Assembly (NCBI GenBank): GCA_000146045.2
Contig: BK006949.2
Location: forward strand, 352,001 to 416,000
Direction: 5' to 3'
Length of the DNA: 64,000 bases
Origin: TPA_inf: Saccharomyces
Lineage: Eukaryota
The notes beneath the pieces were generated by a model, which ran no database searches, was not told where the DNA came from, and saw nothing but the letters and a program-made list of their open reading frames with translations. Each line of letters opens with the position of its first letter. Position 1 is the stretch's first letter. The translations under genes and the position numbers were made by a program. Shown in pieces: positions 1 to 64,000 of this stretch.

Positions 1-275
1 AACTTAGAGGTGAAGTGCTTAGATTCTTGCTCGAAATCTGGATGGTGGTAATCCAAACCAATAATTCTTTTCAAGTTGGCGACAGTGTTCTTGATGTTGG
101 AAGTCTGCTTGTTCTTACCAGTTTCACCCAAGTATCTGTTCTTTGGACCAAAACCAACAACAGATGGGGTGGAACGGTTAGAGACTTCATTAACGACAAT
201 GTCGATACCTCTGTTTCTAGCAACGGCAAGGACAGAGTTATTGTTACCTAAATCTAAACCAAATGGAGTACTCAT
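1..275 (-). CDS. SSE1: HSP110-family Hsp70 nucleotide-exchange factor, N-terminal 91 codons; the remainder runs off the window start
   Basis: Minus-strand translation from the ATG at 275-273 reads [38 protein letters not shown]..., the Hsp70-like N-terminus of Sse1. The frame is open to position 1. Confidence 0.88.
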
Positions 276-862
276 CTTTTAAAGAAATGTTGTTTGTCAA
301 TGTACTTTTTGCTTATGGCTATCGAGGTTAAAAATAAGAATCAGAACTAACTGAGTTATAAGAAGAAAAATCAAGACAGAGGGAGTTTAAAATGGACAGT
401 AACTTTTATCACTAAGGTTATATTGACAAGTAGTGCTCTTTGGAAAAGGAATCTTCTAGAATCATCTTCGTTAAATTTCTTTTTTCATTGCCTTCGAAAA
501 AAAAAAAGAAAAAAAGAAAAGAAATACACGTAACAAATGATTATGCGCTCAACCAACTTAAACACTTCTCATCTCCATTAAGAACCTTCAAACAGACGAT
601 AGATTCGCTAAATGATACGTTCTGCAATTTGAAAAATGTGCTTACCTTTCTCAATTCATGTGGCTTCAAACATTTAATCGATATACTAGCTATAGGTAGT
701 TTGCACACGCTAACATATTATTGTAGCGTTCTTAGTACTGTTATTAGTTATCAAGATATTTAATTTCAATTAATTATACAAATAGATGGGAGTTATACTA
801 GTTAATACATTGAATAGAAGATATACACGCGTAGTAAACAACTACTATGGAACAAAAAGGCT

Positions 863-3412
863 TCAAAATCTTTTTCCTTTCTTTTTACCAACAACTTGAA
901 ATTCCCAGTCTTCGGAACTGCCTTCAGGCATAGCTAATACTTCACTCCAGCTCAAGGGGTCATTAATTTCTTCTTCGCATTCTAGACGTTTTTTGATGAA
1001 ATCAGTGGCAAATCTCCTACCGTCCATTGTTGAACTGTAGGAATATATGGTATCTGCGATAATTTCCTTGGATTCTGAACCTGGGGGCAAGCTAAGTAGC
1101 ATTTCTAAAACATTATCGGGCTGAACACCCGTATTTAGTTTTAATTGGGATCGGCACCATCTCAAAAATTCTTGACGCTTAGAGACAGAAGCGTTACCGG
1201 GATAGGCAGGGATGCGAGACGGTTTAACTTGACGGGCCTTTAAAGTCGGGATACTAGTGGATGAGCCAATTTGTTTACTCTTATCGCTCATTTTAGTTTT
1301 TGTTGCGGTAGATAACCCCCCAGAAGAACGCAGTGTGTCCAAACTGATATATGACTTTGACTGGTTACCAGCGACAGGCATGGTGGAAGCGATGTGGGTT
1401 GTGCTCTTAGAAGAAACCGTGGTCCACGCATTGCTAGTATTCGAAGAGTTCAATGCCGAAGAAGATGGGGAAGGCGTTCTTGAAATGAAATCATCGAGTG
1501 AAGAAGCGCGGTTGAATTTCTTTGTTTTCTTTTGAACTTGTTCCCACAGCTTTTTCTGCTCTTCAATAAAAGTGGAATCTGGTTTAATATCACCATTGTT
1601 GGCCTTGTTAATTTTAGACTGACTGTTAATTTTGGTACTGTCTTTCATCAATTCTCCTTTAATATCAACTTTGATCGGTTGCTGTGGCTTTATACCCCAG
1701 GCAGAACCAGTTTGAGTTTTCGGAATTTGCGCCGAGCTTAATATTTCTTTCTGTAGTTTTAATGCCTGCTCACGATCTAACTGAGTACGATTAGGTTTTT
1801 TTTCTTTCTTGGACGAGTTCTCCTTCTTCAAATCTTCAAGAGCAGATGAAATCTGATTATAAACAGCACCCTCGGGTTTCTTGTTAGCCCAAGGCGCCAA
1901 ATTAGTGGTTATGGAAGTTGCGGTGTTTTCGGAAGATGGAGTTTCTGTATCTCCAGTTAAAATGTTATTTAGCAATTCTTTTTGCTTTTCTTTCTCTAAT
2001 TTTCCTTCTTCCTTCTTCTTCTTTTTTAACTTCTCTTCTTCCTTTTTCTGCTTTTGCTTCAATTTTTTCTCCTTCTTTAATTTGCGCTGTTCTTCTCTTC
2101 TCTTTTTTTCTTCTTCTTGTCTTTGTTGTTCTTCCAATAATTTTTGTGCCATCAGTTCTGCCTTTGCAAACCTTTTCTGCTCTTCAGAAGTCATTTGCGG
2201 CGTATCTTTGCTTTTCGGCTCATCAGCAGTGGATATTACATCCTTACGGTCTACCTCTTCAATCTCTGGTTGAACTTGATCCAATATATTTTGCTCTTTC
2301 TCGCTTCCTCGAGATTCTTCCTCCTGCTTAGTAGGATTTTTGACAATAGATTCCTCTTCATTTGTTATGTTAGAAACAGTTCTGCCCTCTTCTGAAAAAA
2401 CCTCTTGCTCCTCTGGAGAAGCTTCCTCGTGGGAAGGAACCTTCTCTTCATGGGAAGAAGTGGTTTTATTAGATCTACTAGAAGTCGTGGATAGAGGAGC
2501 GGTATATGCAGATATCTTTGGTATGCGATCTACCTTTGTGATATGACGGCCGTCAACCGGAACCCAAACCTGAGTTTCATGATAGTAACTTCCATCTTCA
2601 AATTTAAGGCCAAGGATTTCTTCATACGTAAAATCATCACTATGCACATCAGCAACAGGTATCAAATCTCTTGACTCAACTTTTTGCTTTTCTGATGAAG
2701 TTGGTGCAACAAGTGGAACAGCATTCAAAGCTCTAATAACAATGAAATCAAAGGCGACAAAAGGGTCTTGATAATTATTCACCAGAGTAGTCAATTCACC
2801 TAGTCTAATAAACCGATCATTTACACCAAATGGCTCAGGAGATGTTGCTAATCTACAGATTTGCAAAGTTGGAGTAAAATAACCTCCTTGATACCACTGT
2901 GACATATTATTGGTACCAAAAGGCCCCTGAATGTTACCATTAGAGTCAATGTATTTCCACTGAGATTCTATCCCCGGTGGTGGGGGTTGATTACCAACGT
3001 TGGGGGCAGGCCCTGTTGCGTTGTAGAGATAAGGAGCTACATTTGGAAATGTGCTCGAGGGTTTATTGAGAACGGAAGGGCTGCTGGCGTTCATATGCAG
3101 GTTGGATGATGCTGCACTAAATGCACTATTGTTTTCCTGATTAGCAGATATTTGTAGCGGAGATCCAGTAATTTCAGCGTCATATGCATTGAAGGGAACA
3201 GTACTGGCTCCACTAATCGCATTACTCCCTGGCACAAAAGGAGATGGAACTCTTTGGACGCCAATAGAATCCATAATGGAGGAGGGCCTTTGCAAAAGAG
3301 CCGCATTGTTCATGGTTGGAGTATTGCTATTTGATAATGCAGCAGTGTCTGAGTTCGCGTCTGCAAGTTTAACACTGTGAAGGTCAAACGCTAGAGAGTT
3401 GATAGGATTCAT
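863..3412 (-). CDS. SYH1: GYF-domain protein (849 aa) with a long charged K/E-rich coiled-coil segment
   Basis: The 850-codon track ORF begins with a GTG codon; the true ATG is at 3412-3410 (MNPINSLAFD...). A GYF motif (WKYIDSNGNIQGPFGTNNMSQWYQGGYF) is present. The 849-aa length and gene order (between SSE1 and MSD1) match SYH1/YPL105C. Confidence 0.88.
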   Translation of the reverse strand: MNPINSLAFDLHSVKLADANSDTAALSNSNTPTMNNAALLQRPSSIMDSIGVQRVPSPFVPGSNAISGASTVPFNAYDAEITGSPLQISANQENNSAFSAASSNLHMNASSPSVLNKPSSTFPNVAPYLYNATGPAPNVGNQPPPPGIESQWKYIDSNGNIQGPFGTNNMSQWYQGGYFTPTLQICRLATSPEPFGVNDRFIRLGELTTLVNNYQDPFVAFDFIVIRALNAVPLVAPTSSEKQKVESRDLIPVADVHSDDFTYEEILGLKFEDGSYYHETQVWVPVDGRHITKVDRIPKISAYTAPLSTTSSRSNKTTSSHEEKVPSHEEASPEEQEVFSEEGRTVSNITNEEESIVKNPTKQEEESRGSEKEQNILDQVQPEIEEVDRKDVISTADEPKSKDTPQMTSEEQKRFAKAELMAQKLLEEQQRQEEEKKRREEQRKLKKEKKLKQKQKKEEEKLKKKKKEEGKLEKEKQKELLNNILTGDTETPSSENTATSITTNLAPWANKKPEGAVYNQISSALEDLKKENSSKKEKKPNRTQLDREQALKLQKEILSSAQIPKTQTGSAWGIKPQQPIKVDIKGELMKDSTKINSQSKINKANNGDIKPDSTFIEEQKKLWEQVQKKTKKFNRASSLDDFISRTPSPSSSALNSSNTSNAWTTVSSKSTTHIASTMPVAGNQSKSYISLDTLRSSGGLSTATKTKMSDKSKQIGSSTSIPTLKARQVKPSRIPAYPGNASVSKRQEFLRWCRSQLKLNTGVQPDNVLEMLLSLPPGSESKEIIADTIYSYSSTMDGRRFATDFIKKRLECEEEINDPLSWSEVLAMPEGSSEDWEFQVVGKKKGKRF

Positions 3413-3699
3413 CACTTACTGCCACTGCCAATCTTGTGCAAGCTGTGGCAAAATCGACCTTCTCCATGCGTCCATGGTAAATGAAATGTTTTGCTTTCTT
3501 TTTCGTGCTTGCAAAGTTTGGTAGATGAAATTTCAGAAAGCTACTGCCGTACCAAAGTACAATAATAAGGTGAAAATGGGAGTAGGAAGTAATAGATGGC
3601 ATTGAATGCCTCATTTATTCATTATTCATGTTTTCTTAACATTTTGATTCAGTTGAGTGCATGCTTTTTTGAAAAGACTAAACATTACAAGTTTTAATC

Positions 3700-5676
3700 A
3701 TGTTGGCCCGTTCCAGGGTGTGCTTGCAGACAATCACTAGACGGTTGGCAGACTTTCCAGAAGCCAATGCTATTAAGAAAAAATTTCTCTTTAGGAAGGA
3801 CACCTCGACCATCAAACAGTTAAAAGGACTGTCTAGCGGCCAGAAAATAGTACTCAATGGATGGATAGAGCAGAAGCCAAAAAGAGTTGGGAAAAATTTG
3901 ATCTTCGGACTTTTAAGGGACTCTAACGGTGACATTATCCAGTTGGTTGATAACAAATCGTTGTTGAAAGGCTTTACTTTAGAGGATGTGGTTCAAGCCG
4001 TAGGTATACTCTCTTTGAAGAGGAAGCTATCAAATGAGGACGCAGATGAGTACGAAGTGCAATTGGAGGATATTACTGTGTTAAATGCATCTAATAAAAA
4101 ACCAGCGCAAATGCAGGATTTTAAATTGTCAGCCATATACCCACCTGAGTTCCGCTATTTGCAATTGAGAAATCCCAAATATCAAGATTTTTTAAAGAAG
4201 AGGTCATCTATCTCTAAGGAAATAAGAAACTCCTTCAACAATTTTGATTTTACGGAGGTCGAGACCCCAATGTTATTTAAAGCTACCCCAGAAGGCGCAA
4301 GAGAGTTTCTGGTTCCAACAAGGACAAAGAGATCCGATGGTAAACCATCGTTTTATGCTCTAGATCAGAGCCCTCAACAATACAAGCAACTCTTAATGGC
4401 TAGTGGTGTCAACAAATATTATCAAATGGCAAGGTGCTTTAGAGATGAAGATTTAAGAGCAGACAGGCAGCCTGAGTTTACACAGGTTGATATGGAAATG
4501 GCCTTTGCTAATTCTGAAGATGTCATGAAAATCATAGAAAAGACAGTTTCTGGGGTATGGAGTAAATTTTCCAAAAAACGAGGATTATTGACTTTAGACA
4601 GTAAGGGTACATTAGTGCCTGCGAAAAAGGAAAACGGCACAGTATCTATCTTTCGTATGACCTACGAACAAGCCATGACCTCATATGGTATTGACAAGCC
4701 AGATTTGAGAGCGCCAGATTTGAAGATTATCAATTTAGGCGAGTTCAATGCCTTTAGTCATTTGAACAAAAAATTTCCCGTTTTTGAAGTAATTATTCTA
4801 AGAAGTGCCTTTTCAAATATGGAAGAGTACAAAGAACGATGGTCGTTTCTGACAAATAACAGTAATTACAATTATAGAGTTCCAATAGTGCTACCAATTG
4901 AAAATGACGAACAAGCTAATTCAAATTGGTTTGAGAATTTTCATGCAATTGCCACGTTTGAAAACCCACATCTAATAACCAAATTTCTGAAACTGAAAAA
5001 AGGTGACATTGTATGCGGTTGTACGAGAGAGCCAAACCATTCCATTTTCGAGAATCCTACTCCCCTGGGAAGATTGAGACAGTTGGTGCTACAAAGTGAG
5101 CATGGGAAAAATATCTATCATGCTGTCAATAAGGATGTTGCCTCATGGATTGTGGATTTCCCGTTATTTTCTCCCGTTATAATTGAAGATAAGTCTGGTA
5201 AAAAAGAAAAGCTTGCATATCCGGAGTACGAAAAGGATAGACTATGTTCCACGCATCATCCTTTTACTATGGTGAAGCTTAAAGACTACGAAAAATTAGA
5301 AAAGACGCCGGAAAAGTGCTTGGGTCGGCATTATGACCTCGTAGTTAACGGTGTGGAACTTGGTGGTGGCTCAACAAGAATTCACGATCCAAGATTACAA
5401 GACTATATTTTCGAAGATATCCTCAAAATAGATAATGCATATGAACTATTTGGCCATTTACTGAATGCTTTTGATATGGGAACACCGCCACACGCTGGAT
5501 TTGCTATTGGTTTTGATCGTATGTGCGCTATGATCTGTGAAACTGAGAGTATAAGGGACGTAATCGCCTTCCCAAAAAGTATTACCGGGGCTGATTTGGT
5601 TGTCAAGAGTCCAAGTGTGATACCTGAAAGCATTCTGGAACCTTACAATATCAAGTATAGTAATTCAAAAAAATGA
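3700..5676 (+). CDS. MSD1: mitochondrial aspartyl-tRNA synthetase (658 aa), class II aaRS
   Basis: Full ORF from ATG at 3700. Class II AspRS motifs are present (FRDE, GGGSTRIHD, GFDR). Length and position match YPL104W. Confidence 0.93.
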   Translation: MLARSRVCLQTITRRLADFPEANAIKKKFLFRKDTSTIKQLKGLSSGQKIVLNGWIEQKPKRVGKNLIFGLLRDSNGDIIQLVDNKSLLKGFTLEDVVQAVGILSLKRKLSNEDADEYEVQLEDITVLNASNKKPAQMQDFKLSAIYPPEFRYLQLRNPKYQDFLKKRSSISKEIRNSFNNFDFTEVETPMLFKATPEGAREFLVPTRTKRSDGKPSFYALDQSPQQYKQLLMASGVNKYYQMARCFRDEDLRADRQPEFTQVDMEMAFANSEDVMKIIEKTVSGVWSKFSKKRGLLTLDSKGTLVPAKKENGTVSIFRMTYEQAMTSYGIDKPDLRAPDLKIINLGEFNAFSHLNKKFPVFEVIILRSAFSNMEEYKERWSFLTNNSNYNYRVPIVLPIENDEQANSNWFENFHAIATFENPHLITKFLKLKKGDIVCGCTREPNHSIFENPTPLGRLRQLVLQSEHGKNIYHAVNKDVASWIVDFPLFSPVIIEDKSGKKEKLAYPEYEKDRLCSTHHPFTMVKLKDYEKLEKTPEKCLGRHYDLVVNGVELGGGSTRIHDPRLQDYIFEDILKIDNAYELFGHLLNAFDMGTPPHAGFAIGFDRMCAMICETESIRDVIAFPKSITGADLVVKSPSVIPESILEPYNIKYSNSKK

Positions 5677-5999
5677 GCAGAAGTTGATGTTACCTAGATG
5701 TGAGAGAATCTTAGTGTGGCTGCAGTATGTAGGTTTTTCTTGTAAATATTATACCTATTTTGTTTGCCTTGTATATGAAGAGATGAAATAACAAATCGAT
5801 ATCCATTACTTGAATTGATTTTTTATCAACATTAATTGTAATTTCTTTATAACATCTTATTGGATATCATACGAATGTTTTTAAATTACAAAATCATTAA
5901 ATCATAAAATGTTCAGTGAGTACAATCTCCCAAAGTCTACGTTTACTGTAATTTATCGCTATTTACAGGGACGCTGCAGCTTAAATATTAGCGCCTAAG

Positions 6000-7406
6000 T
6001 TAGTCGAAGCATTCTGTCTTGCCCAATTCTGGACAGTAGCAGCGGTCTTTAAACCCACCCCACTCGGCCAACATTTCTAATTTTTCCTTTGGCTCTAAGA
6101 AATATTCTCCGCTTAATACAAAGGTCCCCCAATGAACGCCTAATACATTTCGAGCTTCTAGATCTTTCATAATCTTGAGAACCTCTTGAGGATTAATATG
6201 TCGTGGTTTTTGGTGCCACTCAGGGCAATACTGACCACATGGAAGCAGCGCTAATTTACAACCTTTGCCAAAGCGTTCTTTAATTCTAACGAATAAATCT
6301 TTCACATATCCAGTGTCACCAGCATGAAAAAGTATGGGATTACCATGGTGTGTTAATAAAAAGGAGCACCATAGAGACTTGTTCGTATCTAAGAGCGATC
6401 TCCCAGACCAATGCATGGCAGGAGTAGCCGATATGTGGTATATCTCATTGTTTTTCTTTACTTGCAAAGTTTCCCACCAAGATAATTCTAGGACATTATC
6501 ACAGCCGTTACTTGTCATATAAGATTTCATTCCTTTAGGTACTATCCATAAGGGAGAGTCTTTGCCACTCCAGTATTCCAAGCTTTCTAAATCCAGGTGA
6601 TCGGGGTGATTATGGGATACAAGGATGATATCTGGTTTGGGCACCTCTGTAATTTGAGATGGCATTTGAGTAATTCTTTTAGGACCCAGGGTCTTGTGGA
6701 TAAGAAAGTCACTGAACAGAGGATCAGTAAGTATCCTCAATCCATTATAAACCGTGTAGTTACAGGACTGGCCCAGCCATGTGTTATAGACTGGGCACTT
6801 TGATCCTTCATTTTCTTCTACTGCAGTCGGTATGTGCAATTCGTCTAACACTTTGCATTCTAGCGGCAATGCCGTTTCCTCTGCGGGGTCGACGTCCACT
6901 AAGTTAGGCCCCCATGTTGGCTTGTGTACAGGCATTAACTTATTCATTTGGTGTACATCACGTGGAATACCTCCCCTATTTCTTTCAAATAATTCGAACA
7001 CTCTATTTGCAAAGAATTCAAAAACGGTCTGAATCCTGTATTCTTCGAACGGGTTCTCAAATCTGCCTAAAACTTCCAAAGGGCTATATTTTAGCAAGGA
7101 TCCCTTATAAGTGACCTCGTTATTATTCTCCTCTAATCTTTGACACATTTCGTTTCTTAAATCAATTTGCTTCACTGTAGCCAATGATACATAAAACGCA
7201 TATCCTGTGTAAGGTACCAAAACAGACAACAGAAGTATACGTGCGTATTTTCTCGAGCATTTTTGTATAGGGCGTGTCTTTTGCGAAGCATGTCTTTTGA
7301 AAGTTGACAATGATGTCTGGGGTCTAAACAGCTCTGATTCTCGTAAACGCACTAGTCTCCTTTGGAGAAGAAGCCTCATCTGAACATGGCAGGTAACAAA
7401 ATTCAT
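6000..7406 (-). CDS. FMP30: mitochondrial metallo-beta-lactamase-fold NAPE-specific phospholipase D (468 aa)
   Basis: The track ORF starts at a GTG three codons upstream; the first ATG is at 7406-7404 (MNFVTCHVQMRLLL...). The HNHPDH metallo-hydrolase motif is present. Length 468 aa matches YPL103C. Confidence 0.88.
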   Translation of the reverse strand: MNFVTCHVQMRLLLQRRLVRLRESELFRPQTSLSTFKRHASQKTRPIQKCSRKYARILLLSVLVPYTGYAFYVSLATVKQIDLRNEMCQRLEENNNEVTYKGSLLKYSPLEVLGRFENPFEEYRIQTVFEFFANRVFELFERNRGGIPRDVHQMNKLMPVHKPTWGPNLVDVDPAEETALPLECKVLDELHIPTAVEENEGSKCPVYNTWLGQSCNYTVYNGLRILTDPLFSDFLIHKTLGPKRITQMPSQITEVPKPDIILVSHNHPDHLDLESLEYWSGKDSPLWIVPKGMKSYMTSNGCDNVLELSWWETLQVKKNNEIYHISATPAMHWSGRSLLDTNKSLWCSFLLTHHGNPILFHAGDTGYVKDLFVRIKERFGKGCKLALLPCGQYCPEWHQKPRHINPQEVLKIMKDLEARNVLGVHWGTFVLSGEYFLEPKEKLEMLAEWGGFKDRCYCPELGKTECFD

Positions 7407-8002
7407 TTGCAACACAAGCAGGCATGCAATCCTTCAGTAATTGGAGTGCTACTGTTCACACCATATTCTCGCTATTCTCGAACTACGTTTTTTTTTTTTT
7501 GTTAAGCATCAGTAGTGAGTCTTCGGGAACTGCTTAACGACAGTAAAGGAAAAAAAAAACTAGCAGCTGTTGATAATATTCAGAAAATGAACGCAGAAGG
7601 AATCATTAGCTAAAAAGTTTATTATTAAAATCAGACATATATCTCATTATAATATTTTTTTTTTATAATACCACCATTTGTTCTCATATAATACTGATAA
7701 ATATCGCATCGAATGGAAAAGACAAATAGGAGGCCGCTATTGTAATTTGGGCCTTAACCTATTTATTCTCTCTCTTTTAATTGATATTTTAATCTTTTTG
7801 AAGCCTACAATGTATTTTGGGCGATAATCAAGGAGAATATCAGTGTCATATACTCACTGTGGTAAATGTATTTCTAAAGTAGTTCCAATTCTTTCTTCAA
7901 AAAAGGCCACTAGACGATGTGCTTTCTTGCACAAGCATTTTGCTGGGCTATCTTCAATAGTGATAATTCTAACTAACTCAAAACCAGATGGCAAGTTCTT
8001 CC

Positions 8003-8305
8003 CTATGGTCGACTTCTCTCAGACGCAATAGTAGCTATGTTATTGATGGCTTTTGACGCCAGACCGGGTAAAGCGCATGGAATGAACTCTAAACTGTTAA
8101 AATAACAAAAACGACATATGAAGATGTCGATGAGGCTGGATAGTTTAGAGATGAGGTGCAGAGAACAACATTGTATAACAAATTCGGCTCCCAAATATCG
8201 CATGTACCATGTCATTTCGTAAAAGAGGTGAAATACTGAACGATAGAGGTAGCGGGCTAAGAGGTCCACTGTTAAGAGGTCCTCCACGAACTTCCTCAAC
8301 GCCAT
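8003..8305 (-). other. dubious 100-codon ORF antisense to the ELP4 5' region and its promoter (YPL102C-like); probably not protein coding
   Basis: A 100-aa ORF overlapping the start of ELP4 on the opposite strand, with a low-complexity hydrophobic translation. This position matches a known dubious ORF. Confidence 0.3.
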
Positions 8306-9579
8306 TGAGGACAGGCAACAGAAGAGCCCCTGGAAATGTGCCCTTGTCTGACACTACAGCGAGATTAAAGAAGTTGAATATTGCGGACGAATCCAAGACA
8401 AAAATGGGGCTGGATAGCTCCCATGTGGGCGTTAGACCTTCTCCTGCAACCTCTCAGCCGACGACATCAACTGGGAGTGCTGACCTGGACAGTATACTAG
8501 GCCATATGGGGCTGCCGCTGGGAAACTCTGTACTAGTAGAGGAGCAGAGCACGACAGAATTTCACTCTATTCTCGGTAAACTGTTTGCCGCACAGGGTAT
8601 CGTTCATAATAGAATTTCAGATAGCAGTGCTGATAAAACTAGAAACGGCGACACTCATGTCATTGTCTTGTCATTGAACCAAATGTTTGCAAAGGAGCTA
8701 CCTGGTATCTACAAGGGATCACGTAAACAAATGAAGAAAAACCTAATCTCTGAAGAAGAATCAAAAGTTACTGTTCAAAATTTGAACGAGACCCAGAGAT
8801 CGACGCCTTCCAGGTACAAAGACCTGAAAATTGCATGGAAATATAAACTGGCAGATGAAAAGAGATTGGGTTCTCCGGATCGAGATGACATCCAACAAAA
8901 TTCTGAGTACAAGGACTACAATCATCAGTTTGATATTACAACGCGTCTGATGCCCGCTCCCATAGCATCTGAACTGACATTTATCGCCCCAACTCAACCT
9001 GTCTCCACTATTTTGAGCCAAATAGAACAGACTATTAAAAGGAATGACAAGAAACTGATAAGAATTGTTATTCCTTCCCTTCTACATCCGGCAATGTATC
9101 CGCCCAAAATGTTTGAATCATCTGAAATAATAGGTTTAATGCACGGTGTGAGGAGTCTTGTCAAGAAATACTATGAGCGGGTTGTACTGTTTGCTTCCAT
9201 ATCCATAGACATTATCACTCCCCCATTACTGGTATTGCTGAGAAACATGTTCGATTCTGTTATCAATCTAGAACCCTTTAACCAGGAGATGACTGAGTTC
9301 TTAGAACGTGTTTATAAATCGCAACCGGGGAAGATTCAACATGGGCTAGTCCACATATTGAAATTACCAGTTTTCACGGACCGTGGAGAGATGAGAGTTT
9401 TAAAGTCTGAATGGGCATTTAAGAATGGCAGAAAAAAGTTTGAAATAGAACAATGGGGCATACCCGTGGATGATGCTGAAGGTTCAGCTGCCTCGGAACA
9501 GTCACATTCACACTCGCACTCGGATGAAATCTCACATAATATACCTGCAAAGAAGACCAAGATATCTTTAGACTATTAA
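8209..9579 (+). CDS. ELP4: Elongator complex subunit 4 (456 aa), RecA-like fold
   Basis: ORF from ATG 8209 (MSFRKRGEILNDRGSGLRGPLLRGPPRTSS...). Length 456 aa and position match YPL101W. C-terminal HSHSHSD tail present. Confidence 0.9.
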   Translation: MSFRKRGEILNDRGSGLRGPLLRGPPRTSSTPLRTGNRRAPGNVPLSDTTARLKKLNIADESKTKMGLDSSHVGVRPSPATSQPTTSTGSADLDSILGHMGLPLGNSVLVEEQSTTEFHSILGKLFAAQGIVHNRISDSSADKTRNGDTHVIVLSLNQMFAKELPGIYKGSRKQMKKNLISEEESKVTVQNLNETQRSTPSRYKDLKIAWKYKLADEKRLGSPDRDDIQQNSEYKDYNHQFDITTRLMPAPIASELTFIAPTQPVSTILSQIEQTIKRNDKKLIRIVIPSLLHPAMYPPKMFESSEIIGLMHGVRSLVKKYYERVVLFASISIDIITPPLLVLLRNMFDSVINLEPFNQEMTEFLERVYKSQPGKIQHGLVHILKLPVFTDRGEMRVLKSEWAFKNGRKKFEIEQWGIPVDDAEGSAASEQSHSHSHSDEISHNIPAKKTKISLDY

Positions 9580-9871
9580 GAATATGGTTCAATTTATGGG
9601 AAATATACGGCATGCTTTTTAACAAGCGTGGTGAATGTATTATTTTTTTATCTGTTATATCTTAAATACGACTATTATATATATATCCATCGTCTTTTTC
9701 CTGACTCTAAGCGGTGGCAGCTGGAAGGTAGAAAAAGGTATCGCCTAGATGTCAAAATATGAAAAAGTGAAATGAATATTAACAAAAAAGGAGCGTGAGC
9801 TGCAGAAAGAATTTGACCAACAAAAGACAATTCCACTCCTTTGGATTTGAAATAGACAGATAGAAAAGGAT

Positions 9872-11362
9872 ATGAAAGTATTACAATTCAATCAAGATGC
9901 AACGTGCTGTGTGGTGGCCGCGTCATCGCATCAGATTTCGATTTTTAACTGCGACCCCTTTGGTAAATGTTTTGAAATTGACACTAAGAATTCCAAGAAG
10001 AAGACTTCAAACAATAACGGTTCAGCTTCAAACTCAGAATCACGGAATAATGAGGAGAGCATATTAATAACTAATGGCTCCCGCGATCGTACTGATGCAG
10101 AAGAAGAGGAAGATAATGAAGATAATGCCCTCGTTACAGGAAATATACTGAAAGAAGGGGAGTTTGTCATTGAAATGTTGTTTTCAACTAGTCTTATTGC
10201 TATTGCAGATAGAGGACAAGGTCTAAACAAAGGAAAAAAGCTGAAGATTGTCAATACAAAGAGAAAATGTACTATTTGTGAAATAGTTTTCCCACATGAA
10301 ATTGTTGATGTGGTCATGAATAGAAAAAGAATGTGCGTACTTCTTGAAAGTGACCAGATATTCATTTATGATATATCTTGTATGAAACCCTTAGAAACTA
10401 TCGATCTTTGGGAAGATCATTATAAGAGGTCCCAAGCCAATTCGTTCTCAAATGCGTCAAATACTGGTACTTTGGAGGGAGATTCTGCAAATTTGAACAG
10501 GGTGGCTACCAATTTACTAGCAAATGCCACTCAAAAAAGTGTGAATGGATCTAATCCTAGTGTAAGAACCAGAAGAAACTCTCTAAGAAGTAAAATAAGG
10601 CCAAGAATGGTTTTAAGTAACGATGATAGAAGTATACTGTGTTTTACTGCGTATAGCTCGCCCAAGAAGAATAAGCCCAATTCAGAAGCACTATATGATG
10701 TAGTGATTTATGACACATTAAATGTGACGCCAGTTAATTACTTGAATTCCGTTCATAAGGGGAATGTTGCATGTTTAGCAGTAAGTCACGATGGTAAACT
10801 GCTTGCTACTGCCTCAGATAAGGGGACCATAATAAGGGTGTTTCATACGGGGGTAGATTCGGACTATATGTCTTCAAGGTCACTGTTTAAAGAATTTAGA
10901 CGGGGTACCAGATTGTGCAATTTGTATCAGCTAGCTTTCGATAAGAGTATGACTATGATTGGATGTGTAGGTGATACGGACACTATTCATCTTTTCAAAC
11001 TTGATGACGCCTCTAATAGCCTCCCTGGAGATAATTCTAGCAATGGCCACTGGAATGAAGAGGAATATATACTAGCATCAAATTCAAATCCCAGTATGGG
11101 AACTCCAAAGGAAATACCTCTCTCGAAACCAAGAATTGCGAATTACTTCTCGAAAAAAATAAAATCTTCAATACCAAACCAGAACCTGAGCCGTAACTTT
11201 GCTTATATAACAGTTAATGAATCGAACAGGAGTTGCTTAGGGTTTCCAGACGAATTTCCCAACCAAGTCTATATTGCCTCTGATGATGGAACCTTCAGTA
11301 TATATAGTATTCCGTCAAAACCTGGTGAATGTGTGCTGACTAAAAATAATAAATTTACATAA
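9872..11362 (+). CDS. ATG21: PROPPIN WD40 phosphoinositide-binding autophagy/Cvt protein (496 aa)
   Basis: ORF from ATG 9872 (MKVLQFNQDATCCVVAASSHQISIFNCDPFGKCFE...). WD-repeat propeller pattern; the FRRG motif is visible as KEFRRGTR. Length 496 aa matches YPL100W. Confidence 0.9.
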   Translation: MKVLQFNQDATCCVVAASSHQISIFNCDPFGKCFEIDTKNSKKKTSNNNGSASNSESRNNEESILITNGSRDRTDAEEEEDNEDNALVTGNILKEGEFVIEMLFSTSLIAIADRGQGLNKGKKLKIVNTKRKCTICEIVFPHEIVDVVMNRKRMCVLLESDQIFIYDISCMKPLETIDLWEDHYKRSQANSFSNASNTGTLEGDSANLNRVATNLLANATQKSVNGSNPSVRTRRNSLRSKIRPRMVLSNDDRSILCFTAYSSPKKNKPNSEALYDVVIYDTLNVTPVNYLNSVHKGNVACLAVSHDGKLLATASDKGTIIRVFHTGVDSDYMSSRSLFKEFRRGTRLCNLYQLAFDKSMTMIGCVGDTDTIHLFKLDDASNSLPGDNSSNGHWNEEEYILASNSNPSMGTPKEIPLSKPRIANYFSKKIKSSIPNQNLSRNFAYITVNESNRSCLGFPDEFPNQVYIASDDGTFSIYSIPSKPGECVLTKNNKFT

Positions 11363-11519
11363 TGCATATGTGCAGTTTTCATAATCTTAATAGATATTGT
11401 ACGTATTCACGTGTGAATTGCTAAAGAGGGTAGAAATCTTCAAAACAAGCAATTTGAAAATATTTACATAGGCAATGGTACATTCTAGAAACACGAAAAG
11501 CCAACAAGATAACTAATTC

Positions 11520-12104
<585 letters not shown>

Positions 12105-12385
12105 TCAAAGTTTACAAATATAACAGAGTGCTTAGCGAATACTTTATTTTATGAGTCTTGCCGTTAGTGACCCCACCCAAAATAAGATGCAAACCGGTAT
12201 ACATATTAGACATTTCCCACGTATACAAATATATTAAGTAAATAAGCCTCGTCGTGATGAACTTAAATACATGGTATTGAGAGAGTTATAAACAGGTAGA
12301 TAGATATCTTAAATAAAAATAAGCAGATAAGTAACAATGTTTAAGAAAACGATGGGGAAGCGTAAATATATGCAAAATTTCCCCC

Positions 12386-12733
<348 letters not shown>

Positions 12734-12951
12734 TTAATATTGGACTTGAAGCTGTTGCGCTATTTGTGCTATATGATCTTGTGTGGTGTTCTGTGCTTCC
12801 TTCTTATGGAAAAGTAGTGGAGTCTGTTTGGTAATGTTGGTCTTGTTCGGGAGTTTTGAAAAGAAAATAAAAAGTGGTTGGCTCATAATGTTAAGAAAGA
12901 ATTTCCAGTTTCCGATTGAACACAGCAATCTACAGGTAGACATTGTGAATC

Positions 12952-14430
12952 ATGCTCGAATTACGAAGTTGTAGTAATTTGGTCAATAGTAGTAGGAGAC
13001 TTGTGCCTCTGGTGACTTATTCCGGACTAAGTGCAATAACATTGCCTAAATCTCGATTTTATTCACAGCCTAGTGCTTTAGAAGTACAGGGCACATCGGA
13101 TTCTCGAAGCGATAATATTTTAGACGAACTCAAACAAAGGGGTCTAGTGTCCCAGGTCTCACAGCCAGAGAGTTTCCTTCGGACGAAGTTGAACGGTAAC
13201 GATAAGATCAAATTATACTGCGGGGTGGATCCCACAGCTCAGTCACTTCATTTGGGAAATCTAGTTCCACTAATGGTTTTATTACACTTTTACGTAAAAG
13301 GTCACGACATTGTCACTGTGATAGGTGGAGCTACAGGGAAAGTTGGGGACCCAAGTGGTAGGAAAACAGAAAGAGACGTTATGGAGAACGATATTAGGCA
13401 AAGCAATGTGGCATCCATCTCGCAGCAATTACAAAGGTTTTTCAAAAATGGCCTAGAATATTACAGAAACCGATGTGCTCTCACTGAAGATGTACCTTCC
13501 GGAAAATATACACCAAGGAATAATTTCAACTGGTGGAAAGACATCAAAATGTTGGATTTCTTAGCTGATTTTGGTAGGCACATTCGGGTACAATCTATGT
13601 TGGCGAGGGATTCAATTTCTTCGAGGCTTCAAACCAAAAATGGTCTGGGATTTAACGAATTTACTTACCAAGTTTTACAAGCGTACGATTTTTACCATTT
13701 GTATAAGGAAGAGAATGTGACTATACAAGTAGGTGGTAACGACCAATGGGGAAATATAACAGCCGGTATCGATCTCATCAATAGGATACAGCCTATAAAG
13801 AATAAGGGTTTGCCATTTGGTATCACTGTGCCCTTGTTGACGACGGCTACAGGAGAGAAATTTGGGAAAAGTGCAGGCAATGCTGTTTTTATTGACCCCT
13901 CAATCAATACGGCGTATGATGTTTACCAGTTCTTTTATAATACTTTGGATGCTGATGTACCCAAGTTCTTGAAGATCTTTACGTTTTTAAACTCAAGTGA
14001 AATCAAAAAAATTGTGGAAACGCATATCAAATCACCCAGTCTACGTTATGGCCAAACTTTATTGGCTAAAGAAGTCACAGATATGTTATATGGAGTTGGC
14101 TCCGGATCGGATTCAGAAGCGCTTTCTAATATTATTTTTGGACGTTATGACGGAACTTTATCTGCTGCGAAGTTAGTTGATCTATGTAAAAAAGCCAGAA
14201 TTTTGCAGTATGCTGATAGAGAGATTGACTTAATAAAGTTAATTTGTAAACTAGTAAATTGTTCAGTATCAGAAGCCAGAAGAAAACTTTCCCAGGGAAG
14301 CGTGTATCTGCATCATTCAAAATCTAAAGTAAACGAAAATATTTCTAACTTGGCTCCTTTCCTGATAGATGATCGAGTACTGATCTTGAGGATAGGAAAG
14401 CAGAAGTGTTTTATAATAGAAATGCGTTAA
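12952..14430 (+). CDS. MSY1: mitochondrial tyrosyl-tRNA synthetase (492 aa), class I aaRS
   Basis: ORF from ATG 12952. Class I HIGH-like (HLGN) and KMSKS-like (KFGKS) motifs present. Length matches YPL097W. Confidence 0.93.
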   Translation: MLELRSCSNLVNSSRRLVPLVTYSGLSAITLPKSRFYSQPSALEVQGTSDSRSDNILDELKQRGLVSQVSQPESFLRTKLNGNDKIKLYCGVDPTAQSLHLGNLVPLMVLLHFYVKGHDIVTVIGGATGKVGDPSGRKTERDVMENDIRQSNVASISQQLQRFFKNGLEYYRNRCALTEDVPSGKYTPRNNFNWWKDIKMLDFLADFGRHIRVQSMLARDSISSRLQTKNGLGFNEFTYQVLQAYDFYHLYKEENVTIQVGGNDQWGNITAGIDLINRIQPIKNKGLPFGITVPLLTTATGEKFGKSAGNAVFIDPSINTAYDVYQFFYNTLDADVPKFLKIFTFLNSSEIKKIVETHIKSPSLRYGQTLLAKEVTDMLYGVGSGSDSEALSNIIFGRYDGTLSAAKLVDLCKKARILQYADREIDLIKLICKLVNCSVSEARRKLSQGSVYLHHSKSKVNENISNLAPFLIDDRVLILRIGKQKCFIIEMR

Positions 14431-14528
14431 AAAAAAGGGAGGTATATAAAGTACATGTATAAAATAGGCATGCGTGAGGTGATATTATATCATTTTATGC
14501 ACTGACTTGTAAATAAGATTATAAACGA

Positions 14529-14735
14529 TTATTCATCTTTACTACTTGCGAACATTTCACTGTCACACCAGGCTATGAGGGCCCACAGCCAGAGAGTCGC
14601 AGGGCATAGCAGTAATACACACCAGTAGTGCAGGAAAGAGTCATTGTTGCGTAACCAGTAAAATGTAGCAAGACTAATTAGGAGTACCGAGTAAGTAAAC
14701 CCTAAAACCAAAAAGCCTTGGTCACGTGGTCTCAT
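14529..14735 (-). CDS. ERI1: tiny ER membrane protein (68 aa), GPI-GnT complex component / Ras inhibitor
   Basis: The track ORF is 74 codons; the ATG at 14735-14733 gives the 68-aa product (MRPRDQGFLVLGFTYSVLLISLATFYWLRNND...) with two hydrophobic helices. Matches YPL096C-A. It lies divergent from PNG1, 191 bp apart. Confidence 0.8.
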   Translation of the reverse strand: MRPRDQGFLVLGFTYSVLLISLATFYWLRNNDSFLHYWCVLLLCPATLWLWALIAWCDSEMFASSKDE

Positions 14736-14926
14736 GCGCTTATAAATTCTCAATCATGTAATTGAAACAGTCCTGTTGCCTAGTTTCAACTGTTCTATGC
14801 TTCTTGATGTTTTCGAAACTTTGCGTAGTGTAATCTTCCTTGTATTGTAGCGAAGAAAAAAGGATGCGTTGGGAACAGATATAGAAGACGTAAAACAACC
14901 TGAAGAAGGTAACAGGTGGAGTAGCA

Positions 14927-16018
14927 ATGGGAGAGGTATACGAAAAAAATAACATAGATTTTGATTCAATAGCCAAAATGTTGTTAATTAAGTATAAGGA
15001 TTTCATACTGTCTAAATTCAAGAAAGCTGCACCTGTAGAGAATATAAGGTTTCAGAATTTAGTCCATACAAATCAATTCGCACAAGGAGTCCTAGGTCAG
15101 AGTCAACATCTCTGTACAGTCTATGACAATCCTTCATGGCATTCTATAGTCCTGGAGACATTGGATCTGGATCTAATATATAAAAATGTTGATAAGGAAT
15201 TTGCCAAAGATGGGCATGCAGAGGGGGAAAATATATACACGGATTATCTAGTAAAGGAGCTGCTTCGCTACTTCAAACAAGATTTTTTCAAATGGTGCAA
15301 TAAACCAGATTGTAATCATTGTGGCCAGAACACTTCAGAAAATATGACACCTCTGGGCAGTCAAGGGCCCAATGGAGAGGAATCTAAATTCAATTGCGGA
15401 ACTGTTGAGATCTATAAATGCAACCGATGCGGAAATATCACTAGATTTCCTCGTTATAACGATCCAATTAAGTTGCTGGAAACTAGAAAGGGAAGATGCG
15501 GTGAATGGTGCAATTTATTTACTTTGATTTTGAAGTCGTTTGGGTTAGATGTTCGCTACGTCTGGAATAGAGAAGATCATGTTTGGTGTGAATATTTTTC
15601 AAATTTTTTGAATAGGTGGGTTCATGTCGACTCCTGTGAGCAATCATTCGACCAACCATATATCTATTCAATTAACTGGAACAAGAAAATGAGTTACTGT
15701 ATTGCGTTCGGTAAAGATGGCGTTGTTGACGTTAGTAAACGCTATATCCTCCAAAACGAGCTGCCCAGAGATCAAATCAAGGAAGAAGATTTAAAATTCC
15801 TTTGTCAATTTATAACGAAGAGGTTGAGGTATTCGTTAAATGATGACGAGATATACCAACTTGCATGTCGCGATGAGCAGGAACAGATAGAGCTGATTAG
15901 AGGAAAGACACAAGAAACGAAATCCGAAAGCGTCAGTGCCGCTTCGAAATCATCTAATCGTGGTAGAGAAAGTGGATCGGCGGATTGGAAAGCACAGCGT
16001 GGGGAGGATGGTAAATAG
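14927..16018 (+). CDS. PNG1: peptide:N-glycanase (363 aa), transglutaminase-like fold
   Basis: ORF from ATG 14927. Zn-binding CxxC...CxxC region and a transglutaminase-like catalytic core (GRCGEW, HVWCEY, D). Length matches YPL096W. Confidence 0.93.
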   Translation: MGEVYEKNNIDFDSIAKMLLIKYKDFILSKFKKAAPVENIRFQNLVHTNQFAQGVLGQSQHLCTVYDNPSWHSIVLETLDLDLIYKNVDKEFAKDGHAEGENIYTDYLVKELLRYFKQDFFKWCNKPDCNHCGQNTSENMTPLGSQGPNGEESKFNCGTVEIYKCNRCGNITRFPRYNDPIKLLETRKGRCGEWCNLFTLILKSFGLDVRYVWNREDHVWCEYFSNFLNRWVHVDSCEQSFDQPYIYSINWNKKMSYCIAFGKDGVVDVSKRYILQNELPRDQIKEEDLKFLCQFITKRLRYSLNDDEIYQLACRDEQEQIELIRGKTQETKSESVSAASKSSNRGRESGSADWKAQRGEDGK

Positions 16019-16070
16019 AGAAATAAAAGAACAGATTATTATGTGTAAGGAATTTTATCTAAGAACATAT

Positions 16071-17441
16071 TTATAAAACTAACTCATCAAAGCTGCCCAA
16101 GAACTCGGCAGCTTGCTTTGTTAACCAGGAATTACTTTCATTGTCGAGATAAGCCAAATGTCCACCCAAGTCAGTCTCGCATAACAACACACAAGGATTT
16201 TCTCTAGCTTGTTTGTACGGAATTACGTTTTCACCTGTAACTGGATCATCCGTTGCGTTGATTATTAAAGTTGGGATTTTGATATTAGGCAATCTATTTA
16301 TCGAACTGGCCTTTCTATAATATGTTAACCCGTCCGGCAGGCCCATCGATGGGGCAGTGAAAAGATTATCGAATTCTAATATGTCTGTAAATTTTTCAGC
16401 CTTTTCCAAATTTTCTCTGGTATACGTATAAAAGACTGGTTTCTCAACTGTCGGTTTGTGCGAAACCTCAAAATTCTCTGGTACCTGCAACTCATTCATA
16501 TTAACCTTGACAGTCCTTGTTAGAAATTGTGTTAAAGTTCTAGAAAAAATATGGTTGGACCACCAATCATGAGCCAACTTGTCCCAAGTGTGTACGAAAT
16601 CCCATGGGTTTGAGAGAGCGACTGCAGCATTTAATGGACAGTTATCTCCTTCTTCACCTAAGTAGTTCGTTAGCATGGCTGCTCCAAATGATGTTCCGAC
16701 TGCATATATTTTTCTTTGCGGAAATAGAGCTTTTTGGTGGTTCAAAAATTCTCTCACATCACCTGTGTGTAATGCGGTAAAGATTCTACGGGTGGTGACT
16801 TTAGATCTTGAGCAACCTCTAGCATTAAGGACTACCACTTGGAATTTACCGTCACCGACTTTTGATAGATCTTCAGATAATGCCCTGATGAGAGGCTCAT
16901 GGCTTCCCCCTGCAAGACCATGAAGTACTACCACTAAAGGGTAAGAATAACCCTTAGAATGACATTTTTCAAGTTCCTCAGAGGATAGATATCTAGTTCT
17001 CGGGTGAAGACGAGGCCAACCCTTTGGATGGGTGGCCTTTTCATCGTTCGAAAATTGTTTCTCGTTAAAACTAGCCTTTTCAGCATTTAATGAATATGTT
17101 TGCTCCCATTCAGGCATAACCCAATCTGCAGTGCAGACCCCTCCATCAGAAAATTTTATAATCTCTCTTCCATAAAATACCTGAAATTTTTTGGAAAAAT
17201 CACCGGCTGACAAATAAAGGGTCTGTAAGTAACCTGTGAAAAGCAAGCTGTTTAACCTAAAATTTGCACCATCTTTGAGTGTAGGCACGTGTTTGGTTAC
17301 GAATTCATGAAGAGGAATTTGGCGCTTAGAATCTCTGAAAGCCAAAGACTTGGTTCCTTTCTCTCCCAGTACATGTTTGACGGTGCCGTTATAGCCCCAA
17401 TGGCTAGGAGTGACAGTTGGATAGTAACCCGAGCGAAACAT
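16071..17441 (-). CDS. EEB1: alpha/beta-hydrolase acyl-CoA:ethanol O-acyltransferase (456 aa), Eht1/Eeb1 family
   Basis: The track ORF begins at a TTG 18 codons upstream; the ATG at 17441-17439 gives [10 protein letters not shown]... A GTSFG nucleophile-elbow motif is present. Length 456 aa matches YPL095C. Confidence 0.88.
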
Positions 17442-17838
17442 TAAAATGACAAATATGAAAATACTTGATATCTTGATCTTTTTGCTAATCTTCAAAAATA
17501 CCGAAAACTAAGTAGGCAACCAGATGCAGAACCCTTCTTATATAATCGATTCCTGTAAGCAAGTGTCAGCAAATAGCTTCTATATAGAGACCTTTCGGTG
17601 AAAGTATATTAAAGCCGGCCGGAAATTGAGTAATAATAACCGCTAATTATGCGGTGTGTGGATTCAGATTTTTGCCAGGAGCGATAACCTTCAAATCTAA
17701 AACTACTCACTATAAGCGATGAAGCAACCAGATGGTAGCGCTTTGGTGCCGGTTCTCTTGAAGGTTTGTACATGTGCGAGTTCATGAGGTTACAATATAG
17801 AAGGTTTATACAGTAGAGCTATACAGGATAATGGAAGT

Positions 17839-18663
17839 TCAGTTTTGTTCGGCTTTTTCATTGATGGCTTTCTTCTTATTGCTTTCTCTCTTGGCTTGTT
17901 TCTTCTTCATTCTTTTCAGTTTCTTTTTGTAACTATAAGTATCCTTCTCACCAAAACCGTAAAGTGGCTTAAAACTCTCTAGTACACCGCAATCTTCGAA
18001 CAGGTTGGGAAAGATCCAGAACCCACCAACATCTTTGTAGACAATTAATGACAAAACATATAATATCAATCTCAGGATAGCGACAGCAAAGAAGCCTGCT
18101 AAGATGCCGAAGGCACCCAGAGACACATAATAGGAGCCGCGTCTCATGGAGCGCGGCCACAATGGGTAGCATACGAGCGCCAATATGATGGACACGACAC
18201 CAATGACGATCAAGTAATCCATGTAGGTTCTAGGGTTATAGTTCCAAACAAAGTATTCATCGGCTTCCAATTGTGCTTTATTCGAAACAATCAAGTGCGG
18301 AAAGTCCTTGCTTGGCTTCAATCCATGCTCTTTGCATTCTTGACTATGCAATTTTTTCACTGGGATCACCATTTGTGCCTTTATAAGTTGAATAAAGATT
18401 TCACGTGACTTAAGCTGGTCTTCGATCTTGTTAGAAGGTATAGTTGGATATATCTCTGGCTGTCTTGCAGATTTGTTGGCATACTCCTCAGAATGCAGTG
18501 CCCTAACAAATCTCTTGTAACGGAAGAAGTCTGTCTGCTTGGCCTGGAATAAACCCTGCCTTTGCTTCAACTCCTTATGGTTGCGTAAAAGAGTAGCAAT
18601 GGCTGTAGCAGATCCGCCATTGACACTAGCACCTGCATTGCTACCTGGACCTACGGCTGACAT
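17839..18663 (-). CDS. SEC62: Sec63-complex subunit for post-translational ER translocation (274 aa)
   Basis: The track ORF starts at a GTG 65 codons upstream; the ATG at 18663-18661 gives [17 protein letters not shown]... Two transmembrane helices and a basic C-terminal tail. Length matches YPL094C. Confidence 0.88.
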
Positions 18664-18846
18664 GTTCTCCTGTGTTTGCTCGGCTACCATACTGCATTCA
18701 ACTGCAATTATAAAAGCCCACTCTTCTCCCTCTTGATTTGTATGCCAGTATTGGGAAAACGACACGTCTATTCCGTCGCACACGATCTTCACTTTCTTTT
18801 TTTTTTTCAACTGAACGAAAAGTTTTTTCCGCAGCTCATCGCAAAG

Positions 18847-18876
18847 AAAAATTTTCACCTATGTACTACCTCATCT
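18847..18876 (+). promoter_or_regulatory. RRPE (AAAAATTTT, 18847-18855) and a PAC-like core (reverse-strand AGATGAGG, 18869-18876) about 100-130 nt upstream of NOG1
   Basis: gAAAAATTTTc and cCTCATCTa seen directly. NOG1 is a ribosome-biogenesis gene, and the RiBi regulon is defined by PAC/RRPE promoter motifs. Confidence 0.45.
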
Positions 18877-18977
18877 AATACAATATAAAGAATACACTTC
18901 AGATTTAGGAGTTGCAGCGTTTATAAAAAAGTAAGTGTACCCTCCAAAAGCAAACACATCTCCCTCCTATACCGAAG

Positions 18978-20921
18978 ATGCAACTTTCATGGAAGGATAT
19001 CCCTACTGTCGCTCCAGCAAATGATTTGCTGGATATTGTCTTGAACAGAACCCAGAGAAAGACACCAACTGTGATCAGACCTGGTTTCAAGATTACAAGA
19101 ATCAGAGCGTTCTATATGCGTAAAGTTAAATACACAGGTGAAGGTTTCGTGGAAAAATTTGAGGACATTTTAAAGGGTTTTCCTAACATCAATGACGTGC
19201 ATCCTTTCCATAGAGATTTGATGGACACCCTATACGAAAAGAATCATTACAAGATATCTTTGGCAGCTATATCTCGTGCGAAGTCCCTTGTGGAACAAGT
19301 CGCCAGAGATTATGTCAGATTGCTAAAATTCGGTCAATCTTTATTTCAATGTAAACAATTGAAAAGGGCCGCTTTAGGTAGAATGGCAACTATAGTCAAG
19401 AAATTGAGGGACCCATTGGCCTATTTGGAACAAGTCAGACAGCACATTGGTAGATTACCATCGATCGACCCAAATACCAGAACCTTGCTGATCTGTGGTT
19501 ATCCAAATGTCGGTAAGTCCTCGTTTTTGAGATGCATTACCAAATCAGACGTCGATGTTCAACCATATGCTTTCACAACCAAGAGTTTATACGTTGGTCA
19601 TTTTGACTACAAATACTTGAGATTTCAAGCTATTGACACCCCTGGTATCCTAGATAGACCCACTGAAGAAATGAACAACATTGAAATGCAATCGATTTAT
19701 GCCATTGCCCATTTACGTTCTTGTGTTTTGTACTTCATGGATCTTTCCGAACAATGTGGTTTCACCATCGAAGCTCAAGTTAAACTATTCCACTCCATCA
19801 AGCCTCTATTCGCCAACAAGTCTGTCATGGTTGTTATCAACAAAACCGACATTATCAGACCGGAGGATTTAGACGAAGAGCGTGCACAATTACTGGAATC
19901 TGTTAAGGAGGTTCCAGGTGTTGAAATCATGACTTCTTCATGCCAACTGGAAGAAAACGTTATGGAAGTTAGAAACAAAGCATGTGAAAAACTATTGGCT
20001 TCTAGAATTGAGAATAAGTTGAAATCTCAGTCTAGAATCAACAATGTTCTGAACAAGATTCATGTTGCTCAACCTCAAGCAAGAGATGATGTCAAGAGAA
20101 CACCATTTATCCCAGAATCTGTCAAGAATTTGAAGAAATACGACCCTGAAGATCCAAACAGGAGAAAGTTGGCCAGAGACATCGAAGCTGAAAATGGTGG
20201 TGCTGGTGTCTTCAATGTTAACTTGAAGGACAAGTACCTATTAGAAGATGATGAGTGGAAGAATGACATCATGCCAGAAATCTTGGATGGTAAGAATGTT
20301 TATGATTTCTTGGACCCTGAAATCGCTGCTAAACTGCAGGCTCTTGAAGAAGAAGAAGAAAAATTGGAGAACGAAGGGTTCTACAATTCTGACGATGAGG
20401 AAGAAATCTACGACGGTTTCGAAGCATCCGAAGTAGATGATATCAAGGAGAAAGCTGCATGGATTAGAAATAGACAAAAGACGATGATTGCTGAAGCAAG
20501 AAATAGGAAGTCCTTGAAGAACAAAGCTATCATGCCACGTTCTAAACTAACTAAGTCCTTTGGTAAAATGGAAGAACACATGTCCACTTTGGGCCATGAC
20601 ATGTCAGCCTTACAAGATAAACAGAACCGTGCTGCTCGTAAGAACCGTTATGTTGAAAGAGGTTCTGATGTTGTTTTTGGCGACCAAGATGCTTTGACAG
20701 CTTCCACTGAAAACGGTGTCAAGTTGAGACAAACCGATAGACTGTTGGATGGTGTTGCTGATGGCTCCATGAGATCCAAGGCCGACAGGATGGCCAAGAT
20801 GGAAAGAAGAGAAAGAAATAGACATGCCAAGCAAGGTGAATCTGATAGACACAATGCTGTTTCCTTATCAAAGCATTTATTCAGTGGTAAGCGTGGTGTC
20901 GGTAAGACAGATTTCCGTTGA
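18978..20921 (+). CDS. NOG1: nucleolar GTPase of pre-60S ribosomes (647 aa)
   Basis: ORF from ATG 18978. G1 P-loop GYPNVGKSS, G3 DTPG and G4 NKTD motifs present. Length matches YPL093W. Confidence 0.95.
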   Translation: MQLSWKDIPTVAPANDLLDIVLNRTQRKTPTVIRPGFKITRIRAFYMRKVKYTGEGFVEKFEDILKGFPNINDVHPFHRDLMDTLYEKNHYKISLAAISRAKSLVEQVARDYVRLLKFGQSLFQCKQLKRAALGRMATIVKKLRDPLAYLEQVRQHIGRLPSIDPNTRTLLICGYPNVGKSSFLRCITKSDVDVQPYAFTTKSLYVGHFDYKYLRFQAIDTPGILDRPTEEMNNIEMQSIYAIAHLRSCVLYFMDLSEQCGFTIEAQVKLFHSIKPLFANKSVMVVINKTDIIRPEDLDEERAQLLESVKEVPGVEIMTSSCQLEENVMEVRNKACEKLLASRIENKLKSQSRINNVLNKIHVAQPQARDDVKRTPFIPESVKNLKKYDPEDPNRRKLARDIEAENGGAGVFNVNLKDKYLLEDDEWKNDIMPEILDGKNVYDFLDPEIAAKLQALEEEEEKLENEGFYNSDDEEEIYDGFEASEVDDIKEKAAWIRNRQKTMIAEARNRKSLKNKAIMPRSKLTKSFGKMEEHMSTLGHDMSALQDKQNRAARKNRYVERGSDVVFGDQDALTASTENGVKLRQTDRLLDGVADGSMRSKADRMAKMERRERNRHAKQGESDRHNAVSLSKHLFSGKRGVGKTDFR

Positions 20922-21403
20922 TTTCTCTACTTCTTATTCTTTCTTTTGCATGTACTTTAAAAAAAATATGAATATAAAATGTGGATGTACGTACACGACA
21001 TTCTAATCTTTTTGGGCTGGTAGGATTACCATTTACATTTGATTATCTCTCTCACTATTAGTGGTTTCTTTTTCTTTCTTTCTCACTTTTTCTGTATCTT
21101 TTTTTTAAAAAAATTTTATTTAATCTGTATAATAATAATAAACCGATTTAAATTATCCAACAAGCCGACCCCTCCATGTTCTACTATTTTTTTGTATGTC
21201 ACTGGATGTATACAAATAATTAAGCATGTGGAAAAAGAAGGGGTGGGATAGCGTCAAGATGACACTTCTACTTTTTTGTGACACATCATCATGCAACCTA
21301 TCGAGTCTCCCACGAGGTTGACAAATAAGAAATTGTTATCGTTTTTGCAGTGTATCGTATAAGGCAACAATAGCGATGTCTCCCATCAATTGACTGATAA
21401 ATT

Positions 21404-21420
21404 CCTGCAAACTATCATTT
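21404..21420 (+). promoter_or_regulatory. candidate Fzf1 binding site (CTATCA core at 21412-21417) about 380 nt upstream of the SSU1 ATG
   Basis: tcctgcaaaCTATCATTTTTTTTTTTTCATCC matches my recollection of the Fzf1 consensus (...CTATCAYTTYY), followed by a T12 tract. The consensus is recalled, not looked up. Confidence 0.45.
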
Positions 21421-21792
21421 TTTTTTTTTCATCCTTGTGCCGCGTCTGTAGCCGAAAATCTGAGAGTGCATGAATCTTAAAAAACAGAAGACTCATCGCC
21501 GTCTTTGGCACATTGGGGTTGTCTTTGACTTCTTTTGCTTATTTTTGCTCACTTTGCTTATTTTACCTATTTAACTAGAGGTTCTAAAAGAATAGCCAAC
21601 CAGCGTGTAGTTCTTATTTCTAATCCTTGTCTTGTTAAGTTGAAACTTGTGATATTGGCTGAACAAATTCTCCGCATTTAGACAACACACAAATTACAGC
21701 TTTCCCCTAGTAACGATTGTTGATTGAGCTCAGACAATACGCGCAATTTAAAAACGTTTTATAGTGTAAGAGAAGACAAGTACAAGAAAAAA

Positions 21793-23169
21793 ATGGTTGC
21801 CAATTGGGTACTTGCTCTTACGAGGCAGTTTGACCCCTTCATGTTTATGATGGTCATGGGTGTCGGCATTTCATCGAATATTCTATATAGCTTCCCATAT
21901 CCTGCAAGGTGGCTAAGAATATGCTCCTACATCATGTTTGCTATCGCTTGCCTTATTTTCATTGCTGTGCAGGCACTACAAATATTACATTTGATTGTCT
22001 ATATTAAGGAGAAAAGCTTCAGAGAATATTTTAATGACTTTTTCAGAAATATGAAGCACAATTTATTTTGGGGTACTTATCCCATGGGGTTAGTTACAAT
22101 TATAAATTTCTTAGGAGCACTCTCGAAAGCGAACACGACGAAGAGCCCCACTAATGCCAGAAATTTGATGATATTTGTTTACGTCTTGTGGTGGTATGAT
22201 CTCGCAGTCTGTCTAGTAATAGCGTGGGGTATCTCGTTTCTCATCTGGCATGACTATTACCCTTTGGAAGGGATTGGGAATTATCCTTCATATAATATCA
22301 AAATGGCATCCGAAAACATGAAAAGTGTATTGCTACTGGATATCATTCCGCTGGTTGTCGTCGCTTCAAGTTGTGGAACATTCACAATGTCAGAAATATT
22401 CTTCCATGCGTTTAATAGAAACATTCAACTGATAACGTTGGTCATATGTGCCTTAACGTGGCTGCATGCCATTATCTTCGTCTTCATACTGATTGCGATA
22501 TACTTCTGGAGTCTTTATATTAATAAGATACCACCAATGACACAGGTTTTCACCTTATTCCTGCTTTTGGGCCCGATGGGCCAAGGAAGTTTTGGAGTCT
22601 TATTGCTTACAGATAATATAAAAAAATATGCGGGCAAATATTACCCAACAGATAACATTACAAGAGAACAAGAGATATTGACTATTGCAGTTCCATGGTG
22701 TTTCAAAATTCTAGGCATGGTTTCTGCTATGGCATTGCTCGCTATGGGCTATTTTTTCACCGTGATTTCTGTCGTTTCAATCCTGTCGTACTACAATAAA
22801 AAAGAGATTGAAAACGAGACAGGAAAAGTGAAGAGAGTTTATACCTTCCACAAAGGTTTTTGGGGGATGACTTTCCCGATGGGTACTATGTCTTTAGGAA
22901 ACGAAGAGTTATATGTGCAGTATAACCAGTACGTTCCCTTATATGCATTTAGAGTCCTAGGAACCATATACGGCGGTGTTTGCGTTTGTTGGTCAATTCT
23001 ATGCCTTTTATGCACATTGCATGAGTATTCTAAAAAGATGCTGCATGCTGCCCGTAAATCTTCATTATTTTCAGAGTCAGGTACGGAAAAGACGACAGTT
23101 TCTCCGTATAACAGCATTGAAAGCGTGGAAGAATCAAACTCGGCTCTAGATTTTACGCGTTTAGCATAA
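21793..23169 (+). CDS. SSU1: plasma-membrane sulfite efflux pump, TDT/SLAC family (458 aa)
   Basis: The track ORF has a 23-codon non-ATG-start extension; the first ATG at 21793 gives MVANWVLALTRQFDPFMF... Polytopic membrane protein of about 10 transmembrane helices. Length 458 aa matches YPL092W. Confidence 0.9.
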   Translation: MVANWVLALTRQFDPFMFMMVMGVGISSNILYSFPYPARWLRICSYIMFAIACLIFIAVQALQILHLIVYIKEKSFREYFNDFFRNMKHNLFWGTYPMGLVTIINFLGALSKANTTKSPTNARNLMIFVYVLWWYDLAVCLVIAWGISFLIWHDYYPLEGIGNYPSYNIKMASENMKSVLLLDIIPLVVVASSCGTFTMSEIFFHAFNRNIQLITLVICALTWLHAIIFVFILIAIYFWSLYINKIPPMTQVFTLFLLLGPMGQGSFGVLLLTDNIKKYAGKYYPTDNITREQEILTIAVPWCFKILGMVSAMALLAMGYFFTVISVVSILSYYNKKEIENETGKVKRVYTFHKGFWGMTFPMGTMSLGNEELYVQYNQYVPLYAFRVLGTIYGGVCVCWSILCLLCTLHEYSKKMLHAARKSSLFSESGTEKTTVSPYNSIESVEESNSALDFTRLA

Positions 23170-23301
23170 AATTGTTGGTTTTATACGTACATAATTGGCA
23201 AGCATTTCATGTAGGAGTCTCAATAGATAGTTTAATTCATTTGCACGGCGCTTTGCTGCTTTTGCTTCTTCACGTTGGTTTTCACTATGCCTGATATTTT
23301 T

Positions 23302-23317
23302 TGACGTCACTTAGTAA
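23302..23317 (+). promoter_or_regulatory. perfect CRE/ATF palindrome TGACGTCA immediately followed by a Yap1-type element TTAGTAA, about 190 nt upstream of the GLR1 ATG
   Basis: ttGACGTCAcTTAGTAAgc seen directly. GLR1 is an established Yap1 oxidative-stress target; Sko1/Aca-family bZIPs bind TGACGTCA. Confidence 0.5.
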
Positions 23318-23501
23318 GCACGACCCTTGTCAATTTTTCGAGGATTTCGGAGCTTTCCATTTGGAATCTACTATTAAAATCAGTCTAAAAAAGTATAAGA
23401 AACACTTCTGGTTTTTCTCATGCGCTTCTCACTCTCAGTATATTTTGCTGCTTTCCTTCATATGTATATATATCTATTTACATATTAGTTTACAGAACTT
23501 T

Positions 23502-24953
23502 ATGCTTTCTGCAACCAAACAAACATTTAGAAGTCTACAGATAAGAACTATGTCCACGAACACCAAGCATTACGATTACCTCGTCATCGGGGGTGGCTCA
23601 GGGGGTGTTGCTTCCGCAAGAAGAGCTGCATCTTATGGTGCGAAGACATTACTAGTTGAAGCTAAGGCTCTTGGTGGTACCTGTGTTAACGTGGGTTGTG
23701 TTCCGAAGAAAGTCATGTGGTATGCTTCTGACCTCGCTACTAGAGTATCCCATGCAAATGAATATGGATTATATCAGAATCTTCCATTAGATAAAGAGCA
23801 TTTGACTTTTAATTGGCCAGAATTTAAGCAGAAAAGGGATGCTTATGTCCATAGGTTGAACGGTATATACCAGAAGAATTTAGAAAAAGAAAAAGTGGAT
23901 GTTGTATTTGGATGGGCTAGATTCAATAAGGACGGTAATGTTGAAGTTCAGAAAAGGGATAATACTACTGAAGTTTACTCCGCTAACCATATTTTAGTTG
24001 CGACCGGTGGAAAGGCTATTTTCCCCGAAAACATTCCAGGTTTCGAATTAGGTACTGATTCTGATGGGTTCTTTAGATTGGAAGAACAACCTAAGAAAGT
24101 TGTTGTTGTTGGCGCTGGTTATATTGGTATTGAGCTAGCAGGTGTGTTCCATGGGCTGGGATCCGAAACGCACTTGGTAATTAGAGGTGAAACTGTCTTG
24201 AGAAAATTTGATGAATGCATCCAGAACACTATTACTGACCATTACGTAAAGGAAGGCATCAACGTTCATAAACTATCCAAAATTGTTAAGGTGGAGAAAA
24301 ATGTAGAAACTGACAAACTGAAAATACATATGAATGACTCAAAGTCCATCGATGACGTTGACGAATTAATTTGGACAATTGGACGTAAATCCCATCTAGG
24401 TATGGGTTCAGAAAATGTAGGTATAAAGCTGAACTCTCATGACCAAATAATTGCTGATGAATATCAGAACACCAATGTTCCAAACATTTATTCTCTAGGT
24501 GACGTTGTTGGAAAAGTTGAATTGACACCTGTCGCTATTGCAGCGGGCAGAAAGCTGTCTAATAGACTGTTTGGTCCAGAGAAATTCCGTAATGACAAAC
24601 TAGATTACGAGAACGTCCCCAGCGTAATTTTCTCACATCCTGAAGCCGGTTCCATTGGTATTTCTGAGAAGGAAGCCATTGAAAAGTACGGTAAGGAGAA
24701 TATAAAGGTCTACAATTCCAAATTTACCGCCATGTACTATGCTATGTTGAGTGAGAAATCACCCACAAGATATAAAATTGTTTGTGCGGGACCAAATGAA
24801 AAGGTTGTCGGTCTGCACATTGTTGGTGATTCCTCTGCAGAAATCTTGCAAGGGTTCGGTGTTGCTATAAAGATGGGTGCCACTAAGGCTGATTTCGATA
24901 ATTGTGTTGCTATTCATCCGACTAGCGCAGAAGAATTGGTTACTATGAGATGA
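23502..24953 (+). CDS. GLR1: glutathione reductase (483 aa) with N-terminal mitochondrial presequence; a second in-frame ATG at 23550 (codon 17) gives the cytosolic form
   Basis: The track ORF starts at a TTG 67 codons upstream. ATG 23502 gives [35 protein letters not shown]... FAD-binding GGGSGG and redox-active [10 protein letters not shown] motifs present. Length 483 aa matches YPL091W. Confidence 0.93.
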
Positions 24954-25290
24954 AGCAACGAAACTAGACGTCCAATCTGCTGTTGCTATACTGGACTTTT
25001 GTACTCTTGTAAACAATCTTATATAGCATCCTGAAATACGTAGTAATTTTGTCATTTCTGTTCAAGGACAAGGGTTCCTTTTTTTTTCAGACTATTAGCT
25101 ACTGTGGACTCGCTTGGATATTCAGTTGAGGATACATTCCGACTCTCGTTTACAATACATATGATTATTTTTCTTTTTGTTAATTATATAAAAAATAAAG
25201 TTATTTGATTTTAAGCTTAAAAATACACAAAATACAGAATAAGAAAGGAGTTTTTGAACAAAAGAATTTATCTTTTACTGCTTTCTAACT

Positions 25291-25995
25291 TTAAGCCTTC
25301 AAAGAAGAAGCTCTTCTCTTTCTGATTTCAGCCTTCTCAGCCTTTCTTTCAGACAATCTCTTAGCCAACAATTGAGCGTATTCGGCAGCAGCTTCTCTTT
25401 GAGCTTGAGCGTTTCTGACCTTCAAAGCTCTTTGGTGTCTCTTTCTTTGCAATCTTTGAGGAGTAACCAATCTTTGGATCTTTGGAGCCTTGGTGTAAGT
25501 CTTTTCACCCTTGGTGACTTCTCTTCTGATGACGAAATCACGAACGTCATCTTCCTTGGACAAACCGAAGAACTTTCTGATGTTGTTAGCTCTCTTTGGA
25601 CCCAATCTCTTTGGAACAGTAGTGTCAGTTAGACCTTCCAATTCTTGCTCACCCTTCTTGACAATGACCAAAGCCAAGACAGCCAAATCTGGACCAACAA
25701 TGGCACCTCTGACGGACTTTCTCTTTCTTTCACCATCACGTCTTGGTCTGTAACAAGAAACGTTCTTGGTCAACAACAACTTGATTCTAGTTGGCAACAA
25801 AACACCTTGCTTCATTGGGAAACCTTGTTTGTCGTTACCACCAGAGATCTTGAAGACGTAACCCTTGAATTCGTCACCAACGGCTTCACCATCGACTTCT
25901 TGACCGATTCTCTTGTCGAAGAAAACACGAATACGGTGTTCATCATCAATTTCGAAGGTCTTTTGAGACCCGTTAACTGGGTAAGAAATGTTCAA
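25291..25995 (-). CDS. RPS6A: ribosomal protein S6e, exon 2 (codons 3-236 plus stop)
   Basis: The translation is eS6 ([65 protein letters not shown]...). The intron 3' end, read 5'->3' on the minus strand, is AAATAG followed by exon TTGAAC at 25995. Exon 1 (6 nt) plus exon 2 give 236 aa. Confidence 0.9.
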
Positions 25996-26389
25996 CTATT
26001 TTAAATTTTCAACAGGTTATTAAGAAAATTTGTTAGTATACTATTGCAAAATTAATGTTTGAATAGGGTGAAGTTTATTACTCTAGAGAAATTATTAAGT
26101 GGAAGATGAAAAAGCTTGTCTTTTATTGACTATACTCCAAGTATATGAACTGCTTCAATTTCACGGTTTGTAGTAACAGTATATGTAAACCCGCTCTGTT
26201 TGTTTAAAAATAACGCCACAAACGCATCAATTAGTATATGGTAGTCTTCCTGCTTCTTTCCATAAAAAATTTCTAAAATCTTTACGACGTCTGGTTCTGT
26301 TTAGTTCTTTCTCACTTTCAAACTTTCATGCCATTTTTCCACATATAAAGTTCTCTGTTGCCCCTCAATAATAGTATCATAAATCATAC
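25996..26389 (-). other. RPS6A: spliceosomal intron of RPS6A (394 nt)
   Basis: On the minus strand: 5'SS GUAUGA immediately after ATGAAG; branch point TACTAAC at 26032-26038; 3'SS AG at 25997-25996. Confidence 0.85.
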
Positions 26390-26395
26390 CTTCAT
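26390..26395 (-). CDS. RPS6A: ribosomal protein S6e, exon 1 (ATG AAG)
   Basis: Minus-strand ATGAAG is followed directly by GTATGA. Joining to exon 2 restores MKLNISYP..., the known eS6 N-terminus. Confidence 0.85.
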
Positions 26396-26813
26396 GATGT
26401 ATAGTCTGTCTTCACTCTTTTGTCACTTCTCTTAAGCAAATATAAAAATTCAATGACGAATAAGCATTAACCACTTTATCCTTGGTAACACTGTATATGA
26501 AATTTCAAAGAAACTGCAGCATCATGATGTTCCTAGACGTCGGTACTGGAATTCCCACCCAGTAGACTTACCTAGGTAGCGGCATTCCTCCAACGCTTAC
26601 CAGGAGAGATAACTTTCCCGCTAGAATCGATAGAGGAGCGTGGAATTACGCCAATCTTCCAAGTGGGAACGGGCAGAGTGTCCAGTGGCTTCCTGCCTAC
26701 AGAATGCACGGCCCCAGTGGGATTGGTGCAATCGCGCACGTTCCAACTTTCCGATGCTCCGGCGCGTCGATGACAATTTTACACATGAAAAACGAACTAT
26801 GTAAAAATAGTTG

Positions 26814-26852
26814 AAATGTATGGGTTCAATGAGAACTCGAATGTACGGATGT
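26814..26852 (-). promoter_or_regulatory. two tandem Rap1-type sites, about 420-460 nt upstream of the RPS6A ATG
   Basis: Minus-strand sequences AACCCATACATTT (26826-26814) and ACATCCGTACATT (26852-26840), 13 nt apart. The paired arrangement and distance are typical of ribosomal-protein gene promoters. Confidence 0.55.
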
Positions 26853-27119
26853 TTTCTCTGAATGAACCTCTTGTCTTCTTCCGGCTTCTGCTTACATCAA
26901 ACTCCAGGCCAGGCGGCAATTCATTTTAGTTGCTAATGCACAAAAGAGTACTTAAATACTATCATTATTCAGAAAATGCAATTGAGTTTTTCGTTTTTCT
27001 TCCTTGTTTGGGTTATTCACTACGTAAATATGTGCATTTACAATAATATAAATATAAATTTTTTAAATGAAAAGAAGTTTCTTATGCTTGGAATATTCAT
27101 ACTGGTCAAATTTTTTGGT

Positions 27120-29150
27120 TTATATTTTGCTTGAATTTTTTTCTCCTGAAATATCAGTCGAAAAATTAAAGAATTTAGTGCCTAGTGGTGTTTGAGCAGT
27201 ATTTATGTATGGAGTCAGCCCGGTATTTCCATTATATGCGGTGGCAGCAGCATCATATGTACTTGAGTTGGACTGATTGTTCGAGTCACCATCGGTAGTA
27301 TGTTCTGAAATAGCAGCTCCATTTACGGGTGCATCTTCATTATTACTATAGTAACTGTTATTGCTATTGTTACTGTTATTGTCGTTGCCGTTGTTGCTGT
27401 TGTTGTTGCTGCTGTTGTTGTTGTTATTGTTGTTGTTGTTGTTAGTGTTGTTAGTGCTGCTGATATTGCTGGAGTTGCCGTTGTTTACGGCCGTCTGTAC
27501 GGGAGGGAAAGTACCAGGATTGTTTGTGTTTCCCGGCTTGGCACTGTTGGGTCCCATTGACCAGTCTGGAAACATCGATATAGAAGAAACATTTGGAGAA
27601 TTACTCATCAAATCATGTACGAACTTCGATGGCAGTGAACCAGTTGGAGGGCCATTGCTGGTTTCAGGGCCGGAAAAAGTTGAAGGGGGGCGTCCGGTTA
27701 ATGTTGTAGTTAATGGTACTGTTTGGCTCTGTTTTTTGAAAGACATTTGTTGGTATTGCTGGGTTTGTCTTTGAGCTAAAAAAGATGTATTTTGTTGGAA
27801 AGGTCCGCCAGGAATATTCGATGGTTGCAAGGGAGTGGCAATGTATGGCTGTGTTGCAGAAAAAAGAGGTGAAGACCCACTTCCGAAAGGATAAGGGTGA
27901 TTGTTATTGTTACTGCCATTACCATTGTTAGAACCGTTAGGCGCATTTGCATTTGGCAATTTTATTACCATTCTGCCATTATTACCTTTTTGGAGAGTTA
28001 AGGGGCCTGAGGCAGATGCGGATAGTGGAGAAATTTTGCTAGACCTACTTGTTTTGTTTTCTTTCATTATCTGCGAAGAGCCCATACTATTGCCGTTGGC
28101 CGATGTGGAGGAGGCAGAGGAGGGTTCACTTGGAATAGCGGAATTACTGCTGAAATTGTTGTTCGGAATTCTCACACGAAGTACCGGTCTGGCGGACAAT
28201 TTCCTTCTTGCTTTGACAGTCTGCTGAATAGAGTCTTCCAAAGAATTAGATGGTGACTGAGTGTAGTTGCTGTTGTCATTATTATTGCTGCCACTATTGT
28301 TAATTTTGTGCTCCTGTTTAGGGGTCCTTGAGGATGCATTTGTAAATGGCTTACTGAACTTGTTCGGTGAAATGGAAATGGGTGGAGGACGACCATTAAA
28401 GGAAGAGTTTTGAAAGCTTGGTAATTTTGGAAAATCCATCGTGGAAGGAGAAGATGAACTGGATGAAGGCTGGTTAAGATTGTACATGCTACTATGGTAT
28501 GGTCTCGATATATTTTGCTGCTGTTGCTGTTGCGGAGTTCTACTTATTTGCAAAGGATCCGGTTTCAATCTTTTCAAATGTTGTAAAGGCGGCAGCGCGT
28601 TCTCAGGATGACGTTTATTTTGCTCACTACCATCCATCTTTGAAATGAGTGCGGTCGGGGATAACAACTTCATGTGTGCACTCGGTATATTTTTATCAGA
28701 GGCTTTTTTATTCGAATGCATATTTGAATTCCTCTCAAAATTGCCATGATCATCGTCGTCCTCATCATTGTTCTCATCATCATCATTTTCTGACTGGTTC
28801 ATTCCTTTAACATTTGATTTCGAAGGCTTATTTGACATAGACGACCTGAGTAGGTCTTGATTTATGTTAACGGATGCACTTTTGTGAAAGTCTCCATAAT
28901 CGGAAGGATCTTTCACTTCGTGAAGCAAGTTTTTGTCATTTTGGTAGTGATAGATTAAATCATTCGTATCCACAGAGGAAAACTCATAGAACGTGTTATT
29001 GGACCCCAGTATAATGACGGCTATGTCTACTTGACAAAGAACGGATAGTTCATGGGCCTTCTTAAAAAGGCCAGCTTTACGTTTTATAAACGTGACAGCC
29101 CTATTTCTGTCATCAGAAATTCTCTGGATTTCAATCTTCCGTCTACCCAT
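27120..29150 (-). CDS. RLM1: MADS-box (MEF2-type) transcription factor of the cell-wall integrity pathway (676 aa)
   Basis: N-terminus [49 protein letters not shown] is a MADS box. A long Q/N/S-rich low-complexity region follows. Length 676 aa matches YPL089C. Confidence 0.95.
27352..27475 (-). repeat. RLM1: imperfect (AAC/AAT/AGC)n trinucleotide tract encoding a poly-Asn/Ser run in RLM1
   Basis: The plus strand shows (GTT/ATT/GCT)n. It translates to [33 protein letters not shown] within the Rlm1 C-terminal region. Confidence 0.8.
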
Positions 29151-29847
29151 GTTGTATCTATAGTATAGTTTTGCGACACTTTAATATTTAAGTTTTTTTC
29201 ACGCTTCAGCCTGTTTGCTCCGGGGGATATTAACCTCACAACGTGATAGAAACCTTGAAAAAAAAAAAGAATAATTCTGCTTGCCAGCTTTCAATTACTT
29301 TAACGAGTCAAAAGTTGAGTTGGCTATCAGGAGTAGGCAGTTCTAATTGAATCAGTCGTTGAACACTTTAGAACAGGCTCGCTTCTTTCTTACGTTTCTT
29401 TTTGTCTGTCCTTTAATTATTATTGTTCAGAGGAAGATCGAGCTGTTTCTATTATTAGCTTTCATCTCTTCCGTTTTATTTTTATCAGAAATCTGAAGTA
29501 AATTTTTTTCTTTCTTTCTGCGGCTTGGCATTCATCACCCGGTGATGCTGCGCCGTTAAGAGAGCCCAATAATGATAAGACGATTTCTGCATTTAATATA
29601 CGACTGAGACAGACTTCGTCACCGTGGAAGTATTTTTTGCGAACGTGGAAGTATTTCACCCACGTATGGCAGGCAAGAACGCATTTTCAATAACGTTATT
29701 TCCACGGAAAAATGTGATTAGTGTAGTAGGTTAGGAACGGGAGATAACTCGGCCGCTTGGTTTGAATTTGTTTCCCTTCGATTTTGTTTTCATTGCTTGA
29801 GTAAAAGAAGCTAAGCTAACATCTGCCTTATTCTTCTCAGCCTTTTC

Positions 29848-29875
29848 GTATATATATATATATATATATATATAT
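29848..29875. repeat. (TA)14 dinucleotide microsatellite in the RLM1 / YPL088W divergent promoter
   Basis: Perfect tatatatatatatatatatatatatata run seen directly, about 90 nt upstream of the YPL088W ATG. Confidence 0.9.
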
Positions 29876-29964
29876 TAGGACCCAGAGAACAAGGTATCAT
29901 ATATTAATTGTCTTGCCAACTATGTAATTTGGCTGTTACGGAAGACCCACATCAGGCGGCAGAA

Positions 29965-30993
29965 ATGGTTTTAGTTAAGCAGGTAAGACTCGGTAACTCA
30001 GGTCTTAAGATATCACCGATAGTGATAGGATGTATGTCATACGGGTCCAAGAAATGGGCGGACTGGGTCATAGAGGACAAGACCCAAATTTTCAAGATTA
30101 TGAAGCATTGTTACGATAAAGGTCTTCGTACTTTTGACACAGCAGATTTTTATTCTAATGGTTTGAGTGAAAGAATAATTAAGGAGTTTCTGGAGTACTA
30201 CAGTATAAAGAGAGAAACGGTGGTGATTATGACCAAAATTTACTTCCCAGTTGATGAAACGCTTGATTTGCATCATAACTTCACTTTAAATGAATTTGAA
30301 GAATTGGACTTGTCCAACCAGCGGGGTTTATCCAGAAAGCATATAATTGCTGGTGTCGAGAACTCTGTGAAAAGACTGGGCACATATATAGACCTTTTAC
30401 AAATTCACAGATTAGATCATGAAACGCCAATGAAAGAGATCATGAAGGCATTGAATGATGTTGTTGAAGCGGGCCACGTTAGATACATTGGGGCTTCGAG
30501 TATGTTGGCAACTGAATTTGCAGAACTGCAGTTCACAGCCGATAAATATGGCTGGTTTCAGTTCATTTCTTCGCAGTCTTACTACAATTTGCTCTATCGT
30601 GAAGATGAACGCGAATTGATTCCTTTTGCCAAAAGACACAATATTGGTTTACTTCCATGGTCTCCTAACGCACGAGGCATGTTGACTCGTCCTCTGAACC
30701 AAAGCACGGACAGGATTAAGAGTGATCCAACTTTCAAGTCGTTACATTTGGATAATCTCGAAGAAGAACAAAAGGAAATTATAAATCGTGTGGAAAAGGT
30801 GTCGAAGGACAAAAAAGTCTCGATGGCTATGCTCTCCATTGCATGGGTTTTGCATAAAGGATGTCACCCTATTGTGGGATTGAACACTACAGCAAGAGTA
30901 GACGAAGCGATTGCCGCACTACAAGTAACTCTAACAGAAGAAGAGATAAAGTACCTCGAGGAGCCCTACAAACCCCAGAGGCAAAGATGTTAA
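29965..30993 (+). CDS. YPL088W: aldo-keto reductase, aryl-alcohol-dehydrogenase-like (342 aa)
   Basis: The track ORF starts at a TTG 19 codons upstream; the first ATG at 29965 gives MVLVKQVRLGNSGLKISPIVIGCMSYGSKKW... AKR-family signatures present. Length 342 aa and position match YPL088W. Confidence 0.85.
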   Translation: MVLVKQVRLGNSGLKISPIVIGCMSYGSKKWADWVIEDKTQIFKIMKHCYDKGLRTFDTADFYSNGLSERIIKEFLEYYSIKRETVVIMTKIYFPVDETLDLHHNFTLNEFEELDLSNQRGLSRKHIIAGVENSVKRLGTYIDLLQIHRLDHETPMKEIMKALNDVVEAGHVRYIGASSMLATEFAELQFTADKYGWFQFISSQSYYNLLYREDERELIPFAKRHNIGLLPWSPNARGMLTRPLNQSTDRIKSDPTFKSLHLDNLEEEQKEIINRVEKVSKDKKVSMAMLSIAWVLHKGCHPIVGLNTTARVDEAIAALQVTLTEEEIKYLEEPYKPQRQRC

Positions 30994-31454
30994 GTTAGAT
31001 TTTCATGGGCCCACTGATATATAGAAGGCTAAATAACGAGAATCATATATACTGTAACATGACACCTGCTGATTTTTACTGATCGTAGCCATTCGGCTCA
31101 TATTACTTCATGTCCCTTTTTTAAATCCCTCGTTCCCGGAGAGTGGCATAGCATGTCCGATAGCGTACGCCAACCTACAGAATCAGGGGATCAGATTTCC
31201 TGAAAGCAACTTATCCATCAGTTTCTTTTTATAATGCCATAATGACAGGTGTGCCTTTCTTATTTTACTTCGCTTGCTTTCTTTCTATTGCATGCTTCAA
31301 TCTTTGAATATTTGCTAATAGTGAAAAAAAAAAAGGAAATAACTATCTGGTTTATCTGCATTGTTCTTCGTTTTTCAATTCAAGAATTTAAGCAAAAGGA
31401 TATATCATAGAACCTAGTGAATTTTTAAGAAAGTAAGATAAAGAAAAAAATCAA

Positions 31455-32408
31455 ATGCTGTTCAGCTGGCCTTATCCAGAAGCCCCGATTGAAGGTTATT
31501 GGGGCAAGCCAACTTCTCTGATTGATTGGTGCGAGGAGAATTATGTCGTATCCCCCTATATTGCAGAATGGTCAAATACTATTACCAATAGTATATTCTT
31601 AATGACCGCCTTCTATTCTACATATAGCGCTTGGCGTAATAAGTTAGAAACAAGGTATATATTGATAGGAATGGGGTTCTCGCTGGTTGGTATTGGTTCG
31701 TGGTTATTTCATATGACTTTACAGTATCGTTATCAATTGCTAGACGAACTACCAATGCTGTATGCGACCATCATCCCATCGTGGAGTATTTTTGCAGAAA
31801 CTCAAGAAATCTTGATTAAGGATGAGAAGAAAAGGAAGGAAAGCTCATTTAGAATCCAAATGGTCATTTCTTTTATCATGTGTGGTATAGTCACCATTTT
31901 AACCTGGATTTACGTTGTCGTCCAAAAGCCAGCAATTTTCCAAGTCCTTTATGGTATATTGACGCTTCTAGTTGTGGTTCTTTCTGGCTGGCTGACCTAC
32001 TATCACGTTCATGATTCATTTGCAAAGAAAAATCTTTTTATTACTATGGTTATGGGCATGATTCCTTTTGTCATTGGGTTCATTTGCTGGCAACTAGATA
32101 TTCACCTGTGTTCTTTTTGGATCTATATCCGGAGAACATATTTGGCCCTGCCATTAGGTGTTCTATTGGAACTGCATGCTTGGTGGCATCTTTTGACCGG
32201 TACTGGTGTCTATATCTTCGTCGTGTATTTGCAATATTTGAGAATATTAACCCATGGAAATCCAAATGACTTCTTATTTATATGGAGGTGGGGATTTTTC
32301 CCTGAGCTGGTAAGAAAGGGCTTACCGATTGGTACTTCTTATTCACTGGAGTATCTGGGGCCAATTGTAAATACACAGGTAGATGATGAAACAAAAAAGA
32401 ATAACTAA
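31455..32408 (+). CDS. YDC1: alkaline dihydroceramidase (317 aa), 7-TM CREST/ceramidase family
   Basis: ORF from ATG 31455 ([46 protein letters not shown]...). Polytopic membrane protein. Length matches YPL087W. Confidence 0.93.
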
Positions 32409-32599
32409 GGAGTGATTTTGTGCCATCCATTTGAATCTTCAAAATATATGTACGTATATGTTATGTATGTATATAAATTGTTGTACGTGCAATTGACCGA
32501 ACGTGTATATTTGTATATAGATATGTGACAAACTAAAGAGCTTACACTTCGTTCCTTCCCTTCTGTTCACCTTTTTTTATTATGCCTGACTATTCTAAA

Positions 32600-32610
32600 A
32601 TTTATGTTTA
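32600..32610 (+). promoter_or_regulatory. perfect 11/11 match to the ARS consensus sequence (WTTTAYRTTTW) in the YDC1/ELP3 convergent intergenic region; candidate replication origin
   Basis: ATTTATGTTTA lies in an AT-rich, gene-free 364-bp gap flanked by two 3' ends, with A/T-rich sequence on either side. From memory, an annotated ARS lies near here on chrXVI; this is unverified. Confidence 0.4.
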
Positions 32611-32772
32611 TGTGGCGTAAAATATCTTTCTTCTGAAAACACATGCAGCAGTTACTCCCATCATAAAAGGAATTAATAAATGAATAGTATAAACAATTAT
32701 TTACTTAAATATATTTAAATTTCTGCTTGGAAAACCGGCCATGTCGGCGGCACATAAAAGTTCTATTTACCT

Positions 32773-34446
32773 TTAAATTCTTTTCGACATGTATGGACCG
32801 TCTAGTTCATATCCTAGTTTACCATAGTAATTTCTTACACCAACACCAGAAATAACAGAAATTTTCTCTGAACCATGCTCTTCCTTGGCGATTCTTTCCG
32901 CTTCTTCCATCAATAGAGTACCAAACCCTTGATGCTGGAATTTACGAGGATCTCTTGAATGAAGTGGAACCACAGAACCATAAACATGCAATTCTCTAAC
33001 AATAGAAGTCCTCTGGGAGGTGAATTCTTTTCTATATGTATATTTCTTTGAAGCCTTTCTCAATCTCAGCAAACCAATCAGTATATCTTTCTTTGGATCT
33101 TCATATGATAAAAAGGTTTCCCAACCACCATTTGCATAGTAATCCCTTCTGATAAGCTCGACCTGATCTGGTTGAACTTTATGATGCACTTCTTGGATAC
33201 CCACTTCCCTAGTACGAACATCCCTACAAGTTGTACCCAAGTCCTTCATTCTAGCTAATGCCAATTCTCTCAAGTTACCATTGTCAACACCTGAGGTAAC
33301 CAAGGGCATTGGAATGTCTCTTTGGACACGGTAGATTCTTGTCCATGGGGGCACTAGGGCCAAGATTCTAGCAACTAAGTCCACTAAGGCGTTGGCACTA
33401 TAAGACTTATACCTGCCCGTTTTCCAAAGTTCGTATAAACCTGTACCCCTAATGACTAAAGTTGGATAGATTTTCAACCCATCAGTCCTAAAATCAGGAT
33501 TTTCAAAATACTCTTTGAACTGTTCAATATCTCTTTCCATCCCAACATTTGGTAAATCTGGCATCATGTGAGAAACAACCTTATAACCAGCATCTTTAGA
33601 CACAGCAAAAGTTTCACAAACAGACCTAACGGTGTGTCCTCTATTAGTATCACGAGCAACGTCTTCGTACAAGGACTGAACACCAATTTCTAATCTGGTA
33701 CAGCCATATTTTAACATATCGTCCAAATGTGTTTGCGTACAATAATCAGGCCTAGTTTCGATTGTTATACCAACACACTTCGTTAAACTTTGTTGCGAAT
33801 AAAGAATAGCTTCATCAATATCATTACCATTGAACCCAGAAAGTGCATTATGCAATTTCACAATAAAATCTTCACGATATTCTTTTGGTAATGACATAAA
33901 TGTACCACCCATCAGAACATATTCGACTTTATCGATGGAGTGACCTAACTGTTTCAATTGTTCCACCCTACCACGTGCTTGTTCATAAGGGTCATAACGA
34001 GCTCTGATGGCACGCATTGAAGTTGGTTCATAGCCTGTGTAAGATTGTGTAGAATACTCAAAATCTGAATCTGGACCACCTGGACAATAAACACAAATAT
34101 TACCTGTATATGCAATGTGAGGACAACGATGTGGTTTACACATAACGGCTACCACTGCAATACCCGATGCTGTTCTTACTGGCTTAGCCTTCAATTTGGG
34201 TAATAAATATTTTTTGTATTGGTCTGGAATAGAATTAATGATATCGGTTAACCTTGGTTGTTGCTTTAGTTTATATTTCTTTGAATATTTAGTAATCAAA
34301 CCATTCAGATTAATTTCTCTTGTTGTTCCCGAGGTTAAAGAATCTGTTAACTCTAATGTGATATCAGCACAACATTGTATAAACCTTTCCTTTTCAGGTG
34401 CTAGCTTTTTTTTGTTAGTTTTTGGGCCTTTTCCATGACGAGCCAT
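32773..34446 (-). CDS. ELP3: Elongator catalytic subunit (557 aa), radical-SAM plus GNAT acetyltransferase domains
   Basis: ORF from ATG 34446. Radical-SAM Cys cluster ([17 protein letters not shown]) and a C-terminal GNAT fold ([17 protein letters not shown]). Highly conserved. Length matches YPL086C. Confidence 0.96.
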
Positions 34447-35066
34447 CTTTGTCAGGGTGTTCTTCGATTTTCCTTAGGTGCTTTTAGGACTTGTTTATTT
34501 CAAAACTTTGCACTGGATAATTTGAGATGAGCTAACTAAATTTCAAAATTTTTTGACCATTTTTTTTTTTTCATGAGGAAGAGCCAGTGACAGTAAATAA
34601 TAAAAGGTGAAATGATTAAACAATGAAAGCGGCAGAAAAATAAAATCAAACAGTGGCAGTATTGACTTTTGAAAATCAGAAGTTCATCCTAAGTTAAGAC
34701 TTTCTTCTTTTAAGTGCTTTCTCCTTCTCTCACTGTCTTATCGCTGTATATCTCATTGTTGAATAATATAACACAACGTTATAAGTGATCATCACTTTCT
34801 GATCCATAATTTCAAACCTCAAGCGACCGTACATGTGGCATTTTCCACTATAAACTTACGAGCAAGAGAAAGATATACGGAAAAGGTTAATTGGCAGGTT
34901 ACACAAGATTTTGGTCATTGAATATTTGCAGCCCTCCTGCTTGAGAAACTGGACAACAACTGTTATCAATATTCCCTTTTCAAAATAGTGGTATTTAACT
35001 GGCCATAACCAAGGAAACCGTTGTACCTATTATTTTGTATAGTCTTCATTTAATAACGTGTTAAGA

Positions 35067-38000
35067 ATGACACCTGAAGCCAAGAAAAGGAAAAACCAAA
35101 AGAAGAAGTTGAAGCAAAAGCAAAAAAAAGCTGCTGAGAAAGCTGCTAGCCACAGTGAAGAACCACTTGAATTACCAGAAAGTACGATTAACAGCAGCTT
35201 CAACGACGACTCGGTGAACCGTACAGAATCTGACATAGCTTCAAAATCTGATGTTCCTCCGGTCTCATCATCTACCAATATCTCTCCGGCTAATGAAACA
35301 CAACTAGAAATACCTGATACTCAAGAATTGCATCATAAACTGCTCAACGACTCTGATCAACATGATATTACCGCGGACTCAAATGATTTGCCAGACAACT
35401 CAATCGTTGAACATGACTCTGTTATTACCCAAACAAAACCAGCCATGTCTCAAGAATACGAAGAGACTGCCGCTCACTTATCTTCGAGAAATCCATCGCT
35501 CGATGTAGTCGCGGGAGAACTTCACAATAATAATGAACATACCCAGAAAATTGCCGTATCCGCTGTGGAAGAGGATTCTTTCAATGAAGAAGAGGGTGAA
35601 AATCACGACAGCATAATAATTTCATCATTAAACGATGCTACCCCTTCTCAATATAATCATTTTCTCCCATCCGATGGCAATCTTCTTTCTCCAGAATTAT
35701 CTTCTGGTGATACGCCAACTCACAATGTTCCTCTAGGCACAAAAGACAATGAAATAAATGACGATGAGTATTGTAATGATAAGGAAATTAGTTTGAACGC
35801 AAATAATGTGCTTCCTGATGAACTTTCAAAGGAAGAAGATGAAAGATTAAAACTAGAAACGCATGTATCAACCGAAGAAAAGAAACAGGATATCGCTGAT
35901 CAGGAAACTGCAGAAAACTTATTTACGTCTAGTACAGAACCATCTGAGAATAAAATAAGAAATTCTGGTGATGATACCTCCATGTTGTTTCAAGATGACG
36001 AAAGTGATCAGAAGGTTCCATGGGAGGAAGATGTGAAGAAAGATTTTCATAATGAGAACACAAATAATACTCAAGAATCGGCACCGAACACAGATGATCG
36101 TGATAAGGGTTATGAAGGAAACGAAGCTTTGAAAAAGTCCGAAAGTTGTACAGCCGCGGACGAGAGGTCGTACTCTGAAGAAACTTCAGAAGATATCTTT
36201 CACGGACACGACAAACAGGTAGTTGAAGGCCAAAATGATTTCACTGGGAAAAATATTGAGAATGAAAGCCAGAAATTAATGGGGGAAGGGAATCATAAGT
36301 TACCGTTGTCTGCCGAAGCTGACATTATAGAACCTGGTAAGGATATTCAAGATCAAGCCGAGGATTTGTTTACGCAGAGCAGCGGAGACTTGGGAGAAGT
36401 TTTGCCATGGGAATCTACTGATAAAAACGCTGATGTAACGAGCAAATCCCAAGAGAAACATGAAGATTTATTTGCTGCTTCTGGAAACGATGAGAAACTT
36501 CCTTGGGAAGTTTCTGACGGTGAAGTATCATCGGGAAAGACGGAAAACAGCATGCAGACTAGTACTGAGAAAATAGCTGAGCAAAAGTTTTCGTTTTTGG
36601 AAAACGACGACGACCTTTTGGACGACGACGACAGCTTTTTGGCTTCTTCTGAGGAAGAAGACACAGTACCTAATACCGATAATACAACGAATTTAACCTC
36701 AAAACCAGTTGAAGAAAAAAAGGCTTCAAGATATAAACCTATTATCGAGGAGGAAGCAGGAATGCGTCAAGAGCAAGTTCATTTTACCAATACTACTGGC
36801 ATTGTAACACCGCAGCAGTTCCACGGTTTGACTAAAACTGGACTAGGCACCCCCAACCAACAAGTCAGTGTACCAAATATAGTTAGTCCTAAGCCTCCTG
36901 TGGTAAAAGACAATCGTTCAAATTTTAAGATAAATGAGGAGAAAAAGAAGTCTGATGCTTACGATTTTCCACTGGAAATTATTTCAGAAAGTTCCAAGAA
37001 GGGTCACGCAAAGCCGGTTGCCGTTCCTACTCAAAGGTTTGGCTCAGGGAATTCTTTTAGTTCTTTGGACAAACCAATTCCACAGAGCAGGAAAGGCTCT
37101 AATAACTCAAATAGGCCACCCGTGATCCCATTGGGGACGCAGGAGCCTCGATCTTCGAGAACTAACTCAGCGATCTCGCAATCTCCCGTTAATTATGCTT
37201 TCCCTAACCCATACAAAATTCAACAACTACAACAGGCTCCTATCCAATCAGGTATGCCTTTACCAAATACCAACATACCTCCCCCAGCATTAAAAGTGGA
37301 AACCACCGTTTCTGCTCCTCCAATTCGGGCAAGAGGGGTCAGCAATGCCTCCGTGGGAAGTTCAGCGTCTTTTGGTGCTAGACATGCAACACAGTACGGC
37401 CTCAATAACGGGGTACCTCCGGTTTCGCCATATGGTCAAGCTACCATAAATTTGCCAACTGCGAATAAGTATGCCCCCGTCTCTCCTACAGTTCAGCAGA
37501 AGCAATATCCATCAGTTGTGCAAAACCTTGGCGCTTCGGCCGTAAATACCCCCAATTTTGTAAAGACCCATAGAGGCCATACAAGCTCTATTAGTTCGTA
37601 TACACCAAACCAGAATGAACACGCCTCTAGATACGCACCCAACTATCAACAATCTTATCAGGTGCCATATACCTCACAACCTGTTGGTCCTGTAGCTGGG
37701 AATTCAAGCTATCAAAGCCAAACCCGAAGTTCTTATGCAGTTCCTATGATGCCCCAGGCTCAAACTTCAGCAAGTATTCAGCCTCACGCGAACATTCAAC
37801 CGCCTACTGGCATTTTACCTTTAGCCCCCTTACGACCTCTAGACCCCTTACAAGCCGCTACGAACTTGCAACCCCGTGCAAGCAACATAACGGCTGCAAA
37901 TTCACTACCTCTTGCAAATTTGCCACTTGCTGAAAACATACTGCCAGAAATTATCACGCATCGAGCTACAAGTAGTGTTGCACCACCACGACAGGAAAAT

Positions 38001-41000
38001 AATCCAATTAAAATAGACAACGAGGCTTTATTACGCCGTCAATTTCCGATTTTTCATTGGAGTGCTGCAAACAAGGTCGTGTACGCAGTCCCCCCTATCC
38101 CTGACCAATCGCAGTACATGATTTCATCAAGCATTGTACAGGAAATAAAAGTGACACCAATTGACCAGATAATTAAACCGAACGATATGCTCAAAAGCTT
38201 CCCAGGTCCTTTGGGTAGTGCCAAATTAAAAAAAAAGGATTTAACCAAATGGATGGAAACCACTATTAAATCCATATCTGAAAATGAATCATCCACTGAT
38301 ATGACTATATGGCAACTATTGGAAATGAAACTAAACGATAAAGTTAACTGGAAAAATATTTCAAAACTACTATACAATTCTGACGAACTTTTAATGTACC
38401 TATCTCAGCCCTTTCCAAACGGTGACATGATTCCAAATGCATATAGACTGGATATAAATTGTCAGATGAGAGTCCTGGCGTTCTTACAAACGGGAAATCA
38501 CGATGAGGCACTTCGCTTAGCTTTAAGCAAGAGGGATTATGCCATTGCACTATTGGTTGGCAGTTTAATGGGTAAAGACAGATGGTCTGAAGTCATTCAG
38601 AAATATTTATATGAAGGGTTTACTGCGGGGCCAAACGACCAAAAAGAATTGGCACACTTTCTGCTCCTTATCTTTCAAGTATTTGTTGGTAACTCCAAAA
38701 TGGCCATAAAAAGTTTCTACACTAATAATGAGACCAGTCAATGGGCATCCGAAAACTGGAAGAGTATCGTTGCAGCTGTTCTGATTAATATCCCAGAAAA
38801 TAATGAAGATCCACTACTTATACCACCTGTTGTCCTTGAATTTTTGATAGAGTTCGGTATATTCCTCACCAAAAAGGGCTTGACAGCCGCAGCTAGTACA
38901 TTATTTATTATTGGTAACGTACCACTTTCTAATGAGCCAGTAATGGCAGATTCAGACGTTATATTTGAAAGTATTGGAAACATGAATACTTTTGAAAGCA
39001 TTCTATGGGATGAAATCTACGAGTATATATTCTCGTATGACCCTAAATTCAAAGGATTTTCATCTATTTTGCCCCAGAAGATATACCATGCATCTCTTTT
39101 ACAAGAACAAGGTTTGAACAGCCTGGGGACAAAGTATACTGATTACCTCAGTTCCTCAGTTCGAAAACTGCCTAAGAAAGATATTTTAACAATAAACCTC
39201 ACTCGTGAATTGAGTGAGGTGGCTAGTAGGCTTTCCGAGTCTAATACAGGATGGCTTGCAAAACCAAAACTAAGCAGCGTATGGGGTCAATTAGATAAAT
39301 CCTTCAATAAATATATTGGTGGCGATGATATTGATGCATTGAATAAAAAAAATGATAAAAAGAAAGTTTTTGATGGGTTCACACCGGGATCTTCTGCCAA
39401 TTCGTCAACTGTGGATCTCACCCAAACATTCACACCTTTCCAAGCTCAAGTTACTTCGCAAAGCTATGTGGATACTACAGCTCTTTTGCATAATGCCCAT
39501 AATGTACCAAGCCATAGTGTGCTGCATTCAAAGCCTTCCAATGTGTCAAAGGGGTTAGTTGAAGCAAACTTACCGTATACGCATAGGATCGGTGATAGTT
39601 TGCAGGGATCTCCTCAGCGCATTCATAATACACAGTTCGCTGCTGCTGAGCCTCAAATGGCTTCTTTGAGAAGAGTTAGAACAGACCAGCATACAAACGA
39701 AAAGGCTTTGAAGAGTCAGCAGATTTTAGAGAAAAAGTCTACGGCCTACACTCCACAATTTGGACAGAACCATAGCGTTCCAATGGAAAAGTCTAATTCG
39801 AATGTGCCATCTTTATTTGCCGACTTCCCTGCTCCACCCAAACTTGGAACAGTGCCGTCTAATTATGTGTCTAGTCCTGACTTAGTAAGAAGGGAGTCTA
39901 TCATATCTACCGGATCAGAATTTCTTCCTCCTCCCAAAATTGGGGTACCTACTAAAGCTAATTCCTCGCAGGGATCGCTTATGTACTCACCAAGTGTGGA
40001 AGCTTTGCCTATCGACCCTGTCGTCCCGCAAGTTCATGAGACGGGATACAATGATTTTGGTAACAAACATTCTCAAAAAAGTATGCCTGAAGATGAATCT
40101 CACACATCACATGATAATAGCAATGCTGATCAAAATACATTAAAAGACTCTGCAGATGTTACAGATGAAACAATGGATATTGAAGGACCTGGCTTCAACG
40201 ATGTGAAGAATCTTCTTCCTATGGAGCCCAACCACCAGCCTACGTCTACAGTAAATCCTATACAAACTATTAGTGACGATATCCAACCGATTCTTCAAAC
40301 TAACGTGGAGGTCCGGGGTACTGATGCATCGAAAATGGAAAATTCACTTCCCTCCATTGAAAATGAAAGAAGTAGCGAGGAGCAGCCAGAAAACATTTCA
40401 AAATCAGCATCATCAGCATATTTACCATCAACTGGTGGATTGTCACTCGAAAACAGACCGCTAACTCAGGATGAAAACAGTATCTCAGAGACAGTTCAAT
40501 CCACATACTTGCCAGCAGGAAGTATTTCAATGGAAGCTAAACCAATTTCTCAAGTGCAAGATGTTCCAAGAAATGTTAATAATAAAGCATCCAAACTTGT
40601 GGAGCAACATATGGCACCACCAAAGCCAAAAAGTACTGACGCAACCAAAATGAACTACTCACCATACGTGCCTCAATCAACTGCCGCTAGTGCAGATGGC
40701 GATGAATCAACGATTCTGAAAACATCGCCTGCTATATATGCAAGAACTCACCAAGCACATGCATCCAATCCATCACAATACTTTCCTTTGGTCAACCAAG
40801 CAAATGAAACTGCTTCATTCGAATTATCTGAATCAACATCCCAGGCACAAAGTAATGGAAATGTTGCTTCAGAAAATAGATTCAGCCCAATAAAGAAAGC
40901 CGAAGTCGTCGAGAAAGACACTTTTCAACCTACTATTAGGAAGGCTTCAACTAACCAATACAGGGCTTTTAAACCGTTGGAATCAGATGCGGATAAATAC

Positions 41001-41654
41001 AATGACGTTATTGAAGATGAATCCGATGACGACAATATGTCTACTGATGAGGCAAAGAACAGAAAGGAAGAAAAAAAGAATGTGAATATGAAAAAGGAAA
41101 CAAAACCAAGTAACAAGGACATAGATGACAAGTCTAATGGTTGGTTTGGTTGGTTGAAGAAAGATACTGGCGACAAAAAAGTGTATAAGGCCAAGCTAGG
41201 TCATAAAAACACACTATACTATGATGAAAAATTGAAACGTTGGGTGAATAAGGACGCAACCGAAGAGGAAAAACAAAAAATTATTGAAAGTTCGGCACCA
41301 CCACCTCCTCCAATCGTGAAACGTAAAGATGGCGGCCCAAAGACAAAGCCACGTTCAGGCCCCATCAATAATTCCCTACCTCCAGTACATGCCACATCAG
41401 TTATTCCGAACAATCCAATCACTGGTGAGCCTTTGCCGATCAAAACATCCCCTTCTCCTACAGGACCCAATCCAAACAATTCTCCATCACCATCCTCTCC
41501 CATATCAAGGATTTCTGGCGTAAACTTGACTAGCAAAAAGGCAAACGGTTTGGATGATTTATTGAGTTTGGCAGGAGGACCCAAACCAGCAAGTACGAGA
41601 AGGAAGAAGAAAACAGCGAGAGGCTATGTTAATGTAATGGATAACATACAATAA
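35067..41654 (+). CDS. SEC16: COPII ER-exit-site scaffold protein (2195 aa)
   Basis: The track ORF starts at a GTG 3 codons upstream; ATG 35067 gives MTPEAKKRKNQKKKLKQKQKK... A huge, largely low-complexity acidic/Ser-Pro-rich protein with a central conserved domain. Length 2195 aa matches YPL085W. Confidence 0.9.
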   Translation: MTPEAKKRKNQKKKLKQKQKKAAEKAASHSEEPLELPESTINSSFNDDSVNRTESDIASKSDVPPVSSSTNISPANETQLEIPDTQELHHKLLNDSDQHDITADSNDLPDNSIVEHDSVITQTKPAMSQEYEETAAHLSSRNPSLDVVAGELHNNNEHTQKIAVSAVEEDSFNEEEGENHDSIIISSLNDATPSQYNHFLPSDGNLLSPELSSGDTPTHNVPLGTKDNEINDDEYCNDKEISLNANNVLPDELSKEEDERLKLETHVSTEEKKQDIADQETAENLFTSSTEPSENKIRNSGDDTSMLFQDDESDQKVPWEEDVKKDFHNENTNNTQESAPNTDDRDKGYEGNEALKKSESCTAADERSYSEETSEDIFHGHDKQVVEGQNDFTGKNIENESQKLMGEGNHKLPLSAEADIIEPGKDIQDQAEDLFTQSSGDLGEVLPWESTDKNADVTSKSQEKHEDLFAASGNDEKLPWEVSDGEVSSGKTENSMQTSTEKIAEQKFSFLENDDDLLDDDDSFLASSEEEDTVPNTDNTTNLTSKPVEEKKASRYKPIIEEEAGMRQEQVHFTNTTGIVTPQQFHGLTKTGLGTPNQQVSVPNIVSPKPPVVKDNRSNFKINEEKKKSDAYDFPLEIISESSKKGHAKPVAVPTQRFGSGNSFSSLDKPIPQSRKGSNNSNRPPVIPLGTQEPRSSRTNSAISQSPVNYAFPNPYKIQQLQQAPIQSGMPLPNTNIPPPALKVETTVSAPPIRARGVSNASVGSSASFGARHATQYGLNNGVPPVSPYGQATINLPTANKYAPVSPTVQQKQYPSVVQNLGASAVNTPNFVKTHRGHTSSISSYTPNQNEHASRYAPNYQQSYQVPYTSQPVGPVAGNSSYQSQTRSSYAVPMMPQAQTSASIQPHANIQPPTGILPLAPLRPLDPLQAATNLQPRASNITAANSLPLANLPLAENILPEIITHRATSSVAPPRQENNPIKIDNEALLRRQFPIFHWSAANKVVYAVPPIPDQSQYMISSSIVQEIKVTPIDQIIKPNDMLKSFPGPLGSAKLKKKDLTKWMETTIKSISENESSTDMTIWQLLEMKLNDKVNWKNISKLLYNSDELLMYLSQPFPNGDMIPNAYRLDINCQMRVLAFLQTGNHDEALRLALSKRDYAIALLVGSLMGKDRWSEVIQKYLYEGFTAGPNDQKELAHFLLLIFQVFVGNSKMAIKSFYTNNETSQWASENWKSIVAAVLINIPENNEDPLLIPPVVLEFLIEFGIFLTKKGLTAAASTLFIIGNVPLSNEPVMADSDVIFESIGNMNTFESILWDEIYEYIFSYDPKFKGFSSILPQKIYHASLLQEQGLNSLGTKYTDYLSSSVRKLPKKDILTINLTRELSEVASRLSESNTGWLAKPKLSSVWGQLDKSFNKYIGGDDIDALNKKNDKKKVFDGFTPGSSANSSTVDLTQTFTPFQAQVTSQSYVDTTALLHNAHNVPSHSVLHSKPSNVSKGLVEANLPYTHRIGDSLQGSPQRIHNTQFAAAEPQMASLRRVRTDQHTNEKALKSQQILEKKSTAYTPQFGQNHSVPMEKSNSNVPSLFADFPAPPKLGTVPSNYVSSPDLVRRESIISTGSEFLPPPKIGVPTKANSSQGSLMYSPSVEALPIDPVVPQVHETGYNDFGNKHSQKSMPEDESHTSHDNSNADQNTLKDSADVTDETMDIEGPGFNDVKNLLPMEPNHQPTSTVNPIQTISDDIQPILQTNVEVRGTDASKMENSLPSIENERSSEEQPENISKSASSAYLPSTGGLSLENRPLTQDENSISETVQSTYLPAGSISMEAKPISQVQDVPRNVNNKASKLVEQHMAPPKPKSTDATKMNYSPYVPQSTAASADGDESTILKTSPAIYARTHQAHASNPSQYFPLVNQANETASFELSESTSQAQSNGNVASENRFSPIKKAEVVEKDTFQPTIRKASTNQYRAFKPLESDADKYNDVIEDESDDDNMSTDEAKNRKEEKKNVNMKKETKPSNKDIDDKSNGWFGWLKKDTGDKKVYKAKLGHKNTLYYDEKLKRWVNKDATEEEKQKIIESSAPPPPPIVKRKDGGPKTKPRSGPINNSLPPVHATSVIPNNPITGEPLPIKTSPSPTGPNPNNSPSPSSPISRISGVNLTSKKANGLDDLLSLAGGPKPASTRRKKKTARGYVNVMDNIQ

Positions 41655-42037
41655 TTATAGTAATACGTTTTTCTTTCATGGTACCCTTATGCCTTCCCTT
41701 TTCTTGATGTATATTATATACTTATAAAAACCGTAGTAAATTTTATTAAAACAATGATTACAGGAATCCGTATTTAGGTTATGCATCGTTGTCAGTAAGA
41801 AATCAGATGAATGCGATCTGAAACTTTGCTTATACTAATATTATTCTATCATACCTCATTTTCTTGCTTCGATTAATGCAGGACGCCGGTTCCGGGTTAG
41901 GATCACCGAGAAACAGAAAGCAAGCAAGGCTTCAGTTACAATTCGAAGAAGTACTAAGGGGGTTGTCGTGGAAAAATCTTGAATCAGAAAGCGGCTGACT
42001 GGAGCATTACTAGGTTCATTACTCACTGGTTCTACTC

Positions 42038-44572
42038 ATGAAACCTTACTTATTTGACCTAAAGCTAAAAGACACAGAGAAGCTGGATTGGAAAAAAGGC
42101 CTCTCCTCATATCTCAAGAAATCATACGGCTCCTCACAATGGAGAACATTTTATGATGAGAAAGCTACTTCAGAACTGGATCACTTAAGGAATAATGCAA
42201 ATGGAGAACTAGCACCTTCTTCATTGTCGGAACAAAATCTAAAATATTACTCATTTTTGGAGCATCTTTATTTTCGCCTGGGTAGCAAAGGATCAAGATT
42301 AAAAATGGATTTCACTTGGTATGACGCAGAATACTCATCGGCCCAGAAAGGATTGAAATACACGCAACATACGTTAGCATTTGAAAAGTCTTGTACTTTG
42401 TTCAACATTGCTGTAATCTTTACCCAAATTGCGAGGGAGAATATCAATGAGGACTACAAAAACTCAATCGCAAATTTGACAAAAGCTTTTTCCTGTTTTG
42501 AATATCTATCAGAAAATTTTTTGAACTCACCTTCAGTCGATCTTCAGTCAGAAAACACTAGGTTTCTGGCTAATATTTGCCATGCAGAAGCTCAAGAATT
42601 GTTTGTCTTGAAATTATTAAATGATCAAATATCATCCAAGCAATATACATTAATCAGTAAACTTTCTAGAGCCACGTGTAACCTCTTTCAGAAATGTCAC
42701 GATTTTATGAAAGAAATAGATGACGATGTGGCCATTTATGGTGAACCCAAATGGAAAACGACAGTTACTTGCAAACTGCATTTCTACAAATCGTTAAGCG
42801 CTTATTATCACGGTTTACACCTTGAAGAAGAAAATAGAGTTGGCGAAGCAATTGCTTTTCTCGATTTTTCTATGCAACAATTGATTTCATCCCTTCCATT
42901 CAAAACGTGGTTAGTGGAATTTATAGACTTTGATGGGTTTAAAGAAACTTTAGAAAAGAAACAAAAGGAGTTGATTAAAGATAACGATTTTATATATCAT
43001 GAAAGCGTTCCAGCCGTTGTGCAGGTTGATTCCATTAAGGCGCTCGATGCAATAAAATCTCCAACATGGGAGAAGATATTAGAACCATATATGCAAGATG
43101 TTGCAAATAAATGTGACTCTTTGTACAGAGGAATTATTCCCCTAGATGTCTATGAAAAGGAAAGTATTTACTCAGAAGAAAAAGCGACGCTGTTGAGAAA
43201 GCAAGTTGAAGAAACTGAGACAGCAAATTTGGAATATTCTTCCTTCATCGAATTTACAAATCTACCCAGGCTCTTGAGTGATTTGGAAAAACAATTTAGT
43301 GACGGAAATATTTTCTCGAATACGGATACACAGGGACAATTGATGAGGGACCAAATTCAGACATGGTGTAAATTTATCCAAACAAATGAATTTAGGGATA
43401 TAGAAGAACAGATGAACAAAATTGTTTTCAAAAGGAAACAAATTTTAGAAATCCTTTCTGCCTTACCCAATGATCAAAAAGAAAATGTTACAAAACTAAA
43501 ATCTTCTTTAGTAGCTGCTTCAAACTCAGACGAAAAATTGTTCGCATGCGTAAAACCACATATTGTCGAGATCAATCTATTGAATGACAATGGAAAAATA
43601 TGGAAGAAGTTTGACGAATTTAATCGCAATACGCCTCCACAACCTAGCCTATTGGATATCGATGATACCAAAAACGACAAGATATTAGAGTTGTTAAAAC
43701 AAGTAAAGGGCCATGCGGAAGACTTAAGAACATTGAAAGAGGAACGTTCGAGAAATTTGTCTGAACTAAGAGACGAAATCAACAACGATGATATCACAAA
43801 ATTATTAATTATTAATAAGGGGAAATCCGATGTTGAGCTCAAAGATTTATTCGAGGTGGAACTGGAGAAATTCGAGCCTTTGAGCACAAGAATAGAGGCG
43901 ACAATTTACAAACAATCTTCAATGATAGATGACATCAAAGCCAAGCTAGATGAAATTTTTCACCTTTCAAATTTCAAGGATAAATCTTCTGGGGAAGAAA
44001 AATTTTTAGAAGATCGTAAGAATTTTTTTGATAAGCTGCAAGAAGCAGTGAAATCATTCAGTATTTTTGCATCCGACTTGCCAAAAGGAATAGAGTTCTA
44101 TGATTCATTATTCAATATGAGTAGAGACTTAGCAGAAAGAGTGAGAGTTGCAAAGCAGACCGAGGATTCAACAGCTAATTCTCCCGCTCCTCCCCTCCCT
44201 CCACTTGATTCTAAAGCGTCTGTCGTTGGGGGTCCTCCATTACTGCCCCAAAAAAGTGCAGCCTTTCAGTCATTATCTAGACAAGGGCTCAATTTAGGGG
44301 ACCAATTTCAAAATCTCAAAATAAGTGCCGGCAGTGATTTACCTCAAGGACCCGGTATTCCACCAAGAACTTATGAAGCTTCGCCATATGCTGCAACGCC
44401 TACTATGGCAGCCCCACCAGTACCACCGAAACAATCGCAAGAGGATATGTACGACTTGAGAAGACGTAAAGCAGTTGAAAACGAAGAACGTGAACTGCAA
44501 GAGAATCCTACGTCCTTTTACAATAGACCCTCTGTTTTTGATGAAAATATGTACTCCAAATACAGCAGTTAG
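42038..44572 (+). CDS. BRO1: Bro1-domain ESCRT-III/Doa4-recruiting MVB sorting protein (844 aa)
   Basis: ORF from ATG 42038. N-terminal Bro1 domain, central V domain and a Pro-rich C-terminus (PAPPLPPLD, PPVPPKQ). Length matches YPL084W. Confidence 0.94.
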   Translation: MKPYLFDLKLKDTEKLDWKKGLSSYLKKSYGSSQWRTFYDEKATSELDHLRNNANGELAPSSLSEQNLKYYSFLEHLYFRLGSKGSRLKMDFTWYDAEYSSAQKGLKYTQHTLAFEKSCTLFNIAVIFTQIARENINEDYKNSIANLTKAFSCFEYLSENFLNSPSVDLQSENTRFLANICHAEAQELFVLKLLNDQISSKQYTLISKLSRATCNLFQKCHDFMKEIDDDVAIYGEPKWKTTVTCKLHFYKSLSAYYHGLHLEEENRVGEAIAFLDFSMQQLISSLPFKTWLVEFIDFDGFKETLEKKQKELIKDNDFIYHESVPAVVQVDSIKALDAIKSPTWEKILEPYMQDVANKCDSLYRGIIPLDVYEKESIYSEEKATLLRKQVEETETANLEYSSFIEFTNLPRLLSDLEKQFSDGNIFSNTDTQGQLMRDQIQTWCKFIQTNEFRDIEEQMNKIVFKRKQILEILSALPNDQKENVTKLKSSLVAASNSDEKLFACVKPHIVEINLLNDNGKIWKKFDEFNRNTPPQPSLLDIDDTKNDKILELLKQVKGHAEDLRTLKEERSRNLSELRDEINNDDITKLLIINKGKSDVELKDLFEVELEKFEPLSTRIEATIYKQSSMIDDIKAKLDEIFHLSNFKDKSSGEEKFLEDRKNFFDKLQEAVKSFSIFASDLPKGIEFYDSLFNMSRDLAERVRVAKQTEDSTANSPAPPLPPLDSKASVVGGPPLLPQKSAAFQSLSRQGLNLGDQFQNLKISAGSDLPQGPGIPPRTYEASPYAATPTMAAPPVPPKQSQEDMYDLRRRKAVENEERELQENPTSFYNRPSVFDENMYSKYSS

Positions 44573-44701
44573 GTGCATTTCTTATTTCTTAATTTTATTG
44601 TAGCTTTTTTTTTTCAACTAATATGATAATTATATATATACCGGATTTGTTGAAAGCCAGTTTTGCAAGGATAAAGAAACTGCGATTTAGCAAAAGTCCC
44701 T

Positions 44702-46105
44702 TTAATGCTTCTTCCATCTTTGATCTACTTTCTTTTGAGTATTAGGTGTATACCATACACTTTCAGATCCAAAATCAGCCTCGGACATTTTTACAAACGA
44801 AATAAGGCCATTATCCATAATAGCGATAATAAAGCTCCGATATCCCGTCTTCAATCTACGATTTTGCTGTATGTGAGGTGGGTACGCCTTTCTCTTCTTT
44901 TTCGTGCTAGACTGTGCAGTTTTTTTTTGAAAACTTGCTTTCATAGACGACTCACTTTTTTCAGTTTGAGATTTCGCGCTCCTCTTATGAATATATTCCT
45001 TTCGTGGGATATCTTCAACGTAGGAGTTTGTCTCCCAATCGTCATCATCCTCGATTTCGCTTAAAAATTCGAATTTATAATCAAGTGAGGAAAACATAGA
45101 TCGCAGCTCTTTATAGGTAGGAAAATGCTGAAGATCGTCATTTTTATTGTAAACGAAAACTTGGAAATCAGGAAGACCGGGGTCTCTTTTCTTGAAATTA
45201 GAATGGGGTTTCCATACTTTAAATGTCAAGGGAATATCCTTTACCTTTTGAAATTCCCTATCAGATTGTGCATCCAATAGCTCTTTTTTATTCTTTGGTA
45301 CAGCCACGGAACGAACAAGCCTATTTAAACCCTGGTATAACTGTGGTGAAGTCGTATATTTACGAAAAAAAAAATTCCACTTAGAATAGAAGAAACCACT
45401 AAACAGCGATAACTCTTGTATTTTAAACAATGAAAGTAATCTCCAAGTGATTGCTTGTAAATTACTTCGTTGCTTTTTCAATGGGAAAAAGGAAGTCTTG
45501 ACTGCTGCTTCTTGATTGCTGGGTTTTAGAATAAAACCCAACCTTTTTAAATGAGCAAACACAAAATATTGGTCCATTTCCTGTTGCGATGAAAACAGCG
45601 AATACAAATCCTCCATACTGAGTAAAATCTCTGTTTCGTGCTTTGAGCTTTTGTTAGAGCCTGCTTCTAATCTATAATAAGGAAGAATAGTGCCTCTCTC
45701 TGCCAAATAAACAAACTCATGGAAGTCAAGCCAGAGTTCGCCTGTGCTATCAGCCCTTCCCATCGTTTGCATAAAGCTGCCTTTGGGTTTAAGTAGAACG
45801 GCTTGATGTTTATGGGGAACATAGTATCCTCTTACTTCAGATTTTACTGTTGTGCCTCTTATTGAGTCTGATATGGTATCAAACATGGCTTTACTTGCAT
45901 TATAGAGAAGCAGATCTTGCAAATTAGTCCCATCTGGTTCATAGTCTTTTTCACCCCTCTTTGGAAGTGAAAGAGCAGCATTTTTGCTAACGAGCGATGC
46001 GAGTTGCGACCAATCTTGTTGTAGTTCTTCTTCTTCTTCTTCTTCTTCTTCAAAGCCCGGATTAGATGTGGTCACTTGATCAGTTTTCTTCCCAGCGAAT
46101 TGCAT
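44702..46105 (-). CDS. SEN54: tRNA splicing endonuclease structural subunit (467 aa)
   Basis: ORF from ATG 46105. N-terminal poly-Glu run (FEEEEEEEEELQQD). Length 467 aa and position match YPL083C. Confidence 0.88.
   Translation of the reverse strand: MQFAGKKTDQVTTSNPGFEEEEEEEEELQQDWSQLASLVSKNAALSLPKRGEKDYEPDGTNLQDLLLYNASKAMFDTISDSIRGTTVKSEVRGYYVPHKHQAVLLKPKGSFMQTMGRADSTGELWLDFHEFVYLAERGTILPYYRLEAGSNKSSKHETEILLSMEDLYSLFSSQQEMDQYFVFAHLKRLGFILKPSNQEAAVKTSFFPLKKQRSNLQAITWRLLSLFKIQELSLFSGFFYSKWNFFFRKYTTSPQLYQGLNRLVRSVAVPKNKKELLDAQSDREFQKVKDIPLTFKVWKPHSNFKKRDPGLPDFQVFVYNKNDDLQHFPTYKELRSMFSSLDYKFEFLSEIEDDDDWETNSYVEDIPRKEYIHKRSAKSQTEKSESSMKASFQKKTAQSSTKKKRKAYPPHIQQNRRLKTGYRSFIIAIMDNGLISFVKMSEADFGSESVWYTPNTQKKVDQRWKKH
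46025..46051 (-). repeat. SEN54: (GAA)9 trinucleotide repeat encoding poly-Glu in the SEN54 N-terminus
   Basis: The plus strand shows a perfect (CTT)9 run. Confidence 0.9.
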
Positions 46106-46479
46106 TTAAATTGGCAGAAGAACAGAGGTTTTATGTATGTTTATATCCAAACGTTTCGATAGCTCAAATGAATAATTTTTCATACTGAGATGAAGCTCTG
46201 CAGAGTTCGACTAAACTGTTTCTAGTTTCCCTTTGGCGCAACTTAACTATGAAAAATAATAAAATAAAAAAAAAGTCCAAGCCATAATCAATAGACAGCT
46301 AATAACCTGAATTTTAACAAGAGAATATGAAAACATTATCAATACTGATTTGAATATACCCGTAAATTCTATAAGACTCCATTAATATACCGTATTATAT
46401 TACAAGTTGATAATACATAAATGCGTTAAATAAAACAAAAATGACCTTGTATACGCGTCATTCCAATGCAAGAATTTGT

Positions 46480-49400
46480 TTATCGTAAAGTTTTGATGAA
46501 GGTGTCTAAATTATACTCCTCCTCGTATTGAGATGGGTCCCATAGCTCTTTCAATTCACCGAGGGCCTCTTTGGCTTTGCCAGTTAAACCAGTCTCGTTG
46601 GCAATATCTTCCATGCCCTTGGCTGCTTGGGAATCGCCATTATTCTTTTCCTCATTGTCCTGTGAGGTAACGTTATCGGGGTCGAAGAGATCAAGCAGCT
46701 GATGTGTATCCATGGATGCTAATCCACTGTTTTGCTGATTAACAACTGTAGAAGCTATATTCATTTTGAATTTCTGCAAACCCATGATTTTTTCTTCAAG
46801 CGTACCTTTCGTAATAATTCTGTAAACATTAACAACCTTTTTCTGACCAATTCTATGTGCTCTGTCCATTGCCTGTAGATCATTCATTGGATTCCAGTCA
46901 TGCTCTACAAAAATGACGGTGTCTGCACCAGTTAAATTCAGACCCAGCCCTCCGACCTTGGTGGTCAACAGTAGGCAATCAATAGAGGGATCTTCGTTAA
47001 ATTTCCGAACAACTTTTTGTCTGTCTCTTGGGTCAATGCTTCCATCTAGCCTCATATAGGTTACGGAGGGCATATACTTTTTAAACAAGTCATTTTCAAC
47101 CATGTCTAGCATATCTTTTAGTTGGCAGAAAATCAGGGCTCTGTGTTGTGATATGACATTTTGAATAGGAAAATTCTGATCTTGGCTTGCTTTTTTGTCG
47201 ATATCTTCTTCACCTATACCACATTCAAAGAGTAATGTTCTCAATGCGCTCAGTTTTGGAGCGTTGATAATATCGTGTAAATCTAGACCAGTTTGCTTTA
47301 AATAGTCTTGTACTTGCGCTAATTGCGGGTGATTTGGTGAAAGGACCAAAGCTGGATGATTACACAATTTTCTCATGTATTGTAAAGCTTGGAAAATATG
47401 TTGCTTGCCATCAGCAATCTCAGAATTTTCAATATCTTTCTCAACTACATTTTTTTGTTTTTTAGTAAAATCCATGTATAGTTGTTTTTGTAAATCACCT
47501 AATTCACAGTAGTAATCCTGAATAATTTTAGGTGGTAAATCAGATAGAACGTCTTCCTTCAATCTTCTCAGCATGAAAGGTAGAACTTGCTTATGTAGTG
47601 CCTCCAAAGCCAGTACACCTGCTTCCTGCTCCTTAGATGATGTTTTACTATTTCTTGACGCAGCGATTGGCTTTGCGAACCTTTCCTGGAACATCTTTTC
47701 CGTTCCCAAAAATCCCGGCATTAAGAAGTCAAACAGAGACCACAATTCTAAAACGTTGTTTTGGATGGGAGTTCCGGTTAAAATTAATCTATGGTTTGCA
47801 GTAATTTCTTTAACAGCCTTAGCAAGTTTTGATTGAGAGTTTTTAATTATATGTCCTTCATCCAAAACACAATAATTATATTCAGTTTTGTTTAGGACTG
47901 CGAGATCATTTCTAGCTACGTCATATGATGTTACAATAATATCAGCATCACTTAACTGTGGTCTCAGAGTTAATCTGACAGTTGGGCCACCGGCATACAC
48001 AACAACCTTTAAAAAGGGAGCATACTGGTCAAACTCGTTTTCCCAATGGCCAGTTAAAGATGGGGGGCATATTATGAGAGATGGTAAGGCTCTACTTTCA
48101 ACAGAACGCGTTTTTTCATAATCTTCCTTCCTCAAATATTGATCGCTTGCGATAATGCAGATGGTTTGTAATGTTTTACCCAAACCCATATCGTCACACA
48201 ATATTCCATGTAGATGATATTTGTTCAGGAATGCCAACCAGTTAACACCATCTTGCTGATATTTTCTTAAAGTCGCCTTGATGGCAATGGGTAATTTAAA
48301 TGGCTTAGCTTTAGAAGGATCCATCATTTGTTGGATAAAATCACGCTCCCTCTCTCTGCTTGCCACTAGTTCTTCTGGGAGTCCTTTTGGATCGGCGATA
48401 CCAGCTTCTAAAGGAACTAATTTGATGATAGAAGCAAATGTTGTTGTAGCTAAATTCCTCACATCTTCGTTCGAATCACTCATGCGACCCAAAAGTGGAA
48501 CTATTAAGAAAATGACGTAAGGTAGAACATCGGTTTCCATAGAAAGTGATAAATGATAAATAAGCTCCGTGGACCCTTGACGATCGGATAGAGAACCAGC
48601 GCTATTCATTAAAGGCAAAATCTCACGTATGGTGTAAGCCATTACCTCCACGGAGGAAATTTTAGCCAGATCAGCAAAAGTTCTTGCAGCTGAATAACGA
48701 AAAACAGATAAGTTTGATCTTAAGAACGTTAATAAAACAGGGAAACGGGTAAAAACCTCACTAGAACGTAGCGAATCAGACATAAATGGGAATAGAGCTC
48801 TTAGTACACCAAATGAGTCGACTATTTTTTGACCTTGCTCGTTGTCAACTTTACTTGCTTCCTCATTTTCATGATCAGATAATGAATCAAATAAAATCGA
48901 TCTAAGCTGAGGTAGTTTCTGTAATATAGAAGGCCCAAGAACTTCAAATAGTATTTTTAACGTAATCAACCCACCCTTCCTTTTTAGTTGAGCCTCTTCC
49001 GACATCTTTGCGAGATTAATGTCATCTTGTGCGGCAATCGAATTAGATTCTTTTATTAACGTCAATATTTTTTCTTTATATTCTGCATTTACGGAGAAAT
49101 CAGGAACTTCTGAAGTATCAACGCATAAAAATCCGCAGAGATTTTTGACTATCTTACCAGACACATTAACTTTATTATTTTCTAACAGTTGCTGAATCAA
49201 ATGTACGACCGATTCTCCGGCCATCGTTTGTAACTTTTCATTCCTTTCTTCTTTAACACTGTCCATTAGCGACCTGATAATGGGGTTTAATTTAAGAGGT
49301 AGACCATCAAATAACAAGATGGATGATGCGTAATTAGCGAGAATGCTGCCTGTACGAAGTTTTGCGGATTCTTTGGCTGAATTGATTGCCATCAACACGC

Positions 49401-52083
49401 GATGCTTAGAATCTTCTAATGGCTTCTTGGCCAATAGTTTGTAAGAGTTGTTCATGGATTTGAACATTTTATCATAGTATTCGCCGTACACTTTTTCTGC
49501 TGTTTCAACACCAAACGCATGTGGACCGGCTTCTGTTTCGCCTTGAACCACAATTGCTACGTTGGGTAGTTTGTACTGAGGTAACATACCTACATCCACA
49601 AAGGTAGCCAGTAGGCTTTGACATTGAGTCCTCAGAGCTTTTAAGCTAGGTACTAGCTCCCTAAATACAGGAAATTCATCGCGATTCAGTAACTGTTTAT
49701 TCATCACAGGACTGAAAATCTCTGATACAAAAGAAGGTAATTTTTCCCCTTCTGGATGCTTTTGTAACCACGAGGAGCAAAACTGTGAAACAATAATGCC
49801 TGCCAACATACGTGGAGTTGAGAATGGCAGCTCTAAACAACGAACCAGAACGTTTGTGAAGAAGGATTGAAGCGTGGAATCTTGAAACATTGACAATGTC
49901 AAAGCAAATGCCTTTGCTCCCATTATTCTAGTGTTCAATATTACGTCCAATCCTAGCAAAGTAATATCTCCAGCAATCATAGGTGCATCGATATTGATAT
50001 GTTCATTATTTTTTGGTATTGGAATGTCAGAATCTGTTGTGGTTTCAGATATAGAACGTTTTTTTTCTGGATGTAATTGATAGTGCTGGGAAGGCTTTAG
50101 AATATATTGTGATTCCATGGCATAATTCTTTCCCTTTTCCCCTACTGGCGTATTTAGAAGATGTAGTATTGGCTGCAAATGTTTACTGAAAACATGATCT
50201 AAAGTTTTTTCGGTATGCTTAACTTTATAATGCTCCAATAACGCAACATAAACATCAAAAGACAGTTGCAATAGTTCCGGGTTTTGCTCCAGTAAAATAT
50301 TCTGAAAAACTAGACGGAATACCTTGCCGTTTAACCAGTTTTTAGTAGAATCATCCTTTATTGATAAGAATGCAATCAGTAGATTCAAAACAGCCCTCCT
50401 CACAGAAGAAATCGAATGGCGTAAAAAGGGATACAATTTCGGTACCAGTGACTTGAATGACCACTCTGAAGGATGCTCTAAAGCCTTGTTCTTTAAAATA
50501 TCTAGTACTTCTTGGTGGTCGCACAACTTTGCCAATAGATCCATTATAGAACCTACGCTTGAAGATATATCATCATCTAAACGAGCTAGTAATGACCATA
50601 TCGTGGTCACCAAAATTTCTATGGTAGAGTTGTTTAATTTGACAAATTCGCTGGTTATTGGGGTTAAAATTGAGGCTGCTACGCTTTGAACGTCATCATC
50701 ACTTTGGTTTAAACCATATAGCACTATACGGACAACGTTTTCTAAAAGGCCATGGGCAAATAGGAAATTTGTCTTTATGCTGACGAAGTAACGAATCCCT
50801 AAAAGCCCTCCATGGGTAGCTTCCCATATTTTGTTCGGTAGACCTGTTTGTAGTGGATCTTGTAGAACCAGTTGTTCTAAACAATTAAATATTTTAATTG
50901 ATAAGGTACTGTCTAGGTGAATTAATAACGCAGCTAGAGTTTGCGCAACTGACTCTCGTACAGGGGCCACAACTGTATCATAAACATAATCACCAAATCT
51001 ATCCAATGCAAATACTGTAAGTAGACGGGACGCCAAGTCTTCTAAGCTTCTAGAATTCCTCAGGTTGTTCTCCTCTCGGGTATTCCCCTTAACCCTGCTG
51101 ACTCCATAAGCATGTTTTTTTACCAATTCTCGAAGACCCAACGCAGCTCCATGCCTTATTTCCCAATTTTCGCTCATTAGATTATCTAAAAGTAGTTCAT
51201 AAATGCCTTGGAATTGCCAAACTAGGCCAGCAACAATTTCGTGTTGTTCTAGCAATGGCCTTACTGTGGATTCTATCATTAGTTTACTTTCATCGGCTTG
51301 TTCAGTAATCTCCAGTTTGGGATTTAGCTGGTTACTGGTGGGAGAAGTGGCTAGCGATGCAGCAGAATTGGTCATATTTTTTCCATTTAATAAAGTCTTG
51401 GAAACTGAACTTTCCGTTATATCTACAGGATGTTTGGGAGTATTCTTAGCACTCATTTTCTTTTTTCGCCTTGCCATAGCAAGCATCCTTGCTGACTTCT
51501 TGTTAGCATTACTTTTATTTTCATTCGCCTTATCAGACGCATTTAGCATAGATGTTTCCTGTTTTATATCATCAGTTTTAGCTTGTTTTCTTATATTATC
51601 GTCAGCCTTACCAAGAACATTGTAATCATTCATACTCGACGCCAGGAGCACTTTACCTGACTTTAAAATTTCGTTCAATTTCCAATCAGACAGAGAACTG
51701 AGGTGATGGTCCTCCTGTAAGAGATTCAACTGATTGTTCTGAGTAGCCTCTTCCAATTTTATTTTCATTTCATGTTCCAACTTCACCTGAGCATTATCCA
51801 ATGGAGAACCTTCATTTGTACCACCTACCAAGTCAGATTCATTCGGATCCCAAGAAGGAGCATGGGCAACTATGCCACCCACAGCTCTTGCTGCAGTAAC
51901 ACGCGTTTCCCATTTCTTCACTAGTAAAAAGGGGTAAACTCTGGACAGCAACGAAAGAATGTCTTCGGGGTGCTGTTTGGCCAAGTCTCCCATTTGATCG
52001 GCAGCCATGTTCCGGACTACTTGGGTGGAACCGGTCTCTATTAATATTACCTGCCGGTCCAGCCTCGAAACTCGTGACGTCAT
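46480..52083 (-). CDS. MOT1: Swi2/Snf2-family ATPase that removes TBP from DNA (1867 aa)
   Basis: ORF from ATG 52083. N-terminal HEAT repeats; C-terminal SNF2 helicase motifs (DEGHIIKN, ILCDDMGLGKTLQ, LLTTKVGGLGLNLTGADTVIFVEHDWNP). Length matches YPL082C. Confidence 0.96.
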   Translation of the reverse strand: MTSRVSRLDRQVILIETGSTQVVRNMAADQMGDLAKQHPEDILSLLSRVYPFLLVKKWETRVTAARAVGGIVAHAPSWDPNESDLVGGTNEGSPLDNAQVKLEHEMKIKLEEATQNNQLNLLQEDHHLSSLSDWKLNEILKSGKVLLASSMNDYNVLGKADDNIRKQAKTDDIKQETSMLNASDKANENKSNANKKSARMLAMARRKKKMSAKNTPKHPVDITESSVSKTLLNGKNMTNSAASLATSPTSNQLNPKLEITEQADESKLMIESTVRPLLEQHEIVAGLVWQFQGIYELLLDNLMSENWEIRHGAALGLRELVKKHAYGVSRVKGNTREENNLRNSRSLEDLASRLLTVFALDRFGDYVYDTVVAPVRESVAQTLAALLIHLDSTLSIKIFNCLEQLVLQDPLQTGLPNKIWEATHGGLLGIRYFVSIKTNFLFAHGLLENVVRIVLYGLNQSDDDVQSVAASILTPITSEFVKLNNSTIEILVTTIWSLLARLDDDISSSVGSIMDLLAKLCDHQEVLDILKNKALEHPSEWSFKSLVPKLYPFLRHSISSVRRAVLNLLIAFLSIKDDSTKNWLNGKVFRLVFQNILLEQNPELLQLSFDVYVALLEHYKVKHTEKTLDHVFSKHLQPILHLLNTPVGEKGKNYAMESQYILKPSQHYQLHPEKKRSISETTTDSDIPIPKNNEHINIDAPMIAGDITLLGLDVILNTRIMGAKAFALTLSMFQDSTLQSFFTNVLVRCLELPFSTPRMLAGIIVSQFCSSWLQKHPEGEKLPSFVSEIFSPVMNKQLLNRDEFPVFRELVPSLKALRTQCQSLLATFVDVGMLPQYKLPNVAIVVQGETEAGPHAFGVETAEKVYGEYYDKMFKSMNNSYKLLAKKPLEDSKHRVLMAINSAKESAKLRTGSILANYASSILLFDGLPLKLNPIIRSLMDSVKEERNEKLQTMAGESVVHLIQQLLENNKVNVSGKIVKNLCGFLCVDTSEVPDFSVNAEYKEKILTLIKESNSIAAQDDINLAKMSEEAQLKRKGGLITLKILFEVLGPSILQKLPQLRSILFDSLSDHENEEASKVDNEQGQKIVDSFGVLRALFPFMSDSLRSSEVFTRFPVLLTFLRSNLSVFRYSAARTFADLAKISSVEVMAYTIREILPLMNSAGSLSDRQGSTELIYHLSLSMETDVLPYVIFLIVPLLGRMSDSNEDVRNLATTTFASIIKLVPLEAGIADPKGLPEELVASRERERDFIQQMMDPSKAKPFKLPIAIKATLRKYQQDGVNWLAFLNKYHLHGILCDDMGLGKTLQTICIIASDQYLRKEDYEKTRSVESRALPSLIICPPSLTGHWENEFDQYAPFLKVVVYAGGPTVRLTLRPQLSDADIIVTSYDVARNDLAVLNKTEYNYCVLDEGHIIKNSQSKLAKAVKEITANHRLILTGTPIQNNVLELWSLFDFLMPGFLGTEKMFQERFAKPIAASRNSKTSSKEQEAGVLALEALHKQVLPFMLRRLKEDVLSDLPPKIIQDYYCELGDLQKQLYMDFTKKQKNVVEKDIENSEIADGKQHIFQALQYMRKLCNHPALVLSPNHPQLAQVQDYLKQTGLDLHDIINAPKLSALRTLLFECGIGEEDIDKKASQDQNFPIQNVISQHRALIFCQLKDMLDMVENDLFKKYMPSVTYMRLDGSIDPRDRQKVVRKFNEDPSIDCLLLTTKVGGLGLNLTGADTVIFVEHDWNPMNDLQAMDRAHRIGQKKVVNVYRIITKGTLEEKIMGLQKFKMNIASTVVNQQNSGLASMDTHQLLDLFDPDNVTSQDNEEKNNGDSQAAKGMEDIANETGLTGKAKEALGELKELWDPSQYEEEYNLDTFIKTLR

Positions 52084-52759
52084 TTGAGGTGCTGTGTGTG
52101 TTGTGATACTTTTGTTCGTTAATATTGGAATACGATCGCTACTTATATTTTATGTTCTGAAGGACTCTAAAAGCAAATCAAAATAACCGCCGAGCTGTGT
52201 GTTCAGAGCTATAATAGCAGAATGGTGGTTTTTTTCTGAGCGCAATAGAAAATGGCGCGCAAACCGCCAAGGGAACGGAATTGGTGGAAATCATAAGCTT
52301 TTATATCAAGTGCAGCGGCCGGCGAGTGGGACGTGCTTTTTTTACTTTTGGGTTTTTGCGATGAGGCGGTAGACGCGTTGTCTTTGCGCCTGGGGCCCGC
52401 CGTCCAACGTGCGGGTACCGTACCCTGCAGTGTTGCAATCGTGTACTTGCCTTATAGTGTCAGCTATTGATCAAGGCCACATGCAAAATAGGGAAGGGGG
52501 GCATTGGCACAAAAGAGTGGTTAGACGCTCACAGGGGTGACTACGGTTACAAGTCTAAATATTTTAAGCCCATCATTACCGGCAATGCCCTCTGTACAGG
52601 AGTTATAAGAAAGATTATTCAATTTCGCGCTTGCATTATGAAAGAGGTTGCATTCTTCAATATCAGGTGAAATGTGTCTTGCCTAGACAATCTAAAAAAG
52701 GCTGCACACCCATGCATCATTCTAAAAAAATTATTTTTTTTCTTTTCATTTACTTTTCG

Positions 52760-52779
52760 TTTTTTTTTTTTTTTTTTTC
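52760..52779. repeat. poly(dT)20 tract in the MOT1 / RPS9A divergent promoter, about 170 nt upstream of the RPS9A ATG
   Basis: Homopolymer seen directly. Poly(dA:dT) tracts of this kind are associated with nucleosome-depleted promoter regions. Confidence 0.9.
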
Positions 52780-52949
52780 AGTTCGATTTCTTGGTCGGAC
52801 GCGATGGCAAATTTTTCATCGAGAGATTATCGTTATAAAGGCCTGTTGATTTTCAAAGAGATAGAAATCTTCTCTTTTAAGTATTCTTTTTTTAATTAAT
52901 AAAAACACAAGAAAACTAATACAGCAACAGAAATACAAAAGTATACAAC

Positions 52950-52956
52950 ATGCCAA
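52950..52956 (+). CDS. RPS9A: ribosomal protein S9 (uS4), exon 1 (ATGCCAA)
   Basis: ATGCCAA is followed by GTACGT. Joining to exon 2 gives [29 protein letters not shown]..., the known S9 N-terminus. Confidence 0.85.
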
Positions 52957-53457
52957 GTACGTCGTTAATCTTCTCCTTTTAAGGGGTTGAGAATATTTTT
53001 ATTAAAAAATCATACTTGCTATGATTTTGAGGATCGGGTCCTCATAAATATTTTGAAGAGCCTTTGTTGAATTTTTTTCTTTTCGTTTTGTTCAATAATG
53101 GACGGTTCTTCATAGAATACTTTTTTTTTCGGAGAAAACCTTTACACTGAACTCCCGACACTTCAGGTAAAGCGTTCCGAAGTAATTCAACATTAGAAGA
53201 GGAACATTTCCCCAGTTCTGATTATGTCTGTTGAAGATAACTCAAGTATTCTAGGCTTAATACAGAAATGTGTTAGGTTTGAGAACTCCATCATGGATTA
53301 TGCATATTCGTCAGTGACGTGCACAATTCTTTTGAAGATAGGAAGAACAAAACTTCAATAATTGCTTTAATAATATTTATGTAGTGATCTTGATCCTCGC
53401 ATTCGTTTGAAAAAGAGAGCGCTCACTAACAATGGTTGTAATTATCTTGTAAAACAG
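52957..53457 (+). other. RPS9A: spliceosomal intron of RPS9A (501 nt)
   Basis: 5'SS GUACGU (a known minor variant); branch-point-like CACTAAC at 53424-53430; 3'SS AACAG ends at 53457. Confidence 0.8.
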
Positions 53458-54044
53458 GAGCCCCAAGAACATATTCCAAGACTTACTCTACCCCAAAGAG
53501 ACCTTACGAATCTTCTCGTTTGGACGCAGAATTGAAGTTGGCCGGTGAATTCGGTTTGAAGAACAAGAAGGAAATTTACAGAATTTCCTTCCAGTTATCT
53601 AAGATTCGTCGTGCTGCAAGAGACTTGTTGACAAGAGACGAAAAGGACCCAAAGAGATTGTTCGAAGGTAATGCTTTGATTAGGAGACTAGTTAGAGTCG
53701 GTGTTTTATCCGAAGATAAGAAGAAGTTAGATTATGTTTTAGCCTTGAAGGTCGAAGATTTCTTGGAAAGAAGATTGCAAACTCAAGTCTACAAGCTAGG
53801 TTTAGCCAAGTCTGTCCACCATGCAAGAGTTTTAATCACTCAAAGGCACATTGCTGTTGGTAAGCAAATTGTCAACATCCCCTCTTTCATGGTCAGATTG
53901 GACTCTGAGAAGCACATTGACTTTGCTCCAACATCTCCATTCGGTGGTGCTAGACCAGGCAGAGTTGCTAGAAGAAATGCTGCAAGGAAGGCGGAAGCTT
54001 CTGGTGAAGCTGCTGATGAAGCTGATGAGGCCGATGAAGAATAA
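53458..54044 (+). CDS. RPS9A: ribosomal protein S9 (uS4), exon 2; total protein 197 aa
   Basis: Translation ...[62 protein letters not shown]... with an acidic C-terminus [12 protein letters not shown]. 7 + 587 nt gives 197 codons plus stop. Confidence 0.9.
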
Positions 54045-54171
54045 TTGTGCTGATTTTTATTTCTTAATTACGTGTTGAAATCACGATACTGGCATCCGAT
54101 AGGGGAGTTGTATTCACAATACTATCGATTTTGTAAAATAGGACGAAGAACTTTTTATATACGAGCATTTC

Positions 54172-54498
54172 CTAATTAGTAGGAAGCGGAAAATAATAAT
54201 ATAAGAAAGTAAACGCAAAAGATAGGCTGACTGCCTTCATTCGACTAGGAGGTGAGGCGACATATTTGTCACCATTCAAGTTACCGAGATGGTAGAGAGG
54301 TGGATGGCTCGGGTGAGCTTGATTGTACACTGCAGCAACGATGCTTTTTCTACCCATTTTATGAAGTTTAACATCCGTACCTTTCCACCTCCAAACATTT
54401 TTTGTAACTTCGTCCTTTGAAAAATCAAGAAGTAATAGGTGTGCAGTATAGGGCCGCTTGAGCGCGCAATATCGGTGAGTGAGGTAAGATCCATCCAT
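54172..54498 (-). other. dubious 108-codon ORF in the RPS9A-RPL21B intergenic region / RPL21B promoter (YPL080C-like); probably non-coding
   Basis: ORF with no recognisable fold, overlapping the promoter of a highly expressed RP gene. This position matches a known dubious ORF. Confidence 0.3.
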
Positions 54499-54635
54499 AC
54501 CTTAGCAAATATGGTAGTGAGGAGGCCAACTGTATTGCGTTAAAGGCAAAAGGATTGGTATATACGAATGATTGGTAATTTGAAAAGTAGGTTTCGAATC
54601 AAAGAAACTGAGACAGTCAAGGACACTAAACAAAA

Positions 54636-54646
54636 ATGGGTAAATC
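54636..54646 (+). CDS. RPL21B: ribosomal protein L21e, exon 1 (ATGGGTAAATC)
   Basis: Followed by canonical GTATGT. Joining to exon 2 gives [26 protein letters not shown]..., the known eL21 N-terminus. Confidence 0.85.
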
Positions 54647-55067
54647 GTATGTCCATATAACTTCAAAATGAAAATATAGCAGTTGAAACATATCAATTAA
54701 ATCATTATACATCTCCAATAAACATGTATGCAAGAGGAAAGCGTAAATATCTTCGATTTCGACAATACTTTGCTACTGAACTAAAAATGAAAATGAAGTT
54801 GAATTCTCAAAGGAATGTGATGCAAGTTCGTTAATTAATATGGTTTTTAGTGGAATTATCATAGTTTGTGATAGATACACACGAGGAGTAGTGAGCAAAG
54901 CAAGTGCAACAGCAATGATATGTTAGCAGGAAATAATATTATAAATTGGATATTGTGTGTTTTTTTGATATATGTTTGTCGAAGCTAATACAGAATGATT
55001 ACTAACTGGAATTTAAAAGCACAATCATGCTCTTGGATGATTGATCTATTAAAAAATTATAAAACAG
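54647..55067 (+). other. RPL21B: spliceosomal intron of RPL21B (421 nt)
   Basis: 5'SS GUAUGU; canonical branch point TACTAAC at 55000-55006; 3'SS AACAG ends at 55067. Confidence 0.85.
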
Positions 55068-55539
55068 ACATGGTTACAGATCTCGTACACGTTACATGTT
55101 CCAACGTGACTTCAGAAAGCATGGTGCCGTTCACATGTCCACCTACTTGAAGATCTACAAGGTTGGTGACATTGTCGACATCAAAGCCAATGGTTCTATC
55201 CAAAAGGGTATGCCACACAAGTTCTACCAAGGTAAGACCGGTGTCGTCTACAACGTTACCAAGTCTTCTGTTGGTGTTATCATCAACAAGATGGTCGGTA
55301 ACAGATACTTGGAAAAGAGATTGAACTTGAGAGTTGAACACATCAAGCACTCTAAATGTAGACAAGAATTTTTGGAAAGAGTTAAGGCCAATGCTGCTAA
55401 GCGTGCTGAAGCCAAGGCCCAAGGTGTTGCTGTCCAATTGAAGAGACAACCAGCTCAACCAAGAGAATCCCGTATTGTCTCTACTGAAGGTAACGTTCCT
55501 CAAACTTTAGCTCCAGTTCCATACGAAACCTTCATTTAA
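55068..55539 (+). CDS. RPL21B: ribosomal protein L21e, exon 2; total protein 160 aa
   Basis: Translation ...[65 protein letters not shown]... 11 + 472 nt gives 160 codons plus stop. Confidence 0.9.
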
Positions 55540-56009
55540 TCTACCTCGTTTGGTATATTTATCGAAGTTATCACATTCCTATATATTGTATCCTTTACAT
55601 AAGAATTGCGTATAGATAGATACTATAACAATTTACATGATATTATTTGATTAAGGTGCATATTACCATCTTCTCAGCAGGTATTCAAACATATCTGCCA
55701 ATGTATGACCTTGACATATGTGAAGAGATTACTGTGGAGAAGAATAGATGTAGCATTGTGCGCACTTATTAAATCTACTACTTAAAAAAATGTGTGAAGT
55801 ATAAAGTGAATCTAAGAATATTTGTAGTATTTAAAACATCAATGTCTGTACAAGAAGAGATATATAACCTGAGCATCCTTTTTCAGATAGTGCACTTCAT
55901 CGTTATCAAACTGAACTCATAAGGCGCCATTTTTTTAATTTTTTGCCTTTCCGTATTGTTTTTCTTTTCCTTTCCTTTTCTTTCATTCTTGTCGCAGTTA
56001 CTGTTGTGA

Positions 56010-56744
56010 TTACTTCAATTTAGAAAGCAATTGTTCAATTTCAGATATAGACTGTTGCAAAACTTTCTCTTGGAATTTTGGATTACCCAATTCTGACTGA
56101 ACTCTGGAGATGACAGATTTTGCTAGTTGCCTTTGTTCCAATTGACGCAAGGAAGCTTCATATCTAACCCACGAATCTAAGACTGCCTTTGCTTCGTGAG
56201 CTAATTCTACCTTTTGTTTCAATTCAAAGGCTTCGCTTTCAAGTTCAACAGTTTCCTTGGAAACATCAAACAAAACCTTTGTAGTTTCAGCAACATTTTG
56301 TAGTTGAGAGACAGAGTCGATTCTATCTTTAACAGCTTCGACATGCTTGTTTCTCGAGGCATTTAAAACGTCGGAGACTTTCTTCATTCTTGCATCGGCA
56401 AAATCTTTATATGCTGGCGCCAAATACTTTGCCACTAAACCAGTGAAACCCAAAAAAGTCAGCAATAAAATACTTTCATCGTTGATAACGTACAATTCAT
56501 TGGAAATGGCATAAATGACAGCGGCAGCAGAAGTCCCCAAAACCCCCGTCTTTGTCAAAATATTATTACCTGGAATGGCATTGATGATAGAGTTAGCCTT
56601 TGCTTTTGGATCTGTCTGTTTTTCTGGAGTGGAAGACATATAACGGGCTCCAATCACCATCGAAGGACAACGAACACCTTGGCTAAATAATGTTTTAGAA
56701 ACGGACCTTAACGCTAGGCCACGGACACCCATACTCATGCTCAT
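56010..56744 (-). CDS. ATP4: F1Fo ATP synthase peripheral-stalk subunit b (244 aa) with mitochondrial presequence
   Basis: ORF from ATG 56744 (MSMSMGVRGLALRSVSKTLFSQGVRCPSMVIGARYMSST...). Amphipathic presequence, membrane anchor and a long coiled-coil. Length matches YPL078C. Confidence 0.93.
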   Translation of the reverse strand: MSMSMGVRGLALRSVSKTLFSQGVRCPSMVIGARYMSSTPEKQTDPKAKANSIINAIPGNNILTKTGVLGTSAAAVIYAISNELYVINDESILLLTFLGFTGLVAKYLAPAYKDFADARMKKVSDVLNASRNKHVEAVKDRIDSVSQLQNVAETTKVLFDVSKETVELESEAFELKQKVELAHEAKAVLDSWVRYEASLRQLEQRQLAKSVISRVQSELGNPKFQEKVLQQSISEIEQLLSKLK

Positions 56745-57367
56745 TTTATCTCTTGCGCACTTAGGAGGTACTGAATTCTCGTCAGTCTTTTAATAAAATA
56801 TAACCCTTCCTAGCACAGTATAAACTTGTCAACATAAACTGCTAACTGCAATTATAATCCCTTGCTATTTTAATTACCCAAACCTGTGGTGAAGGTCCGA
56901 ATGAGCGGTGAAGAGAAAAAGCGTCGTGATTGGTTCAATATTGATGTCGATTACCCGGCCAATGAGGCTCGCTCGATGGGACACCTCTATGATAATAGTT
57001 GTCGCCACAGCCATTCTGAATTATATTTATCTTTTATCTACGTATGTGCCATTGTCACAGCACATTTCTAATTCTGTGTGAGGAACTAATTTAGCCATGG
57101 ACAGTTTCTCATGCGTGGAAGACCTGTTATGCTGTATAGTACTGCGCCGCGTTAAAAAATATTCATGCTTGTAGAGTAGAATATTCCTATCTTTACCGGA
57201 CCGTATTTCATCTGGGAGTTGCAGTTGCGTCACAACACAGTTTATGGCTATTTTATTTTGAAAATTAAGCATATATGACATAATTAGAGCACTCCTATGT
57301 GGGAATTCTTACACTTTTAATGTAGAATCTCTTGGTGATTGTTACTATCAGTTGTGTTTTGGCCCTA

Positions 57368-58090
57368 CTATTGTAATTCCCTTATAGTGTTCACCAGCTC
57401 TTGAATGTACTTTCCTTCTTCAGGATCAACGGTTGGTCCATTTGGATTTCTAATTGCGCTGCTACTATGCATGTTGTTGCTTGTAGCTTCATCTCCGACG
57501 GATTTTCCTGTTGGTGATGGCGTTCTAGTCATCATGGCAGCAGCGGTTGCGACCGCCACTTCACGACGTTGTTCCTCTTCTATTTTAGCATTGCGGTCCC
57601 TCAAGACTTGAAGTAGTTTACTATGTGCTTGCCTTAATTGCATCAGTTTGTTCTCGAACCCTGGAGGAAACTGATCATACAATTCTGTTGCCTGCGCCTG
57701 TCTTTTAACGTCATCTAGGGCATCTATTTCTCTCCACAAATAGTCTTGTCTGTCGATTATAGGCCGTACTTCCAGTCTGTTATGTGTCTGTAGCGGTATA
57801 TCTACGCTATTTCTCCGGAATTTGGCAACTCCGTTATAGCTAACACTATCGGTATCTATTGTGTCATTACCAACTGTGTTAGCACTTGAACGGTTATAAT
57901 AGTTATTGAATAGACTCCTTGTCGAAGGAATTTGGGAAGAATAAGATGGCCTAAATCCTGAATTTCTAATATAGGGATTTACATTTGGTATTGTCCTGGG
58001 AAGGTCATGGATGCTGTCCTCCCCATACCGTTCATCGTCTTCATTCGTGATTTGCCTTCGTACTGAGCTTTTTTTCTGGAGATCTTTCAT
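57368..58090 (-). CDS. YPL077C: uncharacterised 240-aa protein (YPL077C-like)
   Basis: The track ORF begins 17 codons upstream at a non-ATG codon; the first ATG at 58090-58088 gives MKDLQKKSSVRRQITNEDDERYG... No recognised domain. Length 240 aa and position match YPL077C. Confidence 0.65.
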   Translation of the reverse strand: MKDLQKKSSVRRQITNEDDERYGEDSIHDLPRTIPNVNPYIRNSGFRPSYSSQIPSTRSLFNNYYNRSSANTVGNDTIDTDSVSYNGVAKFRRNSVDIPLQTHNRLEVRPIIDRQDYLWREIDALDDVKRQAQATELYDQFPPGFENKLMQLRQAHSKLLQVLRDRNAKIEEEQRREVAVATAAAMMTRTPSPTGKSVGDEATSNNMHSSSAIRNPNGPTVDPEEGKYIQELVNTIRELQ

Positions 58091-58442
58091 GAAGATAGTG
58101 AATTGTAAATTTTTGGTTAGGTTTTTCAAAAACAATGTCAATTACATGTCAGCGAAGGCCAGGTAGTAGGTGTCCGTGGCTATTGATTATCTTGATATCC
58201 GAACTTGAGACCACTTCGCGGCTACTAAATTTATGAACTAAAAATGAAAATTTCAACTTTCCATTACCTCTTCGCTTTAAACCAATTTAAAGGTACAATC
58301 ACACTTTAAGTATTGTTGTTAGACGGTGGTGAATATAATCAGAGGCATCCAAACTTTCTGTTGCAGGTCCATTATCCTCTCAATTTTCGTATGACCTTAA
58401 AGAGACTTCATAGTTTATATTTGGTTATTTTCAATAGGTACA

Positions 58443-59285
58443 ATGACAAGATCTCCCTGGAAGCGCCTACTATGGTTGAAACAGGAGTACCCAGATAATT
58501 ATACAGATCCAAGTTTTATTGAGTTGAGAGCAAGACAAAAGGCTGAGAGTAACCAGAAGTCTGATAGAAAATTATCAGAAGCTGCTCGCGCTCAAATTAG
58601 GTTGGATTTTATAAGTTTCTACCAAACCATATTGAACACTTCTTTCATTTACATCACTTTTACATATATTTACTATTATGGCTTCGATCCTATTCCGCCA
58701 ACTATTTTCCTTTCATTTATAACATTGATTATATCAAGGACGAAAGTCGACCCTCTATTGTCCTCATTCATGGACGTAAAGTCTTCGCTGATTATCACAT
58801 TTGCAATGTTGACTCTCTCTCCAGTCCTCAAATCTCTTTCTAAAACAACTGCATCTGATTCCATATGGACATTGTCTTTTTGGCTGACCCTATGGTACAT
58901 TTTCGTTATTTCGTCAACAAAGTCCAAAGATAAACCCTCTAACCTTTCCACCAATATACTTGTCGCCCTTGTTGCTGTCCTATCATCGAGGCTTTCGACC
59001 ACAATCGACGTATTCTGTTTTCTTTTAATTTGTATTCAGTTGAATATCATTCTACCCACTTATTTATCGGTGACGAATAAGGTAGTACCAATAATTTCAA
59101 ATATTATTGTATACTCATTTTTGAATGTTGCTCTAGGTTGGATTTATATGCTGTTGATTTTCTTTGCTTCAGTATTTTATATTACTGTTTTACCTAAGTG
59201 GTTCATCTACTGGAAAATCAATTATCATAAACGGGATAACGATCTACTAAGTACATGGGATGCAAGAACACCAATATTGGATTAG
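58443..59285 (+). CDS. GPI2: GPI-GlcNAc transferase subunit (280 aa), PIG-C homologue
   Basis: ORF from ATG 58443 (MTRSPWKRLLWLKQEYPDNYTDPSFIE...). Multi-pass membrane protein. Length matches YPL076W. Confidence 0.9.
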   Translation: MTRSPWKRLLWLKQEYPDNYTDPSFIELRARQKAESNQKSDRKLSEAARAQIRLDFISFYQTILNTSFIYITFTYIYYYGFDPIPPTIFLSFITLIISRTKVDPLLSSFMDVKSSLIITFAMLTLSPVLKSLSKTTASDSIWTLSFWLTLWYIFVISSTKSKDKPSNLSTNILVALVAVLSSRLSTTIDVFCFLLICIQLNIILPTYLSVTNKVVPIISNIIVYSFLNVALGWIYMLLIFFASVFYITVLPKWFIYWKINYHKRDNDLLSTWDARTPILD

Positions 59286-60253
59286 CGCAATCAAGAACAT
59301 GATTTCCTTCGGATAAGCAAGGGAGGGGTACGACTTCTGCCCGCAGGGGCTTATTGCCTGTCCTCTTCCTCGACCCCACGGTATTTCATTATATATAGAG
59401 TCACTGTAATAATAATTATCATGAAACCTGACAAGCAAAGGCGTCGGGCAATTACCAAAGGGCAGTTCGGTCGATTAAGTTTGCTTCACTACAGATTATT
59501 CACATATCATACGACAACTTTAAAATTGAACATTCAGGAGATTTTTGAATGCATTGATGGGCCCTTGCACCTTAACCGGGTCCCAATATTAGAGAAACGC
59601 CCCCTTAAACTGAACACAAGACAATACTACCTGGCCAATAGGGTACAATTTGCGGCCGTGTTAAACAGGCGTTTCAGCGTCTACCGCTCCTAATTTAAAG
59701 TCACTTGTTTCTTGGTAGCAGCAGCTTCCTGTTTTCTTCTTTTTGGCACTTGGTTATGTGATAATATCACCCGGATGAGAAACCTTTAAAATAAGCGTTT
59801 GGGAGGGGAAAAAGTGCAGTAACTGTCACAAATTTAACAAACAATTTGTTCACAAGTTTTGCCTTATCGTTCATCACATGTTATTTTTTTCAATCTAGCC
59901 AAAGTATCTAAAGAAGAATTTTCGTCTCTCTTGTGCCTTCTCATAATGTTCAATTAAGATGCAGACGGCTTTGACATGTCATTAATTTACTGAATTTCTG
60001 ACACTTCCCCACGATATTTATCATTTTTTACGTAATTAAGATTTAAACTCCGTACACCCGGCTTCCACAAATGTAGAATTTTCCGGAGCTTCGAACTTCT
60101 TGTTTCACGAATTAAAAGCATCCAACGTAGAACCACCCAACTCATCTTCCTAATGCTGAAGCTTCATCGGTAAACAAACCACAGTTAATAGCGAGAAAGT
60201 CGGCAAGTGACAAACGACGGTTATATTTAATTGGCCTTTGATATATATTGAAA

Positions 60254-60261
60254 ATGGTATG
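60254..60261 (+). CDS. GCR1: GCR1 exon 1 (ATGGTATG; encodes Met-Val plus the first two nt of a Cys codon)
   Basis: ATGGTATG is followed by 5'SS GTATGA at 60262. Joining to exon 2 gives [25 protein letters not shown]..., the known Gcr1 N-terminus. Confidence 0.85.
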
Positions 60262-61012
60262 GTATGATCATAACACGCATTCTGAAAATGTTATCTGGGA
60301 GGTTTTCGATGGGTATGGAGTTTTCCTTGATTCTCACTTATTATCCCTTGTATTGTAATTGATCCTTCAGTAATATTTGCAGCCTTTCACAACTATCCTT
60401 TTTTTCATTGCTTATTACTATTGAACCTTTTTTAGGAGTTGCCTGCTTATGCAATATAATTTGCTGACAAGTAGTAAATTACCAGCACAATATTAAGATT
60501 AAAAAAGAAATTAGCCAAGAGCTTGATATATTATCTTATACACAAACCTTTCCGACCTACTTGATAAAGCCACATACCTCTACCTCTTCTATTAGAAATA
60601 GAAAAGTACAAAAATAGCAAAAGGAAATAATTTCTTTAAAATAACATTGTGTGAGGTTCCAACTATGGATTATTAATAGAGTAACGCAAACTTAAGGAAA
60701 GGAAGTGCTTTACAATTAAGTATTTATAAGAACGAATTTATCCCCCAAAAAAAAGCACCTATACTTAATAAAAGGAGGGGAATAGCTATCAATTGAGTGT
60801 TGTCTGCGTCTGTCTGCGTACAAGAGGATGAATTTTCTGACTCAGGCTATGTCAGAAACTTTTCAAGGGACAAATAACAGGATAAAACGTAATGTCAGGA
60901 CACAAAGTGTGCCATCAACTTCCTATAATAATGGCAAAGAATCATATGGACCAAATACTAACCAATTAAATGCCCTACTTTCTCAATTGGAACAGCAAAC
61001 AAGTGTTGATAG
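60262..61012 (+). other. GCR1: spliceosomal intron of GCR1 (751 nt, unusually long for yeast)
   Basis: 5'SS GUAUGA; branch point TACTAAC at 60956-60962, about 50 nt upstream of the 3'SS; 3'SS GATAG ends at 61012. The 751-nt length agrees with the known GCR1 intron. Confidence 0.88.
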
Positions 61013-63362
61013 TACCAGCACGAGCTCAAACTTTTATTCCATTGCACAATATATTTTACAATCATACTTCAAGGTCAATGTAGATTCTCTAAACTCTCTG
61101 AAATTGGTGGATTTGATAGTGGACCAAACTTACCCTGATTCTTTGACGCTGCGAAAGCTGAATGAAGGAGCAACGGGACAACCATACGATTATTTCAATA
61201 CAGTTTCTCGTGATGCTGATATCTCCAAGTGTCCAATTTTTGCGTTGACCATATTTTTTGTTATACGATGGAGCCACCCAAACCCTCCAATTTCAATTGA
61301 GAATTTTACTACAGTACCGTTGCTAGATTCAAACTTTATTTCTCTAAATTCCAATCCTTTACTATATATTCAAAATCAAAACCCAAACAGCAATTCAAGT
61401 GTTAAAGTTTCAAGGTCACAAACGTTTGAACCTTCTAAAGAGTTGATCGATTTGGTATTTCCATGGCTGTCTTATTTGAAGCAGGATATGCTTCTTATTG
61501 ATAGGACGAATTACAAGCTTTATTCTCTCTGTGAACTATTTGAATTTATGGGCAGGGTTGCCATTCAGGATCTCCGATATCTGAGTCAACATCCCTTATT
61601 ACTACCCAATATCGTAACATTCATTTCAAAATTTATTCCTGAGTTATTCCAAAACGAAGAGTTTAAAGGAATCGGTTCAATTAAAAATTCAAACAATAAT
61701 GCCCTGAACAATGTTACAGGAATAGAAACCCAATTTTTAAATCCATCTACCGAGGAAGTGAGTCAAAAAGTTGATTCTTACTTTATGGAATTATCAAAAA
61801 AATTAACTACAGAAAATATCAGGTTAAGTCAAGAAATAACACAACTAAAAGCAGATATGAACTCCGTAGGCAATGTTTGTAACCAAATTTTGCTGTTGCA
61901 GAGACAATTGCTTTCAGGAAATCAGGCGATCGGATCAAAGTCCGAAAATATTGTGTCTTCCACAGGTGGGGGGATATTAATACTAGATAAAAATAGCATC
62001 AATTCGAACGTACTGAGTAATTTGGTTCAGTCGATAGATCCTAATCACTCCAAGCCCAACGGACAAGCCCAAACACATCAAAGGGGTCCGAAAGGACAAT
62101 CACATGCACAGGTTCAAAGTACTAATAGCCCTGCGCTAGCGCCAATTAACATGTTCCCGAGCTTAAGTAATTCTATACAGCCGATGCTTGGCACCTTGGC
62201 TCCGCAACCGCAAGATATAGTACAGAAGAGGAAGCTACCGTTACCAGGTTCAATAGCCTCTGCAGCAACAGGCAGTCCTTTTTCTCCATCACCCGTTGGT
62301 GAGTCTCCCTATAGCAAACGCTTTAAACTAGACGATAAACCAACTCCGTCTCAGACGGCTCTTGATTCCTTACTTACAAAATCCATTTCAAGCCCTAGAT
62401 TACCCCTTTCGACGTTGGCTAACACAGCTGTCACGGAATCTTTTCGCTCACCTCAGCAGTTTCAGCATTCTCCAGATTTTGTAGTTGGTGGTAGCTCAAG
62501 TTCAACAACGGAAAATAACTCTAAGAAGGTAAATGAAGATTCTCCATCATCTTCTTCAAAACTAGCTGAACGACCTCGTCTTCCAAACAACGACTCCACT
62601 ACTAGCATGCCTGAAAGTCCCACCGAGGTAGCTGGTGATGATGTTGATAGGGAGAAACCGCCAGAGTCAAGTAAGTCGGAGCCCAATGATAACAGCCCAG
62701 AATCGAAAGATCCTGAGAAAAATGGTAAAAACAGTAATCCGCTTGGTACGGATGCTGACAAACCAGTACCAATTTCTAATATTCATAATTCTACTGAGGC
62801 TGCAAATTCAAGTGGTACAGTGACAAAGACAGCTCCATCATTTCCGCAGAGTTCTTCTAAGTTTGAAATTATAAATAAAAAGGATACGAAGGCGGGGCCA
62901 AACGAGGCAATCAAATACAAGCTGTCCAGAGAAAATAAAACAATATGGGACCTATATGCGGAGTGGTATATTGGTCTGAACGGTAAATCTTCAATAAAAA
63001 AATTGATTGAAAATTATGGCTGGCGAAGGTGGAAGGTTAGCGAAGATTCACATTTTTTTCCTACTAGAAGAATTATTATGGATTATATTGAAACGGAATG
63101 TGATCGTGGCATAAAACTCGGCAGGTTTACTAATCCTCAACAACCGAGGGAGGATATACGGAAGATTTTAGTAGGGGACCTAGAAAAGTTCAGGATAAAT
63201 AACGGTCTGACTCTGAATTCTCTATCATTGTACTTTAGAAATTTAACGAAAAATAACAAGGAAATTTGTATTTTTGAAAACTTTAAAAATTGGAACGTTA
63301 GATCAATGACAGAAGAAGAGAAATTAAAGTATTGCAAAAGGCGACATAATACACCATCTTAA
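61013..63362 (+). CDS. GCR1: GCR1 exon 2; glycolytic-gene transcriptional activator, total 785 aa
   Basis: Exon 2 begins T ACC AGC ACG AGC (completing Cys, then TSTSS). It ends at a stop after ...[11 protein letters not shown]. 8 + 2350 nt gives 785 codons plus stop, matching YPL075W. Confidence 0.9.
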
Positions 63363-63752
63363 GTTTATTGAGGTTGTCCGCGACAATAGTTCCTTCAACA
63401 AAATAACGAAGCGACGATAACGAGAAATGTCATTAGGTTATTACTACCTTTATAGAAAATATATATACTTATTTAATATTTATATAGATTTATGTGTGTA
63501 CATACCTATGCGGATGTATGCCTATGTGGGAATTCCTAAATGTCTTTCCATCAACGACTAAATATATATTCTCATGACTGACTATATGGGTTACGAAAAC
63601 TTAATTTTTTTGTCAAAGACCCTGGCGAATTGAGAAAACCCGCTGGATAGATGGGCTATCCGAAATTTTGAAAGATGGAAAAAACATTAATCTCATTAGC
63701 AAAAGAGGTAAGACCCTGGGTGAAGAAAAGTCCGAGGAGGGAACACAAAAAA

Positions 63753-64000
63753 GTCTAGGATAATGGCACATGAAAAGTTTAGTATACCTGAGAACTTCAC
63801 ATTAGCGCAGTCTTTGCAATTGCTTTACTCTGTTGTCAAAAATCAATATAAAAACCTAGCAGACCTAATAATCAATAGCAAAGGTAATAAGGACACAGTA
63901 ACGTATGGGAAAATCCACAAAAACTTAGACACTTTACTGGTATACGTCAATGAAGGTCTACGAAAAATTGAAAAGACTTATACCTTAAAGAAAGGGTTAG
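63753..64000 (+). CDS. YTA6: N-terminal 83 codons of an ORF that runs off the window end; by synteny probably the AAA-ATPase YTA6 (YPL074W)
   Basis: ATG at 63753 opens a stop-free frame to the window end ([41 protein letters not shown]...). It lies about 390 nt downstream of the GCR1 stop. Identity is inferred from gene order, not from recognised domains. Confidence 0.5.

What the first reader, a model, noticed from the sequence alone, without database searches (positions are those of the whole stretch)
60254..61200. GCR1 has a 751-nt intron after an 8-nt first exon, and an intronic in-frame ATG that reads through the 3' splice site
Exon 1 is only ATGGTATG, and the intron is 751 nt against a typical yeast intron of 100-400 nt. 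An ATG at 60828 inside the intron is in frame with exon 2. There is no stop between it and the 3'SS at 61012, so an intron-retained mRNA would encode a Gcr1 variant with a 62-aa alternative N-terminus ([23 protein letters not shown]...), and this is why the track ORF is 844 rather than 785 aa. From memory, translation of unspliced GCR1 from an intronic start and its importance for Gcr1 function have been reported, so this is recognition of a known oddity, not a discovery.
Basis: partly seen in the sequence, partly recalled or inferred. Interest (0 to 1): 0.5.

Follow-up and report, generated by a model that had tools for sequence, protein, structure and literature searches.

The report
GCR1 intron with internal start codon
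This is the well-studied yeast GCR1 gene, whose long intron holds a conserved start codon, so unspliced RNA makes a longer form of the glycolysis regulator Gcr1; the features are real, but both they and their function are already published.

Summary
Every coordinate in the finding checks out. There is an ATG at 60254, the annotated 8-nt exon 1, and a 751-nt GTATGA...TAG intron (60262-61012) with TACTAAC at 60956. An intronic ATG at 60828 is open into exon 2, giving 844 aa against 785 aa when spliced. The protein is Gcr1 (Pfam GCR1_C; 1-9 substitutions from the S. cerevisiae entries read).

Comparison with five other Saccharomyces genomes shows the intronic reading frame is a real coding sequence. 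It has no indels, an excess of third-position changes (p=0.003), and dN/dS of 0.08-0.52 in frame against about 0.7-4.5 out of frame.

One correction is needed. Published RT-PCR and cDNA-sequencing work shows the annotated 8-nt-exon/751-nt-intron product is a minor form. The major spliced mRNA uses GUAUGG at 60257, so exon 1 is only ATG, and CAG ending at 60995. That gives a 739-nt intron and a 789-aa protein. Five distant Saccharomycetaceae orthologues all carry ATG followed directly by GTATG, which agrees with this.

The unspliced-form protein (Gcr1U, with a 55-aa extra domain that blocks dimerisation) is published (Hossain 2016; Cha 2020). Whether both forms are needed is disputed. Verdict: a correct recognition of a known oddity, of low interest.

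The parts
60254..60256 (+). Exon-1 start codon. It is the whole of exon 1 in the major spliced form (Gcr1S). Context AAAATGG.
   Evidence: Invariant in 6 Saccharomyces. ATG directly followed by GTATG in 5 distant Saccharomycetaceae. Kawashima 2014 and Cha 2020.
60254..60261 (+). Annotated 8-nt exon 1 (ATGGTATG), used by the minor Gcr1A form.
   Evidence: literature.
60257..60262 (+). 5' splice site GUAUGG, the major one.
   Evidence: in frame only with CAG at 60995, giving 789 aa. Invariant..
60262..60267 (+). 5' splice site GUAUGA, the annotated and minor one. With CAG it gives an NMD substrate.
60313..60318 (+). Alternative intronic 5' splice site GUAUGG, 51 nt downstream of the annotated one.
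   Evidence: Not invariant: GTGTGG in S. kudriavzevii and GCATGG in L001.
60257..60995 (+). Intron of the major spliced mRNA, 739 nt.
   Evidence: Cha 2020.
60262..61012 (+). Annotated intron, 751 nt.
60783..60785 (+). Nearest in-frame stop (TAG) upstream of the intronic ORF. It makes 60828 the first possible start of that frame.
   Evidence: Other species have a stop 6 or 45 nt upstream.
60828..60830 (+). Intronic start codon of Gcr1U, with A at position -3.
   Evidence: Invariant in 6 Saccharomyces..
60828..60995 (+). The 56 codons specific to the unspliced form (the USS domain, MNFLTQ...SQLEQ). They lie inside the intron and are under purifying selection.
   Evidence: No gap columns; variable sites by codon position 8/8/21 (p=0.003); dN/dS 0.08-0.52 in frame against 0.7-4.5 out of frame. 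Cha 2020.
60956..60962 (+). Branch point TACTAAC, embedded in the codons AAT-ACT-AAC (Asn-Thr-Asn) of the USS frame.
   Evidence: Invariant. The same xxT-ACT-AAC arrangement occurs in Nakaseomyces, Vanderwaltozyma and Kazachstania.
60970..60972 (+). [quoted passage not shown]
   Evidence: Not conserved.
60993..60995 (+). Major 3' splice site CAG. It is also a Gln codon of the USS frame and lies 34 nt from the branch A.
   Evidence: An in-frame CAG occurs at the homologous place in the distant orthologues..
61010..61012 (+). Annotated 3' splice site UAG (minor), 51 nt from the branch A.
60828..63362 (+). Gcr1U open reading frame, 844 aa plus stop.
   Evidence: GCR1_C domain at residues 697-763. 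844-aa entries in many S. cerevisiae assemblies.
61013..63362 (+). Annotated exon 2, including the stop codon.

Best explanation
This locus is S. cerevisiae GCR1 (YPL075W), which makes at least three proteins from one gene by using or skipping a long intron that overlaps coding sequence.

Spliced forms. Splicing from GUAUGG (60257) to CAG (60995), with branch point UACUAAC at 60956, joins a 3-nt exon (just AUG) to the body of the gene. This gives Gcr1S, 789 aa, the major spliced product. The staggered pair GUAUGA (60262) and UAG (61012) is the database model and gives Gcr1A, 785 aa, a minor product. Mixing the two pairs shifts the frame, and those products are degraded by NMD.

Unspliced form. 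RNA that keeps the intron sequence is translated from the conserved AUG at 60828 into Gcr1U, 844 aa. Its 55 extra N-terminal residues (the USS domain) prevent homodimerisation. As a result Gcr1U works as a monomer with a Gcr2 dimer, while Gcr1S works as a homodimer.

Shared signals. The branch point and the major 3' splice site are also the Thr-Asn and Gln codons of the longer protein, so the last quarter of the intron is under both coding and splicing constraint.

Basis of each step:
- Shown here from sequence: all signals, frames and lengths; purifying selection on the intronic ORF; conservation of the ATG|GTATG micro-exon.
- Taken from the literature: which isoforms are abundant, that the proteins exist, and the USS function.
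- Inferred and unsettled: how ribosomes reach AUG 60828.
For: - Sequence anatomy. Translating all 12 combinations of 5' and 3' splice sites leaves three in frame with the exon-1 AUG. Two of them are the reported products of 789 aa and 785 aa; the third (60313 + 61012, 802 aa) was not found reported in the papers read. The set also reproduces the published 42-aa frameshift product.
- Gene identity. Synteny.
- Coding constraint on 60828-60995 in 6 Saccharomyces genomes: 0 gap columns against 68 of 455 in the mid-intron. Third-position excess 21/37, p=0.003. dN/dS 0.08-0.52 in frame against 0.68-4.5 in the wrong frames.
- Chance of an open frame of this length: 0.6-2%.
- Conservation of signals: both tandem 5' splice sites, the branch point, CAG and UAG are invariant.
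- Distant orthologues: T. globosa, Z. rouxii, N. bracarensis, V. polyspora and a Kazachstania all have ATG followed directly by GTATG, 137-890 nt upstream of a long ORF whose N-terminus is homologous to USS. The three post-WGD species also have an in-frame TACTAAC and CAG.
- Literature: Kawashima 2014, PMC3983031. Cha 2020, PMC7826247, including two protein bands on Western blots. Hurtig 2020, PMC7491326. Ribosome footprints reported over the GCR1 intron in the preprint PMC12026737.
Against: No RNA or protein data could be analysed here, so isoform abundance, translation from 60828 and the USS function all rest on published work. The primary paper (Hossain 2016) could not be read.

Eight AUGs, seven of them invariant across Saccharomyces, precede 60828 on a full-length unspliced transcript. 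They include the strong-context exon-1 AUG, which opens a 34-codon uORF. Simple scanning on an intron-retained mRNA is therefore problematic.

Unspliced GCR1 RNA is also reported to be an NMD target.

Purifying selection on USS is clearly weaker than on exon 2 (dN/dS about 0.25 against 0.04).
Confidence: 0.9

Rival explanations
1. The mRNA that encodes Gcr1U is not a retained-intron version of the full transcript. It starts at a promoter inside the intron, so AUG 60828 is simply its first AUG. On this reading 'intron retention' would really be use of an alternative transcription start.
For: Eight AUGs lie between the exon-1 start and 60828, seven of them invariant in six species. The exon-1 AUG has an optimal context and opens a 10-34-codon uORF on unspliced RNA. 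A TATA-like element at about 60717-60730 and an A-run at 60745-60753 sit 75-110 nt upstream of 60828. [quoted passage not shown] Full-length unspliced RNA is an NMD target.
Against: Cha 2020 and Hurtig 2020 describe the published model (Hossain 2016) as translation of the unspliced transcript. The 45 nt just upstream of 60828 are no better conserved than the mid-intron, at 40% variable. The TATA-like element differs in every species and matches the consensus only loosely. No transcription-start data could be consulted.
Confidence: 0.3
2. The annotated model is the principal gene product: an 8-nt exon 1, a 751-nt intron and a 785-aa protein. This is what the first reader assumed.
For: It is the database annotation. 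785-aa entries exist for several S. cerevisiae strains and for S. mikatae (785 aa) and S. kudriavzevii (784 aa). GTATGA and TAG are invariant across Saccharomyces, and the combination is in frame.
Against: RT-PCR, cloning and sequencing found this product 'at very low levels', with the GUAUGG/CAG product as the main one. Cha 2020 concurs. Four of five distant orthologues have only ATG|GTATG with no second staggered site, so an 8-nt exon is impossible there. One S. uvarum annotation is already 789 aa.
Confidence: 0.07
3. The intronic open frame has no protein-level function. Retention of the intron only lowers GCR1 output, through NMD of unspliced and mis-spliced RNA.
For: Five of the alternative spliced products and the unspliced RNA are NMD substrates. 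Genome-edited strains making only Gcr1S grow like wild type in every condition tested.
Against: The frame shows coding-type constraint across Saccharomyces, and its N-terminal sequence is homologous to the annotated N-termini of orthologues in other genera. Two protein bands are seen in wild type, and the USS domain changes the oligomeric state and the dependence on Gcr2.
Confidence: 0.05

Closest known systems
Gcr1U / Gcr1S / Gcr1A isoforms of S. cerevisiae GCR1 (Hossain et al. 2016 Mol Cell; Kawashima et al. 2014 PLoS Genet; Cha et al. 2020 NAR)
   Same: It is the same locus. All published coordinates map onto the window: 5' splice sites 5 nt upstream and 51 and 627 nt downstream of the annotated one; 3' splice sites 40 and 17 nt upstream of the annotated one; a 739-nt major intron; products of 789, 785 and 844 aa; the N-terminal change VCT to QTSVDST; and a 42-aa frameshift product.
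   Different: Nothing substantive. The window's protein carries Leu at residue 356 (297 in the 785-aa numbering), where the 15 other S. cerevisiae entries compared have Gln.
GCR1 orthologues in Saccharomycetaceae with an intron and an intronic AUG (Hurtig et al. 2020 RNA, Fig. 10)
   Same: The architecture is shared: a micro-exon ATG, a GTATG 5' splice site, a long ORF starting inside the intron, and in the post-WGD species a branch point and CAG embedded in that ORF.
   Different: The tandem staggered 5' splice sites (GTATGGTATGA) were seen only in Saccharomyces and one Kazachstania. In the pre-WGD species the homologous codons read TTCTAAC or TGCTAAC rather than TACTAAC, so splicing there is unproven. 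Hurtig reports no intron in K. lactis.
Other yeast genes in which intron sequence is translated: PTC7 (intron-retained isoform), APE2 (start codon inside the annotated intron), SRC1 (staggered 5' splice sites)
   Same: Two proteins come from one gene by reading intron sequence as coding. Like SRC1, GCR1 has staggered 5' splice sites.
   Different: In PTC7 the retained intron is read through from the upstream exon. In GCR1 translation starts inside the intron, because exon 1 supplies only the AUG. Hub1, which controls SRC1 site choice, has no effect on GCR1.

Membership tests
S. cerevisiae GCR1 (YPL075W) gene | Encodes a protein with the GCR1_C DNA-binding domain that is near-identical to Gcr1p. 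| tested here: met
   PF12550 at E=1.2e-15, residues 697-763. One to nine substitutions relative to the S. cerevisiae 844-aa and 785-aa entries.
S. cerevisiae GCR1 (YPL075W) gene | Genomic neighbourhood GPI2 - GCR1 - AAA ATPase (YTA6). | tested here: met
   Orthologous loci in S. mikatae, S. kudriavzevii, S. uvarum and S. eubayanus show a GPI2-domain gene upstream and an AAA gene downstream. The window has a 280-aa ORF at 58443-59285 in the GPI2 position, but it was not itself scanned against Pfam.
Canonical budding-yeast spliceosomal intron | A GUAUGN 5' splice site, a UACUAAC branch point, a YAG 3' splice site, and a branch-to-3'SS distance of about 10-60 nt. | tested here: met
   GTATGG at 60257 and GTATGA at 60262; TACTAAC at 60956; CAG at 60995 (34 nt); TAG at 61012 (51 nt). 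All are invariant in 6 species. Position 6 of both 5' splice sites departs from the GUAUGU consensus.
Canonical budding-yeast spliceosomal intron | The intron is actually removed in vivo at these sites. | not testable with these tools
Retained-intron protein isoform with an intronic start codon (Gcr1U type) | An in-frame AUG inside the intron with no stop codon before the downstream exon. | tested here: met
   ATG at 60828, 844-aa ORF, upstream stop at 60783.
Retained-intron protein isoform with an intronic start codon (Gcr1U type) | The intronic ORF evolves as coding sequence. | tested here: met
   No indels, third-position excess p=0.003, dN/dS 0.08-0.52 against about 1 or more in the wrong frames. 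Homologous N-termini in other genera.
Retained-intron protein isoform with an intronic start codon (Gcr1U type) | The protein is made in cells from the intronic AUG. | not testable with these tools
   Literature: two TAP- or Flag-tagged bands in wild type and one in each edited strain. Ribosome footprints on the intron in preprint PMC12026737.
Database gene model (8-nt exon 1, 751-nt intron) as the main product | This junction is the predominant spliced junction. | tested here: not met
   This could only be checked against the literature and by comparative sequence, since no RNA data were available. Kawashima 2014 detected the product 'at very low levels' and Cha 2020 calls it minor. Four of five distant orthologues lack a second staggered 5' splice site.

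The most novel reading that the evidence does not exclude
The ratio of Gcr1U to Gcr1S might be set by RNA structure or by promoter choice rather than by simple weak splicing.

(a) RNA structure. A Saccharomyces-invariant long-range helix could pair the tandem 5' splice sites (60248-60276) with the annotated 3' splice site and the start of exon 2 (61005-61031). Its duplex energy is -17.8 kcal/mol. This helix would hide the 5' splice sites from U1. A second helix (60337-60348 with 60866-60881) would shorten the distance from the 5' splice site to the branch point.

(b) Promoter choice. Alternatively, or in addition, Gcr1U mRNA may start at a promoter inside the intron.

Neither idea is established in the papers I could read.
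Probability: 0.2. Interest if true: 0.4.

Novelty: already known. Interest (0 to 1): 0.12.

Why it matters
GCR1 is the textbook example in budding yeast of one gene producing two functionally different transcription factors by splicing or not splicing. Gcr1 controls glycolytic gene expression, so the isoform balance bears on the switch between fermentation and respiration.

For a genome scan the practical lessons are these. The 844-aa ORF is a real product and not an annotation error. The reference gene model shows the minor splice form. A 3-nt first exon, as in the major form, is invisible to most gene finders.

None of this is new. It has been published since 2014-2020.

Tried and rejected
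- Papers not available: the primary paper (Hossain 2016, PMC5117908 / PMID 27153533) and the original cloning paper (Holland 1987, PMC365139) are not held. What they show is cited second-hand through Cha 2020, Hurtig 2020 and Kawashima 2014.
- Known RNA families: an Rfam gathering-threshold scan and a tRNA scan of the whole window found nothing, so the intron hosts no known snoRNA or other RNA family.
- Inverted repeats: the scan of 60200-61100 gave only 9-16-nt arms. The perfect 10-nt pair 60225-60234 / 60962-60971 is not maintained in S. mikatae or S. uvarum (alignments), so I dropped it.
- Long-range helices: RNAalifold on the six-species alignment predicted two. Their pairs almost never vary, and the covariation score is reached by 101 of 500 shuffles. 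Their duplex energies fall only in the top 0.3-3% of shuffled or other windows, and stronger chance duplexes exist elsewhere in the gene. In five distant species the equivalent pairing ranks in the top 2-20% of windows, which is not convincing. I kept this as a hypothesis only.
- Literature on transcription starts: searches for a transcription start inside the intron found only Hurtig's remark.
- CT-box at 60146: it is not conserved, so I did not count it as a candidate autoregulatory site.
Full report
**1. Is the observation in the sequence?** Yes, exactly as described.
- The plus strand reads ...GAAAATGGTATGGTATGATC..., with ATG at 60254-60256.
- With ATGGTATG (60254-60261) as exon 1, the intron 60262-61012 is 751 nt. 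It begins GTATGA and ends TAG. It contains the only TACTAAC of the region, at 60956-60962.
- The spliced CDS is 785 codons ([11 protein letters not shown]...).
- ATG 60828 is in the exon-2 frame and open to the stop at 63360-63362, giving 844 aa. The nearest in-frame stop upstream is TAG at 60783.
- The first 62 residues replace MVC of the annotated protein, so 844 = 62 + 782 and 785 = 3 + 782. This explains why a plain ORF finder reports 844 aa.
- The frame has 0 stops in 62 codons, against 4 and 7 in the other two frames of the same stretch and 7-17 per 188 codons further upstream in the intron. Markov-simulated intron sequence stays open that long in only 0.6-2% of trials.

**2. What gene is it?**
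- The ORF carries the Pfam GCR1_C domain (E=1.2e-15).
- Its closest database relatives are S. cerevisiae Gcr1 entries of 844 or 785 aa, differing by 1-9 substitutions.
- Orthologous loci in S. mikatae, S. kudriavzevii, S. uvarum and S. eubayanus share the GPI2 - GCR1 - AAA-ATPase gene order.

The start of the gene holds two staggered 5' splice sites, GTATGG at 60257 and GTATGA at 60262. The end of the intron holds two 3' splice sites, CAG ending at 60995 and TAG ending at 61012.

I translated all 12 combinations of the published 5' and 3' sites. Three keep the exon-1 AUG in frame:
- GUAUGG + CAG: exon 1 is just ATG, the intron is 739 nt, and the protein is 789 aa ([12 protein letters not shown]...).
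- GUAUGA + UAG: the annotated 785 aa.
- GUAUGG at 60313 + UAG: 802 aa. I did not find this one reported in the papers I read.

The crossed combinations terminate after 31 and 42 codons.

This reproduces the literature in detail. By RT-PCR, cloning and sequencing, Kawashima et al. 2014 (PMC3983031) found the annotated product 'at very low levels'. The GUAUGG/CAG product was the main spliced mRNA. The crossed products are NMD substrates, one of them frameshifted until the 43rd codon. An AUG at the position I map to 60970-60972 serves as a 3' splice site without Prp18. Cha et al. 2020 (PMC7826247) name the three proteins Gcr1S (789 aa, major spliced), Gcr1A (785 aa, minor) and Gcr1U (844 aa, from the intronic AUG).

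So the '8-nt exon / 751-nt intron' is the reference annotation but not the main biology. The first exon of the main mRNA is 3 nt long.

**4. Independent comparative test.** I fetched the orthologous DNA of five other Saccharomyces genomes and aligned it.
- Invariant in all six: the motif ATGGTATGGTATGAT, the intronic ATG, TACTAAC, CAG and TAG.
- The alternative 5' splice sites at 60313 and 60889 and the AUG 3' site are not all conserved.

| Measure | 60828-60995 | Mid-intron | Exon 2 |
|---|---|---|---|
| Gap columns | 0 | 68 of 455 | 0 |
| Variable columns | 21% | 41% | 21% |

- Variable sites in the intronic ORF fall 8/8/21 by codon position (binomial p=0.003). Exon 2 gives 10/4/47 and the upstream intron is flat at 69/55/52.
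- Nei-Gojobori dN/dS is 0.08-0.52 in the Gcr1U frame and 0.68-4.5 in the two wrong frames. Exon 2 gives 0.03-0.05.

The intronic ORF is therefore real coding sequence under purifying selection, though weaker than on the body of the protein. The many 844-aa entries from independent S. cerevisiae assemblies point the same way within the species.

**5. Deeper phylogeny.**
- Annotated Gcr1 orthologues of Torulaspora, Zygosaccharomyces, Nakaseomyces, Vanderwaltozyma and Kazachstania have N-termini homologous to the USS region. They start MNF.../MNL... and carry a ...N(Q/K)L..L..Q(D/E)Q... motif before SSNFY.
- In all five, an ATG followed immediately by GTATG lies 137-890 nt upstream of that long ORF's start.
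- In the three post-WGD species a TACTAAC sits in the ORF as xxT-ACT-AAC (Thr-Asn codons). An in-frame CAG (Gln codon) follows it, as in S. cerevisiae.
- Only Kazachstania shares the tandem GTATGGTATGA, so the 3-nt exon appears to be the ancestral arrangement.
- The pre-WGD species have TTCTAAC or TGCTAAC at the homologous codons, so splicing there is uncertain.
- This agrees with Hurtig et al. 2020 (PMC7491326). [quoted passage not shown]

**6. How it works.**
- Shown here: the anatomy, the frames and the selective constraint.
- From the literature: wild-type cells show two Gcr1 bands, and each genome-edited single-isoform strain shows one. The 55 extra residues (USS) block homodimerisation, even in trans, so Gcr1U acts as a monomer with a Gcr2 dimer and Gcr1S acts as a homodimer without Gcr2. 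Unspliced RNA dominates in early growth and spliced RNA rises toward the diauxic shift. Ribosome footprints over the intron are reported in a preprint.
Plasmid experiments (Hossain 2016, as cited) found both isoforms necessary. CRISPR-edited strains making only one isoform grew normally under all conditions tested.
- Unsettled: on an unspliced transcript that starts upstream of exon 1, eight AUGs precede 60828, seven of them invariant across Saccharomyces. The exon-1 AUG has an optimal AAAAUGG context and opens a 34-codon uORF. Unspliced RNA is also an NMD target. Either reinitiation or leaky scanning is needed, or much of the Gcr1U mRNA begins inside the intron. Hurtig et al. raise the second possibility, and I could not test it.

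**7. Side analyses.**
- No Rfam family or tRNA lies in the intron or anywhere else in the window.
- RNAalifold predicts a helix pairing the 5' splice-site cluster with the annotated 3' splice site and the start of exon 2. It predicts a second helix that would bring the 5' splice site and the branch point closer.
- Both helices can form in all six species. But the pairs hardly vary, covariation is not significant, the energies are only moderately unusual, and distant species give no clear support.
- One supporting hint is that the 17 nt 60996-61012 have 1 variable column, against about 21% elsewhere in the coding sequence. The overlapping splice signals could explain that equally well.

**8. 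Verdict.** The interpretation needs three refinements: which splice form is the major one, the disputed need for both isoforms, and the unresolved route to the intronic AUG. Novelty: already known. Interest is low.

Noticed in passing
window 60248-60276 with 61005-61031; 60337-60348 with 60866-60881: Two predicted long-range RNA helices. The first pairs the tandem 5' splice sites with the annotated 3' splice site and the start of exon 2 (-17.8 kcal/mol). The second would shorten the distance from the 5' splice site to the branch point (-13.7 kcal/mol). It shows one A-U/G-C swap between clades, but S. cerevisiae itself has A.C there. Both can form in all six Saccharomyces. Covariation is not significant and the energies are only in the top 0.3-3% of controls.
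   Followed up: partly
window 59725-59729, 60062-60066, 60119-60123 (promoter); 60050-60253: Three cores of the Gcr1 binding motif (CT box: CTTCC, CTTCC, CATCC) upstream of GCR1 itself are invariant in six Saccharomyces species. The roughly 200 nt before the start codon are almost invariant. This suggests autoregulation and/or a functional 5' leader. A fourth CTTCC at 60146 is not conserved.
   Followed up: partly
window 60313 (5'SS) joined to 61012 (3'SS): Joining the alternative intronic GUAUGG at 60313 to the annotated UAG would keep the exon-1 AUG in frame and give an 802-aa protein (MVWYDHNTHSENVIWEVFDG-TSTSS...). The papers I read report only the 60313 + CAG product, which has a premature stop.
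   Followed up: no
window 61893-61895 (codon 356 of the 844-aa ORF; residue 297 of the 785-aa form): The window encodes Leu (NQILLLQRQ). All 15 other S. cerevisiae Gcr1 entries compared have Gln, as do the orthologues from other genera (..QILQLQRQ..). This looks like a lineage-specific substitution.
   Followed up: no
window 60665-60680: A conserved mid-intron block, CTATGGATTA(C/T)TAATA. The five other Saccharomyces genomes read TACTAAT, which resembles a branch point. S. cerevisiae has TATTAAT. It could be a decoy or former branch site, and it also contains one of the invariant upstream AUGs.
   Followed up: no
window 61347-61664 (residues 174-279 of the 844-aa ORF): A sub-threshold Pfam match to NDC10_II, the centromere protein Ndc10 domain 2 (E=6.3e-5, 22.6 bits against a 26.3-bit cutoff). 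The same family is precomputed for many orthologues, which hints at a shared fold in the N-terminal half of Gcr1.
   Followed up: no
L007 1864-2200, L011 1811-2200 (T. globosa, Z. rouxii): Pre-WGD orthologues annotated as intronless long ORFs still have an upstream ATG followed directly by GTATG in a strong context, at -137 and -190 nt. They also have an in-frame CAG. The branch-point position reads TTCTAAC or TGCTAAC. Whether these are spliced is unknown.
   Followed up: partly
whole window 1-64000: No tRNA gene and no Rfam family at gathering threshold anywhere in the 64 kb. There are 25 ORFs of 200 aa or more, including very long ones at 35058-41654 (+) and 46480-52083 (-). None of these was examined.
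   Followed up: no
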